Part shown: positions 1 through 49,681 of the stretch, in pieces
How the letters are laid out: each line of letters begins with the position of its first letter
How positions within the stretch are numbered: position 1 is the first letter of the stretch
Assembly (NCBI GenBank): GCA_964456225.1
Contig: CAYWAV010000006.1
Location: 5,030-54,710 of the forward strand
Direction: 5' to 3'
DNA length: 49,681 nt
From: an uncultured Chitinophaga sp.
GTDB taxonomy: Bacteria > Bacteroidota > Bacteroidia > 2-12-FULL-35-15
Translations under genes and position numbers: made by a program
The notes under the pieces: model-generated
The model's database searches: none
What the model was told of the DNA's origin: nothing
What the model saw: the letters and a program-made list of their open reading frames with translations, nothing else

Positions 1-2205
1 TTCCGAATTAAAGATTTCTTTTAAACCCCATTCTAAATTCCCGCCAGGAATAGCATTGTAACCGAATGCTGCAGAACCACCAGGAGTATTATCTGCATAT
101 ACATGCGGTTGATTTCCAGTTGGGGCATAAAAGTCTTCGAAAGGAGTTAAAGCATTGGGGAAAGTCGTAATTGTACTTATATTGAAAAACAAATCGGATG
201 TATTTATATCTAAAGAGCTTATACTTGGAATAAAAGACTGATTTTCATGAAGTGCTTCAGGAAGACTTGCGTCTCTCAGATAAAGACCAGATCCCGCAAG
301 CGCTTTCCTTAATTCAACTTCAATATCTTTAAATAATGGTCTGTAGCCTCCAGGGCAATTGTCATAGGGTAACCCTGTTGGTGGTCCATAGACAGTTGAA
401 CTTGAAAATCCCACTCCCGTAACTGCACAAGCGCCACACGCTGCTGCACCTGTTGCAATAGACCCACCTCCAATTGTAATGGCTGTGCTGATTGCTAAAC
501 AAGCTCCAAATGCGGTGGTATTTGCTGGAAAGTTTCCTGTCATAATCTTATTGCTGTTATTTACAGACCAAACATCTCCTGTAATAATATTTATCAGGCC
601 ACACCCTATTGGATTCCATTTCCACTCAAAAACTTTATCTCCTGCATTGAAACCCTGCGATAATTGAGCTCTGCTTCCATTTGCTATAGCGACAATTCTA
701 GATTTTTTCGGATAACCTAAAGCTCCTATTTCAGAATAGAACTGCGAGTGAATAGTAGCAGCATCATTCGGGCTATTGGTCCCTGAATAACTGGGGTTAC
801 TATAATGATAATTAACTAATTGTTTAGCTGCAGGTCGATTAATTTGTTTATCCAAAAGATCATTAAACTTTGCATTTAAGGGTGAAGGAAAACTATTGCC
901 AAAAAAGTCCAAAAGATATTGCACGCCCAACGAAATATTTGCGCCTTTTTGAGGCGAGTCAAAAGACAAATATTCTCTGGTACAAGTTGGAATGTTATTT
1001 TTTTCCATATAGCTTAATGCATATTTTGCTACCTGACCTCCCATGCTAGCACCAATAACAACAGTTTGTTGTAACTCAGTGCCTGGATGTGGTGATGATT
1101 TAATAGTTTCTAGTAATTCTACAAGGACTAGTGAATTTCTTTGAATGTAATCTGCACCATCATAAAAATCTAATAAAATAATATCATACCCTTTTGCATG
1201 AAGCTCATTTAAAATCGAAGGCATATTTGTTAAATCTCCATAATCGTCAGGTTGAGAACCCCAAAATGCACACCAACCAAAGTCACCATTTCTTTGTGGA
1301 TAATGTGCTTCCCCAAAATCAACTCCTTCTACAAATACAAGTGGTTTTCTTAAATAAGGAATAGAAGGATTGTGAAATAGAACATAAGCATTAGCCTTTC
1401 CTAATTGCCCATCATACGGAATGGTTGCTGTTATATTCCAAATTGCACCTGGTGCTGGAAAACTGGGGCCACTGCAAAGTGATGCTGCAATAGAGGAAGA
1501 GGATTTTAGGATTGAACTTGAATATGTAATTTTAGTAATAATATTTTTTTCTAAAGTGTTCGGATATGTTACTGTTATTGTATTGCCAAACGATACTGTT
1601 CGGTATCCGTTTCCATCTCCAAAATCAACTTCAATAGTTACTGGCAAATCTGTATTGTTACTGAAATAATATTCTGAACCAATATAAAAAGTAACAATAG
1701 TTTGTTCCATATTTTTTAAATAAGGAGTTGCAGCAAATACTTTTTCAATAGAATAAGGGCATTCGGTTCTAGGTAACGAATCATACATAATTTTTTCATG
1801 CTTAACAATCAAACCGCTATCAAGGGCTAAGGCCTTTATTATATTGTAATCAAAGTTCAATATTAAAAGAGGAACAGTGTTATTGTTTGCAACCATGTAA
1901 TCAATCGCTCTTTTGTCAATACTAGTATATGTTTCAGTAGTGCTTCGTACATATGAACCATTATAAAGCTCTAAATATAATTGTTTCCACTTTTCTATAT
2001 TTATAATTGAAGTATCAGATGTCCCGCTAAAATCATTAAAATTGCAAAAGTGTACGGCTTTATCATGCAATATTTTTGTACTCATAAATGAAGTATCTAA
2101 ATTCATATAAGCACTATCTATTTGACTTTGAGGGTTATTCTGCGCGTTCATAGAGAAGTATAGAAAAAGCAAAATTAATAGCGGAATTATTTTTTTAAAA
2201 ATCAT
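1..2205 (-). CDS. Secreted alpha/beta hydrolase (PGAP1/esterase-like, probably a T9SS substrate); 3' end beyond left edge
   Basis: Absent from the ORF track, consistent with no stop inside the window. Read manually from ATG 2205 in segments, not every codon: signal peptide MIFKKIIPLLILLFLYFSMNAQ, KPLVFVEGVDF, nucleophile elbow VVIGASMGG (1036-1053), SFDSPQKGANI, YDNCPGG, FIPSISSL, NQPHV. Confidence 0.85.
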   Translation of the reverse strand, partial: MIFKKIIPLLILLFLYFSMNAQNNPQSQIDSAYMNLDTSFMSTKILHDKAVHFCNFNDFSGTSDTSIINIEKWKQLYLELYNGSYVRSTTETYTSIDKRAIDYMVANNNTVPLLILNFDYNIIKALALDSGLIVKHEKIMYDSLPRTECPYSIEKVFAATPYLKNMEQTIVTFYIGSEYYFSNNTDLPVTIEVDFGDGNGYRTVSFGNTITVTYPNTLEKNIITKITYSSSILKSSSSIAASLCSGPSFPAPGAIWNITATIPYDGQLGKANAYVLFHNPSIPYLRKPLVFVEGVDFGEAHYPQRNGDFGWCAFWGSQPDDYGDLTNMPSILNELHAKGYDIILLDFYDGADYIQRNSLVLVELLETIKSSPHPGTELQQTVVIGASMGGQVAKYALSYMEKNNIPTCTREYLSFDSPQKGANISLGVQYLLDFFGNSFPSPLNAKFNDLLDKQINRPAAKQLVNYHYSNPSYSGTNSPNDAATIHSQFYSEIGALGYPKKSRIVAIANGSRAQLSQGFNAGDKVFEWKWNPIGCGLINIITGDVWSVNNSNKIMTGNFPANTTAFGACLAISTAITIGGGSIATGAAACGACAVTGVGFSSSTVYGPPTGLPYDNCPGGYRPLFKDIEVELRKALAGSGLYLRDASLPEALHENQSFIPSISSLDINTSDLFFNISTITTFPNALTPFEDFYAPTGNQPHVYADNTPGGSAAFGYNAIPGGNLEWGLKEIFNSE

Positions 2206-2220
2206 ACGAGTAAGGGTTAA

Positions 2221-2850
2221 TTAATAGTTTATATTGAAAGAGGTTGTATCAAAGCGTGGGCAATGGACATACCCAGAATAGTTTGTTTGCGTAGTATTTT
2301 TTATTACTCCCCAATTAATATTAACATCGCTATTACCAAATACTTCAAAAAAACATATTGAATCAATCGACATCCCATAGTATTGCTGCGGGACCCCATG
2401 CATATTTCCGCTTATTCCAATTTGATCACTTCCATCAAAAGGCGTTGTGTTTTTTAAATGTAATTTTAACCAAGCAACAGGTTTTAATGTAACTTCAATA
2501 TTATTTTTTGTTCTGCTATCCACAGATACGTCATCACCTGTTGCGATGTTGCTGAAGTAATTCGTTGCAGAACCTACTACAGTATATGCATAACCTTCTC
2601 TATCTTCGAATGAAAAACTAAAGTGTCCCGAAGCATCTGCATTATAAGTAGCAATTGTATACGGAAGACAGCTAAAACAAGTCAGATCGGATTTTCTTTC
2701 TTGCAAGTAAACTGTCGCATTGTTGATCCCTGATAAAGATCTCGTTTCATCAACCACTACTCCGGTAACTTTAGTTAGTTTGTCTTTTTTACAAGAAGCA
2801 AACGAAAAAGAGGCCAATAATAAAACGATATAATAAGATTTGATTAACAT
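2221..2850 (-). CDS. Lipoprotein with carboxypeptidase-regulatory-like beta-sandwich
   Basis: Lipobox FASC followed by KKDK; VTGVVVDE...GINNATVYL...ADASGHFSF. ATG 2850 preferred to TTG 2874. Confidence 0.75.
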   Translation of the reverse strand: MLIKSYYIVLLLASFSFASCKKDKLTKVTGVVVDETRSLSGINNATVYLQERKSDLTCFSCLPYTIATYNADASGHFSFSFEDREGYAYTVVGSATNYFSNIATGDDVSVDSRTKNNIEVTLKPVAWLKLHLKNTTPFDGSDQIGISGNMHGVPQQYYGMSIDSICFFEVFGNSDVNINWGVIKNTTQTNYSGYVHCPRFDTTSFNINY

Positions 2851-2972
2851 CCCTTTTAGCTTTTGTTTTGCCAATAAGTAAATTTAGAATAAAAATCGTT
2901 ATAAACAAATATTGCATACTTAAAAGGAATCTGCTTTTTATGTATGTTTGATAATAATTATATCTTTTTTGA

Positions 2973-3662
2973 ATGAAAAAATCAAATCAACTTATTTTCC
3001 TTTTGTTATTACTTTATTTTACTATTTGCCCGAATGATTGTCATTCACGTATCTTTTTAGAAAAAGATCATTCTTTTTCAATGAACACTATAAATGATAG
3101 CGTTGAGACCAGAATTAAAGGAAAATTAATTATTACAGCAGGTGTGGGTTTAAATTTATGGGGTCGGGCTTTGCAAAAAACATATTTAAAAAGTTCCAAT
3201 TATAGCTTTATCGGAAACATCGAGAGTCATAGAGCTTCAGCGATGTATAATACAATAGTGGATTATGGAATAAGTAAGAAAATTTCTATTGGAGCAGCTT
3301 TCGGTTATCAAAAGGCAATAATAAATTTGATGCATCTTGATAACACGGAAGATAAGTATTTTGATTCTTGGACAAGGCTTCACCTGGCTCTTCGCGGTGA
3401 CTATTTTATCAAATCAAAAGAGAACTTCGATCTCTATTCAGGTATTAGCATTTGTTATAATAAGTATACTGTAACATCCAATGTCCCAGATTCATTATAC
3501 CCGCAGTATTTAGACAATCTAGGCGTGCGACCTTCTTTGATGACTTTCCAAGGGCATGCGGGTTTTCACTATTATATCAAAAAGATTGGATTTAATGCAG
3601 AAGTAGGATTTGGATATGGCGCACCAGCCATTGGCGCTTTTGGATTAACTCTCATATTTTAA
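2973..3662 (+). CDS. Small outer-membrane beta-barrel protein
   Basis: Signal peptide, alternating amphipathic strands (DYGISKKISIGAAFGY, FNAEVGFG), C-terminal F; TATGTTTG promoter box at 2943-2950. Confidence 0.8.
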   Translation: MKKSNQLIFLLLLLYFTICPNDCHSRIFLEKDHSFSMNTINDSVETRIKGKLIITAGVGLNLWGRALQKTYLKSSNYSFIGNIESHRASAMYNTIVDYGISKKISIGAAFGYQKAIINLMHLDNTEDKYFDSWTRLHLALRGDYFIKSKENFDLYSGISICYNKYTVTSNVPDSLYPQYLDNLGVRPSLMTFQGHAGFHYYIKKIGFNAEVGFGYGAPAIGAFGLTLIF

Positions 3663-3813
3663 CATTGATGCTAATGCAGCGAAATTGTGTTATCCCTTTT
3701 GAATTATGACAGGACACTTGAGAAAATTAAAAGGCCTACTAAAATAATTTCACTTTTGTTTCAGTCGAATTTTCGGATTGCCTGAAATTTTTGATATTAA
3801 AGGTATATAAAGA

Positions 3814-3840
3814 ACAGGTTCGAATCCGCACGGGACATCT
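3814..3840 (+). other. Degenerate tRNA 3'-end-like fragment followed by a terminator-like hairpin
   Basis: ACAGGTTCGAATCCGCACGGGACAT has the T-loop GGTTCGAATCC but no D or anticodon arm; imperfect hairpin and T-run at 3841-3881. Confidence 0.4.
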
Positions 3841-4098
3841 AAAAAGTTCCTTCTTGCTGAAAGCATGGCGGGAATTTTTTTGCTTTCAAACAGAAAAGCA
3901 CTACAAAATTTAATTTTGTACGTTTGGTTTAGAAAATTAAAGAGTGTGTTTATTATCCAAAATTGCAAATGAATAATTTAAACAATCTGTATTCTCAGTT
4001 TGTGTAAACAATCGTCCCTTTATTTAAATAGTGAATTACAGGGGAGGATGAATCGTAAAATCAAGGCTTTTTGACCGCCTTACTTATTTAGGGGAGGA

Positions 4099-4579
4099 TT
4101 GTTTGGTGATATGAGAATAATGCCGTTTAGAAATAAAATAAAAATGAGGCAGTCAAAACTATTAGCACATATTGAAAGGGAAGTTGTAAAAAAAAAACTT
4201 CGACTTTTCAGAGTAGCGGATCTTGATTGTTTAAAGAAGAGCAAAAGTTTTCTTTCTAAACATTGCAAAGGTAATCCTGAAGGACACACGGTGTACTTTG
4301 TTAAAATCAAAGTAGGATTATATAAACTCGATGGTAATGGAAAAAATCATCTTAGGGGCTGATGCTGATGGTAAGTTTAGCACTGCCACAATGTTAGATA
4401 CAAAGTTTGGTGTTACGACAGACCAATATAAGACGGACTTAGCTCAATTTATCGTTGACGGGTCTATGCCTAAGAATACCAATGAAGCTTACGGTAAATT
4501 CGTAAAAGACGTTGGCACAGAACTTTTAAAGAGCAATAATTTAAATACAAAAACCGAGAGAGAAAGTAGCCCCGATTAA
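4099..4579 (+). pseudogene. Probable frameshifted gene remnant
   Basis: ORFs 4099-4362 and 4331-4579 join into ...GLYKLDGNGK-IILGADADGKF... if one A is removed from the A6 run at 4341-4346. Confidence 0.4.
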
Positions 4580-4676
4580 ATATTATGGAGAAAATAATTA
4601 TATATACACTTAGCTGTAAATATTTACTTTTTGACCAAAAAGATAGCCTATTCCAAAAGTAGTATTAAAACTATAA

Positions 4677-4720
4677 CTGAAGTTACTACTTTCGTTTGGA
4701 CGAAAAAGTAGTAACTTCAG
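4677..4720. terminator. 16-bp stem hairpin downstream of the collagen-like lipoprotein gene
   Basis: CTGAAGTTACTACTTT...AAAGTAGTAACTTCAG. Confidence 0.6.
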
Positions 4721-4725
4721 GTTTA

Positions 4726-5232
4726 CTATTTCAAATCGAATGCAGCTTTTACAGCAGCATAATTTTTCAAGTCTAAATCAGGGTGTAGGATCATTCCGCT
4801 TCGTGGAATACAAACTAGTTTGTATTGGGTAGAGGTTGATGGTGAAGGATTTACTCCATCAGACCATTGTTTAAACACAACCATTGTATTTACTTGATAT
4901 TCAAAGAAAGTACTTAATGTAGGATTGGACGGGTCTGAAATACCTATTGTGTAAGGACACGAAACCCAATCCCCTGCACCTCCTTCATACAACATTACTG
5001 CTCCATTATTGACAACATCAGAGGTAAGAATTGTAGCACCCGACCAAGTTGCTGTACTCCATTTGTAAGTTCCGTCAAAAACCCATGAAGAAGCATTTAG
5101 AATCATAGAAGTAACATTGGCGTTCCCATTCGTGCCATCTTTCCCTGGCTCACCAGTATCGCCTTTCTTACAGCTTGTAATTGTGATTGTAAGTAGCATT
5201 GTAGCTACTAGTAATAATTTTTTTGTTTTCAT
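4726..5232 (-). CDS. Lipoprotein with short collagen-like Gly-X-Y stretch
   Basis: Lipobox ITSC, GDTGEPGKDGTNGNANV, C-terminal DLKNYAAVKAAFDL; TATGTTTG box at 5262-5269 (-). Confidence 0.85.
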   Translation of the reverse strand: MKTKKLLLVATMLLTITITSCKKGDTGEPGKDGTNGNANVTSMILNASSWVFDGTYKWSTATWSGATILTSDVVNNGAVMLYEGGAGDWVSCPYTIGISDPSNPTLSTFFEYQVNTMVVFKQWSDGVNPSPSTSTQYKLVCIPRSGMILHPDLDLKNYAAVKAAFDLK

Positions 5233-5335
5233 TTTTTTTAAGGTTTTAGTTAGTTATAAAGCAAACATATAACAAATTCTGAAATAAGGCAAATTTGCTC
5301 TTATAAATCATGTTTTATTGTGTGAACATTGATAT

Positions 5336-5560
5336 ATGAAATACAAGAGAAATGATAAAGGAATAAAGGATTTCGGCACGAATTTGAAGAAAATAAGACG
5401 TGCAAAGAATGTCACCCAAGAACAACTGGCTTTTGATACTGGATTAGAGTTAAGTCAAATCGGAAGAATTGAAAGAGGGGTTATTAACACAAGCATCAGC
5501 AATGTATTTGAGATTGCCAACGCCTTGGATATTGATCCAGTTGAATTGTGGAAGTTTTAA
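5336..5560 (+). CDS. XRE-family HTH transcriptional regulator
   Basis: FGTNLKKIRRAKNVTQEQLA...IGRIERG...IANALDI. Confidence 0.92.
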   Translation: MKYKRNDKGIKDFGTNLKKIRRAKNVTQEQLAFDTGLELSQIGRIERGVINTSISNVFEIANALDIDPVELWKF

Positions 5561-5700
5561 AAAAATCCAAAAAAAATGCAACATATATCCAACCTATCCC
5601 TAAGATTATTTTTACTTATATACTTATTTAATTTCATCTCACCCCTCTTGTTAATTCATTCTGTACCTTTGGTTATCTTTAAACTTAAACCCTATTTATT

Positions 5701-5946
5701 ATGACTCTATGGCTACCAATCCCTGCATCAGATTACATTAAGGTTAAAACATTCAACAAATTAGGTAAAGAACTTTGCCATAAAGACTTTGAGGACAATC
5801 CTCGTCTTTCAGAAAAATACCCTTCAAAAGAAGAAGTGCAAAGAACCTATGTTTCTGTTTTAAATCAAGTTAATAAAACAGGGAAACATCATTTAATAAC
5901 CGTTACAGAACAGGGTATCAATATTACTGTTCAAGATAATGCTTAG
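5701..5946 (+). CDS. Hypothetical protein
   Basis: ATG ORF with TACCTTTG promoter box at 5664-5671. Confidence 0.55.
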   Translation: MTLWLPIPASDYIKVKTFNKLGKELCHKDFEDNPRLSEKYPSKEEVQRTYVSVLNQVNKTGKHHLITVTEQGINITVQDNA

Positions 5947-6139
5947 ACCTATCATAAGTCGAAGTCCTGCTTTGGACTAAGGCGAAATCACAGTGCATAT
6001 TTACACTAATCTGAAATAATTCAGCGACTTGTGTTCCCTCATATCCTAATTCGTGTTCACATCTCATTTTGAGGAAGAACTCTTTAACTTCTTTAGGAAG
6101 TTCTTTTTGGGTTGTGTGTGATACTACTTTAATATCCAT
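5924..6139 (-). CDS. Hypothetical protein
   Basis: ATG ORF co-oriented with the element operon; 23-bp convergent overlap with the previous ORF. Confidence 0.45.
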   Translation of the reverse strand: MDIKVVSHTTQKELPKEVKEFFLKMRCEHELGYEGTQVAELFQISVNMHCDFALVQSRTSTYDRSKHYLEQ

Positions 6140-6286
6140 AAGTTATTTTTTTTTGACCTGTTTAGTTAATTCCGCTTTCCAATACGATTGGTCTTTTTCG
6201 TGTTGCAACGCGTTTTAATGTATGAAACTTGTTCTTCAAATATCCCTATTTTCCGCACCTATGGGGATAGGTGCGATATAATTAGG

Positions 6287-6853
6287 TTAATCTAAATAAC
6301 TCTCAATCGGCTGAAAACTCCCATTAGCATCGTTTGCAGCCTTTTTAACTTTTGCTTGACGTAGAATATACCCACTCTTTCTTCTTGCCTTATGGTCTTT
6401 GCTTCCTTTAGGTCTTCCTAATGACTTTCCTTGTGATTTAGCACGTTTTAAACCCTCGATGGTGCGTTCTCTAATTAATTCTCTTTCAAACTCTGCAAAC
6501 GCGGATAATATCTGAAAATGAAGTTTCCCGGATGCAGTGGTAAAATCTAGGTTGTCAGAAACGGAAATAAATCCAATCCCCTTTTTTACTAATTCCGAAA
6601 CGTCAATTATGAGTTCGCTACTACTTCTTGCCCAACGGTCGAGCTTAAAAACGATAACAGATGAGTATTCTTGTTTACGCAGCCGTTGAAGTAAATCCGC
6701 TTTTACAGGACGTGTTTTACGGCTTGATTCCGTTTCTTCAAAAACATCAAATAACAGCTGGTTGTCTTCCGCGTACTTAACCAATCTAATCTTTTGATTT
6801 TCGTTGGTCTGCTCGCTCGTACTTACCCGGCAGTATAGTGCTACTTTGTTCAT
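6287..6853 (-). CDS. Serine recombinase (resolvase/invertase family)
   Basis: YCRVST (catalytic Ser), VFKLDRWAR, FAEFERELIRERT, GRPKG. Confidence 0.95.
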   Translation of the reverse strand: MNKVALYCRVSTSEQTNENQKIRLVKYAEDNQLLFDVFEETESSRKTRPVKADLLQRLRKQEYSSVIVFKLDRWARSSSELIIDVSELVKKGIGFISVSDNLDFTTASGKLHFQILSAFAEFERELIRERTIEGLKRAKSQGKSLGRPKGSKDHKARRKSGYILRQAKVKKAANDANGSFQPIESYLD

Positions 6854-7272
6854 TTTTTAGGTTTTTTAATAAAAGCATGTTCAAAAGACAAAAGCTCCTG
6901 ACGTTCAATTTCCTCGAACATTAATACCTGTTCTTTGGCTAATTCCAAAGGTGTTTTTGGAGCTGGAATTGATTTAGCTAATTTCTCGCACGCAATGAGA
7001 TATTGGCGAGCTTGTTTACCCTTAGCATTTCCTTCAACCATTGAAAGCCCCCTCGCTACATCGGTAGGGAAGGCATATTCAATTGATGGACGACCTCCTA
7101 TACTTTCTTCCTTGATGGGAAGAAAGTCCCGACCTTCTATTAACCCGTATTTGTTGATTCGCTTTTTAATCCATGTTGAAAAAGCCTTTTTGCTTCCAAG
7201 AAAAGTATGCAAATCTCTTGCACTTACTACTTGATTTCCGTTTTTTTCTGCTACTCTGAATAATTTTTTCAT
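6850..7272 (-). CDS. AntA/AntB-family antirepressor (N-terminal domain only)
   Basis: VSARDLHTFLG...FSTWIKKRI.KYG...GGRPSIEY...GKQARQYLIACEK; ATGA overlap with the resolvase. Confidence 0.88.
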   Translation of the reverse strand: MKKLFRVAEKNGNQVVSARDLHTFLGSKKAFSTWIKKRINKYGLIEGRDFLPIKEESIGGRPSIEYAFPTDVARGLSMVEGNAKGKQARQYLIACEKLAKSIPAPKTPLELAKEQVLMFEEIERQELLSFEHAFIKKPKK

Positions 7273-7314
7273 CTTATGGTTTTTTTGTTTTGGTTTTGTT
7301 TTCAGTTGTAGAAC

Positions 7315-7512
7315 TTATTGCTTAATTGCATCTTTCAGATTCTTATATGCTCTTATCGTTTCAGCGGTGTGATTCATTATGTGTTTGGCAAGAAAAATAA
7401 TCCCAACAGCTATACCGGCAAACAAAACAGTTTTTGCAAGTCGAGAATCAAAAACGTTTCCAACGACATTACTGAGATACTCCTGCTTTTTGTTTTTTTC
7501 TGTTGGGATCAT
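7315..7512 (-). CDS. Small single-TM hypothetical protein
   Basis: Hydrophobic stretch VLFAGIAVGIIFLA; lies in the operon. Confidence 0.6.
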   Translation of the reverse strand: MIPTEKNKKQEYLSNVVGNVFDSRLAKTVLFAGIAVGIIFLAKHIMNHTAETIRAYKNLKDAIKQ

Positions 7513-7720
7513 TAGGTTTAGATTTTATGATTATTATTATAGTAACGACCGCTACAAGAACTACAGAACCGGCTAACAAAATGCTACCTAAATTCTTATT
7601 CTCCCCTTCTAACGAATAATTCTGATTTTTTAGCAAAAAGTTCTGATTTTTTAGCAATACGATCTGATCCAATAAAACTGAGGGAGCAGAAAATGTTTGA
7701 ATGGTTGTTATGTCTATCAT
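7469..7720 (-). CDS. Small coiled-coil plus TM hypothetical protein
   Basis: LLKNQN duplicated (21-bp period at 7620-7657), TM ILLAGSVVLVAVVTIIIII; ATGA-coupled to the upstream gene. Confidence 0.6.
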   Translation of the reverse strand: MIDITTIQTFSAPSVLLDQIVLLKNQNFLLKNQNYSLEGENKNLGSILLAGSVVLVAVVTIIIIIKSKPNDPNRKKQKAGVSQ

Positions 7721-8064
7721 TTTTTTAAGATTTTAATTTGTTCGTTCTCCAATGGAACAATTGTATAACGATAAATCGCTGACCGAGTATATCCTTCATG
7801 TTTTTCATAAGAGGTATGAACATTGAATGAGAACCCCAATCCTAATAAGTACTGTTTATGCAATACCAGCTCTTTGATTCCTGCTCCCGGTAATAACTTT
7901 AGTAATATTCGATGATTCTTTTTAAGTGGCTTATCAATGTTAGATTCATATTGCCGCAATTCGTTTGCGTACTTGTTGTAAAAAAGAATCCTATTTTTTG
8001 CAGAAGCGAATTTTTGATTGACTCGTTTTGGCTCAAACTGCTCTTTGGTTAATGGATCTATCAT
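7717..8064 (-). CDS. Hypothetical protein resembling a Bacteroidota Zn-ribbon family but lacking the cysteines
   Basis: QKFAS..NR..YN, LKKNHRIL, LLGLGFSF. Confidence 0.7.
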   Translation of the reverse strand: MIDPLTKEQFEPKRVNQKFASAKNRILFYNKYANELRQYESNIDKPLKKNHRILLKLLPGAGIKELVLHKQYLLGLGFSFNVHTSYEKHEGYTRSAIYRYTIVPLENEQIKILKK

Positions 8065-8183
8065 TTTAATTATTTTTTTTAAATAAAATTAAGCAACTTA
8101 AATCGCATTGAATACACATTACTATGTCTTAGTGTTGTATTGTGGCGTATTGAAGATGAAATTCAAATACATTGAATACGCTT

Positions 8184-8438
8184 TTACTTGCTAACAATAT
8201 TCTTATTTAATAATTCTGCTATTGAGGAAGCACTATAAAACTTGCGCTTTCCAACCTTTGTAAACTCCAATTGACCGGTGTTTTCGTAGGTGGTCATTGT
8301 TGTATCACCGATGTCGAAGAATTTCATAACCGCTTTTCTAGGTATCCAACCATCAATTGTTTTGGCTGTCATGTCAATTGTAGCTACCTGCGCTTTTATT
8401 AGTTCCAATTCAAAAAGTATTTTTCCGTAGTCGTTCAT
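8184..8438 (-). CDS. Excisionase-like HTH (HTH_17/MerR-like) protein
   Basis: WIPRKAVMKFFDIGDTTMTTYENTGQLEFTKVGKRKFY. Confidence 0.85.
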   Translation of the reverse strand: MNDYGKILFELELIKAQVATIDMTAKTIDGWIPRKAVMKFFDIGDTTMTTYENTGQLEFTKVGKRKFYSASSIAELLNKNIVSK

Positions 8439-8547
8439 TGTTAAGGTATTTAAAATCTATACGTGTTGTTTATATTATAATGTTGTGCGAAATGGCAACT
8501 ACTGTCATGCTCTTTGTGTCATTTTTGGGTTAAATACTTTACGCAGG

Positions 8548-9870
8548 TTATGCAGGTTGCGCAACCTCTACTTTTTCATAATACCCTTGCTTCAACCGAA
8601 TAAATAGCTTACGATTTTTTAGAAAATCATTGAATGTCCTATCTGGCATTGCTATTGTTTTAGCTATAGTTAGGCCCTCCCCAGTTTTAAATGTTGCTGG
8701 TAAACTTGCGAATACATTTTTCTGTATTTCAGTTAGTTTCTCGAATTCAACTGAGTGTATATTTGTGTATTCTACTATTTTTTTCCCCTGCGTTTTAAAG
8801 TACTCAATCAATATAATAGCCTTATTAACAGTATCTAACTCAACTGCAGATGGTCTCTTAGTCTTTTCTGCACTCGCTAGTACTTGAAGGATTAAACACA
8901 ACCGATAGAACCCCATATCTGATTTACTTATCATTGCGCGATCTGCATTATCTGCATTATTGGATTCATCTACATTTTTGTTATGCCAATCTCTTGCCAC
9001 TTTTTTTGCATCCTCCGAAAACTGGATTTCGATTGGTACAATCTCATTGTCTTCATCTGTCGCTGGTTCAATTTTTAAAATTCGATTCATCAAATTTGTA
9101 TAGTCGTTATATATTTCTTCGTCTAATTCGTCTTCAACGAAGTGTGGCTTCTTTACATTTTCAAGAAATATTGGGAGGATTCTCTCCACAAATCCATTAA
9201 AACTTCTATCATCTGCAAAAATTTCAGCCAAGATGCCGGGTTGGATCGAACCGAACACTGAAATAAAAGATTTAGGAATCACTATAGGTGGTTTACCAAC
9301 TCTGTTTATCCGATAGAAACCACTGTTATAATTCGTCAACCAGAACTGCTCATCGCTGCCTTTTCTATATTTGTTGAAATCTTTGATCCAAGCCGATAAT
9401 TCATCGCGATAATATCCTATTCCTCGCAAATTATTTTTTAATAGCTGAGCAATCGCTTCCATAGTAATATCATTCACAAGGGCTTGTTCACACTGTGGTA
9501 CTTCTTGCACCATTTTTTCATCCATACTTAATGAATTATATTTTTTCATACTCTCCCTGTACTTTCTAAATAACCTTTTTTCATGTTCACGAACTGGTTT
9601 CATTGGCAGGTCCATCGCATGACTTTTATTTGTACTCTTTTCTGAGATAATCATCAAATAAAGCAATGGCAGCTCTAACCAGCCCTTTTTTACGCGCAAC
9701 CCCATAGTTTTACCTATGAAAACTGAGGCGGTAAAAAGCACAGATGCAGCTAAGTATCCCTTCGGATGCCCCAATGTTTCGTGGGCCGATTGAATAAATT
9801 TGCTGATTGTATCTGGGAACACTTCAATTGGAAATGTATCTTCTGTTGTATTATTTTTTTCCTTTTCCAT
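8548..9870 (-). CDS. DUF3987/YfjI-family protein (putative replication NTPase/helicase)
   Basis: FPIEVFP, degenerate Walker A SEKSTNKS, DITMEA, RDELSAW, GSIQPGIL, NGFVERIL, C-terminal KQGYYEK. Confidence 0.88.
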   Translation of the reverse strand: MEKEKNNTTEDTFPIEVFPDTISKFIQSAHETLGHPKGYLAASVLFTASVFIGKTMGLRVKKGWLELPLLYLMIISEKSTNKSHAMDLPMKPVREHEKRLFRKYRESMKKYNSLSMDEKMVQEVPQCEQALVNDITMEAIAQLLKNNLRGIGYYRDELSAWIKDFNKYRKGSDEQFWLTNYNSGFYRINRVGKPPIVIPKSFISVFGSIQPGILAEIFADDRSFNGFVERILPIFLENVKKPHFVEDELDEEIYNDYTNLMNRILKIEPATDEDNEIVPIEIQFSEDAKKVARDWHNKNVDESNNADNADRAMISKSDMGFYRLCLILQVLASAEKTKRPSAVELDTVNKAIILIEYFKTQGKKIVEYTNIHSVEFEKLTEIQKNVFASLPATFKTGEGLTIAKTIAMPDRTFNDFLKNRKLFIRLKQGYYEKVEVAQPA

Positions 9871-9873
9871 TAT

Positions 9874-10236
9874 TTATTTATTTGTTACTGGTTTATTCAT
9901 ACCTGCCTTTAGACATTTCTTAATTGTTCTAAAAGCGTCTTCCAGGTTGGCGACATTTGGTTTATTTTGAATAGCATTTTCTAACGCAGATATTGCAACT
10001 TCTTCTGCTATAATTCCGGCTGCTACATATCCTCCGAGCAAAAAACTTGCTCTAACAAGAGCGTGATGTTTCTGTCCATCTGCGCTGTCATTAATTAATT
10101 TGATGGCCCTGGCCAACGCTGCGCTAACTAATTCATTAGTATTTACAAGAAGCCGTGCATAGGACTTTACCACTACTTTTTTTTGCTCTTCCGCTGGCAA
10201 GAATTCACTGAGTGCTTTCAGATTTACTTTTTTCAT
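9874..10236 (-). CDS. Primase C-terminal-like helical domain protein
   Basis: GQKHHALVRASFLLGGYVAAG...EDAFRTIKKCLKAGMNKP. Confidence 0.65.
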   Translation of the reverse strand: MKKVNLKALSEFLPAEEQKKVVVKSYARLLVNTNELVSAALARAIKLINDSADGQKHHALVRASFLLGGYVAAGIIAEEVAISALENAIQNKPNVANLEDAFRTIKKCLKAGMNKPVTNK

Positions 10237-10826
10237 AGGCTTAGATATTTCGGATTAATGAAACATTCAAGATCGTGGGAAATGAAGGTAGCTCGGCATA
10301 TATCTTTGCACGAAACATCGAAACATTCCACAGGGAGGTTATATCTATTTACGATGTAGTTTCCGATTTTCATGTAATACTCCTCGTGGCTGGTGAAATC
10401 CGGCTCGATCGAAACGAACCAAGCAATTCCCCGTCCGGAAGGAGTAAAAAACAAAAGGTCAGTTTCTATATTTTCATCTGTCAGAAGAATATTCTTTAAC
10501 CAAGCGGGATCAGGGAGATTGTCAAAATCTATTCGGATGTAACCAGAATGTTTTCCCATACCAGTTTTTGAACGATACGTGCAAAGGCCGGAAGGGGTGC
10601 AGAAATCGAAGCTTGATTTCTTAAATTCATTATACGGTGCCTTGTCCCCAGATCGCAGATACTCGCTATACAGTCGGTAGGCTTTACGAGTTCTTTCTCC
10701 ATAAGTGAAAGGATTACAAACTAAATGATAGAGTTCTATTATACCCATTTCCTTTGCAGGAATAGTGGTGTCAATAGGACTTCGGAAAAAGCTGAACTTC
10801 GCAAGTTCGATTTGTGTTTTTTTCAC
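10233..10826 (-). CDS. BT4734/BF3469 (VirE N-terminal, AEP-like) domain protein
   Basis: FSFFRSPI, FKKSSFDFCTPSG, HSGYIRIDFD, LFFTPSGRG, DVSCKDICRATFISHD. Confidence 0.9.
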   Translation of the reverse strand: MKKTQIELAKFSFFRSPIDTTIPAKEMGIIELYHLVCNPFTYGERTRKAYRLYSEYLRSGDKAPYNEFKKSSFDFCTPSGLCTYRSKTGMGKHSGYIRIDFDNLPDPAWLKNILLTDENIETDLLFFTPSGRGIAWFVSIEPDFTSHEEYYMKIGNYIVNRYNLPVECFDVSCKDICRATFISHDLECFINPKYLSL

Positions 10827-10848
10827 AGCATTGTTTTTTAGGTCAATG

Positions 10849-10940
10849 CTTGTTGGACTGCGGAAATAATGTATATTTGTAGCGCTAACTAATTACATTA
10901 AGCCCTGTGCAGCAACAAGCTGACAGGGTTTATTTTTTGT
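10849..10940 (+). ncRNA. Putative small antisense RNA (promoter plus terminator) opposing the replication operon
   Basis: CTTG-19 bp-TATATTTG (10849-10879), then hairpin AGCCCTGT-G-CAGC-AACAA-GCTG-ACAGGGTT and a T-rich tail. Confidence 0.45.
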
Positions 10941-11268
10941 TTTTAATTTTTACAAAGATATTTGCTTCATTTTGTATTTCAGCAATAGTTTTTTTTCTGC
11001 CTTCTAATAACCACATTGCTATTTCCTGCCTAGAAAACCACAGCCTTTTGGAGTTGGGACGTTTGGAAAATGGTATCTCATTTCGGCTAACATAACCGTA
11101 GAGTGTCGGGACAGAGAGCTTTGTTTGCTCGCTTACTTGTTTAATGGTAATTGGCTGGTCTGGTGGCGGATTTTCCTCGTGAAATCTTTGAAGGAAAAGG
11201 TTTGTTAGGTTATCGACTTTTTCATTAAGCTCGGTAACGGCACTTGGCAAATCATTATGTGTTATCAT
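10930..11268 (-). CDS. AlpA/excisionase-like HTH protein
   Basis: ITHNDLPSAV, ITIKQVSEQTKLSVPTLYGYVSRNEIPFSK...LWFSRQEIAMWL; ATG 11268 preferred. Confidence 0.9.
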   Translation of the reverse strand: MITHNDLPSAVTELNEKVDNLTNLFLQRFHEENPPPDQPITIKQVSEQTKLSVPTLYGYVSRNEIPFSKRPNSKRLWFSRQEIAMWLLEGRKKTIAEIQNEANIFVKIKNKK

Positions 11269-11327
11269 TGTGGTTGTTTTTTTAGACCACAAACGTAAAA
11301 ATTTAAAATCTTTTATTTTTTTTTGTT

Positions 11328-11370
11328 CCCTTGTTTACCCTTGTATACAAGGGAATACAAGTTTTACAAG
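11328..11370. promoter_or_regulatory. Palindromic operator-like array
   Basis: Perfect 16-bp palindrome CCCTTGTATACAAGGG (11338-11353) plus further CTTGT/ACAAG half-sites at 9-10 bp spacing. Confidence 0.65.
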
Positions 11371-11374
11371 CGAT

Positions 11375-12448
11375 TTATTTTGTGTTGTTCGTATTTTTTA
11401 ATACAAACTCTACTTTTAAAGAAATGGCATCAAGGTCGGGTTTGTGCTTTTTTTCAATATAATAAAAGCTTGTAAATATGCTGTTATACGATCCTATATG
11501 ACGTCCTAAAAACACTCTTAGAGAATCGTAAATTTTCTGTTGCTGTCTATTTTCAAGAGTCAAAAATCCCCTGTTAGATAAATCCAATAATAATAATCTA
11601 ATACTTTTTCCTATTTCTGTTTTAAACTCTTCCTTCAGTTTTTCAGCTAATTGAAGGTTATTAACATGCAATAGATATTCGGGAAATGTTTTTACTGCTT
11701 CCTTTCTGGCACATTCTTTCTCATTACTTTGTTCTGATTGAATTTCTTTTGTTAAATCTTGACCGTCAGTTCCATCTGATTGATTTTCGAGGTTTGCCAC
11801 TTTTACATTGTTTTCCTCTTTCTGGTTTGCTTTTGCTTGCTTTTTCAAAAAATCTAAAAAATTTTTATAGACAATATTAGTAACTGAACTAAAAAGCTGC
11901 TTCCCTTTTTTAGTGGGTTCGTTTTCATCAGATTTTGGATTATAATTTTCGCCAAATAATAAAACCTTTATATCGCTGGTTTTATTCCTATATGCCTCAT
12001 ACATGACTGTTCTGATATTCTCTAAAATGTTGGTGTTACTCAACGTATTTTCATCAATAAATGGCATTATGAGGTCACTGTATTCATCCGTATCTCTTTT
12101 TTCAAAATTTTCAATTTCAGATTTAATGAATCCTTTTAGATTTGAAGAATTTATTCGTTTTGAAGTATGGCTATACAAAGAAGCGTAAAACAGGGCATAG
12201 TAATGAAACTCCATCTCGAACAAAAGTTTTGAAATAAGGGCTGGATCATCATAAAACTCCATTATGTTTTTTCTTACTTCAGGGACAAGTAATGGAATAA
12301 AATTAAAAGAAAATAGCTTTTTACCTCTTACTTGTTTATTTTCCTTATTATAAACAAGCAAATAAAATGAAGCCAACTGAGGTTCAGTGTAATTAGTTAG
12401 GTCACATTCTATGATAGGATTATATTGACTTTTTCGGGGGGCGTTCAT
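11375..12448 (-). CDS. Hypothetical protein between integrase and excisionase
   Basis: 357-aa ORF, two helical regions joined by a polar linker; no family recognised. Confidence 0.75.
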   Translation of the reverse strand: MNAPRKSQYNPIIECDLTNYTEPQLASFYLLVYNKENKQVRGKKLFSFNFIPLLVPEVRKNIMEFYDDPALISKLLFEMEFHYYALFYASLYSHTSKRINSSNLKGFIKSEIENFEKRDTDEYSDLIMPFIDENTLSNTNILENIRTVMYEAYRNKTSDIKVLLFGENYNPKSDENEPTKKGKQLFSSVTNIVYKNFLDFLKKQAKANQKEENNVKVANLENQSDGTDGQDLTKEIQSEQSNEKECARKEAVKTFPEYLLHVNNLQLAEKLKEEFKTEIGKSIRLLLLDLSNRGFLTLENRQQQKIYDSLRVFLGRHIGSYNSIFTSFYYIEKKHKPDLDAISLKVEFVLKNTNNTK

Positions 12449-12490
12449 ATTATTCGAAATTGTTTTTACAAATGATTATTTTCAAGCCAA

Positions 12491-13738
12491 TCAAAAATCC
12501 ATAAGATTTTCCATAAAATCTTTCTTGTCTTTATCTTCAAATCCAGCAAAATAACCAACAGTTGTTTTCATATTATTGTGGCTCAAAGCCTCCATTACAA
12601 ACTCCATACTTGCACCATTCCGGATTGAATTAGTCGCAAAGCTGTGTCTTGCCCAATAGGTTGAGATATCACTTGTCAACCCCTCGCTAATGGCTAGTTT
12701 TTTAAGGTTTTGATTAATAAATTTAGTGAAATTTTTAATCTTTTTATGTTTTATTTCTTCGGTTTCTTTATCGGATATAATTGGAAAGAGGAATTCGTCC
12801 TTGCCCGTTTTGTTATTTCCGTACTTTTTTATGATCTCTTTTGAAAATTCATTAAGGTAAACAGTTACAGGCTTCAAATCGTTTTTTGATGTATTGATTG
12901 TTTTGGCTCTATAAAATATTATTTTGTCATCTTGTAGGTTTTCATATTTAAGTAATGCAATATCTTTAATATTCATCCCATTACAAGCGTAACTAAAAAA
13001 CCAAAAATCTTTAGCTTTTATTTGTTCCGGGACCTTAGGCTTGGCAGCAAATAACTGTTTTAAATGGTCTTGACTTAGTGCTTTTTTTACACTGCGTCCT
13101 GTTGGTATCTGATATTTTTTTGCACCAAACGGGTACACTTCAGCATCAATTTCCTTTTCAGCAATAGCAGTATTAAAAACGGCTCTGAGGGGTCTTAAAT
13201 ACATCCCTACTGTTGTTCTGCTGCGTTTTAACGTGTTAATCATATAATCTTCGTACTTCTTTAACCAATCAGCATTAATATCAATAAAAGACAAGTTGGT
13301 TATTTCTTTATTTTTAGCATACGTGGCATATTTAAGTAATGATTTTAAACTTAACTCATAATTACTGGCAGTACCTAAGCTATTATTCAATTTTAACTTC
13401 TTAATTGTTTGATCATATTGATAAGAAATATTTGCCCCATCGCCTTTATTACGCAAATACTTTTTCTCAAATTGGGTAAAAGAAAATGGTTGTAAATTTT
13501 TACATACATCATTAGCCCGTGCAATAATAGCTTGCAATTCATTTTTAGTTTCTTGGTGTTCCTTTCTTGGTTTTTGAGTTTCCCATATACTTTGAAATTC
13601 TTTTTTAGTCATTTCATACTTCGTTGAATAGAGCTTTTTTACCTGTAACTGAGCAGAGTAAACCCTTAATTTTATTGGGTAGAGACCATTATCTTTTGGT
13701 CTTCGGGCATCTAACAATATTGTTGTTGTATATTCCAT
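12491..13738 (-). CDS. Tyrosine site-specific integrase (arm-binding, SAM-like and catalytic domains)
   Basis: LDARR.K..GLYPIKLRV, YLRPLRAVFN, FFFSYACNGMN, YRAKT, STYWARHSFAT, LSH...TT.GY; ATG 13738 preferred. Confidence 0.95.
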   Translation of the reverse strand: MEYTTTILLDARRPKDNGLYPIKLRVYSAQLQVKKLYSTKYEMTKKEFQSIWETQKPRKEHQETKNELQAIIARANDVCKNLQPFSFTQFEKKYLRNKGDGANISYQYDQTIKKLKLNNSLGTASNYELSLKSLLKYATYAKNKEITNLSFIDINADWLKKYEDYMINTLKRSRTTVGMYLRPLRAVFNTAIAEKEIDAEVYPFGAKKYQIPTGRSVKKALSQDHLKQLFAAKPKVPEQIKAKDFWFFSYACNGMNIKDIALLKYENLQDDKIIFYRAKTINTSKNDLKPVTVYLNEFSKEIIKKYGNNKTGKDEFLFPIISDKETEEIKHKKIKNFTKFINQNLKKLAISEGLTSDISTYWARHSFATNSIRNGASMEFVMEALSHNNMKTTVGYFAGFEDKDKKDFMENLMDF

Positions 13739-13749
13739 TGATTTTAATT

Positions 13750-13822
13750 TTGTGCAAACATAAACCATTTGCACAAGATTTGCACAAAAATGCTATTAAT
13801 AATCAAATAACAATCAAATAAC
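13750..13822. repeat. Putative integrase arm-type sites
   Basis: TTTGCACAA direct at 13768 and 13779, inverted at 13750; tandem AATCAAATAAC x2 at 13801. Confidence 0.6.
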
Positions 13823-13903
13823 AAATTATGTATAATATCAACAAAATGGCTATGTTTTTAGAGTATTGAGATAGAAATGAGGTAATAATAAGATAGTCAA
13901 TAT

Positions 13904-13951
13904 TCTGACTGTTAATCAGAGGGTCGCTGGTTCAAGTCCTACAGAGGGAGC
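13904..13951 (+). pseudogene. 3' half of tRNA-Asn(GTT): att-site duplicate
   Basis: TCTGA-CT-GTT-AA-TCAGA anticodon arm, GGTTCAAGTCC T-loop, acceptor strand GAGGGAG; 5' half absent; T-stem mismatched (GCTGG/CCTAC). Confidence 0.85.
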
Positions 13952-13953
13952 AG

Positions 13954-13983
13954 AAAGCCTCACAGAAATGTGAGGTTTTTTTT
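13954..13983 (+). terminator. Intrinsic terminator of the tRNA locus
   Basis: AAAGCCTCACA-GAAA-TGTGAGGTTTTTTTT. Confidence 0.85.
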
Positions 13984-13998
13984 ATATTAAAAACATCT

Positions 13999-14658
13999 AT
14001 GCTCCCTTTTATCTGCACTCTTCCTTTCATTATTACCATTATATACTCATTGTATCTCTTAATAAAGACAAAGAATATACAGGATGAGTTTTTTTATCTT
14101 TCCCGCAAAACAAAAAAAGAAACAATATTGGCAAGAATTAAATTATTGGAGGAAATCAATCAAACTGAATACAAATCTGATATCAAAGAAATTGAAAAGT
14201 ATTACAGCGATGGGCGCATTACGGAGGCTGAAGCAAACAATCTGGAAAAAATTATTACAAATGCTTATTTCAATAATTTCAAAGAAAAATGGAGTGCCTT
14301 TAAGCGTGCAGACTTTCCTCTAAAATTTATTTTTATTCTTTCGCTTTTATACGGTTTTGTGTATGTCAACCTTGTTTTTGTTGCAGGTTTTAGTCAACTG
14401 CATGATGTGGATGTATCTCTTACTGTAATCTTGATTGCTGTGAATGCTAGTCTTATTTTACCATATCTGTTTTCACTGACCCTTCTGGGCTTCTTGGCAA
14501 CATTTTTAGCAATGCTTAATCTACCTTTTAGCGAGCACGGTGGTATTAACAGAGCGGTAATTACATCTGAAGAGTTAGTAAAAGCACTAAAACCTGGAGG
14601 CCGAAAAACTAGAGTCCAACTAGGTAGCGCTTGGTCACGTACCTTTTTCAGACTTTAA
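13999..14658 (+). CDS. Hypothetical membrane protein
   Basis: N-terminal TM plus 2-3 C-terminal TM segments. Confidence 0.65.
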   Translation: MLPFICTLPFIITIIYSLYLLIKTKNIQDEFFYLSRKTKKETILARIKLLEEINQTEYKSDIKEIEKYYSDGRITEAEANNLEKIITNAYFNNFKEKWSAFKRADFPLKFIFILSLLYGFVYVNLVFVAGFSQLHDVDVSLTVILIAVNASLILPYLFSLTLLGFLATFLAMLNLPFSEHGGINRAVITSEELVKALKPGGRKTRVQLGSAWSRTFFRL

Positions 14659-15062
14659 GCTCTCCTTGTATTCACCTTTTGCAACAAACCGATTTAAAGC
14701 TGTTCCTCATTCGCATAAATCATATCATATTATCGTTTAATTGCTGTTTAAAAATTGTTTATATTGTAATTAAATCCTAAAAAGCGGGGGTTATCAACAT
14801 TTTGTTGGTTGTTTTGGGCTCTAGAACTGGAGTTTGTGAAACCTTACTATTTTCTTTCTTTGAACTATTGCTGATTTCAAAATCTAATACATTGTTTTAT
14901 AAGAAAAAAGCAAATTAGTAAATCATCACAAAATACTATTCAAAAATTATTCGAACACAATTCCAACACTTCTATACCACCGCTAATATTATTTGTCGAA
15001 TTTATACTGCCTGTATGCTTTAATATTTAGTAATTTTGTGTGCTAAAATATTCAACCCCATT

Positions 15063-17054
15063 ATGGGCAAAGACCATCATCACGTTCACACACTTTCCGC
15101 AGCGGGCTTACTTGTAACATTAGGAATTATTTTCGGAGACATTGGAACTTCTCCACTATACGTTTTGAAAGCAATTGTGGGTGAAGGCCCAATTGATAGC
15201 GTAACTGTGCTTGGAGGAATCTCCTGTATTTTTTGGACACTCACATTACAAACCACTTTAAAATATGTTGTTCTTACTCTTCGTGCCGATAATAAAGGGG
15301 AAGGCGGAATTTTTGCACTTTATACATTAGTAAAAAAAACAAAAGTAAAATGGCTTCTATTCCCAGCTGTAATTGGCGGTAGCGCGATTTTGGCGGAAGG
15401 AATTATCACTCCTCCAATCTCTGTTTCCTCTGCCATTGAAGGATTAAGAATGGTTGACTCACTCAAACACATTCCAACTATTCCAATTGTAATTGTAATT
15501 ATTATTTTACTTTTCTCTATTCAACAATTCGGAACTAAATCAATTGGAAAATTATTTGGTCCAATTATGCTTGTTTGGTTTTTAATGTTGGGAGTCCTAG
15601 GGGTATCTCAACTTTCAAATAATTGGTCGGTATTAAGTGCATTAAACCCAATGTATGGTTACGATTTATTGGTAAAGCATCCAGGAGGTTTTTGGGTGCT
15701 TGGGGCCGTATTCCTTTGTACAACAGGAGCGGAGGCATTGTATTCTGATTTAGGTCATTGTGGAAAAGAAAACATTCGCATCAGCTGGATGTTTGTGAAA
15801 ACAACTTTAGTATTAAATTATTTTGGACAAGGCGCATGGTTAATAGCACACCAAGGAGAACACTTGAATGGTGCTAGTCCGTTTTACACGATCATGCCTG
15901 AATGGTTTTTGCCTTTCGGAATTGCCTTAGCAACTGTAGCAACCATTGTAGCAAGTCAGGCTTTGATCAGTGGTTCGTTTACACTCATCAATGAGGCCAT
16001 ACGACTCAATTTTTGGCCGAAAGCAAAAATTAAATACCCAAGTGAATTAAGAGGTCAGCTATATATTCCATCTGTGAACTGGTTGTTGTGTGCGGGTTGT
16101 ATCATGGTTGTTTTATATTTTGAAGAGTCCACAAAAATGGAAGCTGCATACGGGCTGACCATTATTTTGGGAATGTTAATGTCTTCTCGTTTACTTGTGT
16201 ATTACATGCGCATCAAACGTTTTTGGAAACCACTTATTTCCGGGTTTATTGTTGTATACCTTTTTGTCGAGTTGTCTTTCCTTGTTGCACAAATGGATAA
16301 ATTTTTAAAGGGCGGCTGGATTAGCTTGATGATAGCAGTTTTACTGACATCGATTATGCTCATTTGGTATTATGCGCGTAAGATTAGAAACCGATATGTG
16401 GAGTTTGTTAAACTAGCAGACCACTTGCCAATATTGGAAGATTTGAGTCGCGATTTAAGTGTTCCAAAATATGCAACACATTTAGTTTACTTAACAAGCG
16501 CTGATAACCGAGAAGAAATTGAATCGAAAATTATTTATTCGATCATGCAAAAACAGCCGAAACGTGCCGACATTTATTGGTTTGTTCACGTAGACGTTGT
16601 GGATGAGCCGTATCGCATGGAATACAAAGTGTGTGAATTTATTCACGATGATGTTATCCGTATCGATTTCAGATTAGGATTCCGTGTGGCTCCTCGTGTG
16701 AATCTGATGTTCAGAAAAGTTGTGGAAGACATGGTAAAAAACAAAGAGGTGGATATTACGAGTCGCTACAAATCCTTAAACAAAAACAATATCATTGGCG
16801 ATTTCAGATTTATCGTTATCGAAAAGTTTTTATCGTACGAAAACGAATTGCCTTTCTATGAAAAAGTAATTTTGGACATCTATGCCTTTCTTAAGTACTT
16901 CAGCTTGTCCGAGGAGAAAGCTTTTGGCCTAGATACCAGCTCCGTGACAGTGGAAGCCGTTCCATTGATTATTGCGCCACCTAAAGCTATAAACCTAAAG
17001 CGTGTAATAGATCCGGTAGACCTAATTCCACCTCCTCCAGAACATAAAGAATAG
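15063..17054 (+). CDS. kup: KUP/HAK/KT potassium transporter
   Basis: LGIIFGDIGTSPLY, ADNKGEGG, TGAEALYSDLGH, SQALISG; the ORF-track start 15036 overlaps promoter box TAATTTTG (15031-15038), so ATG 15063. Confidence 0.96.
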   Translation: MGKDHHHVHTLSAAGLLVTLGIIFGDIGTSPLYVLKAIVGEGPIDSVTVLGGISCIFWTLTLQTTLKYVVLTLRADNKGEGGIFALYTLVKKTKVKWLLFPAVIGGSAILAEGIITPPISVSSAIEGLRMVDSLKHIPTIPIVIVIIILLFSIQQFGTKSIGKLFGPIMLVWFLMLGVLGVSQLSNNWSVLSALNPMYGYDLLVKHPGGFWVLGAVFLCTTGAEALYSDLGHCGKENIRISWMFVKTTLVLNYFGQGAWLIAHQGEHLNGASPFYTIMPEWFLPFGIALATVATIVASQALISGSFTLINEAIRLNFWPKAKIKYPSELRGQLYIPSVNWLLCAGCIMVVLYFEESTKMEAAYGLTIILGMLMSSRLLVYYMRIKRFWKPLISGFIVVYLFVELSFLVAQMDKFLKGGWISLMIAVLLTSIMLIWYYARKIRNRYVEFVKLADHLPILEDLSRDLSVPKYATHLVYLTSADNREEIESKIIYSIMQKQPKRADIYWFVHVDVVDEPYRMEYKVCEFIHDDVIRIDFRLGFRVAPRVNLMFRKVVEDMVKNKEVDITSRYKSLNKNNIIGDFRFIVIEKFLSYENELPFYEKVILDIYAFLKYFSLSEEKAFGLDTSSVTVEAVPLIIAPPKAINLKRVIDPVDLIPPPPEHKE

Positions 17055-17058
17055 TATG

Positions 17059-17098
17059 AAAAAGAAAGGCTGTCTCAAATGAGACAGCCTTTCTTTTT
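17059..17098. terminator. Bidirectional intrinsic terminator
   Basis: AAAAAGAAAGGCTGTCTCA-AA-TGAGACAGCCTTTCTTTTT between convergent genes. Confidence 0.92.
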
Positions 17099-17116
17099 AT
17101 TTTCAATCTTGTTATA

Positions 17117-18703
17117 CTAACACTTCAATCCTGCAATTACTTTTTTTGCTTGTGCATTGGCAGGATCAAGTTCTAATACCTTTTGAAAATTCAATTTAGT
17201 ATTTGGACAATCGTTTAGTTTTGCATAATAAACGCCTAAATAATTGTAGGCTTCTGCTAAATCTTTTTTATTTTTTTCAATATCCTCTGGCTTTGTTATT
17301 TTGCTAATAAATTCTTCGTAATATTTTTTAGCTGCCCAAGTTTCATTTTTAGGATCTAATTGAGAGTTTGCTTTTGCTCTCCATAGGTATCCATAGTGTA
17401 AATCGGGTTGTGCTTGAATCATCTGTGATGCGGCTGAATCAGCATTCACAAAATCTTTCGAATAATAATATGCGCGCATCAATCCGAAATAATCATTGAT
17501 TCCACCTTTCTCCTTCTCCATTCTAACCTTATATGCTGCAATGGCCTCAGGATATTTTTTCATTTTAATGTATGAGCCTGCAATGTCACCATTCAATTCT
17601 ACCTTATCAGGTTGTAGCTCCAGTGCTTTTTTGAAATCCAAAATTGCCAATGAATCTTTTCCGCTTTTAGAAAGCAGTTTCGCACGGTATTCATAATCCA
17701 AAACAATTATTTTATCCACAGGAGCTTTTGAGAAAAACAGGTTGCTGCTTTCTAAACCTGCAGCATAATCAGCTGTTTCGTATTGGGAATAAGCTAAATA
17801 TCTGTATAAATAAACATTGTTGGGGTCGCATTTTAGAGCTTCTTTCGCATCTGCTACCGCTTCTTTATAAAATCTTGATTCTAGTGCAAATCCGGCAGAA
17901 CGAGCACGAGCACCACAATCATTATTTAATTGTATGTATTTTTGCATTTGGCTATATGCAACTTTATCTTGTCCTGCTCTGTGATAAATTTCAGCCATTT
18001 CACGGTATGCAGGAGCATATGTAGAATCGATTAATTTTGCTTTTTTATAGGTGTCAATCGCCAAGCTATAGTTTTTAGCACGGTTCCAAACTTGTCCTTG
18101 TTTCAACAAAGCTTTTGCTGATTTAGGGTCTAAAGCTCCTGCCTTTTCATAATTTGTAATTGCTTCTGTTCCTTTATTTTGCTCTAAAAAAGCATCGCCA
18201 GTTAAAATAAATCCTTCCGGATTTTTCGGCTCCAGCTTTGTAGCCTTTGCTAACAAGGTAAATGCATCGGGTAGATTTTTTGTTGGAGCAGCAATATATG
18301 CTTCTGCAATTTTCATAAAAACAGTTGCGTTTTTTTCTGCACCTAATGTTGTTGCTTTAAAAAAGTTTGCTTTTGCATCTGCTGTTTGGTTTTTATACCA
18401 TTGCACTTTCCCTAAACCTACATAAGGTAAAGGATTGGTTGGATTCACCTCAGCACCTTTTTGATACATGGTGTTAGCCATTTCTAGGTTTTCATTTTTA
18501 AAATAGTTTTCACCATAATAAAAATAATAATCCCCATTGTTTGGTTGACTTTGAATCAATCCTTTATAAGCAGCATCCGCAGACTCAAATTGTTCGTTTC
18601 TGGTTAATTTAATTGCATCACTTAATGTTTGCGCAAACATGGTTGAAGAAGCAACCATAAACAACCCCACTACTAATTTCGACTTTTTAATCTGGTTTTT
18701 CAT
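17117..18703 (-). CDS. Exported tetratricopeptide repeat protein
   Basis: Signal peptide, many TPR motifs (ALELQPD, VLELDPAN). Confidence 0.92.
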   Translation of the reverse strand: MKNQIKKSKLVVGLFMVASSTMFAQTLSDAIKLTRNEQFESADAAYKGLIQSQPNNGDYYFYYGENYFKNENLEMANTMYQKGAEVNPTNPLPYVGLGKVQWYKNQTADAKANFFKATTLGAEKNATVFMKIAEAYIAAPTKNLPDAFTLLAKATKLEPKNPEGFILTGDAFLEQNKGTEAITNYEKAGALDPKSAKALLKQGQVWNRAKNYSLAIDTYKKAKLIDSTYAPAYREMAEIYHRAGQDKVAYSQMQKYIQLNNDCGARARSAGFALESRFYKEAVADAKEALKCDPNNVYLYRYLAYSQYETADYAAGLESSNLFFSKAPVDKIIVLDYEYRAKLLSKSGKDSLAILDFKKALELQPDKVELNGDIAGSYIKMKKYPEAIAAYKVRMEKEKGGINDYFGLMRAYYYSKDFVNADSAASQMIQAQPDLHYGYLWRAKANSQLDPKNETWAAKKYYEEFISKITKPEDIEKNKKDLAEAYNYLGVYYAKLNDCPNTKLNFQKVLELDPANAQAKKVIAGLKC

Positions 18704-18797
18704 GTTTTTTATTTTTTGTCAGATTGAACAACCATATATTATCCTGTATTTAAATTAAAGGATATGGTTGTTTCATAATTCTTTAATTTTCAATTAA

Positions 18798-19739
18798 TTA
18801 TTCCATATTAACTTTTACTAATCTAATCGGAGCAATTGCTGGAATGAGTCCTGATTTTAAAATCATTAATTGCCCCTTGTCTCCTGCTACAAATGATACA
18901 AATCCCATACCAAGTCCGGCACGTGTTTGTCTATTTATCATGTAAACGCTTCTTGTAAAAGGATATTCCTTTGTTTTAATGTAGGCCTGGTAGGCTTTTA
19001 AAGGCTCTGAGGCTGTGTCTTTTGCAATTGCCACTACTCTTACCTTTTTAAGCGTATTTGTTGTTAAAGAGTCGTCTATGTCGCTAATCCAGTTTACACT
19101 GAGCACACCTATTGCATTTTTATGTGTACTCACATATTCAATTACTTCAGGGTTTGATTTAACAGCAAATACATTGCTTGAAAAATCTTTTCCTTGCAAA
19201 AGTGTGTCTCTCATATAACGTGCGTTTGCTGAGCCTGCATTATCAAAAACCACCTTGATTCCTTCTAGTTTTGAATTTTTGTTCAATTGACTCCAAAGTG
19301 AATCGTTTCCTAATAAAATCGATTTTACTTGGTCTACAGTCAGTATTGTATCCATGTTTTCCGGATTTACAAGCAACACAATCGCATCTTCTGCTATTTT
19401 AGTTGAAATAGGGAATAGGTTTTTTGCTTCAAACGATTTGCGTTCTGCAGCAGTAATGTCTCGACACATCACTACCACTTTGCAAGAGTCGTTAATCATG
19501 CGGCCTAGGGCTTCATTCTCTGGGAGATAAGCTACATTTATTTGGGCGTTTTTGTAAATTGAATGAAAGGTATATATCTGATTATCGAAAAGTTTTTGAA
19601 ACGATTCGTCTACCACAATGCTTACTTCCCCTGAAGTAGCAGTATCTGTCGGCTCTGGTTTTGAATCTCCCGAGCAAGAATAAAACAATGTTCCGGCAAC
19701 GACAACACTTCCTACTATGATGTTTTGTATTTTAAACAT
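18798..19739 (-). CDS. PstS-like substrate-binding lipoprotein
   Basis: Lipobox FYSC, SGEVSIVVDESF, IAEDAIVLLVN, YPFTRSVY. Confidence 0.9.
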   Translation of the reverse strand: MFKIQNIIVGSVVVAGTLFYSCSGDSKPEPTDTATSGEVSIVVDESFQKLFDNQIYTFHSIYKNAQINVAYLPENEALGRMINDSCKVVVMCRDITAAERKSFEAKNLFPISTKIAEDAIVLLVNPENMDTILTVDQVKSILLGNDSLWSQLNKNSKLEGIKVVFDNAGSANARYMRDTLLQGKDFSSNVFAVKSNPEVIEYVSTHKNAIGVLSVNWISDIDDSLTTNTLKKVRVVAIAKDTASEPLKAYQAYIKTKEYPFTRSVYMINRQTRAGLGMGFVSFVAGDKGQLMILKSGLIPAIAPIRLVKVNME

Positions 19740-20015
19740 TTATACTTCCTCCGTTTTAGTTTCCTTTTGTACTTCTTTGTTTGCTTTAATCCTGAATAGT
19801 TTATTGATATATCTGCGATAAGCGATATAAAAACGCAAGGCACCAAACAAAATCAAAACAATTCCTATCACACTTCTCCCTTTCGGCAACAGGTCTATCC
19901 ATGTATCGGTAAATAGAAACATAATACCAATGGTTAGGTAGAAAGCAAAAAGCAAAAAACTAAGGTAAAACCTTAGTCTGTTCCATGAATATTTTATTTT
20001 TATTTTAAAACTCAT
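19740..20015 (-). CDS. Small two-TM membrane protein
   Basis: FYLTIG.MFLFTD...IGIVLILFGALR. Confidence 0.8.
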   Translation of the reverse strand: MSFKIKIKYSWNRLRFYLSFLLFAFYLTIGIMFLFTDTWIDLLPKGRSVIGIVLILFGALRFYIAYRRYINKLFRIKANKEVQKETKTEEV

Positions 20016-20208
20016 TCTTCTGTTCTTTCTTGTGTTTCCAAATAATTAATCCTGTTCTTATAACTGAATAGATGAGCATTGTAATTCCGAGTTCTTGTCG
20101 GTAGTTCGGAAAGGAATTAATTCCGATATCGGTAAAAAAAAACAGCAATCCTAAACCCAGATAAACGGCTATCATAAAAAAGTTTGAATAATAGCGCATT
20201 TTATTCAC
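20005..20208 (-). CDS. Small two-TM membrane protein, paralog of its neighbour
   Basis: VYLGLG.LFFFTD...LGITMLIYSVIR. Confidence 0.75.
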   Translation of the reverse strand: MNKMRYYSNFFMIAVYLGLGLLFFFTDIGINSFPNYRQELGITMLIYSVIRTGLIIWKHKKEQKNEF

Positions 20209-20257
20209 GGGCGAATTGCTGTTTTAAAATTCTATTTCTTAAAAGCAAAAAAATGCT

Positions 20258-21082
20258 TTAGTTCAATTTAAATTTAATTGGCATGTTAAACTGTACACGA
20301 ACTTCGCGACCGTTTTGTTTACCAACTTTCCAATGCGGCATTTTTTTAGTAACTGCAAGAGCAAGCTTATCATAGCCTGGTCCGCCCGGAACACCTCTCA
20401 ACAGCTTCACATCGGTGATGCTACCATCTTTTTCAACAACAAATGTTAAGTATACGGTACCTTGAACTCCGCCTTCTTTTTCCATTTGTGGGTAACCCAC
20501 TTTTTCAATTTCTTTTGCAATCCATTTAGCACGAGCTTCTTCACCACCTATAAATTCAGGCATTTGCTCAACAATTGTAAGCGGTGTTTCTATAACTGGT
20601 TCTACAACATTATTACCTGTTCCTTCATCCGGAATAATAATTTCATCCCCTGTTCCTTCTACTGTTTCTGTACTAATTTGTGGCGTTTCCTCGGTTTGAA
20701 CTGGAGGCGGCTCCTCTACAACTTCTTCATCAGTAACAACCGGAGGCGTGAACTTTACAGTTTCCATTACCGGTGGTGGCGGTGGTGGTGGTGGTGGTGG
20801 TTCTGCTTCATCAATTGGTGGAGGCGCTGTAAGGTCAAGTGGACTAATGTCTACATTCACTTCAACCTCTTCCATTTTATTGTTTATCCAATCGATGATT
20901 GCGGGTAAGCTCACCATGAAAATAAATGAAGCACCTGTAATCAACAATGCAATAGCAACACTACGATTGTGATTTTTACGAAGATCATACGCGCCATATT
21001 CTTTATTGCGATCTTCGAAAACAATGTCGTTCCGCACAGGGGCAACAACACTGTCCCATTTATTAAATAATGATTCTGCCAT
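20258..21082 (-). CDS. tonB: Energy transducer TonB
   Basis: VFEDRNKEYGAY.LR, TM, polyproline, VEQMPEF.GG, GKQNGREVRV. Confidence 0.95.
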   Translation of the reverse strand: MAESLFNKWDSVVAPVRNDIVFEDRNKEYGAYDLRKNHNRSVAIALLITGASFIFMVSLPAIIDWINNKMEEVEVNVDISPLDLTAPPPIDEAEPPPPPPPPPPVMETVKFTPPVVTDEEVVEEPPPVQTEETPQISTETVEGTGDEIIIPDEGTGNNVVEPVIETPLTIVEQMPEFIGGEEARAKWIAKEIEKVGYPQMEKEGGVQGTVYLTFVVEKDGSITDVKLLRGVPGGPGYDKLALAVTKKMPHWKVGKQNGREVRVQFNMPIKFKLN

Positions 21083-21090
21083 TTTTCTAA

Positions 21091-21750
21091 TTATTTAGAA
21101 GTTGCTTGTAATAATTCCAATTCTTTTGCGCCCATATCAATGATTGCATATATACCCACATTGCAAATATTCAACTCATCTACTACATCTATCACATTTT
21201 TATAGACAGCACCGTCATCCGCTTTAATCAAAACAGTTAATCCCGCTTCAATACCTCTGGCAACATCTTGCTTTCTGCCTTTTTCAAGTCTAACTAGGCG
21301 CTTAAATGTTGTATCTGCAATTTCTTTTTTCTTTAATTGATCTGTTAGTTTTGCAATCACATCAATTGTGCGTTTATTTCTATCCAGTAAAAGTTTGTGT
21401 AATCCTTCGTCTGAAAAATCTGTTTTTGTTAGAGTTGTAGGTGGCACTCCTTTTTCGTTTCCTACAGGATAAAACTCCCCATTGTAATAATAAATACCAT
21501 TATCTTTTGTTAAAAAAACGGTGATTGCATTATTTACTTTCTGTGGTTTGAAATCAATAGGCGGTTTTGCAGGAAAATTGATTTCCATTGTTTTCGGTTT
21601 TGCAAACGTGGACGTTAATACGAAAAACGTAAGAAGCAAAAAGGCCAAATCCACCATTGGCGTCATATCTATTCGGGTTGATGATTTTTTGGCGCGTTTC
21701 TTTGCGTGTTTTCCACCCCCTCCGCCATCACCTGTATTTACATCTGCCAT
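21091..21750 (-). CDS. exbD: ExbD/TolR biopolymer transporter
   Basis: IDMTPMVDLAFLLLTFF; VLIKADD.AVY. Confidence 0.93.
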   Translation of the reverse strand: MADVNTGDGGGGGKHAKKRAKKSSTRIDMTPMVDLAFLLLTFFVLTSTFAKPKTMEINFPAKPPIDFKPQKVNNAITVFLTKDNGIYYYNGEFYPVGNEKGVPPTTLTKTDFSDEGLHKLLLDRNKRTIDVIAKLTDQLKKKEIADTTFKRLVRLEKGRKQDVARGIEAGLTVLIKADDGAVYKNVIDVVDELNICNVGIYAIIDMGAKELELLQATSK

Positions 21751-21831
21751 TTTATTTTTTTTAAATGTTATAAATCAATGGAATTATTCTTAAGATGCTA
21801 TCGAAAGAAAAATTCCATAATTATTATTAAT

Positions 21832-22494
21832 TTATTCTTCTGCCGGCCCTTCTTCAAGGTCGGTAATCAGATTAAAACTATAAATCTCCATATCGGTAAA
21901 CACTTTTATGATGTCTTTTACCGCGATGTAATTTGTTTTTGCATCTGCTTTTATTGCAAAACGTAAGGGCTCGTATTTAAATTCTCTGCCCAATGTTTCT
22001 GCTCTTTCTCTTTCTGCTTTTGCTTGTCGTGCTGCTTCAATCTGTCCGAAACGAATCCAGTCGCCCAATTCATTATGAAGTGAGTCGTAAGGAATTCCGG
22101 GAGATTTTGCTTTAACACGGTCAGCATCTTCCATGTTGATGTATTTCTTTAAGCTTGCCATCGGCACGCCAATGCTCGTCATACCACTGAATGTTTCAAT
22201 CTCTTGTTGAGTGAACTCAATTTTATATTGTTGAGCCATTTTTTGCAAGGTTTTTTTACGGACATCACCATTGTTGATGTTGTAAAAAGGTTTTCCTGCT
22301 TGGTCAATAGAGATTAACACTACATTTTTGGGTAATAACTTATCGGCTGTAGAAGATGGTGTATCCACTACTACCGGTTCGGAAACACGAGAAGTAGCGG
22401 TAAGCATAAAGAAAGTAACCAAAAGGAACGCCAAATCTACCATTGGAGTCATGTCCAACGATGGGCTGCCTTTAGATGATGATACTTCTGCCAT
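21832..22494 (-). CDS. exbD: ExbD/TolR biopolymer transporter
   Basis: LDMTPMVDLAFLLVTFFML; IKADAKTNY. Confidence 0.93.
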   Translation of the reverse strand: MAEVSSSKGSPSLDMTPMVDLAFLLVTFFMLTATSRVSEPVVVDTPSSTADKLLPKNVVLISIDQAGKPFYNINNGDVRKKTLQKMAQQYKIEFTQQEIETFSGMTSIGVPMASLKKYINMEDADRVKAKSPGIPYDSLHNELGDWIRFGQIEAARQAKAERERAETLGREFKYEPLRFAIKADAKTNYIAVKDIIKVFTDMEIYSFNLITDLEEGPAEE

Positions 22495-22532
22495 ATTTTT
22501 AAAAATTATTTAATATAATTAATCAGCGAAAC

Positions 22533-23330
22533 TTATTTAGACAATTTCAATGTGTGTAAGATGCTGTATCCTGCTTCATCCATACTGTGAGTAATTGCAT
22601 CCACTCGACTAGAAAAATAGTTGTACATAATGATTCCGACAACTGATCCAGTGATACCAAGAGCAGTATTAATTAATGCCTCAGAAATACCAGTTGCAAG
22701 AGCAGCTGTATCAGGAGAGCCTGCAGCAGACATCGCAGCAAATGAACGAATCATCCCCAATACCGTTCCAATCAAACCCCAAAGTGTAGCGATGGTAGCA
22801 CATGTAGTGATGATGGATAAATTTTTAGATAACATTGGTAATTCCAAAGATGTTGCTTCTTCCAATTCTTTTTGAACGGCTTCGATTTTTTCTTCACTAT
22901 TCAAAGAACTTTCTCCTTGAACTGATTGAAGTTTTTCAATCCCCGAACGAACAACATTCGCAAGTGAGCCTTTTTGTTTATCACACGCAGCAATAGCATC
23001 TTCGTATTGGTTACTCGCCAATAACGACTTGATGTTACGCAAAAACTCATCTGTTTTTCCTGTCCCTTTTGCTTTCCCAATAGTAATTAATCTTTCTACA
23101 GAGAAAGTAACGATAATAATAAAGATGGCCATAAGGATTGGTACGATAAACCCTCCATCATGCATCATTCCAAGGTAATTTCCTTGTTTTGCGTGTCCTT
23201 CTGCATCAAAATTTCCGGGAGCTCCCAGAACAAACGCATAAATTAATATTCCGATACCAATTGAAACGACAATTGCTAAAAGTGCGGTCATGAAGTTAAA
23301 CCCGCCAGATGTTGATTTTTGATTACTCAT
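22533..23330 (-). CDS. exbB: MotA/TolQ/ExbB proton channel
   Basis: GLIGTVLGMIRSF, GISEALINTALG. Confidence 0.95.
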   Translation of the reverse strand: MSNQKSTSGGFNFMTALLAIVVSIGIGILIYAFVLGAPGNFDAEGHAKQGNYLGMMHDGGFIVPILMAIFIIIVTFSVERLITIGKAKGTGKTDEFLRNIKSLLASNQYEDAIAACDKQKGSLANVVRSGIEKLQSVQGESSLNSEEKIEAVQKELEEATSLELPMLSKNLSIITTCATIATLWGLIGTVLGMIRSFAAMSAAGSPDTAALATGISEALINTALGITGSVVGIIMYNYFSSRVDAITHSMDEAGYSILHTLKLSK

Positions 23331-23602
23331 ATTTGTTAGATTTTGGTTTGTTTTATTATTTAGTTTTTAATACATGCAAAATTGTGAAAATATATCTTTT
23401 TTTTCTATTAAACGTTTCTTTAATAGGGCACCAAACATACTAAATCTATTTCGAAAGTAAAAATTTTTCATACGTTAATAAATGATTAATAATCTTATTA
23501 GTAAAGCCAACTTATAACCACGAATTACTATAAAAGATTGTAACGAGAATACACCCTTTATTAAATGGTTGGATTTCAGCTTTAATAGGTGGGTTTTGTT
23601 AT

Positions 23603-24250
23603 TTAGTGGCTGTTGCGAGATTGTCTCTTGTTTTTTGCTTTCGTTTGCACGAAAAGAGTGGCTACTGTTATGATTATCAGACCCATAATGATGTATCCTA
23701 TGTTGTTGAACACCCAAGGATCGGATCCGAAGTAATAGCCTATTCCCGCCAGAGAACCCACCCAGATAATGGCTCCAATAACATTATGAACCATGTATTT
23801 TTTATAATCCATCTGTATCATTCCGCCAATTACAGGTGCAAAATTGCGAATAAGTGGGAGAAAACGCCCTACTATCAATATTTTTCCACCATGTTGATCA
23901 TAAAGATTTATCGTACGATCTATCCACCATTTTTTGAATATGAAGATCTTAGTATCCGGTTTCATGCATCTTGGCCCCATCGTTTTAAAGCCAAACCAAT
24001 AGCCAATGTAATAGCCAACCATGGCAGCAATGGAAAGCAAAACAATCAAGACAAGAAGGTTGACGCCCAATATTTCGGGCTTGGAATAGCAAAGAATACC
24101 TGCCATAAAGATGAGGGAGTTTCCTGGCAGGAAAAAACCCGCAAGGAAAGAACACTCAGCAAAAACAATAAAGATAAGGAAAGCCAGACTGCCCCAATGA
24201 ATAATGTATTGAGCGTCACTAAAATTCCTGATAAATTGTATTACTTCCAT
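23603..24250 (-). CDS. DedA/VTT-domain membrane protein (divergent paralog)
   Basis: FAECS...FLPGNSL, GRFLPLIR. Confidence 0.9.
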   Translation of the reverse strand: MEVIQFIRNFSDAQYIIHWGSLAFLIFIVFAECSFLAGFFLPGNSLIFMAGILCYSKPEILGVNLLVLIVLLSIAAMVGYYIGYWFGFKTMGPRCMKPDTKIFIFKKWWIDRTINLYDQHGGKILIVGRFLPLIRNFAPVIGGMIQMDYKKYMVHNVIGAIIWVGSLAGIGYYFGSDPWVFNNIGYIIMGLIIITVATLFVQTKAKNKRQSRNSH

Positions 24251-24319
24251 TCGGGGTGCAAAATTTTTGCAAACCTACGAATATGTTTTGTAAGAATGTT
24301 ACACCTTATTTTTGGATTG

Positions 24320-24946
24320 TTACATCTTTTTTTGTTTTCTTTCCCCAAGAAAAGTAGTAATTACGGGAATCGAAGTAATAATAATTAATCCGATTACAAT
24401 GTATCCAATGTTTTTTTGCACCCATTCATATGTTCCCAAAAAATATCCAACGCTACACAATGTTCCAATCCAAGCAAGCGCTCCAACAACATTGTATAGC
24501 ATAAATTTTTTAAAATCGATTTTTACAACCCCTGCTAAAATGGGAGCAAAGGTGCGGATGATGGGCAAAAAGCGACCTATGATCAATGTTTTCCCACCGT
24601 TTTTATTATAAAACTCCTGGGTGATTGTCAGGTATTTTTTCTTGAAGATGAACGAATCTTTCCGTTCGAACAATGGCGGACCAACTTTATAACCGAACCA
24701 GTAACCAACAATGTTTCCAAGTATTGCAGCGGCACACAATAATAAAATCAAAATAGGTAAATTCACCCCAAGCAGCTCAGGTTTAGAAACACAGATCATT
24801 CCTGAGATAAAAATAAGTGAATCACCTGGAAGAAAAAATCCAATTAGAAGTCCTGTTTCGGCAAATACTACAAAAAGTAAAAGCGCCAAACCACCATAAG
24901 CTATAATGGATTGAGGGTCGGTGAGTTGTTTTAGAAATTCAATCAT
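24320..24946 (-). CDS. dedA: DedA/VTT-domain membrane protein
   Basis: FAETGL..GFFLPGDSL, GRFLPIIRTFAP; the ORF-track extension MGRAREGY lies inside a repeat hairpin, so ATG 24946. Confidence 0.93.
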   Translation of the reverse strand: MIEFLKQLTDPQSIIAYGGLALLLFVVFAETGLLIGFFLPGDSLIFISGMICVSKPELLGVNLPILILLLCAAAILGNIVGYWFGYKVGPPLFERKDSFIFKKKYLTITQEFYNKNGGKTLIIGRFLPIIRTFAPILAGVVKIDFKKFMLYNVVGALAWIGTLCSVGYFLGTYEWVQKNIGYIVIGLIIITSIPVITTFLGERKQKKM

Positions 24947-25106
24947 ATACCCCTCCCTAGCCCTCCCCAAAAGGAGAGGGAACTGATACTGCTGGTTATT
25001 AATATTAGTTTATTCATCTATAAAGAGAAATTAAATTTTATTCTCCCCAGCCCTCTCCAATTGGAGAGGGAGCTGATACTGCTAATATAATAATAGAGTT
25101 ATTCAT
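24943..25106 (-). repeat. Two tandem miniORF-plus-hairpin units (~90-bp period)
   Basis: CCCTC(C/T)CC-N4-GGAGAGGG-A(A/G)CTGATACTGCT in both; ORFs 25106-25038 and 25017-24943. Confidence 0.8.
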
Positions 25107-25115
25107 TCGAATTTT

Positions 25116-26363
25116 CTAATCTAGTTTTACTTTATCCATATTTGAATCGTGGGGCAGATGTAATTCACCTTCCCACTTGGAGATAACAGCTGTTGCTACT
25201 GCATTTCCGACAACATTTGTTGCAGAGCGCCCCATGTCTAAAATTTGGTCTATGCCGAGTAACAATAATAATCCGGCAACGGGGATATTAAAGTGTGCGA
25301 GCATTCCGGCAATTACAACCAGGGATGCGCGCGGGATTCCCGCCATTCCTTTACTTGTAACTAATAAAATTAATAACATGGTTACTTGTTGCCCAACGGT
25401 CATTTCAATACCATAAGCTTGCGCGATAAACACGGTTGCAAATGTCATGTACATCATGGAACCATCCAAATTAAAGGAGTATCCGAGTGGCAATACAAAA
25501 CTTACGATTCGGTTTCCGCAACCAAACCGTTCTAATGATTCTATTGTTTTCGGCATAGCTGCTTCTGAACTTGCTGTGCTGAATGCCAGTAAAATTGGTT
25601 CTTTGATATAGTTTAATAATTTGAAAAAATTAATTTTCATAAAGAAACAAATCAAGAAAAGAATGACAAAGACAAATAAAAACAATCCCAAATAAAATGT
25701 TCCGATCAAATAAACATAACCTGTAAGTACTCCCAATCCTTGTTTTGCGACCACTGCTGCTAATGCACCAAACACTCCAAACGGAGCAAATGCCATTACA
25801 TAATTGGTGACTTTAAACATGATGTGAGAAACAGAATCGAAAAAATCAACGACTACTTTGCCTTTGTTTCCAACAGATGCGGCTGCAATTCCAAAAAACA
25901 AAGCAAAAATTACGATTGGTAAAATTTCGTTTTTTGCCATTACCTCAACTATACTTTCAGGAATGATGTGATTGATAAAGTTTTTTGTGTCAAATCCTTT
26001 TGCTGCCTCAACTCCTGCTACTTCAGCATTTGCAGGAGGTAATTCCAAATGCATTTTTTTCCCGGGAGCAAATACATTCACCAACATTAATCCTAGTAAC
26101 AAAGAAATAATAGCTGCTGTTGTAAAATATAAAAGTGTTTTAATTCCAATTCGTCCGACCGATTTAAAATCGCCAACCTTAGCAACTCCAACTACTAAGA
26201 CAGAGAATACTAGAGGTGCGATGATCATTTTTATGAACCGCATAAAAATATCGCTAAGGATGTGCAAGCTTGGTGCAAAGTCTTTCCAGAAATATCCTAC
26301 GATGATTCCCAAGAGCATTCCTGCAAATATTTGAAGTATGAGAGATGGTTTTTTTAGTTTCAT
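25116..26363 (-). CDS. Dicarboxylate/amino acid:cation symporter (DAACS; GltP/DctA-like)
   Basis: AFSTASSEAA, PLGYSFNLDG, TSKG.AG.PR, DMGRSATNVVGN. Confidence 0.95.
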   Translation of the reverse strand: MKLKKPSLILQIFAGMLLGIIVGYFWKDFAPSLHILSDIFMRFIKMIIAPLVFSVLVVGVAKVGDFKSVGRIGIKTLLYFTTAAIISLLLGLMLVNVFAPGKKMHLELPPANAEVAGVEAAKGFDTKNFINHIIPESIVEVMAKNEILPIVIFALFFGIAAASVGNKGKVVVDFFDSVSHIMFKVTNYVMAFAPFGVFGALAAVVAKQGLGVLTGYVYLIGTFYLGLFLFVFVILFLICFFMKINFFKLLNYIKEPILLAFSTASSEAAMPKTIESLERFGCGNRIVSFVLPLGYSFNLDGSMMYMTFATVFIAQAYGIEMTVGQQVTMLLILLVTSKGMAGIPRASLVVIAGMLAHFNIPVAGLLLLLGIDQILDMGRSATNVVGNAVATAVISKWEGELHLPHDSNMDKVKLD

Positions 26364-26383
26364 AATGAGCTTTAGAATTTAAC

Positions 26384-26422
26384 CGCAGAGGTCCGCAGAG
26401 ATTTTTCGCAGAGACCACAGAG
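26384..26422. repeat. Cluster of four C(G/A)CAGAG motifs in the symporter 5' leader
   Basis: CGCAGAG at 26384, 26394, 26407; CACAGAG at 26416. Confidence 0.75.
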
Positions 26423-26528
26423 GTTTTTATAAAAACAAATATAGTGCTTGTGGGACAAATATGCGAAAGAAAAAAATCTGCACCTCAATCAATAAGAACG
26501 CAGATCTTTAATGGTAGAAAATTAAATT

Positions 26529-27935
26529 TTATTTAATGCCATACGAATGCATCTTTATCTTGTTACCATCAGTTGGTTTAACATCATAAACGAAGTAATT
26601 TTTTCCTGCCTTTTTAATTCCTGGCTTGTCTCCCTTTTGAGTCAAGAGAGTCACCAATTCCTGATTATATTCTTTTGAAGTGACTGGAATTGTGCCCGCA
26701 GGTCCTTCGTTTACAGAGCTAGGCCAAGTGAAATTATCTGTTTTAAAAAAATCAACCATCTTCCCATCCGTGGACGAAACAATGCCATGATAAGTTCCTT
26801 TTTTATTGAATTTCCAAAAATGGAAATTCACTGTTTTTTCATCATTTGAAACATTAAAACAAACATTCAGATCTGTTTGAGAAGGATGGTGTGTAATTCC
26901 CTTGTCCACTTCAACATTTTGTTCAAAGGAATAATTATTTTGCCAGATTTTTTTTCCATCAATGGAATACTTTGCAACAAGAAATCCGGAAAGATCATTT
27001 CCTAAGCCACCCATATCTTTATACAAACTATAGATGTATACCGACTTTTTATCAGGTGACAATTTCATGCTACTGATATCATATATAATTTGATCCGTAA
27101 TATAGGGCACATCTTGATTTGCTGAAAAGTTATCGCTGAAATAGACTCCATTTTGTTCCTGAAAATTATATACCCAAAAAGGGACTTTAGAAGAAAAATC
27201 TACTTTAAAATCGACTGAAGAAATTAATTTTCCACTATAATCTATAACAGCGATGGATGTTGCGATGTCCTTATCTCTACTAACATTTGCTACATTCATG
27301 GATTTAAAATATATTTTTCCATCCGCATTACCCATATATCTCCATCCGCGACAAAACTTTGCTTCCTTTCTATCAGGAAGATTATTTTCTAAAGGTGTTA
27401 CTACTTTTGTTTCAAAATTGATAGTGTATATATATGTTTTAATAATGTCTTTTTCAATGTATTTAATGATGCAATAAAGAATGTCTTTGTCAACAAAACA
27501 TACATTTGGAAATGGTGAAGAAACGGCTATTTTTTTATCGATGTTGTTGATTACAATATCTGATTCTTTTCCATCCCAAGTAATTTTTTTTGCAATAAAG
27601 TCTGTGCCATTTTCAAAGTAAAACCAATAAGCACCTGTTGAATTAGCTGAAGAAAGGCTTATAGGCATGTTTACATTTTTGATTGGAACCTCAAAACTCT
27701 TATTCCATAAAACATTCAATTCATCGTCTACCAGAATCACATTTGATTCAAGTTTAAAGCTTGGTATTAATTTAGAAGGACTTGAGCAAGCTGAAAACAA
27801 AACCCCTTTACCATCAATCTGCTGCACGGTATTTATACTTGAGTTCGCTTTTGCTAGCGTTATTCCTGTTGCTTTGTTTTGAGAAAAGGTATTTGAAACG
27901 ATAATAGAAAAGAAGAAAAGAAATATTTTTTTCAC
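26529..27935 (-). CDS. Exported hypothetical protein, probably beta-propeller-like
   Basis: Signal peptide; repeated xDxxGKxxW-like strands. Confidence 0.8.
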   Translation of the reverse strand: MKKIFLFFFSIIVSNTFSQNKATGITLAKANSSINTVQQIDGKGVLFSACSSPSKLIPSFKLESNVILVDDELNVLWNKSFEVPIKNVNMPISLSSANSTGAYWFYFENGTDFIAKKITWDGKESDIVINNIDKKIAVSSPFPNVCFVDKDILYCIIKYIEKDIIKTYIYTINFETKVVTPLENNLPDRKEAKFCRGWRYMGNADGKIYFKSMNVANVSRDKDIATSIAVIDYSGKLISSVDFKVDFSSKVPFWVYNFQEQNGVYFSDNFSANQDVPYITDQIIYDISSMKLSPDKKSVYIYSLYKDMGGLGNDLSGFLVAKYSIDGKKIWQNNYSFEQNVEVDKGITHHPSQTDLNVCFNVSNDEKTVNFHFWKFNKKGTYHGIVSSTDGKMVDFFKTDNFTWPSSVNEGPAGTIPVTSKEYNQELVTLLTQKGDKPGIKKAGKNYFVYDVKPTDGNKIKMHSYGIK

Positions 27936-28029
27936 GATTTAGGATTTAATGGTTCATTGCTGAATTGAAAGTTTTATGTTTTTTGTGAGAACGTTTAGGT
28001 GGAAATATTACTGTTGAATGAGGTGAATA

Positions 28030-28059
28030 AAAAGGCTCTTCAATTTTGAAGAGTCTTTT
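28030..28059 (-). terminator. nuo operon terminator
   Basis: AAAAGGCTCTTCAA-TT-TTGAAGAGTCTTTT just after nuoN. Confidence 0.8.
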
Positions 28060-28077
28060 CAATGATGATTTATTATT

Positions 28078-29448
28078 TTACAACAACTTAATCACACAAT
28101 CAGGGAACAAGCCCATAGCAATGATTAGGATTGCGATAAACAACAATAATAATTTATGATTGCTTTCTACTGGCACAGCTTCTGTGCCAATACTTTCTTT
28201 GAAATACATAGCGATGATCAATCGGAAATAATAATATACTCCGATTAGCGATGCAATGATTGCAATTAAAACTAAGCCTACATTTCCTGCAACAAATGCA
28301 GAGGTGAAAATATAATACTTGGCGAAGAATCCTGCTGTTGGTGGAATTCCGGCTAATGATAAAAGAGCGATGGTCATTACAATTGCTAAAAATGGATTTG
28401 TTTTTGCCAGACCGTTGAATGAATCTACACCGTCTGAATTTTTTGCAGTTGAAATAATATGAACGATACAGAATGTTGCGATGGAACCAATAGAATAAGC
28501 TGCGGCATAAAATAAAATAGCGCTGTTTGAATACTCGTTTCCTGCAAGCAATGCCAATAACATATAACCAGCGTGTGCCACACTTGAATAAGCAAGCATG
28601 CGTTTTGTGCTTGTTTGAACAACTGCAGTAATGTTTCCAACCAATAATGTTAATGCTGCCATTACCCAAACTACATTCATCCATACACCACTTACTTCCA
28701 TGAATGTTGTAGAAAACAATCTTAAGAAAGCCGCAAATGCTGCTGTTTTCACGATGGTTGACATGAATGCCGTAATCATAGTTGGTGCGCCTTGATAAAC
28801 ATCCGGAGCCCAGAAATGAAATGGTGCAGCAGAAACTTTAAATGCCATTCCGACTAACATTAATAAAACTCCTACAGAAAAAATAGACATCGCTGCTGTT
28901 CCAGATGAAACTGCATTTACTATTTCAGAAAGATCAAACGAGCCTGTAGCTCCGTAAATTAAAGCGATTCCGAACAACAAGAATCCGGTTGCAAATGCAC
29001 CCATTATTAAATATTTGAATGCGGATTCGTTTGATGAAACATCTGTTTTATTACTTCCAGCTAAAATATACATTGGAATAGAAAGAATTTCTATTCCCAA
29101 GAATAACATGGCCATGTTGTTGTAAGAAACCATCATAACCGCTCCTACCAAGGCAAAGAGAACCAATGCAAAGTGGTCGGTTAAATTTGTTTCTTCTTTG
29201 AAAAAGCCTTCTGCCATAATGAACCAAAGGAATGCTACAACTATAATTACACCTGTAAATGCAACAGCATAATTATCGTATTGCATCATTTTAAAATACG
29301 TATGATTTGTATCCCAATCAAAAATATTTAGAACGAATGCAGTAATTAAACCAAGCAATACGATTGGATACAACAGTTTTTTAAAGCTGAAAATTTCAGC
29401 TAATAATGCAATAACGCCTAATGAAGAAAGTAATACTAATGCTTTCAT
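28078..29448 (-). CDS. nuoN: NADH-quinone oxidoreductase subunit N
   Basis: FKVSAAPFHFWAPDVYQGAP, KRMLAYSSVAHAGY. Confidence 0.97.
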   Translation of the reverse strand: MKALVLLSSLGVIALLAEIFSFKKLLYPIVLLGLITAFVLNIFDWDTNHTYFKMMQYDNYAVAFTGVIIVVAFLWFIMAEGFFKEETNLTDHFALVLFALVGAVMMVSYNNMAMLFLGIEILSIPMYILAGSNKTDVSSNESAFKYLIMGAFATGFLLFGIALIYGATGSFDLSEIVNAVSSGTAAMSIFSVGVLLMLVGMAFKVSAAPFHFWAPDVYQGAPTMITAFMSTIVKTAAFAAFLRLFSTTFMEVSGVWMNVVWVMAALTLLVGNITAVVQTSTKRMLAYSSVAHAGYMLLALLAGNEYSNSAILFYAAAYSIGSIATFCIVHIISTAKNSDGVDSFNGLAKTNPFLAIVMTIALLSLAGIPPTAGFFAKYYIFTSAFVAGNVGLVLIAIIASLIGVYYYFRLIIAMYFKESIGTEAVPVESNHKLLLLFIAILIIAMGLFPDCVIKLL

Positions 29449-29471
29449 ATTTTGTTCTTACGAATTTTACG

Positions 29472-29496
29472 CCCTTCGACTCCGCTCAGGGTGACG
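29472..29496 (-). repeat. CGTC-tagged REP-like palindrome (copy 1)
   Basis: CGTCACCCTGAGCGGAGTCGAAGGG; 23/24 identical to 34054-34077. Confidence 0.8.
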
Positions 29497-29515
29497 TTTA
29501 ATTTCTGTTAAATAC

Positions 29516-30982
29516 TTATTTACCCAATGCTGTATTAAGCCCTGTTATCAACTGATCCACCGATGGCGAAACAATATCTGTTAATGGTTTTGGAAACACT
29601 CCAAACACAATAATTGCTGCACAAATTATAATCAATACTGCTTTTTCACTTGTTTCTAATGGAGCAAATGAAGAAGTAATTGTATTTGTTTCGCCCAACA
29701 TAATGGATTGGTAACTGCGCAACATATAAACAGCGCCTAATATAACCGACAATCCTGCAAAGCCCGCCATCCATGGATTAAACTGATACACTCCATTTAA
29801 CAATAAAAATTCTCCAACAAATCCGTTTGTTAATGGAAGTGCTACACTTCCTAATAAAACGATTAAAAATAAAACTGCGAATTGAGGATTCACATTTCTG
29901 ATTCCGCCTAAAGCAGCTATTTCGCGAGTGTTTGTGCGTTTTTGAATTAAATCAACGATGAAGAATAATCCAACAACGTTTACACCGTGACTCAACATTT
30001 GAATCATTGCACCTTGAACTCCTTGCGTGTTCATAGATAAAATTCCTGCAGCAATTAATCCAACGTGAGCGATAGATGAATAAGCGATTAATCTTTTGAA
30101 ATCTTTTTGTGCGATAGCGATGCAAGAAGCATAAACCACTCCGAATACCGCCAATCCAATCGCAATGTTTGCATATTTTTCAACGCCTAATGGCGCTAAA
30201 GGCAACAACCAACGAATCACTCCGAATGTTCCCATCTTTAACATGATTCCCGAAAGCATCATTGTTCCTTGCGTTGGAGCTGTTGTATAAGTATCCGGCT
30301 GCCAAGTGTGGAAGGGAAACACAGGCATCTTCACTGCAAATGCAATAAACATTGCCCAGAATACATATCCTTGGTGAACAACATCTAAACTTTGTCCGGC
30401 TGTATAAAGTGCTGTAATGTCAAAACTGTGTTCCCCGGGTGTGTGCAGGTATAAATAAATTAATCCTCCTAGCATGAATAAACTTCCTGCTAAGGTGTAA
30501 ACAAAAAATTTGAATGTAATTCTTGCTCTGTCCTCTCCACCCCATAACAAACAAATAAAATAAATTGGAATAAGTGCAAGCTCCCAGAATACATAAAACA
30601 AGAATCCATCTAATGAAACAAACACTCCAACTAATGCCATTTGCATGATTAGAATCAAGGAATAAAACGCAGATGGATTTTTGTGTTCTGTATTGAAAGA
30701 GGTAAGAATGATAACAGGAACAAGAAAAGTAGTAAGCAAAACCAGCAACATGGAGATTCCATCAATACCAACATGGAAAGTTATTCCAAGAGATTGCACC
30801 CAAGCATAATTCCATTCAAATTGCGTTGTTGCATCTTGATGAAATTGAGTCAATGCAAAAACTGCGATTGCAAATTCTAAAATTGCTGCGCCCAATGCAA
30901 GTGTTTTTACTTTTGGTCCTTTTACAAACAACAATAGTAAACCTGCAACTAAAGGAAAAAATATTAATAATAATGTGATCAT
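29516..30982 (-). CDS. nuoM: NADH-quinone oxidoreductase subunit M
   Basis: FYVFWE, KMPVFPFHTW, LKMG, KRLIAYSSIAH. Confidence 0.97.
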   Translation of the reverse strand: MITLLLIFFPLVAGLLLLFVKGPKVKTLALGAAILEFAIAVFALTQFHQDATTQFEWNYAWVQSLGITFHVGIDGISMLLVLLTTFLVPVIILTSFNTEHKNPSAFYSLILIMQMALVGVFVSLDGFLFYVFWELALIPIYFICLLWGGEDRARITFKFFVYTLAGSLFMLGGLIYLYLHTPGEHSFDITALYTAGQSLDVVHQGYVFWAMFIAFAVKMPVFPFHTWQPDTYTTAPTQGTMMLSGIMLKMGTFGVIRWLLPLAPLGVEKYANIAIGLAVFGVVYASCIAIAQKDFKRLIAYSSIAHVGLIAAGILSMNTQGVQGAMIQMLSHGVNVVGLFFIVDLIQKRTNTREIAALGGIRNVNPQFAVLFLIVLLGSVALPLTNGFVGEFLLLNGVYQFNPWMAGFAGLSVILGAVYMLRSYQSIMLGETNTITSSFAPLETSEKAVLIIICAAIIVFGVFPKPLTDIVSPSVDQLITGLNTALGK

Positions 30983-31042
30983 AATTTATTAAATAAATTC
31001 TAAATCTTAACTTTTATTCTTCTTCGTAATTTACATTCGCTA

Positions 31043-31076
31043 AATCCCCCTAACCCCCTTTTTCAAAGGGGGAATT
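31043..31076. repeat. C/G-rich hairpin repeat
   Basis: AATCCCCCTAACCCCCTTTTTCAAAGGGGGAATT; identical except one T to 42918-42950. Confidence 0.85.
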
Positions 31077-31129
31077 GAGTCTGCTAATATTCTAATATAT
31101 ATTATTCTATAATAATCTTATTTCAAAAA

Positions 31130-33028
31130 TTAAAAGAGCTGTGTAAATAAAATCAACACAATACTAATCACCATTACAAAAATGTAAAACCCAATGTTTC
31201 CGGTTTGTGCCAAACGAATTGTTCCACTCATCCAACTGACAGCTGAGCCTACTCCATTTACAATTCCATCTACCAATTGATTGTCGATAATTTTATGAAA
31301 TGCATCAGAAATCATGTTCAATGGTCGTGTAATAAAACTTTCATAAATTTCGTCCACCCAATATTTATTGTAAACTAATTTGTGAAGTGGGTTTAGGTCT
31401 TTTCCTTCAGCAGGAGGCAATACACCTTTCTTCACGTAAGTAGTGAATGCATAATAAATGGCCCCAATCATAACAGCTGTTGCAACACCCATTAAGATGT
31501 ATTCTGTTTGATGTGATAAATGGTGAACCAAACGGAAAGAAGAGGCTTCGAATACCGGACTTAAAAACGCTTCTAAATAATGATTGCCATGTAATACAGC
31601 TGGAATACCAACCAATCCGCCAACGACAGACAGAACAGCCAAAACCATCAAGGGAATTGTCATTGATTTTGGTGATTCGTGAAGATGGTGTTCTTGTTCG
31701 TGTGTTCCTCTGAATTTTCCGTGGAAGGTTAGGAAATATAAGCGGAACATATAAAAGGTTGTCATTGCTGCTCCTAAAATTCCTAAGAACCAAAGTAATT
31801 TATTGTGAGCAAAAACATTTGCTAAAATTTCGTCTTTAGAAAAGAATCCTGAGAAAGGGAAACAACCTGCGATGGCGAGTGTTCCAATTAAGAATGTAAT
31901 GTGAGTTGTAGAAATGTATTTTTTCAATCCACCCATTTTACGAATGTCTTGTTCGCCACTCATTGCATGAATCACACTTCCTGCACCAAGGAATAACAAT
32001 GCTTTGAAGAAAGCGTGAGTCATTACGTGAAACACCGCTCCGGTATAAGCACCCACTCCTAAAGCGAGGAACATATATCCTAATTGTGATACGGTAGAAT
32101 AAGCCAATACTTTTTTAATATCGTTTTGTGCCAAGCCGATTGTTGCAGCAAACAAAGCAGTACAAACACCAATGATGGCAACAACATTCATTGCATCAGG
32201 AGAAAGTGTGTATAAAATATTTGAACGTGCAATCATATAAATACCTGCCGTTACCATGGTTGCAGCATGGATCAATGCAGATACAGGAGTTGGCCCCGCC
32301 ATCGCATCGGGTAACCAAGTATACAATGGAAGCTGTGCACTTTTTCCCATAGCACCAATAAACAATAACAATGCAATGATTGTAATGGTTGTATTACCAG
32401 AGCCCATATTTTTTGCTTGCTCAAATACATCGTGATAGCCGATGCTTCCGAACGTTACAAAAATTAAAATGATTCCTAATAAAAATCCTAAATCTCCAAC
32501 ACGATTCATGATGAATGCTTTTTTCGCTGCATTGTTGTAAGCCGTATTTTTAAACCAGAATCCAATTAATAAGTAAGAACATAATCCAACGCCTTCCCAA
32601 CCAACAAACATAATTAGGTAGTTGGAACCCATCACCAATAATAACATGAAGAAAATAAACAAGTTCAGATATGCGAAGAAACGAGAAAACCCTTCATCGT
32701 GACTCATATATCCAGCAGAGTAAACGTGAATTAAGAATCCAATTCCTGTAATGATTAGCAGGAATAAAGAAGAGAGTGGATCAATTAAAAAAGAAAATGG
32801 AATGGAAAGTTTTCCTGCAGAAATCCAATTAAACAATTCAACTGTGTATTCTTTTTGAACTCCATTTTTCAATTCGAAAAATATTCCAACAGCAATTGCC
32901 AGAGCTCCAAAAATAACTCCACTACCAATTATTCCAACAAGTCCTTTCGATAATTTTTTTCCAAATAGCCCAATGATAATAAATCCTATCAAGGGAAGAA
33001 GCGGTACTAACCAAACTAATTTTATCAT
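31130..33028 (-). CDS. nuoL: NADH-quinone oxidoreductase subunit L
   Basis: GKSAQLPL.TWLPDAMAGPTPVSALIHAATMV. Confidence 0.98.
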   Translation of the reverse strand: MIKLVWLVPLLPLIGFIIIGLFGKKLSKGLVGIIGSGVIFGALAIAVGIFFELKNGVQKEYTVELFNWISAGKLSIPFSFLIDPLSSLFLLIITGIGFLIHVYSAGYMSHDEGFSRFFAYLNLFIFFMLLLVMGSNYLIMFVGWEGVGLCSYLLIGFWFKNTAYNNAAKKAFIMNRVGDLGFLLGIILIFVTFGSIGYHDVFEQAKNMGSGNTTITIIALLLFIGAMGKSAQLPLYTWLPDAMAGPTPVSALIHAATMVTAGIYMIARSNILYTLSPDAMNVVAIIGVCTALFAATIGLAQNDIKKVLAYSTVSQLGYMFLALGVGAYTGAVFHVMTHAFFKALLFLGAGSVIHAMSGEQDIRKMGGLKKYISTTHITFLIGTLAIAGCFPFSGFFSKDEILANVFAHNKLLWFLGILGAAMTTFYMFRLYFLTFHGKFRGTHEQEHHLHESPKSMTIPLMVLAVLSVVGGLVGIPAVLHGNHYLEAFLSPVFEASSFRLVHHLSHQTEYILMGVATAVMIGAIYYAFTTYVKKGVLPPAEGKDLNPLHKLVYNKYWVDEIYESFITRPLNMISDAFHKIIDNQLVDGIVNGVGSAVSWMSGTIRLAQTGNIGFYIFVMVISIVLILFTQLF

Positions 33029-33046
33029 ACTCTATTTTTCAATTTG

Positions 33047-33076
33047 CAGTTGGCAATTAAACAGTTGGCAATTGCC
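33047..33076. repeat. CAGTTGGCAA short-repeat cluster
   Basis: CAGTTGGCAATT x2; related cluster at 36911-36942. Confidence 0.7.
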
Positions 33077-33101
33077 GAGCTGTGTTTGCTAACCAATTAT
33101 T

Positions 33102-33419
33102 TTACCACTTAAGTTTGTTCAACATATTGATGTCAGATGATTTTGTATTTCTATACACCATCATCAAAATTGCTAATCCTACAGCTACTTCTGCGGCAGC
33201 TACGGCCATAATAAAAAACACAAATACTTGTCCTTTACTGTCAGATAAATAACTGGAAAAAGCAACAAGCAATAAGTTTACTGCATTCAGCATCAACTCT
33301 ATCGACATAAAAATGATGATTGCATTTCGTCTAATTAAAACCCCAGCTACGCCAATGGTGAACAGCACTGTGCTTAAAAGAATGTACCATTCAATAGGAA
33401 TTGTTTGTATTGCGCTCAT
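33102..33419 (-). CDS. nuoK: NADH-quinone oxidoreductase subunit K
   Basis: [21 protein letters not shown]. Confidence 0.97.
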
Positions 33420-33421
33420 TT

Positions 33422-33532
33422 GGCTCCTCCAGCCTCCCCAAAGGGAAGGGTTTAAAATTTGTTTTTAATAATTAACTTATTCTTCATTTAGCTCAATCCC
33501 TAAGCCCTCCTTTAAGGAGGGTTTGGGTGGGC
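33422..33532 (-). repeat. Inverted hairpin doublet enclosing mini[14 protein letters not shown] (33487-33452)
   Basis: CCCTCC-TTTAA-GGAGGG and CCTCCCC-AAA-GGGAAGG with oppositely oriented tails. Confidence 0.75.
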
Positions 33533-34033
33533 CTATTTTATGCTTTTTTTACCCAACATTACTGCACCAACCATTGCTGCTAACAACAAGATGGAAGATA
33601 CTTCAAATGGCAATAAAAAATCGTTGAACAATGTCATTCCCAAGTTCTCAATTAATCCAATGCTTGCATCAAATGTATTTGTGGATTGAATTGTTTCTGC
33701 TCCTTTTAAAGCGCCAACCAATACAACTAGAAGCGAACCGGAAGCAACAACCGCTGATCCTTTCAGCCAAATGCTTTTATGTGGTTCCGTTTCTTTATTC
33801 AAATTCAAAAGCATAATCACAAATAAAAACAAAACCATAATCGCTCCTGCATACACAATGATGTGAACTGCTGCTAAAAACTGAGCGTTCAATAAAACAT
33901 AATGTCCTGCAATTGCAAAAAAGGTAAGTACCAAATACAAAACACTGTGAATAGGGTTTTTAGTTAAAACCACCATCGATGCAAACATCAGCGCTAAGAA
34001 GGATAATAAGTAAAATAAATATTCTGTAATCAT
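33533..34033 (-). CDS. nuoJ: NADH-quinone oxidoreductase subunit J
   Basis: NPIHSVL, VYAGAIMVLFLFVIML, PFEV. Confidence 0.97.
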   Translation of the reverse strand: MITEYLFYLLSFLALMFASMVVLTKNPIHSVLYLVLTFFAIAGHYVLLNAQFLAAVHIIVYAGAIMVLFLFVIMLLNLNKETEPHKSIWLKGSAVVASGSLLVVLVGALKGAETIQSTNTFDASIGLIENLGMTLFNDFLLPFEVSSILLLAAMVGAVMLGKKSIK

Positions 34034-34053
34034 AATAGTGTTGTTTGTCGTTT

Positions 34054-34078
34054 CCCTTCGACTACGCTCAGGGTGACA
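34054..34078 (-). repeat. CGTC-like REP palindrome (copy 2)
   Basis: TGTCACCCTGAGCGTAGTCGAAGGG. Confidence 0.8.
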
Positions 34079-34093
34079 CTAGCTTTTAGAAAA

Positions 34094-34705
34094 CTAATGA
34101 CGATCGATTTTTGTCTTTTTATTTTTATTGAATGTTTCGTTGTGAGCAAACTCATTGTGTTTTTTAAATTCAGCAACACTTGAAGTTTCGCGCACACTCA
34201 CATCCACACGTTTGTCTTTTTCAATTCCTTCTACCAAAATATCTTTTCCGTAAATAAGTTCTTTTCGAGTATAAAAACTGTCCACTTTTCTATCCGTTAA
34301 AAAGATTGCTTCTTTCGGACAAGCTTCTTCGCAATCTCCACAAAAGATACAGCGTAGCATATTTATTTCATAAACAGCAGCATACTTTTCTTCGCGGTAT
34401 AAATGCTCTTCACCGGGCTTACGTTCTGCAGCAACCATTGTAATGGCTTCAGCGGGACAAGCAACAGCGCACAATCCACAAGCGGTACAACGTTCTGCTC
34501 CAATTTCGTCTCGTTTTAAAGTATGTTGTCCACGATAAATTTTACTAAACTCACGTGTTTGTTCAGGATATTTTATTGTTACTGATTTTTTGAAAAGGTG
34601 AGTGAACGTAATCCACATCCCACTGAAAATAGCGGGCAGATACATTCTTTCAAGAAATGTCATCTCCTTTTTTGAAACAACTTGTGATCTGTTAGTTAAT
34701 TGCAT
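34094..34705 (-). CDS. nuoI: NADH-quinone oxidoreductase subunit I
   Basis: Two CxxCxxCxxxCP motifs. Confidence 0.97.
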   Translation of the reverse strand: MQLTNRSQVVSKKEMTFLERMYLPAIFSGMWITFTHLFKKSVTIKYPEQTREFSKIYRGQHTLKRDEIGAERCTACGLCAVACPAEAITMVAAERKPGEEHLYREEKYAAVYEINMLRCIFCGDCEEACPKEAIFLTDRKVDSFYTRKELIYGKDILVEGIEKDKRVDVSVRETSSVAEFKKHNEFAHNETFNKNKKTKIDRH

Positions 34706-34711
34706 TTTTAT

Positions 34712-35791
34712 TTACTTAAAAAAATATGTTATTATTTCATGGCGCATCATTACAGCACCTGTGATTATCAAATTAAATATCGATAATGGAATTAATATTT
34801 TCCATCCTAAATTCATTAATTGATCGTAGCGGAAACGGGGCAATGTCCAACGCACCCACATGAATAAAAAGATGAACCCAACAATTTTCATAAATAAGAA
34901 AACGAATCCTAAAATGGCTAACCAGTTTGGATCGTGCACCCATCTTCCAATCAGCGGCATGTTGTATCCACCAAAATAGAATGTAGCAATTACTGCAGAA
35001 GAAATAAACATGTTGATGTATTCTGCGAATAAAAACAATCCTAATTTCATGGAACTGTATTCGGTGTGATATCCGCCTACTAATTCTGTTTCACATTCCG
35101 GTAAATCAAACGGAGCGCGATTGGTTTCTGCGAAAGCACAAATAATAAAAATCAAACAGCCCAGTGGTTGATAAAATACATTCCAATTAAATGATGGAGT
35201 ATCAAATATTCCCCATAATTTTCCAACACCTTGTTGAGCTGCAATTTCTCCAGTGCTCAATGTTCCCGTCATCATTACCAAGGCAATGATTGAAATCCCC
35301 ATTGCTACTTCGTAACTAATCATTTGTGAAGAAGCACGAATTGCACCCAACAAAGAATATTTATTATTAGAAGCCCAACCACCAATCATGATTCCGTAAA
35401 CACCTAAAGAAAGAACACCAAATAAATAAAGAATTCCAATGTTCACATCCGCAATTTGCAATGGATAATCAACGCCACCAATGTTGATGGATTTTCCCCA
35501 AGGAATAATTACACCCGTCATACAAGCAGTAAGCATACACAATCCCGGACCAATGATAAAAAGTATTTTATTAGAAACACTTGGAATCACTTCTTCCTTC
35601 ATAAACATTTTCACCGCATCGGCTAATGGCTGAAGAATTCCGAAAGGACCAGCTCTGTTCGGGCCAATACGATCCTGAAGAAATGCTGCAATTTTTCTTT
35701 CAGCATAGGTGCTGTAAGTCGCAACCAATAATGTGATTGAAAACACAATCAACACCAAAATTATTTTATATATCAGAAAATCTATTGTCAT
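34712..35791 (-). CDS. nuoH: NADH-quinone oxidoreductase subunit H
   Basis: QDRIGPNRAGPFG, ETNRAPFDLPE, PRFRYDQLM. Confidence 0.98.
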   Translation of the reverse strand: MTIDFLIYKIILVLIVFSITLLVATYSTYAERKIAAFLQDRIGPNRAGPFGILQPLADAVKMFMKEEVIPSVSNKILFIIGPGLCMLTACMTGVIIPWGKSINIGGVDYPLQIADVNIGILYLFGVLSLGVYGIMIGGWASNNKYSLLGAIRASSQMISYEVAMGISIIALVMMTGTLSTGEIAAQQGVGKLWGIFDTPSFNWNVFYQPLGCLIFIICAFAETNRAPFDLPECETELVGGYHTEYSSMKLGLFLFAEYINMFISSAVIATFYFGGYNMPLIGRWVHDPNWLAILGFVFLFMKIVGFIFLFMWVRWTLPRFRYDQLMNLGWKILIPLSIFNLIITGAVMMRHEIITYFFK

Positions 35792-35797
35792 ATTTAA

Positions 35798-35906
35798 AGC
35801 TCCTCTAATCTCGACAAATTCGAGAATTTCTTTTTTGTTGTTTAGTTTTTTTGCTTCTCACCTATCACCCCCTCTCTTTATGGAGAGGGGATTAAGGGGA
35901 GAGGCT
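35798..35906. repeat. Hairpin doublet, one copy degenerate
   Basis: CCCCTCTC-TTTATG-GAGAGGGG-ATTAAGGGGAGAGG; decayed partner GCTCCTCTAATCTCGA...TCGAG. Confidence 0.7.
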
Positions 35907-36902
35907 TTATTTTTTCTTGGCTACCAGTTGTTTTTGTTGTTTACCAATATCCAATTTCAATTGCGCTAAATTCTCATAGTGGTTTTGTGAAATAACAGAA
36001 TGACGATCGATGTGTGTTGGTTTTTCAATCACCCAATCTTTCGCATCTTTTTTCTCGAAACGACAATCGTTACAAATCCAATCGATTGCTTCTCCCCACT
36101 GATCCTTACGAGCAGTCACACGCAACACTTCATTTCCTTTCATCCAAATAGCAACCTTACCAGAACATTTTGTACAGTTGCGGTGAGCATCCATTGGTTT
36201 TGTAAACCAAACGCGACTTTTGAAACGCCATGTTCTATCGGTTAATGCACCAACTGGACAAACATCAATTACGTTTCCAGAAAAATCGTTATCAATTGCT
36301 TTCTCGATGTAAGTACTAATTTCAGAGGCATCTCCGCGGAACAACATTCCTTGGAAACGGTTATTTGTAATTTGATCAGCCACTTTAATGCAACGGAAAC
36401 ACATGATACAACGCGTCATGTGTAACTTAATGTAAGGACCGATATCAATTAAATTAAATGTTCTTCTTGAAAAATCGTAGCGTGTTTTTGCTAATCCGTG
36501 TTCGTACCCTAAATCTTGCAAATGACACTCTCCTGCTTGATCGCAGATAGGACAATCTAATGGGTGATTGATTAATAAAAATTCAACAACACCTTTTCTA
36601 GCTTCTAATACTTCAGGAGAAGTTGTATTTACCACTTCCATTCCATCCATTACAAATGTTCTACAAGACGCAACTGGCTTGGGCATTGGGCGGGGATCTT
36701 TTTCAGAACCTTTTGTAACTTTAACAATACAGGTACGACAATATCCACCACTCGTTGTTAATTTTGAGTAATAGCACATTGTAGGAGGAGCAACTTTTGC
36801 GTCCACCTCCGGATTTTTTTCTACAAGCATACGCGCTGCTTGCAAGATGGTTGTTCCATCCGGCACTTCAATCGTATGTCCGTCTATCGTAACTTTCGCC
36901 AT
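35907..36902 (-). CDS. nuoG: NADH-quinone oxidoreductase subunit G (short form, Fe-S domains only)
   Basis: CY...GYCRTC, NHPLDCPICDQAGEC, RCIMCFRC, DVCPVGAL. Confidence 0.95.
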   Translation of the reverse strand: MAKVTIDGHTIEVPDGTTILQAARMLVEKNPEVDAKVAPPTMCYYSKLTTSGGYCRTCIVKVTKGSEKDPRPMPKPVASCRTFVMDGMEVVNTTSPEVLEARKGVVEFLLINHPLDCPICDQAGECHLQDLGYEHGLAKTRYDFSRRTFNLIDIGPYIKLHMTRCIMCFRCIKVADQITNNRFQGMLFRGDASEISTYIEKAIDNDFSGNVIDVCPVGALTDRTWRFKSRVWFTKPMDAHRNCTKCSGKVAIWMKGNEVLRVTARKDQWGEAIDWICNDCRFEKKDAKDWVIEKPTHIDRHSVISQNHYENLAQLKLDIGKQQKQLVAKKK

Positions 36903-36972
36903 TTTAAATTCAATTGGCAGTAGGCAATTTTTCAGTTGGCAAGCCAGCTTTTTGCGATACTGTTTTTATTTT

Positions 36973-37191
36973 TTAACTATTTTTCTTCGTTTCAGCATCA
37001 AGAAATACAACCGCGAGCCCTTTCTCAACTTTATTATATCTACCGTCCCACCACTCTTTGTTTTTATTTTCTTCGACCTTTATTAACTCTGCTTTTTTAA
37101 TTGGTTCATAGCCATCCTCATATCCTTCTGTTACAACCAAAGCATCGGCAGGATATCCTTTTAATGTCTCTATTAATTGTTGAACAGTCAT
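36973..37191 (-). CDS. Small hypothetical protein inserted in the nuo operon
   Basis: MTVQQLIETLKGYPADALVVTEGYEDGY; co-oriented; not a complex I subunit. Confidence 0.75.
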   Translation of the reverse strand: MTVQQLIETLKGYPADALVVTEGYEDGYEPIKKAELIKVEENKNKEWWDGRYNKVEKGLAVVFLDAETKKNS

Positions 37192-37227
37192 TGGAGATTA
37201 GTATTATTAAAAAATAGGTTTATTATT

Positions 37228-37272
37228 TTACGCTCCCTGCAATTGATTAACACTATAAATAATATTTCTCAT
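37228..37272 (-). repeat. Duplicate of the nuoF 3' end forming miniORF MRNIIYSVNQLQGA
   Basis: 37228-37258 matches 37852-37882 at 29/31, both differences synonymous. Confidence 0.9.
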
Positions 37273-37275
37273 CTT

Positions 37276-37809
37276 TTATTCTTTAGTTTTAAATCCAATC
37301 GTGTTTCTCTTTGTTTTTTCGGTGGTCTTCTTTTCGACCACCAACAATTCGGGTTGTGTGAGCAAAAAGTTTATTACTTCATTTATATTTTCGATTTTTG
37401 TATTAAATTTTGCTTCCAACTCAATAATTCGTTCATTCAAGAGTTCAAAATTATTATTGTATTGTTTTAACAGAATAAAAGCATCTACAATTGCAATACT
37501 TGTTTTTATGGCAGTGTCACTTTTTAAAACAGCCGAAAGCATTGTTATTCCATGCTCTGTAAAAGCATAAGGCAATTTTCTCATTCCCATTTTTTCACGA
37601 TTGGATATCACAATTTGTGACATCCAATTTTGAAGTTCAACTTTGGTAAATTGAAACATATATCTTTCAGGGAACCTTTTGATATTTCTTTTTACCGCTT
37701 GAACCAATACTCTTGTCTCAACACCATAAAGTCCAGCCAAATGAAAGTCAAGCATCACACGATGTCCGCGCACTTCAAATATTTTCTTCTGAATGATTTG
37801 TAGTTCCAT
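37276..37809 (-). CDS. ORF6N-domain DNA-binding protein inserted in the nuo operon
   Basis: IFEVRGHRVMLDFHLA.LYGVETR.L.QAVKRN..RFP, PYAFTEHG..MLS.VLKS, C-terminal IGF. Confidence 0.93.
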   Translation of the reverse strand: MELQIIQKKIFEVRGHRVMLDFHLAGLYGVETRVLVQAVKRNIKRFPERYMFQFTKVELQNWMSQIVISNREKMGMRKLPYAFTEHGITMLSAVLKSDTAIKTSIAIVDAFILLKQYNNNFELLNERIIELEAKFNTKIENINEVINFLLTQPELLVVEKKTTEKTKRNTIGFKTKE

Positions 37810-37820
37810 TTTAACTATTT

Positions 37821-37849
37821 TTTTGATATCCCAATTGGGGATATCAAAA
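37821..37849. promoter_or_regulatory. Palindrome upstream of the ORF6N gene (putative operator)
   Basis: TTTTGATATCCC-AATTG-GGGATATCAAAA. Confidence 0.6.
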
Positions 37850-37851
37850 CT

Positions 37852-39195
37852 TTACGCTCCTTGCAATTGATTTACACTATAATAATGTTTAACGTCTTTA
37901 ATTTTTTCCGGATGATTGATATATTCTTCGAACTCCGCACGGAAGTGGCGAATAGCGCTTGCCACAGGCCATGCAGCTGCATCACCTAATGGACAAATTG
38001 TATTCCCTTCAATTTTTCTTTGAATGTCCCAAAGCAAATCTATATCCGTTGGTTTTCCGTGACCTTCAATAATTCTGTGAAGAATTTTTTCCATCCAACC
38101 AGTTCCTTCACGACAAGGAGAACATTGTCCGCAACTTTCGTGATGATAAAAACGAGCAAAGGTGTAAAGGTTTTTTACGATACTGGTTGTTTCATCATAT
38201 ACAATGAATCCACCAGAACCAAGCATAGAGCCTGATACAAAACCTCCCTCACTTAATGATTCGTATGACATCAAACGAGGTTCACCTTTATCTGTTTTTA
38301 AGATTAAATCGGCTGGTAAAATGGGAACAGAAGAACCTCCTGCAACAACTGCTTTTAGTTTATTCCCGTTGATAATTCCACCGCAATATTCATCTGAATA
38401 AATAAATTCTTCAACCGGTAATCCCAATTCAATTTCGTAAACACCCGGTTTATTAATATGTCCGGATGCAGAAATTAATTTTGTTCCTGTGCTTCTTCCG
38501 ATTCCAATTTTTGCATACTCGTCTCCACCCATCATGATGATCGGACAAACAGCAGCAATTGTTTCAACGTTATTTACAACAGTGGGACAACCCCACACAC
38601 CAGCGATTGCCGGGAATGGTGGTTTGATACGCGGGTTTCCGCGTTTTCCTTCTAGTGATTCTAACAATGCTGTTTCTTCACCGCAGATGTATGCCCCTCC
38701 ACCAACTTGCACGTAGCAATCGTGAGAAAAATCTGATCCTAAAATATTTTTTCCTAATAATCCTGCAGCGTATGCTTCATCAAGCGCTTTCTCTAAAATC
38801 CTTGCAACATAAAAATATTCTCCGCGGATATAGATGTAAGACGTTTTTGCGCCTAATGCATAAGATGATGTAATCATTCCTTCGATCAATAAATGAGGAA
38901 TAACTTCCATTAAGTAACGGTCTTTAAATGTTCCCGGCTCCGATTCATCAGCATTACAAACCAAGTAGCGCTCAACACCTTCGGGTCGTGCAAGGAAACT
39001 CCATTTCATTCCTGTTGGGAAACCTGCACCACCACGACCTCTCAGTCCTGATTTTTTTACCTCTTCTAACACTTCAGGAGGAGTCATTGTTTTCAATGCT
39101 TTTTCTACTGATGCATACCCGCCATGTTGGCGATACACGTCAAGTGTTGCGATTCCTGGAACTTTATCGTTATGTATTAATAATTTTTTTCCCAT
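37852..39195 (-). CDS. nuoF: NADH-quinone oxidoreductase subunit F
   Basis: GLRGRGGAGF, NADESEPG, GAYICGEETAL, CGQCSPC; ATG 39195 (upstream MGVRS lies in a hairpin). Confidence 0.98.
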   Translation of the reverse strand: MGKKLLIHNDKVPGIATLDVYRQHGGYASVEKALKTMTPPEVLEEVKKSGLRGRGGAGFPTGMKWSFLARPEGVERYLVCNADESEPGTFKDRYLMEVIPHLLIEGMITSSYALGAKTSYIYIRGEYFYVARILEKALDEAYAAGLLGKNILGSDFSHDCYVQVGGGAYICGEETALLESLEGKRGNPRIKPPFPAIAGVWGCPTVVNNVETIAAVCPIIMMGGDEYAKIGIGRSTGTKLISASGHINKPGVYEIELGLPVEEFIYSDEYCGGIINGNKLKAVVAGGSSVPILPADLILKTDKGEPRLMSYESLSEGGFVSGSMLGSGGFIVYDETTSIVKNLYTFARFYHHESCGQCSPCREGTGWMEKILHRIIEGHGKPTDIDLLWDIQRKIEGNTICPLGDAAAWPVASAIRHFRAEFEEYINHPEKIKDVKHYYSVNQLQGA

Positions 39196-39332
39196 AGACC
39201 TCACCCCCATCCCCTCTCCTTCGGAGAGGGGGGAGGATTTCGTTTTAGTTTATGTTTTTTGTTTTAATCAAAATATTTTTACAACCTCACCCCAGCCCTC
39301 TCCTTGAACAAGGAGAGGGGGATGATTTCGTT
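39196..39332. repeat. Two tandem CCCTCTCC/GGAGAGGG hairpins
   Basis: ACCTCACCCC(C)A.CCC(C)TCTCC-loop-GGAGAGGGGG..GATTTCGTTTTA x2. Confidence 0.88.
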
Positions 39333-39872
39333 TTATAATGTGTTTTTATAGTCTAAATCCGTGTAACTTCTTTGTTTTCCAGCAGCACGATATTCTTCTA
39401 ATAAATTATCTACTTTTTCGAAAGTTAAATTTTCGTGGTATGATGCTCCGCATTGCAATAGTGGTGCTGTTCCGCAACTTCCTAAACATTCAACCGTTTT
39501 GATAGTAAACATTCCGTCCTTTGTTGTTTCCCCTTCTTTTATTCCTAATTTTTTCTCCAAGTGTTTTACGATGTCTTCCGCTCCACGTGTCCAGCAAGAA
39601 GAGGTGCGACACACTTCCAACAAACATTTTCCAACTGGTTTTAAATTATACATCGAATAAAAAGATGCTACTTCATACACTTCAATTGGTTTAATATTTA
39701 AGATGGCAGCAACGTAATCCATTGTTTCCGGGCTTAACCATCCGCCAAATTCTGCCTGAGCAATGTGCAAAATCGGAAGTAATGCCGACTTGTGTTTGCC
39801 TTCAGGATAACGCTTAATCATCTTGTGAACAAGAGCAAGTGTTTCTTCGTTAAATTTTATTTCTTGTGCCAT
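39333..39872 (-). CDS. nuoE: NADH-quinone oxidoreductase subunit E
   Basis: VASFYSMY, VCRTSSC, ECLGSCGTAP. Confidence 0.97.
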   Translation of the reverse strand: MAQEIKFNEETLALVHKMIKRYPEGKHKSALLPILHIAQAEFGGWLSPETMDYVAAILNIKPIEVYEVASFYSMYNLKPVGKCLLEVCRTSSCWTRGAEDIVKHLEKKLGIKEGETTKDGMFTIKTVECLGSCGTAPLLQCGASYHENLTFEKVDNLLEEYRAAGKQRSYTDLDYKNTL

Positions 39873-39873
39873 C

Positions 39874-39925
39874 TTACAACCTCACCCCCAGCCCCTCTCC
39901 GAAGGAGAGGGGAGAGGCTTCGATT
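39874..39925. repeat. CCCTCTCC/GGAGAGGG hairpin
   Basis: TTACAACCTCACCCCCAGCCCCTCTCC-GAA-GGAGAGGGG; preceded on the minus strand by miniORF MKQVN. Confidence 0.88.
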
Positions 39926-39966
39926 TTATATTTTTAGTTTACTTGTTTCATTTTCTTGCCAAAACC

Positions 39967-41238
39967 CTATGCATCTAGTTCTCCTGCAATTACATTCATG
40001 CTGCTCATTGTTAAAATTGCATCTGATAAGAATCCGCCTTTAATCATTTCCGCGTATGCTTGATAATAAATAAAACACGGTCTGCGCATGTGCAAACGGT
40101 ATGGTGTTCTTCCGCCATCGCTAATTAAGTAATAGCCAACTTCTCCGTTACCGCCTTCAACTGCATGGTATACTTCGCCTTTCGGAATTTCTGTTTCGCC
40201 CATCACAATTTTAAAGTGATAGATTAAAGCTTCCATGTTGTTATAAACTTCTTCTTTTGGAGGAAGGAAAAATTCAGGAACATCGGCATGAAAAATTCCT
40301 TCTGGCTCTTTTTTAATTTTTGCAATTGCCTGGTGAATAATTTTTACGCTCTCCCACATTTCTTGTTGACGCACCATAAAACGATCGTAAGTATCACCTT
40401 GTGTTCCCACAGGAATAATAAAATCGAATTCTTCGTATGAGCAATATGGATTCATTACACGCACATCGTAATCAACACCTGCTGCACGCAAATTCGGACC
40501 AGAGAAACTATAGTTCAACGCACGCTCTGCTGATATTGGTCCGCAGTTAATGGTACGATCCATAAAAATTCTATTTCTCATTAAAAGATTTTCAAATTCT
40601 TTTAATGCAGGAGGGAAATCAATTAAAAATTTATCTAACAAGTCCCAAGCTTTAGGAGTAAAGTCTCTTTCCAATCCACCAATGCGACCAATATTCGTAG
40701 TTAAGCGAGCTCCACACAATTCTTCATAAATATCATAAATACGTTCACGCATTTGGAAGATATATAAGAAACCTGTCATTGCACCTGTATCCACACCAAT
40801 AACACTATTACAAATTACGTGATCGGAAATACGCGCCAATTCCATAATGATTACACGCATGTATTGAACGCGTTTCGGAATTTCTACTCCTAATAATTTT
40901 TCAACGGTCATGTGCCATCCCATATTGTTAATTGGCGATGAACAATAATTTAAACGATCGGTGATTGGAGTAATTTGATAATATGGTCTGCGTTCTGCTA
41001 ATTTTTCGAATGCACGGTGAATATATCCAACAGTGGATTCAGAATCCATAATTATTTCGCCATCCATTTTTAACACGTTCTGAAAGATACCGTGTGTAGC
41101 GGGATGTGTAGGACCAAGGTTAAGAGTAGAGTATTCAGCCTCTCCCTGGCCCTCTCCCAAGGAGAGAGAGTGGTTACTCGTTTTTACTTTTTCAATTTTA
41201 TTTTTTGTACTCATTTTATAAGTCTTCTTTTTACGCAC
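39967..41238 (-). CDS. nuoD: NADH-quinone oxidoreductase subunit D, with repeat-derived N-terminus
   Basis: LNLGPTHPATHG, GYIHRAFEK, RLNY; start is GTG 41238 or ATG 41214. Confidence 0.97.
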   Translation of the reverse strand: MRKKKTYKMSTKNKIEKVKTSNHSLSLGEGQGEAEYSTLNLGPTHPATHGIFQNVLKMDGEIIMDSESTVGYIHRAFEKLAERRPYYQITPITDRLNYCSSPINNMGWHMTVEKLLGVEIPKRVQYMRVIIMELARISDHVICNSVIGVDTGAMTGFLYIFQMRERIYDIYEELCGARLTTNIGRIGGLERDFTPKAWDLLDKFLIDFPPALKEFENLLMRNRIFMDRTINCGPISAERALNYSFSGPNLRAAGVDYDVRVMNPYCSYEEFDFIIPVGTQGDTYDRFMVRQQEMWESVKIIHQAIAKIKKEPEGIFHADVPEFFLPPKEEVYNNMEALIYHFKIVMGETEIPKGEVYHAVEGGNGEVGYYLISDGGRTPYRLHMRRPCFIYYQAYAEMIKGGFLSDAILTMSSMNVIAGELDA

Positions 41239-41276
41239 AGCCTCCTTCCCTTTGGGAAGGTCGGGATGGGCTTTTA
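41137..41276 (-). repeat. Hairpin doublet whose second hairpin lies in frame within nuoD
   Basis: CCTTCCC-TTT-GGGAAGG at 41244-41260; CCCTCTCC-CAA-GGAGAGAG at 41150-41168 encodes part of SLSLGEGQGEA. Confidence 0.85.
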
Positions 41277-41777
41277 TCGGCCAAACATTTTATCATCTTT
41301 ATCTTCACGCGTTCCATCTTCCAATGCGTATTCTTTTCTCATTGGGTGATACGTCATTTCATCCATATTCAAAATGCGTTTTAAGTTTGGGTGGCCTCTG
41401 AAAATAATTCCGAAGAAATCAAACTCTTGTCGCTCCATCCAATTAGCAGCAGAAAACACAGATGTGATAGAAGGAACATTGACATCGCTGCTGCTAAAAA
41501 ATATTTTTATTCTGATTCTTAAATTTTTTGAAAGGTTATGCAGTTGATACATCACAGCAAATTCTTGTCCTGCATTTTCGGGATAATGAATGGTTGCCAT
41601 CGTAGTTAAATATTGAAAAGCAAGTTCTTCATCTTTGTAAAGAAAATCGACTACCTCACAAATCAAATCTCTTTTTACAACAAATTCAGGATAATCCACA
41701 TTCATTGTGGAAGAGATAAATCCGTCTCCGAATTGTGCTTTTAATTTGCTTTCAACTGCTGTTAATAATGCTTCCAT
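41274..41777 (-). CDS. nuoC: NADH-quinone oxidoreductase subunit C
   Basis: AANWMERQEFDFFGI.F.GHPNLKRIL, HPMRKEY; ATG 41777. Confidence 0.96.
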   Translation of the reverse strand: MEALLTAVESKLKAQFGDGFISSTMNVDYPEFVVKRDLICEVVDFLYKDEELAFQYLTTMATIHYPENAGQEFAVMYQLHNLSKNLRIRIKIFFSSSDVNVPSITSVFSAANWMERQEFDFFGIIFRGHPNLKRILNMDEMTYHPMRKEYALEDGTREDKDDKMFGR

Positions 41778-41914
41778 AGACCTCACCCCTAGCCCCTCTC
41801 CGAAGGAGAGGGGGAGGATTTCGTTTTAGTTATATGCTTTTTTTTCTAATCTCAATTTGTAATTCTTTTTTTCTACCATCTGCTCCTTCCCTTTGGGAAG
41901 GGCGGGATGGGCTT
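41778..41914 (-). repeat. Inverted hairpin doublet enclosing miniORF MVEKKNYKLRLEKKAYN (41879-41826)
   Basis: 41883-41917 nearly identical to 41242-41276; 41774-41831 nearly identical to 39192-39250. Confidence 0.88.
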
Positions 41915-42475
41915 TTATTCCATTCCGTAACTATTCAACAATGCTTTGTATTCAGGAGAATCTCTTCTTCTGATTGATTCTGATTCCACTAGTTTTTGAA
42001 TCTGTAAAATACCGTCCAATACTTGCTCAGGACGTGGAGGACAACCAGGAATGTAAACATCTACTGGAATAACCCTGTCGATTCCTTGAAGAACACTGTA
42101 TGTATCAAAAATTCCACCGCTAGAAGCACAGGCGCCCATTGATAAAACCCATTTAGGTTCTGCCATTTGTTCGTAGACTTGTTTTAATACCGGAGCCATT
42201 TTTTTAGAGATAGTTCCCATTACCATTAATAAATCAGCTTGACGAGGAGAGAAGCTTAAACGCTCCGCTCCGAAACGACCTAAATCGTAAGTAGATGCCA
42301 TGGTTGCCATAAACTCGATTCCACAACAAGATGTTGCAAAAGGCAAAGGCCACAATGAATTTGCGCGAGCCATCCCAACTACCTTATCAATGCGTGTAGC
42401 AAAAAAACCTGGCCCTTCAATTCCGGCAGGAGCATCTGCATCTAAATTTACCTTTGATTTTTCTTTTGTACTCAT
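41915..42475 (-). CDS. nuoB: NADH-quinone oxidoreductase subunit B
   Basis: SCCGIE, SPRQAD, GACASSGG, PGCPPRPE. Confidence 0.98.
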   Translation of the reverse strand: MSTKEKSKVNLDADAPAGIEGPGFFATRIDKVVGMARANSLWPLPFATSCCGIEFMATMASTYDLGRFGAERLSFSPRQADLLMVMGTISKKMAPVLKQVYEQMAEPKWVLSMGACASSGGIFDTYSVLQGIDRVIPVDVYIPGCPPRPEQVLDGILQIQKLVESESIRRRDSPEYKALLNSYGME

Positions 42476-42509
42476 TATATTTTTTTTAAAGTGGTATTAC
42501 CACAAAAAA

Positions 42510-42914
42510 TTAATTTAAAATTAAAGTAATTACCATTTCTGGAACTTCCTTTGCTGATTTCCCACTTTGAACCAGTTGCACTCCACTTATCAACAATTTA
42601 TCTCCTAATTTTTTATCTGTATGCAATTGTTCTATCGCTGTCATTGCGCCCTTTCCAAACTGATTAGTTTTTGAAGGATATTCATCAAACAAAAAATCTT
42701 TTTTCACAACTCTCTTAACTGTAAGAACAAATGAACTAACAGAAGTATTTTTATCTAGAGGTGTTAATTCTTTTTTACAAGCATAAAACTCTTCCCATGT
42801 CATGGTGCAATCGCCTGTTTTTCCACCAAATGAAAAAGCTGGTTTCGCACCTTGTACAAAAGACAAGGATGTTGCAACTAAAACAATGAACGCTATTCTA
42901 ATTATAATTCTCAT
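42510..42914 (-). CDS. Exported protein resembling a stand-alone GldM/PorM C-terminal domain, inserted in the nuo operon
   Basis: Signal peptide from ATG 42914; FGGKTG...VSSFVLTV...NQF...IEQL...GDKLLISGVQ...MVITL. Confidence 0.65.
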   Translation of the reverse strand: MRIIIRIAFIVLVATSLSFVQGAKPAFSFGGKTGDCTMTWEEFYACKKELTPLDKNTSVSSFVLTVKRVVKKDFLFDEYPSKTNQFGKGAMTAIEQLHTDKKLGDKLLISGVQLVQSGKSAKEVPEMVITLILN

Positions 42915-42917
42915 ATC

Positions 42918-42950
42918 AATCCCCCTAACCCCCTTTTCAAAGGGGGAATT
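42918..42950. repeat. C/G-rich hairpin repeat
   Basis: Near-identical to 31043-31076. Confidence 0.85.
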
Positions 42951-42952
42951 AA

Positions 42953-43330
42953 TTACTCCCACTTTAATGCTCCCTTTTTCAAGATGTAATAAAACCCAAC
43001 CAATAAAAAGCCCACAAACGTTAACATCTCCACAAATCCAACCAATCCTAATTCTTTAAAATTTACTGCCCATGGATACATGAAGATCACCTCCACATCA
43101 AACAATACAAACAAAATTGCGACTAGAAAATATTTGATGGAAAAAGGTAAACGTGCATTCCCCTGAACTTCTATTCCACACTCAAATGTTTCAGATTTAA
43201 TTTTTGATTTCTTTTTTGGTCCAAGCTGATGCGTAAGAAAAAGCATAAATAAAACGAAGCCGAGAGCAACAATAAACATTAGTGCGATAGGAACAAAATC
43301 AGCGGGAGTACTTTGGACTGCTAACAACAT
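42953..43330 (-). CDS. nuoA: NADH-quinone oxidoreductase subunit A
   Basis: FECG, YFLVAILFVLFDVE, KGALKWE. Confidence 0.97.
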   Translation of the reverse strand: MLLAVQSTPADFVPIALMFIVALGFVLFMLFLTHQLGPKKKSKIKSETFECGIEVQGNARLPFSIKYFLVAILFVLFDVEVIFMYPWAVNFKELGLVGFVEMLTFVGFLLVGFYYILKKGALKWE

Positions 43331-43516
43331 AGAATCAAGTTTTTCTTTTCGACCTCAATTTTAGGTATTTCTTTTGAAATAACCCAAATTTTGCTCACAA
43401 ATTTACTGTTTTAATAGAGAGCCGAATGCAGTATTTTGGTTATTTAGACCGAATCCCGTTTGTGGACGATGATTTGTGCTTAAAGACTGGTTTTCTATTG
43501 CTTTGGGTGGGCTAAA

Positions 43517-43774
43517 TCAATAATGAAACTTACAGGAAATAACAATAATAGCTTCTGGCGTAACCTGATAAACTAATCGGTGCTCTTTGTTAATTCTGCG
43601 ACTCCAACATCCTTTTAATTGGTGCTTTAATGGCTCAGGCTTGCCAATACCATTAAATGGACTCGTTTGAGTGGCTTGTAAAAGGTCAATGATTTTGTTA
43701 TAGATTTTTTTGTCCGCTTTTTCCCAACCGTTAAATTGAACTTGTGCGGTAGTCGTAAATAAAAACTTCCTCAT
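43517..43774 (-). CDS. yoeB: Txe/YoeB family toxin
   Basis: PFNGIGKPEPLKH, WSRRINKEHRLVY, C-terminal FHY. Confidence 0.95.
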   Translation of the reverse strand: MRKFLFTTTAQVQFNGWEKADKKIYNKIIDLLQATQTSPFNGIGKPEPLKHQLKGCWSRRINKEHRLVYQVTPEAIIVISCKFHY

Positions 43775-44004
43775 TTCAACTTCGCAAGCTTTATTTCTTT
43801 TACGTTTCCTACTTTGGCTTCTGCCATTGACTTTTCTAGAGATTTAATATTTGCTTCAGTACTTAAAAGATACGATGTTTCGTCTTCGTCACCAGCTGGG
43901 TGAATAAGAATTTCAAGCTCTTTGTCATTTTTAAAAAGCTTTTTAATTGTTTTTAAAAAATCTGCGTTGAGTTCCGATACTTTTATGCGAAATACTGTTT
44001 CCAT
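43771..44004 (-). CDS. Antitoxin with YefM/Axe-like C-terminus
   Basis: ETSYLLSTEAN...LEKSM; ATGA overlap with the toxin; TATCTTTG promoter box at 44027-44034. Confidence 0.85.
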   Translation of the reverse strand: METVFRIKVSELNADFLKTIKKLFKNDKELEILIHPAGDEDETSYLLSTEANIKSLEKSMAEAKVGNVKEIKLAKLK

Positions 44005-44040
44005 TAATGGGTTTGTTTGAATAATACAAAGATATAAATA

Positions 44041-44077
44041 AAAAACCGCTCTTGAAATTTATCAAGAGCGGTTTTTT
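44041..44077. terminator. Intrinsic terminator
   Basis: AAAAACCGCTCTTGA-AATTTA-TCAAGAGCGGTTTTTT. Confidence 0.88.
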
Positions 44078-44093
44078 AGATTGTGGAGTTAGG

Positions 44094-44500
44094 TCAGTAA
44101 GTAGGCACAAGTTGCAATCCACTGGGCAAAACAGAAATTACCGGTTGCGCTCCCTCACTTGTGAAATAAGAATAGTATGTATACTTCATAATGTTGGAGT
44201 TTAACCTAATAGAAAGTTTATTGAAACATATTTCGGCCATCATGCTAATCCCTCTATATGGAAGCCTATTAAATGTATAGTCGTAACCAACTCCATATGC
44301 AAAACCTATTTTTTTACTTGCATCATCACTCGCATTTTTACCATATCTTATAGTAATATATTCAGGAAAGTCAATTATAAAGCTTCCATCTAACCCTTCT
44401 AATTTGGGTGTGAACAAATATCCAATTCCAATATTAAAAGACCCGCCAACAGACAAATCGCTATTGAATTTATAGAAAATTGGATTGAATTTCCACCTAT
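44094..44500 (-). pseudogene. 5'-truncated outer-membrane beta-barrel-like remnant
   Basis: Frame stays open upstream of TTG 44456 (RWKFNPIFYKFNSD) into the upstream terminator with no ATG or signal peptide; beta-strand patterns such as IGFAYGVGYDY. Confidence 0.55.
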
Positions 44501-44531
44501 AAAAAAGCCTCGCTAGAATCTAGCGAGGCTT
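44501..44531 (-). terminator. Intrinsic terminator of the large surface-protein gene
   Basis: AAGCCTCGCTAGA-A-TCTAGCGAGGCTT, T-run on the minus strand. Confidence 0.9.
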
Positions 44532-44549
44532 CAAAATTTATTTTATTTC

Positions 44550-47500
44550 TTAATACACAATGATCTTTTTCACTACATCTTGTTTGTCGTTTGTTAATGT
44601 AATTGTGTAGACGCCTTTACCGTATTCCACAACGCTAAATGGTTTTCTATATGCACCTGAGTAGTTTTTTAATTCTTCTTTATAAATCAACTGACCTAAG
44701 GCGTTTGTTAATTCCAATGTATAGGTTCCTTTATCTAAAACATTGAATGAAACATTAAAGTTTCCATCATTTGGATTTGGATAGATGCTCAAAAAATAAG
44801 GGTTGCTGACATCTTCAATTCCAACATTAGAAATAACTTCCGGAGCCGATTCGGCAGATGAACAAGAACCTGTTGTTACAACTACTGTATACGTTCCGTT
44901 TACAGTGAATGTATAGTTCTGGTTGGTTTCACCCGCAATTAATACTCCATTTAAATACCATTGATTTCCGGTAGCAGAACTGGATGTTAATGTTGTTCCG
45001 GATACAGAAATTGTTGGTGTTGCAGGAGTTGGATTTACAACCATTGTGATTCCTGTGCTAGTTCCTGTTAAAGGACTAGCACATGTTGCATTGGATGTAA
45101 CGATACATGTTACCACGTCTCCGTTTGCAAGTGCTGAGGTTGAATATGTTGTTCCTCCTGTTCCAACATTGCTTCCATTTACTTGCCACTGATAGGTTGG
45201 TGTTGTTCCACCGTTTGTTGGTGTTGCAGTAAACATTACTGAATCACCTGAACAAATTGCACCACTTGGAATTGCAGCAACACCTACAGCAGGGGTAACC
45301 ATTGGATTTACAGTCATTGTTATTCCACTTGATGTTGCCGTTGTTGTTGATGGACATATTGCATTGGATGTCATAATACAAGTTACAATATCTCCATTTA
45401 CAAGAGTTGTACTTGTATAAGTTGTTCCACCTGTTCCAACATTACTTCCATTCACTTGCCATTGATAGGTTGGAGTTGTTCCACCGTTTGTTGGACTTGC
45501 CGTAAATGCTACGGATGTTCCAACACAAATTGCTCCTGACGGACTTGCAGCGACACTTACAGAAGGAACAACAACAGGGTTAACTGTCATTGTAATTGCG
45601 TTGGATGTTGCTGTAGTTGGACTAGCGCAAGTGGAGCTAGATGTTAAAATACATGTTACAATTTGTCCGTTTGTTAAAGTACTACTTGTATAAGTTGTTC
45701 CACCTGTTCCAACGTTGCTTCCGTTCACTTGCCATTGATAAGTTGGTGTAGTTCCACCTCCACCTGAACTAGCAGTAAATGTTACAGATGTTCCTGCGCA
45801 AATTGCTCCTGAAGGACTAGCAACTATAGCATTTGTTGGTACAACACTAGAACTAACGGCAACTATTGTTGTTCCGGCAACACTTGTACAACCTGCAACG
45901 GTAACTGTTACACTGTATGTTCCAGCCATAACTGCTGTAGCAGAAGGACGAGAAGGATCTTCCAAAGTAGATGTAAATGCACTTGGTCCCGTCCAGCTAT
46001 ATGTTGCACCAGCAACAGTGTTAGACGTTAACAAAATTGTTGAGCCCAAACATACGGGAGAATTGCTTCCTGCTGTTGGTGATGCAGGAATTGGATTTAC
46101 CACAATGGTAACTGTTCCTGCTAAACTTGTACAACCACCAACTGTTACGGTTAATGAATATGTTCCACCCATTGCAGTTGTAACACTTGTTAATGCTGGA
46201 GGATTACGAACTCCTGCTGCATAACTATTTGGTCCGGTCCAACTATAAGTTGCACCTGTTACTGTTGGCGTTGTTAAAGTAATGGTTCCACCAGCACAAA
46301 TTGCGGCAGGGGCTGTACTTCCATTAGCACTAGGAACGGGAGTTGCGGGCAAGGCGTTTACAACAACCGTTGTTGTTGCCATTGTACTTGTGCAACCTCC
46401 TACGGTTACCGTCAAGCTATATGTTCCTGCCATTGCAAGTGTTGCAGATGGGCGCGTTGGGTCTTCTAAAGAAGAAGTAAATGCTGCAGGTCCTGTCCAA
46501 GAATAAGTTGCACCGGCAATTGTATTTGATGTTAAACTGATTGTTGAGCCAACACAATCAGGAGAACTACTTCCAACGGTTGGTGTTGCAGGAGCCGTGT
46601 TTACAACAACGGTTGTTGTTGCTACTGCACTTGTACAACCACCAACGGTTACCGTTAAACTATATGTTCCTGCCATAACTGCTGTAGCGGATGGACGAGT
46701 TGGGTCTTCTAAAGCAGAAGTAAATGCACTCGGGCCGGTCCAGCTGTATGTTGCTCCGGCAACAGTGTTTGATGTCAATAAAATTGTTGAACCAACACAA
46801 ACCGGAGAATTACTTCCTGCGGTTGGAGTTGCAGGGGCTGCGTTTACAACAACTGTTGTTGTTGCTATTGCACTTGTACAACCACCAACGGTTACTGTTA
46901 AGCTATACGTTCCTGCCATAACTGCTGTAGCGGATGGACGAGTTGGATCTTCCAAAGCTGAAGTAAACGCACCTGGACCGGTCCAGCTATAAGTTGCTCC
47001 AGCAACGGTGTTTGATGTCAATAAAATTGTAGAACCAGCACACACAGGAGAATTGCTTCCAGCTGTTGGGGTTGCTGGAGCGGTGTTTACAACAACCGTT
47101 GTAGTTGCTATTGCACTTGTACAGCCACCAACGGTTACTGTTAAACTATACGTTCCTGCCATACCTGCTGTGGCGGATGGACGAGTTGGATCTTCCAAAG
47201 CAGAAGTAAACGCACTCGGTCCTGTCCAGCTGTATGTTGCTCCCGCAACGGTATTCGATGTCAATAAAATTGTTGAACCAACACAAACCGGAGAGTTGCT
47301 TCCAGCTGTTGGGGTTGCTGGCGCTGTGTTTACAACAACCGTTGTTGTTGCGATTGCGCTTGTACAGCCACCAACGGTTACTGTTAAACTATACGTTCCC
47401 GCCATACCAGCTGTAGCAGATGGACGTGTTGGATCTTCCAAAGCAGAAGTAAATGCACTCGGGCCGGTCCAGCTATATGTTGCCCCGGCAACGGTGTTTG

Positions 47501-49681
47501 ATGTCAATAATATAGTTGACCCAACACAAACCGGAGAGTTACTTCCTGCAGTTGGAGTTGATGGTAAGGCGTTTACCACAACAGATGTTGTTGCAACTAA
47601 ACTTGTACATCCACCAACGGTAACCGTTAAACTATAGGTTCCTGCCATTGCAAGAGTAGTTGCCGGACGAGTTGGATCTTCTAAAGCAGAAGTAAAAGCA
47701 CTTGGACCGGTCCAGCTATAAGTTGCACCCGCAACAGTGTTTGATGTTAAATTGATGGTTGCGCCAACACAAACCGGAGAGTTGCTTCCTGCTGTAGGAG
47801 TTGACGGGATTGCATTCACTGTCATTGTAATTGCATTGGATGTTGCCGGGCTTCCTATTACTCCACCAAGACTTGAAGTCATAATACAAGTAACAATATT
47901 CCCGTTTGCCAAAGTTGTTGAAGTAAATGTTGATGAAGTTGCACCACCCACGTTCACTCCATTGATTTGCCATTGGTATGTTGGAGTTGCACCGCCATTT
48001 GTAGGAGTTGCTGTAAATGTTGCAGAAGCTCCGGCACACATTGGATTTGTTCCTGTGGTTTGAGCAATTACAACACTTGCAACAGGAGCTCCTGTTCCAG
48101 TTATATTTATATTGTCGAGGTACATCATTTGTCCCCATCCTGATCTGTTTTGGAATTTCACCATTACGTTTGCCATACCAGCATATGGAGTCATGCTTAC
48201 TGTTTCTGTTCTCCATTGTGCTGCAGTAGGAACAAACACGGTTGTGGCATTATCAGGAGCTGTTTGAAGTCCTGTAAATCCGCCTCTATTATACACTGCT
48301 GTCCATGTAGTACCACAATCAGTACTCACAAAAACTCTTAATGAATCTGTGTATACAGCGCTGTATCTGCAATAGGCAACATCAAACGTCATTGTTGCCG
48401 TAGAAACTCCAGTAAAATTATATTTCGGAGTTACCATTTCATCAATATATCCAGCAGTGGATGTTGCAGGAGTTAAATTGTCCATTGCAGCACATTGTGT
48501 ACTTGTTCCAAATCCGCCACAGGCAGTAGTTTGCGCCCAGGTAAAATCAGCATCCGGATTTATCAATTGCCAGCCCGGAGGAATAAATGTTGCCTGAAAT
48601 CCTTCGACCAGAGGCAATGCGATTGGAGAAGAAACGGTTATATAAGCCGTTTTTGTTTCCGTATCACTTCCGTTTGCGTTAGTAGAAATCAACGTAACAG
48701 TATATGTTCCTGCTGTGTTATAACAAATGTTTGTAGGGTTTTGAGTTGTGGATGTTCCAGGAGTTCCCCCAGTGAATGTCCAGGCCCATGAAGTTGGTGT
48801 TCCCGTTGATAAATCTGTAAAGTTGATACAATCACCCACACAAATATTTGTTCTGTTGGCTGTAAAATCCGCTACAGGAGGAGATGTTCCCGGTGATGCT
48901 AAATCCGATTGCCAAATACTACGACCATAAGTTGCGGCTCTAAGTTTTGCAGCTGTGTATTGAATTTCTAATTCTCTTACAGACACATTTGGTAAGCCTG
49001 TATTGTAAGCAGCCCAAGAACCAGCTGTATTGTCGCGATAATAAACGCCAACATCCGTTCCAACATAAAGCGGATCGTTTATTGAACTTCCTTGATAAAC
49101 TATACAGTTTGCTGGCAAATTTGGTAAGCCTGTTGTATAATTACTCCATGTTACTCCTGCATCGGCTGAATACCAAACTTTGTTTGCAGCAGAATATCCT
49201 GAGAAAGTAACCCACACTCTGTTTGCATTTAATGGATCAACAGCAATGTATGTAATGGCTGCAGAAGCTGTAGGAAGTCCTGCTGTTCTATCAACAAAAG
49301 CCGCACCAGTAGTACAAACGTAAAATCTATTTATTTTTGCTGCATAAATATAATTGATATTTGAAGCTGCATTTGCGAGTGCAATTACATTTCCTGTTCC
49401 ACCAGAAATTGTTCCCACCTGCGCCCATGTTGCTCCGCTATTGGTACTTCTGAAAACTTGAGCTTTACCAACAAATAAAGTGGCTGCATTACTTGGTGCT
49501 TCTATGTATGGAGTTACCCAATCGCCATCTGCATCTACACCTGTTCCACCACTTGCAACAATTCCTGTTGTATAATTTCCTCCAGTTGTGGTTTTTCTAA
49601 TGTCACCATAATACAACTCTCCGTATTGAACATTCGCATTCGACCAATCAATAATACACTCCATTCCGTCTCCACCCAAAG
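44550..49681 (-). CDS. Large T9SS-secreted surface protein (BNR/sortilin-like propeller, PKD, MAM/cleaved-adhesin-like domain, Ig-like repeats, type A CTD); 5' end beyond right edge
   Basis: Asp-boxes STNSGATW, SADAGVTW; AATYGRSIW; PKD FTDLSTG.PTSWAWTF; IYPNPNDG...NALGQ...GVY...KKIIVY. Confidence 0.93.
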   Translation of the reverse strand, partial: LGGDGMECIIDWSNANVQYGELYYGDIRKTTTGGNYTTGIVASGGTGVDADGDWVTPYIEAPSNAATLFVGKAQVFRSTNSGATWAQVGTISGGTGNVIALANAASNINYIYAAKINRFYVCTTGAAFVDRTAGLPTASAAITYIAVDPLNANRVWVTFSGYSAANKVWYSADAGVTWSNYTTGLPNLPANCIVYQGSSINDPLYVGTDVGVYYRDNTAGSWAAYNTGLPNVSVRELEIQYTAAKLRAATYGRSIWQSDLASPGTSPPVADFTANRTNICVGDCINFTDLSTGTPTSWAWTFTGGTPGTSTTQNPTNICYNTAGTYTVTLISTNANGSDTETKTAYITVSSPIALPLVEGFQATFIPPGWQLINPDADFTWAQTTACGGFGTSTQCAAMDNLTPATSTAGYIDEMVTPKYNFTGVSTATMTFDVAYCRYSAVYTDSLRVFVSTDCGTTWTAVYNRGGFTGLQTAPDNATTVFVPTAAQWRTETVSMTPYAGMANVMVKFQNRSGWGQMMYLDNINITGTGAPVASVVIAQTTGTNPMCAGASATFTATPTNGGATPTYQWQINGVNVGGATSSTFTSTTLANGNIVTCIMTSSLGGVIGSPATSNAITMTVNAIPSTPTAGSNSPVCVGATINLTSNTVAGATYSWTGPSAFTSALEDPTRPATTLAMAGTYSLTVTVGGCTSLVATTSVVVNALPSTPTAGSNSPVCVGSTILLTSNTVAGATYSWTGPSAFTSALEDPTRPSATAGMAGTYSLTVTVGGCTSAIATTTVVVNTAPATPTAGSNSPVCVGSTILLTSNTVAGATYSWTGPSAFTSALEDPTRPSATAGMAGTYSLTVTVGGCTSAIATTTVVVNTAPATPTAGSNSPVCAGSTILLTSNTVAGATYSWTGPGAFTSALEDPTRPSATAVMAGTYSLTVTVGGCTSAIATTTVVVNAAPATPTAGSNSPVCVGSTILLTSNTVAGATYSWTGPSAFTSALEDPTRPSATAVMAGTYSLTVTVGGCTSAVATTTVVVNTAPATPTVGSSSPDCVGSTISLTSNTIAGATYSWTGPAAFTSSLEDPTRPSATLAMAGTYSLTVTVGGCTSTMATTTVVVNALPATPVPSANGSTAPAAICAGGTITLTTPTVTGATYSWTGPNSYAAGVRNPPALTSVTTAMGGTYSLTVTVGGCTSLAGTVTIVVNPIPASPTAGSNSPVCLGSTILLTSNTVAGATYSWTGPSAFTSTLEDPSRPSATAVMAGTYSVTVTVAGCTSVAGTTIVAVSSSVVPTNAIVASPSGAICAGTSVTFTASSGGGGTTPTYQWQVNGSNVGTGGTTYTSSTLTNGQIVTCILTSSSTCASPTTATSNAITMTVNPVVVPSVSVAASPSGAICVGTSVAFTASPTNGGTTPTYQWQVNGSNVGTGGTTYTSTTLVNGDIVTCIMTSNAICPSTTTATSSGITMTVNPMVTPAVGVAAIPSGAICSGDSVMFTATPTNGGTTPTYQWQVNGSNVGTGGTTYSTSALANGDVVTCIVTSNATCASPLTGTSTGITMVVNPTPATPTISVSGTTLTSSSATGNQWYLNGVLIAGETNQNYTFTVNGTYTVVVTTGSCSSAESAPEVISNVGIEDVSNPYFLSIYPNPNDGNFNVSFNVLDKGTYTLELTNALGQLIYKEELKNYSGAYRKPFSVVEYGKGVYTITLTNDKQDVVKKIIVY
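45850..47810 (-). repeat. Eight tandem ~81-aa (243-bp) Ig-like coding repeats, the 7th divergent
   Basis: TPTAGSNSPVC.GSTILLTSNTVAGATYSWTGP...GTYSLTVTVGGCTS; flanked by one plus three repeats of a second class (PTYQWQ.NG). Confidence 0.93.

Follow-up and report, generated by a model that had tools for sequence, protein, structure and literature searches.

Among described systems, REP/REPIN–RAYT elements (REPtrons) pair short, GC-rich palindromes, dispersed mostly between genes and often arranged as inverted doublets, with a small gene that the palindromes also flank. The genome of the uncultured Chitinophaga sp. studied here has a similar organization, with 253 perfect GC hairpins, 191 of them intergenic, and with 308 of its 494 stable hairpin regions belonging to repeated families. 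Unlike in REP/REPIN–RAYT systems, the partner genes are DUF559, GIY-YIG or four-helix-bundle genes and not Y1 transposases. Free-standing homing endonuclease genes, whether GIY-YIG or of the Vsr-like EDxHD family, are small and occupy fixed sites of conserved operons and genes, with a patchy distribution. The small nuclease genes described below share this patchy presence at fixed sites, but they differ in that structured inverted repeats bound the units and hundreds of ORF-less copies also exist; unlike the homing endonuclease genes of introns and inteins, they are situated at operon junctions, with in-frame read-through. The intervening sequences of 23S rRNA can carry an IVP ORF (PF05635) inside inverted repeats with the potential to form a long stem. 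The same family is enclosed by inverted repeats here, although the loci that we read closely lie between protein genes (the genome's own copies and those at nuoH/I, sufB/C-like and thiolase junctions) rather than in rRNA helices.

CGTC-tagged REPs have been reported in Bacteroidetes, apparently without a dedicated transposase (Di Nocera et al. 2013, PMC3733652), and the passages of that paper considered here link them to no GIY-YIG gene. By their tag, part of our repeats resemble the elements of those passages, being short palindromes with CGTC/GTCA at one end, and none of them lies beside a Y1 gene; unlike the elements as described there, they flank small GIY-YIG genes, at 22 of 26 loci. Rickettsia palindromic elements, as outlined in passages of PMC10969869, are palindromic repeats translated in frame within protein genes, and they carry no gene. 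By that description alone, the N-terminus of NuoD and the in-frame DUF559 units of MetH-like and Acs-like genes are comparable, except that the full form here encodes a nuclease domain. The same source describes MITEs such as Correia and Chunjie as elements of ~110–140 nt with terminal inverted repeats that insert into operons without breaking them. Here too, terminal inverted repeats enclose a short non-coding core (at J/K and in the doublets of relatives L003, L008, L015 and L020), but, in contrast to MITEs as described in those passages, there is no IS-type transposase partner, and the gene between the ends belongs to the DUF559 nuclease family.

We analyzed the nuo operon within a window of 49,681 nucleotides, the whole stretch of DNA under study. 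The 14 Complex I genes occupy positions 28078–43330 on the minus strand, from nuoA at 43330 to nuoN at 28078; they were assigned from ORFs, with Pfam confirming nuoA to nuoG and tblastn showing collinearity with 20 relatives. While gaps in outgroup operons measure −8 to 15 nt, 12 of the 13 junctions here are expanded to 59–949 nt (A/B 477, B/C 137, C/D 59, D/E 94, E/F 122, F/G 949, G/H 115, I/J 60, J/K 113, K/L 73, L/M 147 and M/N 67), and H/I (34706–34711) is the sole unoccupied one, with 6 nt. This agrees with the first-pass annotation, which had placed repeats at every junction but H/I; the hairpins, CGTC pair and TGCCAAC clusters were present where it had put them, although what it called near-identical pairs was an overstatement, pair identity being 72–90%. 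It was also right that the neighboring exb operon is free of elements (exbB/exbD, window positions 21154–22967) and that no cognate transposase is present in the window, Y1 transposases being absent from the whole contig. In nuo, the copies consist of solo ends or of end–spacer–end doublets, without an ORF. With a probability of roughly 0.7, we consider that they represent relics, lacking an ORF, of small selfish cassettes, which are common in the genus and fall into at least three classes, a reading that draws on the observed gene–repeat associations, the doublet architecture, the turnover among relatives and the in-frame translation of element ends.

With a uniform detector, 11 of the 15 nuo junctions scored as repeat-positive versus 199 of 2206 co-directional junctions genome-wide (9.0%; binomial P = 3e-9), figures that derive from a crude ATG-only ORF caller with regex or family-based detectors. 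The operon is the densest repeat cluster of the genome, the runner-up having 5 of 15, and 1 of 33 junctions in the remaining window is repeat-positive. A GC-island detector (14 of 20 nt) was too noisy, with 1704 islands inside coding sequence. An energy-based hairpin scan, in which nuo tied with two regions of unrelated genes with terminators, was set aside in favor of the family-based detectors. Assemblies break at repeats of the nuo type.

Hairpins between cistrons could be host-selected RNA elements of the polycistronic nuo mRNA, acting as processing sites, stabilizers or tuners of subunit stoichiometry. Their stability fits such a role, as 5 of 12 junction segments are more stably folded than their shuffled versions (z −2.3 to −4.8), unlike the other 7, and compensatory change preserves the stems across families. 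We nevertheless regard this explanation as improbable, because outgroup junctions are compact, sister species differ from each other, and hairpins of these families face either way and are also found within coding sequence and around nuclease genes. Nor did an Rfam search of positions 27900–43600 (E ≤ 1) return anything above threshold; its sole match, MIR8643, is sub-threshold (25.8 bits, gathering score 135; E 0.17) and was dismissed as chance. Secondary co-option of some hairpins as RNA elements may have occurred.

The operon contains 12 GC hairpins (Y/R hairpins) whose 5′ arm is pyrimidine and whose 3′ arm is purine. Six are of the CCCTCTCC type, at 35869, 39211, 39296, 39892, 41793 and, inside nuoD, 41137–41170; the others are of the CCTTCCC type (41244 and 41885), of the CCCCCTT type (31054 and 42929) or form the pair in J/K (33505 and 33433). 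On the minus strand, like all features that follow, the junction between nuoA and the cargo gene (42915–42952) holds a CCCCCTT-type hairpin with a GGGGGATT tail, from a family with 34 clustered copies genome-wide. B/C (41778–41914; MFE −44.2, z −2.9) is a hybrid doublet, in which an A-rich spacer with a 17-aa mini-ORF separates a CCTTCCC-type hairpin from a CCCCTCTCC-type hairpin that has a GGGGTGAGGTCT tail reaching the nuoC ATG. A second copy of the doublet, 78% identical over 81 nt, covers the C/D junction and the first 26 nuoD codons (41137–41273). A solo CCCCTCTCC hairpin with its tail, preceded by a 5-aa mini-ORF, occupies D/E (39873–39966; z −3.1). E/F (39196–39332; z −4.8) has two CCCTCTCC hairpins in direct orientation, the second ending 3 nt ahead of the true nuoF ATG (39195), and G/H (35792–35906; z −4.8) has a CCCCTCTC hairpin in the opposite orientation, with its tail 2 nt from the nuoG stop codon. 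J/K (33420–33532; MFE −33, z −1.6) is an empty cassette, with two Y/R hairpins forming an inverted doublet and an AT-rich spacer between them. Solo elements are found in L/M (30983–31129; CCCCCTT-type hairpin at 31043–31076), in I/J (34034–34093; GTCA/CGTC-tagged REP at 34054–34077) and in M/N (29449–29515; CGTC-tagged REP at 29469–29496). K/L (33029–33101) contains a TGCCAAC oligo-repeat cluster at 33038–33071, an arm type that flanks four-helix-bundle genes; the other TGCCAAC cluster is at 36909–36942.

The first-pass annotation had described inverted doublets enclosing ORFs of 5–17 aa. Mini-ORFs ending in AAC-TAA do exist (17 aa in B/C, 5 aa in D/E and, with a TTG start, 8 aa in E/F), but only J/K and the hybrid B/C are inverted, E/F being direct. 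The AAC-TAA motif is part of a conserved repeat end common to three local copies and is not evidence for a gene; the mini-ORFs, whose frame differs from that of the DUF559 remnant, look incidental.

The Y/R hairpins, which we call class 1, appear to be terminal inverted repeats around genes for DUF559 (Vsr/PD-(D/E)XK-like) endonucleases. They are GC hairpins of 35–50 nt with a GGGGTGAGG-type tail, and they cover 8 nuo junctions and the 5′ end of nuoD. All five DUF559 copies of the genome have a Y/R hairpin just upstream, and the copy on contig C55 is a full unit, reading GACCTCACCCC, hairpin, ORF, hairpin, GGGGCGAGGTC; it surfaced when the genome was searched for tail-out hairpin pairs enclosing a transposase, of which there were none. 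Across the genus, a perfect Y/R hairpin lies within 250 nt upstream of 23 of 29 DUF559 loci and downstream of 27 of 29, versus 21 and 25, respectively, of 586 control genes (~4%), the loci being the best 30 matches by score rather than a random sample and the genomes being kin. The loops of the flanking hairpins are mutually reverse-complementary in sequence. The nuo copies can be matched to particular ends: the core of the B/C hairpin to the right end of the genome's own DUF559 unit on C48, and the CCTTCCC hairpins to the left ends of those on C9 and C15, while the AAAACGAAAT motif beside nuo hairpins corresponds to the final DUF559 codons of full units. The profiles PF04480 and PF01541, nuclease families of the homing-endonuclease type, gave matches above cut-off. 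Leaving out an unpublished genome, 27 of 73 DUF559 matches fall within open frames of at least 300 aa; such in-frame units, found in MetH-like and Acs-like genes, encode a nuclease domain and add ~150 aa, with ends translated as LTPSPSPKERG and PLSFGEGLGVRS.

Integron-like gene cassettes with attC-type hairpins would likewise bring look-alikes of hairpin recombination sites next to promoterless small ORFs, as observed, but we give this explanation almost no credence, as the inverted repeats stand on both sides instead of as a single 3′ attC, and the cassettes are scattered over operons and coding sequences instead of being arrayed at attI.

Class 2 comprises the repeats of I/J and M/N. These GTCA/CGTC-tagged REPs seem to be inverted repeats around GIY-YIG nuclease genes of ~100 aa. 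The M/N copy starts with CGTCACCC and the I/J copy with TGTCACCC, and the search with these repeats hit 71 places genome-wide, many of them as inverted pairs. Exact inverted repeats of at least 10 nt bound 22 of 26 GIY-YIG loci, and repeats of at least 14 nt bound 17 of 26, with GTCA..GAGC..TCGA sequences; in controls, the corresponding values were 59 and 5 of 388. In class 3 (K/L and the end of F/G), TGCCAAC would be one arm of inverted oligo-repeats around four-helix-bundle genes. Clusters of CAGTTGGCAA form the arms flanking these genes of the 23S-rRNA-IVS family, and inverted repeats of at least 10 nt were found at 22 of 28 PF05635 loci versus 27 of 393 controls; in four relatives, GTTGGCA/TGCCAAC arms flank four-helix-bundle genes at H/I. 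Class 3 has no candidate enzyme, since the four-helix-bundle protein is not a nuclease. The flanking of DUF559, GIY-YIG and four-helix-bundle genes by these repeats, which the first-pass annotation had suggested, is seen in the genome and the genus, and the controls bear it out. Our search of the open literature found no paper that ties DUF559, GIY-YIG, GxxExxY or IVP genes to flanking repeat families.

The genome also has four RAYT-like genes, and the CGTC family forms REPIN-like inverted pairs genome-wide, as would be expected if the repeats were ordinary REP/REPIN elements that were mobilized by RAYT (Y1) proteins and landed in the operon by chance. However, each of the four Y1_Tnp genes is flanked by its own, different REPs, and motifs of the nuo type lie within 770 nt of none of 30 Y1_Tnp loci in the genus (29 without the unpublished L047). 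The nuo families also lack the GTAG tag that the REPs next to the C7 RAYT gene carry. We therefore consider a RAYT origin very improbable.

The first-pass annotation had expected invariant junctions if the repeats were not cassettes; when nuo operons are aligned, the junction cargo varies. Of the 10 junctions that were compared between the sister loci L001 and L015, 5 differ in occupancy. In a contig from a strain that is ~95% alike, nuoG is joined straight to nuoF, without the 949-nt F/G cargo, and L/M has a different sequence. H/I carries a full four-helix-bundle gene with both arms in L004, L006, L015 and L017, a 3′ gene remnant with the arms in L003, and the arms only in L005 and L014. The earlier idea of empty and filled cassettes was largely right, and collapse from full gene through remnant to bare arms is visible at H/I. 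Presence and absence at one site are clear for this four-helix-bundle cassette, while the DUF559 comparison concerns occupied orthologous sites. Doublets of the form GACCTCACCCC...GGGGTGAGGT occur in L003, L008, L015 and L020, and the empty doublets at E/F and M/N of L020 have a homologous spacer in common. TA or TAA stands at both ends of some copies, but empty and filled sites do not align cleanly enough to define a target-site duplication. That the cassettes look stop/start-anchored, as had been proposed, is largely a consequence of the ancestral junctions, which are compact (−1 to about 10 nt); any tolerated insert must touch the stop and start codons.

Within nuoD, the spacer of the C/D doublet supplies the ATG, and the right hairpin is translated in frame as HSLSLGEGQGEAE, a stop-free palindromic repeat that makes up codons 15–27; long and short forms of the NuoD N-terminus occur among 20 loci. 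One selfish insert would now serve as the N-terminus of NuoD, and a core respiratory operon can apparently absorb a dozen such inserts.

The way in which the elements move is inferred from sequence comparisons. The nuclease would cut an empty site or its vicinity, and the cassette would be copied in during repair, with the hairpin ends providing homology, in a homing-like spread; the ORF would be lost later through deletion between the inverted ends. Relics might be kept because they are stop-free, fold on themselves and leave co-transcription unbroken. Their accumulation in nuo could reflect junctions of ~0–10 nt that were the sole places where 15 kb of essential coding sequence would tolerate an insert, together with local copying (B/C and C/D; E/F and B/C). 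To our knowledge, DUF559 and GIY-YIG domains have no strand-transfer activity, which counts against nuclease-driven spread. The data fit equally well with nuclease genes homing into pre-existing palindromic repeats, which would then be targets and not ends.

On this view, the repeats would be independent mobile or self-propagating elements, and the genes for DUF559, GIY-YIG and four-helix-bundle proteins would have entered the middle of the doublets by homing, as secondary parasites. Empty doublets do exist (J/K, and E/F and M/N of L020), and solo repeats outnumber genes, one hairpin family having 52 copies against 5 DUF559 genes. In addition, G003 (99% complete) and G001 (85% complete) have no DUF559 match yet carry Y/R hairpins in their nuo operons, so that relics persist, or spread, without a resident nuclease; the L015 nuo operon has four Y junctions. 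Such independence is nonetheless unlikely in our view. Units embedded in coding sequence are always complete, with the gene between both ends and in frame, and different species carry them at one and the same host site. The solo nuo hairpins retain DUF559 3′ codons at their inner end, as expected if a full unit lost its interior by deletion, and no other enzyme is at hand for these repeats. Returning to relics of cassettes as the preferred reading, we tentatively suggest a wider one, about which we have more doubt than confidence: that an undescribed class of nuclease-driven cassettes may live in this lineage, and probably in much of Bacteroidota, that inverted ends which are structured, free of stops and translatable may allow them to reside in operon junctions and, with in-frame read-through, in essential genes (MetH, Acs and NuoD), and that their relics may be the "orphan" REP families, including CGTC elements, which have no known mobilizing enzyme. 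The small GIY-YIG genes with CGTC ends would be a candidate answer to the open question in the literature of a partner enzyme for CGTC-type REPs, and a second large hairpin family would be tied to DUF559. Gene annotation in such genomes should reckon with small ORFs that are spurious, with shifted start codons and with nuclease domains inserted in frame.

Two junctions hold foreign genes, as had been claimed: a 134-aa protein at A/B, and ORF6N with a 72-aa ORF at F/G. No matching inverted ends bound any of these three window genes, which are at most candidate members of the system; none of the three proteins had an NCBIfam match. The A/B gene (42510–42914, minus strand) encodes a signal-peptide protein without a known family; it has no Pfam match either, and in Atlas it falls among Bacteroidota hypothetical clusters with a weak GldM_4th lead. 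Homologs are found at A/B in five relatives and at B/C in L001. In F/G, the 72-aa ORF and the TGCCAAC cluster (36909–36942) abutting nuoG span 36903–37191 (minus strand), and F/G of L014 has an 84-aa homolog with the same cluster. The ORF6N gene (37276–37851, minus strand; 177 aa; PF10543, E 1.6e-31) is 80% identical in DNA to an ORF6N gene at E/F in L009. It is followed by a 32-nt copy of the nuoF 3′ end (37227–37258, minus strand), 94% identical to the original at 37851–37882. This direct repeat may be read more simply than as an att site or a long duplication: a duplication-deletion would have shifted ORF6N, which in L009 precedes nuoF, to its present place behind nuoF. ORF6N also appears to carry its own operator-like palindrome, GATATC...GATATC, upstream at 37821–37849; 4 of the 5 ORF6N copies in the genome have such an upstream palindrome, the exception being the broken copy on C14.

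The window spans positions 5030-54710 of contig C6 in a source assembly of 4.1 Mb (35% GC, 254 contigs), and the 14 genes of the Complex I operon occupy window positions 43330 to 28078 on the minus strand. Junctions between consecutive nuo genes measure 477 nt (A/B), 137 (B/C), 59 (C/D), 94 (D/E), 122 (E/F), 949 (F/G), 115 (G/H), 6 (H/I), 60 (I/J), 113 (J/K), 73 (K/L), 147 (L/M) and 67 nt (M/N). In nuo loci of other families within the class the gaps are compact: 12 of 13 junctions are at most 15 nt in L011, five of six at most 12 nt in L010, and four of five at most 9 nt in L019. Reading the window's junctions, we counted 12 GC hairpins whose 5′ arm is pyrimidine and whose 3′ arm is purine (Y/R hairpins), along with two repeats of CGTC type and two clusters of TGCCAAC, the elements that the first-pass annotation had described there; the repeat pairs it called near-identical share 72–90% identity. 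The foreign genes it had placed at two junctions are also present: a 134-aa ORF at A/B, and ORF6N with a 72-aa ORF at F/G. Five of 12 junction segments folded better than shuffled sequences (z −2.3 to −4.8); the other seven, among them the two CGTC solos and the two TGCCAAC half-sites, did not.

Enrichment was assessed with a uniform detector, which scored a junction as positive if it held a perfect Y/R hairpin, the motif GTCA..GAGC..TCGA, or a pair of GTTGGCA/TGCCAAC heptamers; genes were called by a crude ATG-only ORF caller. By this measure 11 of 15 nuo junctions were positive; among the 2206 co-directional junctions of the genome, 199 were (9.0%; binomial P = 3e-9). Sliding windows of 15 junctions placed nuo first with 11, the runner-up regions having 5, and the rest of the window gave 1 positive in 33 junctions. 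The exbB/exbD genes (21154-22967) carry no element. We conclude that the nuo junction observation is real and non-random.

Classical REPtrons were considered as a source of the repeats. The source genome has four RAYT-like genes (contigs C129, C29, C7 and C8), each within its own REP array, GTAG-tagged in one case; the REPs flanking these four genes include no nuo-type repeat, and nuo-type motifs occurred within 770 nt of Y1_Tnp genes at 0 of 30 genus loci. What the nuo repeats flank instead are small selfish genes, and we assign them to cassettes of nuclease and four-helix-bundle type rather than to RAYTs. All five DUF559 copies of the source genome have a Y/R hairpin just upstream (CCCCTCTCC, CCTTCCC or CCCCCTT kinds), and C55:10157-10501 is a complete unit with a hairpin at both ends, tails outward. 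Across 29 genus loci (the best 30 of 74 matches, less L058), a perfect Y/R hairpin lay within 250 nt upstream in 23 and downstream in 27, versus 21 and 25 of 586 random control genes; upstream and downstream loops are mutually reverse-complementary. Three units outside the window, hairpin ends included, are in frame (C48:5274-5582, C15:5127-5432 and C9:15038-15343) within open frames of 1392, 782 and 1025 aa. From their flanking motifs, methionine synthase and acetyl-CoA synthetase are the putative hosts. Genus-wide, 27 of 73 DUF559 matches (an unpublished genome set aside) lie within frames of at least 300 aa, and the hairpin ends of in-frame units read as ..LTPSPSPKERG.. and ..PLSFGEGLGVRS.. 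(DUF559 loci L051-L077).

Small GIY-YIG genes are flanked by inverted GTCA..GAGC..TCGA repeats at 22 of 26 loci, four UvrC-sized loci being set aside (controls, 59/388), and by an exact inverted repeat of at least 14 nt at 17 of 26 (controls, 5/388). Some lie in or beside tRNA genes, with tRNA halves duplicated on both sides (C5:324-530, C60:6296-6511 and C7:44899-45480; L100 and L108 among relatives). Inverted oligo-repeat arms accompany four-helix-bundle genes at 22 of 28 loci, after two without a tblastn hit were dropped, versus 27 of 393 controls, and similar arms flank all four GxxExxY genes of the source genome. Four-helix-bundle cassettes also occupy a sufB/sufC-like junction (C35:34629-35051), conserved in several species (L118, L121, L128), and recur at a thiolase junction, where the arms differ in sequence (L113, L114, L127, L139, L140).

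In the open-access literature searched, we found nothing linking DUF559, GIY-YIG, GxxExxY or IVP genes to flanking repeat families. Di Nocera 2013 (PMC3733652) describes CGTC REPs in Bacteroidetes, apparently lacking a dedicated transposase, and GGGGWSAS-type TIRs around some Y1 genes; the review PMC10969869 describes RPEs in frame in genes and RNase III cleavage of Correia elements, and cites a title on a MITE in an operon.

Across the nuo loci of 20 genomes, junctions span −8 to 2024 nt. Four-helix-bundle (PF05635-type) genes lie at M/N in L012 and at H/I in L004, L006, L015 and L017, the latter four with GTTGGCA...TGCCAAC arms on both sides; the window's K/L and F/G clusters are therefore single arms. 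H/I is filled (gene plus both arms) in these four loci, holds the last 19 codons plus arms in L003, has arms only in L005 and L014, and is compact in the window and others, states that appear to form a collapse series of the cassette. Solo nuo hairpins retain AAAACGAAAT beside the stem, matching the last DUF559 codons (..KTEL / ..QTKL) of full units.

Many small junctions of relatives carry, from stop codon to start codon, an inverted doublet of the form GACCTCACCCC..hairpin..AT-rich spacer..hairpin..GGGGTGAGGT. The E/F and M/N doublets of L020 have a spacer in common, which makes the unit a MITE-like element of ~130 nt. In the window, one doublet occurs in two copies, the first at B/C and the second across C/D and the nuoD 5′ end. 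In the latter, nuoD takes its ATG from the spacer, and translation runs through the right hairpin. This long NuoD N-terminus is shared by six of the 20 loci, with decaying hairpins; the doublet appears to have been co-opted as the nuoD start. At L003 E/F, a CGTC-type REP is nested within the loop of a Y/R hairpin.

The reading of these elements as cassettes was right in outline, but the special stop/start anchoring proposed with it is superfluous within the operon: ancestral gaps were −1 to ~10 nt, so any tolerated insert touches both codons. Genome-wide, 26 copies of the CCCTCTCC family face a gene end, and in 15 of these the tail is within 3 nt of a stop codon; in the 22 antisense copies the other end is never within 3 nt of a gene. 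The mode of movement of repeats and cassettes is one that we infer.

Occupancy varies between close relatives. L001 and L015 are sisters on the NuoF+G tree and differ at five of the 10 junctions assessed in both; L004, L005 and L006 also differ. In metagenome run X12, a contig of a ~95%-alike strain passes from 36905 to 37879 through 26 other letters; the entire F/G cargo is therefore absent from this strain, which retains the E/F, G/H, I/J, J/K and K/L elements. Contigs from four runs stop or diverge exactly at hairpins (39879, 39916, 41778, 41813); such repeats at nuo junctions fragment assemblies.

The A/B gene (42510-42914) encodes a 130–137-aa signal-peptide protein found at six of 17 loci (the window, L001 and L003-L006), with a paralogue at B/C in L001. 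It has a conserved motif, GKTGNC..W.EF..C, gave only a weak GldM_4th lead in an Atlas search, and may be an accessory periplasmic partner. Cargo elsewhere comprises proteins of 282–303 or 209–212 aa at D/E, ORF6N at E/F in L009, assorted genes at F/G, and a cytochrome c gene (323–334 aa) between nuoG and nuoH in L018 and L020, with short, AT-rich spacers. ORF6N genes have a conserved palindrome, ..ATC.CAATTTG.GAT.., just upstream (37821-37849; contigs C89, C150 and C12), which belongs to none of the hairpin families and is probably the gene's own operator. A 32-nt direct repeat, 94% identical, lies at 37227-37258 and 37851-37882, so that the 3′ end of nuoF recurs after ORF6N; the L009 ORF6N, 80% identical in DNA, precedes nuoF. 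This arrangement points to shuffling by duplication and deletion, not to a target duplication. The 2024-nt F/G insert of L013 contains a 21-nt unit repeated nine times in tandem, two ORFs and several terminator-like hairpins.

Follow-up and report, generated by a model that had tools for sequence, protein, structure and literature searches.

The N-terminus of a Chitinophaga NuoD appears to derive from the residual end of a hairpin-capped nuclease element

An in-frame hairpin repeat at the start of nuoD

The window, by which we mean the whole 49,681-nucleotide stretch of DNA that was analysed, comes from the genome of an uncultured Chitinophaga sp. (G000, 4.1 Mb) and includes nuoB, nuoC, nuoD, nuoE and nuoF. 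The features at the nuo junctions lie on the minus strand throughout. At the nuoC/nuoD junction and the beginning of nuoD they are as follows.

41274..41276, minus strand: nuoC stop codon, TAA
41244..41271, minus strand: H1-type triplex-motif repeat in the nuoC/nuoD spacer, G-rich tail first ("left-end" orientation)
41236..41238, minus strand: in-frame GTG from the ORF list, a possible but non-conserved alternative start
39967..41214, minus strand: nuoD coding sequence, 415 aa from the conserved ATG (Pfam Complex1_49kDa, E 6.1e-106)
41179..41202, minus strand: eight codons, NKIEKVKT, read as a putative relic of the DUF559 C-terminal helix
41132..41175, minus strand: in-frame H2-type repeat, diverged (nhmmer E 9.6e-7)
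41168-41161, minus strand: pyrimidine stem of this repeat
41160-41158, minus strand: loop, TTG
41157-41150, minus strand: purine stem
41149-41147, minus strand: spacer
41146-41139, minus strand: mirror G/A block

The H2-type repeat is a GC-rich hairpin between the nuoC stop codon and the conserved NuoD core EYSTLNLGPTHP. Its in-frame translation, SNHSLSLGEGQGEA, is continuous into EYSTLNLGPTHP. Both the in-frame ATG at 41214 and the GTG at 41238 lie 5' of the repeat, and the stretch from the repeat to the conserved motif contains no in-frame ATG, GTG or TTG. The initial annotation had stated that neither ATG nor GTG lies between the hairpin and this motif; this is correct, but a single in-frame TTG within the hairpin loop (41160-41158) had been overlooked. 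With no ATG or GTG between repeat and core, NuoD most likely translates the repeat, as had been proposed.

Against a profile built from 45 other copies, the nuoD repeat scored 30.1 bits at E 9.6e-7 (nhmmer, 4.1-Mb genome), and it is therefore not a chance match. It conforms to the triplex rule described below: its blocks are 8 nt long, the hairpin contains a single G·T, and the third block is free of mismatches. The RNA fold of the nuoD leader is more stable than that of shuffled sequences (-25.4 kcal/mol, z -3.5). In one independent metagenome (run X4, record 17) a contig is identical across 40700-41763, and in another (run X9, record 24) a variant carries six additional letters at 41133-41138, a multiple of three.

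Repeats at the other nuo junctions

Further repeats are found at the nuoB/nuoC junction and around nuoE.

41917-41915, minus strand: nuoB stop codon
41775..41916, minus strand: nuoB/C insertion of 142 nt, consisting of H1, a mini-ORF and H2
41912-41885, minus strand: hairpin H1 of the insertion
41879-41826, minus strand: mini-ORF MVEKKNYKLRLEKKAYN, ending in a stop codon
41821-41775, minus strand: hairpin H2 of the insertion, its last three bases being the nuoC ATG (41777-41775)
39874..39920, minus strand: H2 repeat just 5' of the nuoE start (nhmmer E 5.2e-9), with a perfect 9-nt triplex layout
39279-39328, minus strand: H2 repeat in the nuoE-nuoF interval (nhmmer E 8.5e-7), with the triplex layout
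39194-39239, minus strand: H2 repeat in the nuoE-nuoF interval (nhmmer E 1.2e-8), with the triplex layout

The hairpin arrangement previously noted at the nuoB/C and nuoC/D junctions is real, as borne out by the coordinates, the profile match (E 9.6e-7) and the independent contigs. The H1 repeats of the two junctions are 97% identical over 36 nt, and so is a copy on contig C52 (blastn). The string TAAAAACGA is present at the nuoC/D junction, where its TAA is out of frame because this copy has one A more than the one at nuoB/C. As also noted before, the nuoB start shares ATGAGTACAAAA.

The initial annotation had treated hairpin, mini-ORF and hairpin together as a repeated cassette. We rejected this cassette as a mobile unit: elsewhere in the genome blastn finds only hairpin units of ~35-45 nt, and the related genome G020 has the nuoD repeat without either the H1 of nuoC/D or any of the nuoB/C cassette.

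A dispersed repeat family with a triplex-type layout

The nuoD block belongs to a dispersed repeat family with 99 non-overlapping copies in the G000 genome (nhmmer, E<=0.01). In each repeat, a loop separates a pyrimidine stem from a purine stem, and a short spacer then leads to a G-rich block mirroring the purine stem. The purine-motif triplex rule is obeyed by 94 of the 99 copies, 57 with 9-nt blocks, compared with 0 of 99 shuffled copies. Genome-wide, 134 triplex-type motifs were counted, versus none in a block-shuffled genome. This layout suggests that the repeats can form intrastrand triplexes.

Pfam-verified genes contain at least 21 of the 99 copies in frame: 18 solo copies in 16 ORFs, all 16 of which have Pfam families, together with the nuoD copy and the two flanks of the insertion in MetH. 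The analogy with Rickettsia palindromic elements drawn in the initial annotation is apt given the in-frame copies. Many solo copies have a conserved inner flank, CG[GA]AGC, about 10 nt 5' of the hairpin, and the repeat unit therefore reaches past the hairpin.

An ORF starts within 25 nt on the tail side of 16 of the 99 copies and on the opposite side of 13. With no side bias, we rejected the repeat tail (…GAGGTCTATG) as a general donor of start codons or ribosome sites. The hairpin had been described as exapted; neither these counts nor the leader, whose corresponding segment has decayed in other species, give any sign of a gained function. Rfam contains no family that matches the repeats. A plant microRNA model hit two adjacent repeats at 25.8 bits, short of its gathering score of 135; we took this hit as a hairpin artefact.

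The repeats form the ends of DUF559 nuclease genes

In this genus, the triplex-type repeats are the inverted ends of small DUF559 (Vsr-like, PD-(D/E)XK) nuclease genes. G000 has five DUF559 genes (PF04480 at 94-131 bits), and inverted hairpins bracket all five. A strict triplex motif lies within 300 nt of four of them, versus none of the four Y1 transposase genes of the same genome, and a RAYT/Y1 transposase was rejected as the partner enzyme on this ground. Across the genus, outward-tailed motifs occur within 170 nt on the right of 24 of 32 DUF559 loci and on the left of 17 of 31, against a background of 13 in 3000 random windows. In IleRS and Acs, the left end of the DUF559 element is an H1-type repeat. 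This association makes the nuclease a candidate driver of the elements' mobility.

In 41 genomes, 27 of 65 full-length DUF559 matches are part of open frames that span 300 aa or more; free-standing copies also occur. Among the essential genes with DUF559 in frame are those for IleRS, MetH and Acs, whose host domains it splits. In these three proteins Pfam detects the host domains, DUF559 and a weak related nuclease model and nothing else, with no intein family at E<=0.001. The residue directly after the insert is F, D or Y. The missing splicing domain and the identity of this residue led us to reject an intein.

Within the 8.2 million six-frame residues of G000, N[KV]IEK[IV]KT has just two matches, one in the NuoD leader and the other at the DUF559 C-terminus within MetH. 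More generally, the DUF559 C-termini of the genus have ..VIEKIK[TS]E in common, followed by the repeat. The NuoD leader of G020 reads IEKIKTE, identical to the DUF559 C-terminus at 7/7 positions, with the repeat in the same frame. On the basis of the eight-residue pattern and its two occurrences, we read the NuoD leader as the probable decayed right end of a DUF559 element. Both the leader and the repeat flanks are rich in A, by which apparent DNA similarity is inflated.

The nuoB/C insertion may be a related derivative. The G-rich tails of its two repeats face outward, like those of full DUF559 elements, and it was aligned with the nuoD leader and with the right end of the MetH DUF559. The corresponding junction of G020 reads TAATGG, without a spacer, and the insertion is absent. 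We read the insertion as a putative internally deleted, MITE-like DUF559 element: as in a MITE, the terminal inverted repeats of an autonomous element are found on a short derivative. The comparison of G000 with G020 reveals no target-site duplication at nuoB/C.

The triplex-type nature of the hairpins, the link to DUF559 and the candidate relic of the nuclease C-terminus were all missing from the initial annotation.

The same sites are full, solo or empty in different species

Of 30 loci compared at the IleRS site, 24 are empty, two are full (G000 and G050) and two hold solo right-end repeats (G042 and G001); one is footprint-like (G021) and one is frame-broken. The IleRS insertion replaces 12 nt of host DNA. 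The LeuRS site is full in G024, G016 and G006 and solo in G000. DUF559 insertions are present in MetH in eight genomes (seven without the unpublished G055), in Acs in four and in LeuRS in three. The same sites are thus full, solo or empty depending on the species.

The NuoD leader in relatives, public proteins and structures

G020 is the sister of G000 in the NuoD tree (support 100/99). Its nuoD carries a canonical repeat at the same place and in the same frame (E 2.7e-12), the length difference of G000 against it is -3 nt, a multiple of three, and a stop codon lies five codons 5' of the G020 ATG, in the stretch where G000 has its in-frame GTG. The hairpin loop codon is TTG in G000 and TTA in G020, and the TTG of G000 is therefore not a conserved start. 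The ATG and an MS.KNKIEK leader are conserved in G020, G002, G018 and G014. The repeat profile does not recognise the small hairpins that G002, G018, G014 and G008 have in their long leaders. The closest relatives after G020 (G011, G009 and G021) have a short NuoD leader and tight junctions. A 29-aa leader is widespread, also without a canonical repeat, and the long leader has a patchy distribution on the NuoD tree that calls for repeated insertion, repeated loss or 5'-end recombination.

No full DUF559 gene was found in nuoD at 110 nuoC/D loci, searched with our own DUF559 profile. Of 6730 NuoD proteins with a match to residues 1-60, the best 120 likewise lack one: they have PF00346 alone, and the longest among them has 431 aa. 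The parent state proposed below is therefore one that we infer. Differing repeat-type peptides occur in nine of the same best 120 of 6730 public NuoD proteins, and in eight of the nine the peptide ends 4-6 residues (one 12) before LNLGP. These sequences indicate that the NuoD site is used recurrently by repeat-type insertions. Conservation of the repeat peptide in relatives lacking the palindrome, which the initial annotation had regarded as speaking against its reading, was not found, and on this count the reading is not refuted.

Matches to solved NuoD structures start at residue 20-30. In a structure model of modest quality (mean pLDDT 62.9), used for the disordered tail alone, residues 1-25 have pLDDT <50 and the first strand begins at residue 29. 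The leader is accordingly modelled as a floppy tail outside the conserved fold.

Proposed origin of the NuoD leader

NuoD seems to owe its first 26 residues to what remains of one end of a small selfish element, a nuclease gene with hairpin caps. In the mechanism that we propose, DUF559 elements would enter fixed sites of conserved genes in frame, without intein or intron, and would then decay from the full element to a single right-end repeat and finally to a footprint. Within the NuoD leader, MSTK would be host-derived, NKIEKVKT would be the last helix of the nuclease, SNHSLSLGEGQGEA the right-end repeat and EYSTLNLGP the resumption of the host protein. Translation would start from the conserved ATG (41214) and run through the repeat. 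We consider it probable that the leader is the decayed right end of a repeat-capped DUF559 element, translated and tolerated as a tail. On this reading it would descend from a full DUF559 element, and its repeat presumably has no function.

Alternatively, a solo triplex-type repeat might have been inserted or copied into a pre-existing long leader, with the NKIEKVKT match being a travelling flank or due to chance. This would fit the conserved inner flank of many solo copies, with its unit extending past the hairpin, the failure to find a nuoD with a full element (110 loci; best 120 of 6730 proteins) and the wide occurrence of the 29-aa leader even without a canonical repeat. However, the eight-residue pattern is unique to two places in the genome and absent from the flanks of the other 97 copies, and the solo right-end repeats of IleRS and LeuRS sit exactly where other species hold full elements; we judge this explanation unlikely. 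Recruitment of the hairpin, whether as an mRNA or DNA structure tuning nuo expression (stability, nuoC-nuoD coupling, pausing) or as a peptide tail of complex I, is in our estimate quite improbable. The well-formed hairpin and mirror block are kept in both G000 and G020, repeats directly precede the nuoC, nuoE and nuoF starts, the leader fold is more stable than shuffles (z -3.5), and small, possibly unrelated hairpins occupy the same place in other long-leader species. Yet G011, G009 and G021 have a short leader and tight junctions, the copies are not preferentially oriented towards gene starts (16 vs 13 of 99), the repeat peptide is not conserved and Rfam has no matching family. For the E. 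coli motif, the published tests described in PMC4666352 gave no promoter, terminator or regulatory role.

The preferred reading, a translated relic of a DUF559 element, places the start of NuoD 5' of the repeat. Were the initiation codon instead to lie within the repeat or 3' of it, the loop TTG (41160) being one candidate, the hairpin would form a 5' leader and no part of the protein. G000 does have this in-frame TTG, and start codons are hard to call because Bacteroidota in general lack strong Shine-Dalgarno signals. The loop codon is TTA in G020, however, the upstream ATG and leader peptide are conserved between species, and indels preserve the frame; initiation at the loop TTG would, moreover, still translate the purine stem and mirror block. 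We regard such a late start as very improbable. The chance that the repeat was misjoined into the contig during assembly is close to nil: the genome, a MAG, is split over 254 contigs, and many foreign contigs are drawn to the repeat, with a depth spike at 41750-41833, but an identical contig over 40700-41763 was recovered in an independent run, another run has a contig of a diverged strain across the repeat, and the same arrangement is present in G020 and in many public NuoD proteins.

Relation to known repeats and mobile elements

REP elements are short hairpin repeats on either side of a RAYT (Y1) transposase gene, the presumed agent of their spread. The repeats described here also flank a small enzyme gene, but that gene is DUF559, and the repeats were found at none of the four Y1 (IS200-like) transposase genes of G000.

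Rickettsia palindromic elements (Ogata et al. 2000, 2002, as summarised in PMC10969869) are palindromes of ~100-150 bp that lie in frame in housekeeping genes. Like them, our family comprises dispersed palindromic, hairpin-forming repeats in frame inside unrelated housekeeping genes, where they are probably translated as extra peptide segments. It differs in the length of the unit, ~45 nt versus ~150 bp and so outside the ~100-150 bp range, in the phylum and in the three-block triplex layout. The repeats here are also the ends of a nuclease gene, whereas the account in PMC10969869 names no enzyme.

TMECO (Holder et al. 2015, PMC4666352) is described as one C-rich and two G-rich blocks of 9 nt each, the first two being stems around a loop of 3-6 nt and the third following after a 3-nt loop, and its intrastrand triplex was studied there by CD and NMR; in E. 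coli MG1655, according to that description, it is always intergenic and unassociated with mobile elements. Repeats of the BoxC/PIT/TMECO kind share the architecture seen here, are dispersed and G/C-rich in an A/T-rich context, and sometimes form inverted pairs. A C-rich stem and G-rich blocks fit for purine-motif triads are found in 94 of our 99 copies. The published pattern, CCCTCNCCC N3-6 GGGNGAGGG N3 GGGNGAGGG, has no match on either strand of G000, because the blocks of the G000 repeats are in another register. In contrast to the published description, a fifth of the copies here lie in genes, and the repeats cap DUF559 genes.

DUF559 has been grouped with Vsr (PMC3424549) and termed EDxHD-family (PMC9403480), and I-Bth0305I is an EDxHD/Vsr-like homing endonuclease (PMC3239194). 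In common with such enzymes, a Vsr-fold nuclease domain, predicted in five G000 genes (PF04480), is found at a conserved-gene site that is filled in some genomes and empty in others. The known members, as described in these sources, lie in group I introns or inteins or are free-standing, whereas the in-gene copies of the putative nuclease here lie in the host frame without a splicing element and have repeat-capped ends. The ShiLan-type in-frame homing insertion in a phage methylase also leaves the host frame open without intein or intron (PMC11855218). It shares with our elements this open frame and a homing-like distribution; it differs in that its HNH nuclease is out of frame, its hosts are phages and terminal repeats are not described in the abstract of that paper.

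If the proposed origin is correct, a conserved respiratory subunit can gain coding sequence, and possibly start-codon context, from selfish DNA, here outside Rickettsia and in a free-living phylum. It also suggests a route into essential genes through frame-neutral, linker-encoding ends that need neither intron nor intein. For the annotation of Bacteroidia MAGs, such insertions mean displaced start-codon calls, spurious small ORFs and proteins that appear too long.

Where BoxC/PIT/TMECO-type repeats come from has, to our knowledge, been an open question from the 1990s onward. These long unexplained repeats are now tied to a candidate enzyme, DUF559, and their origin and spread are therefore directly testable. 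As a tentative extension, which we put somewhat short of an even chance, they would represent the terminal inverted repeats, and the relics, of a so far undescribed class of mobile element, a DUF559 gene homing in frame and without splicing into fixed sites of essential genes. Its G/C-rich ends would encode Gly/Pro/Ser linkers, thanks to which the host protein could accommodate the nuclease and, later, its remnants, among which would be the NuoD N-terminus and the TMECO by ycjD of E. coli K-12. The element is not described in the literature that we covered on in-frame palindromic elements of Bacteroidetes, DUF559, TMECO/BoxC/PIT and in-frame, intein-free homing. In MG1655, a strict TMECO lies ~170 nt 3' of the DUF559 gene ycjD, and the published pattern detects this copy.

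Hairpin repeats at two junctions of the nuo operon

NuoB, NuoC, NuoD and NuoE were identified by Pfam, and the operon lies on the minus strand. Two hairpin types, H1 and H2, occur at its nuoB/C and nuoC/D junctions, nuoB/C running from the nuoB stop through H1 and a mini-ORF to an H2 that ends in the nuoC ATG.

Features of the nuoB/C and nuoC/D junctions
41912-41885, minus: H1 at nuoB/C
Between H1 and H2, minus: mini-ORF of 17 codons at nuoB/C
41821-41775, minus: H2 at nuoB/C, its last bases being the nuoC ATG
41276-41274, minus: nuoC stop
41271-41244, minus: H1 at nuoC/D, 97% identical over 36 nt to the nuoB/C H1
41238 and 41214, minus: in-frame GTG and ATG of nuoD, between H1 and the A-rich stretch
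Between ATG 41214 and the diverged H2, minus: A-rich stretch
41175-41132, minus: diverged H2 of nuoD, stop-free, in frame into EYSTLNLGPTHP

The initial annotation had described both junctions correctly, including an H2 in nuoD that lacks a stop and continues in frame into EYSTLNLGPTHP. The loop of this H2 holds a single in-frame TTG, and no in-frame ATG, GTG or TTG lies downstream of the repeat. The 12-nt identity noted earlier between the nuoD and nuoB starts (41203-41214 and 42464-42475, minus; ATGAGTACAAAA) is also real, and is unexplained.

The nuo junctions are porous in the genus. Between nuoA and nuoB the window carries an inserted 150-aa ORF (42510-42962, minus) with a signal-peptide-like start; in G021 a different small ORF has entered at nuoB/C, and in several relatives one follows nuoD. 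The nuoC/D spacer is filled by TTTTGACTT-type repeats in G002, G023, G001, G004, G003 and G024, and short CAGTTGGCAA-type repeats occur in the spacers of G020 and G012 (L002, L007) and in the window at 33038-33071 and 36909-36942.

A dispersed repeat family with a triplex-type layout

Searching the 4.1-Mb source genome (G000) at E<=0.01 with a profile of 45 strict matches recovered 99 non-overlapping copies, including the nuoD copy (E 9.6e-7). In each copy a pyrimidine stem and its complementary purine stem enclose a loop, and a short spacer separates the purine stem from a G-rich block that mirrors it. The purine-motif triplex rule holds for 94 of the 99 copies, against 0 of 99 shuffled copies, and for the nuoD copy with 8-nt blocks. 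A family-independent scan found 134 triplex-type motifs in the genome, whereas a block-shuffled version gave none. Judged from sequence, these repeats may form triplexes. They share the architecture of BoxC, PIT and TMECO, published intrastrand-triplex motifs, as set out in PMC4666352, but the pattern published there has 0 matches in G000. Of 201 sampled genomes of the class, 57 (including the unpublished G218) contain the exact H2 pattern, as do 36 of 121 genera; its reversed control matched in no sampled genome.

A second triplex-type subfamily, with pyrimidine stem TCCCCCTT, is found at 42925-42965 (minus) and at 15-19 other places in G000. One copy gives the 150-aa nuoA/nuoB ORF a spurious extension (..SPFEKGVRGI..) at its N-terminus.

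Solo copies also lie in frame elsewhere: 18 fall in 16 long ORFs of G000, each with a Pfam family (16/16). The hosts are an M20 peptidase, UvrA, D-Ala-D-Ala ligase, PriA, a class II aminoacyl-tRNA synthetase, iPGM, ValRS, LeuRS (2 copies), a Mur ligase, a carboxyltransferase, a GAF protein (2 copies), a radical SAM protein, an M61 peptidase, an RsmE-type methyltransferase, AnmK and a sugar dehydratase. Inspection of the repeat unit shows that five of its six reading frames are open. Many copies are predicted to be translated. The proposed analogy with Rickettsia palindromic elements therefore applies, as these are described in PMC10969869.

Repeats cap DUF559 nuclease genes

A PF04480 search of G000 returned five genes for DUF559, a Vsr-like nuclease, and each of them is flanked on both sides by inverted hairpins whose G-rich blocks lie outermost. 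Three are complete nuclease genes residing in frame, with repeat-coded linkers, within the essential enzymes IleRS (L113:1-3012), MetH (L111:1-2349) and Acs (L114:583-2928), where they split the host Pfam domains; no intein family was found in these three by Pfam. Their products are putatively active nucleases. DUF559 is present in 32 of 41 genomes of the genus, and 27 of the 65 full-length matches (26 of 64 if the unpublished G055 is left out) fall in open frames of 300 aa or more. Around DUF559 (32 loci), a triplex motif with its tail outward was found within 170 nt on the right in 24/32 and on the left in 17/31 cases, compared with 13 of 3000 random windows. Both ends of one element have matching stem and loop variants. 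A Y1 transposase was rejected as the repeat partner, such a repeat being near none of the four Y1 genes. In G017 (C184:13588-15267), two DUF559 matches share a single 1516-aa open frame, and this host gene may have been invaded twice.

Among the genomes compared, which are MAGs, the IleRS site is empty in 24 of 30 loci (G055 among them) and full in G000 and G050, with 12 nt of host DNA replaced by the element. G042 and G001 carry the right-end repeat alone (+11 and +12 aa). In G021 the site is as long as an empty one but has four altered residues whose DNA resembles the last bases of the repeat, and the frame is broken in G015. We infer the order of events in this decay series. Filled sites were seen in 8 genomes for MetH (7 without G055), 4 for Acs and 3 for LeuRS, with a solo repeat at the same LeuRS site in G000. 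This full, solo and empty distribution is homing-like, and solo in-frame repeats can be remnants of full elements. MetH of G042, G049, G007 and G044 (L146, L148, L149, L154) has the DUF559 insert plus a second solo in-frame repeat ~30 residues upstream.

Origin of the NuoD leader

Most species of the genus have a short NuoD leader of type MSKEKNTNTDIIEKEY; in G000 and its sister species G020 (support 100/99) the leader exceeds this by ~12 aa and includes the in-frame repeat. The G020 copy is canonical (E 2.7e-12), with TTA as its loop codon. G020 lacks both H1 and the nuoB/C insertion, so these parts are recent additions in G000 and the cassette, initially read as a single unit, is not one.

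The eight residues ahead of the nuoD repeat match the C-terminal helix of DUF559. Across the genus the DUF559 C-terminus has the form ..VIEKIK[TS]E and then the repeat, and the G020 leader reads IEKIKTE. A six-frame translation of G000 (8.2 million residues) contains N[KV]IEK[IV]KT only twice, once in the NuoD leader and once where the DUF559 inside MetH ends. Several further species have a 29-aa leader beginning M..KNKIEK.K, followed by 13 variable, partly repeat-like residues. Among the best 120 of 6730 public NuoD proteins matching residues 1-60, nine distinct leaders contain repeat-type peptides, which differ in subtype and stop 4-6 residues short of LNLGP in eight leaders and 12 short in one; the nuoD 5' end has therefore been hit repeatedly.

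We conclude that the NuoD leader probably descends from the right end of a DUF559 element, now decayed, which would have been fused behind nuoD's original start. The parent state, nuoD with the full nuclease, was found neither in 110 nuoC/D loci nor among those best 120 public proteins.

The insert lies in a variable tail of NuoD, which would explain why the protein tolerates it: alignments with NuoD, Nqo4 and 49-kDa subunits of solved structure start at residue 20-30, and an AlphaFold model of modest quality has pLDDT <50 over residues 1-25, with its first strand at residue 29. The corresponding stretch of E. coli NuoCD is the C–D linker. Exaptation of the repeat, as originally proposed, left no sign: the repeats show no orientation bias towards gene starts in G000, an Rfam search returned no family, the repeat-coded peptide is unconserved in NuoD, and the nearest relatives have tight nuo junctions. 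In the tests reported in PMC4666352, the E. coli motif had no promoter or terminator activity.

Relation to known systems

The nearest concepts in print are Rickettsia palindromic elements (PMC10969869), Vsr-like EDxHD homing endonucleases (PMC3239194) and the ShiLan in-frame homing insertion (PMC11855218). In the literature on in-frame palindromes, DUF559, TMECO/BoxC/PIT and intein-free homing, we found no account of DUF559 elements capped by repeats, nor of such elements lying in frame within essential genes; none of the papers found to mention DUF559 has the term in its title or abstract. Holder et al. (PMC4666352) state that TMECO is always intergenic in E. coli MG1655 and unlinked to mobile elements.

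Downstream of ycjD, a DUF559 gene of E. coli K-12 (L191:7206-7440), a degenerate hairpin spans the stop codon, followed by a duplicated relic of the gene's own 3' end and, ~170 nt downstream, a strict TMECO/BoxC match (0 of 200 shuffles gave one). The layout is the same as that of the relics in the window.

Other features of the window

Tandem repeats of 243 nt (7-8 copies) and 273 nt (3-4 copies), 62-81% identical, at 45000-48050 probably encode a repeated-domain surface protein. Two small overlapping ORFs of 77 and 85 aa (43517-44004, minus) look, by eye, like a toxin-antitoxin pair, with a ..KEHRLVYQV.. motif that we take to be of the YoeB/Txe toxin type.
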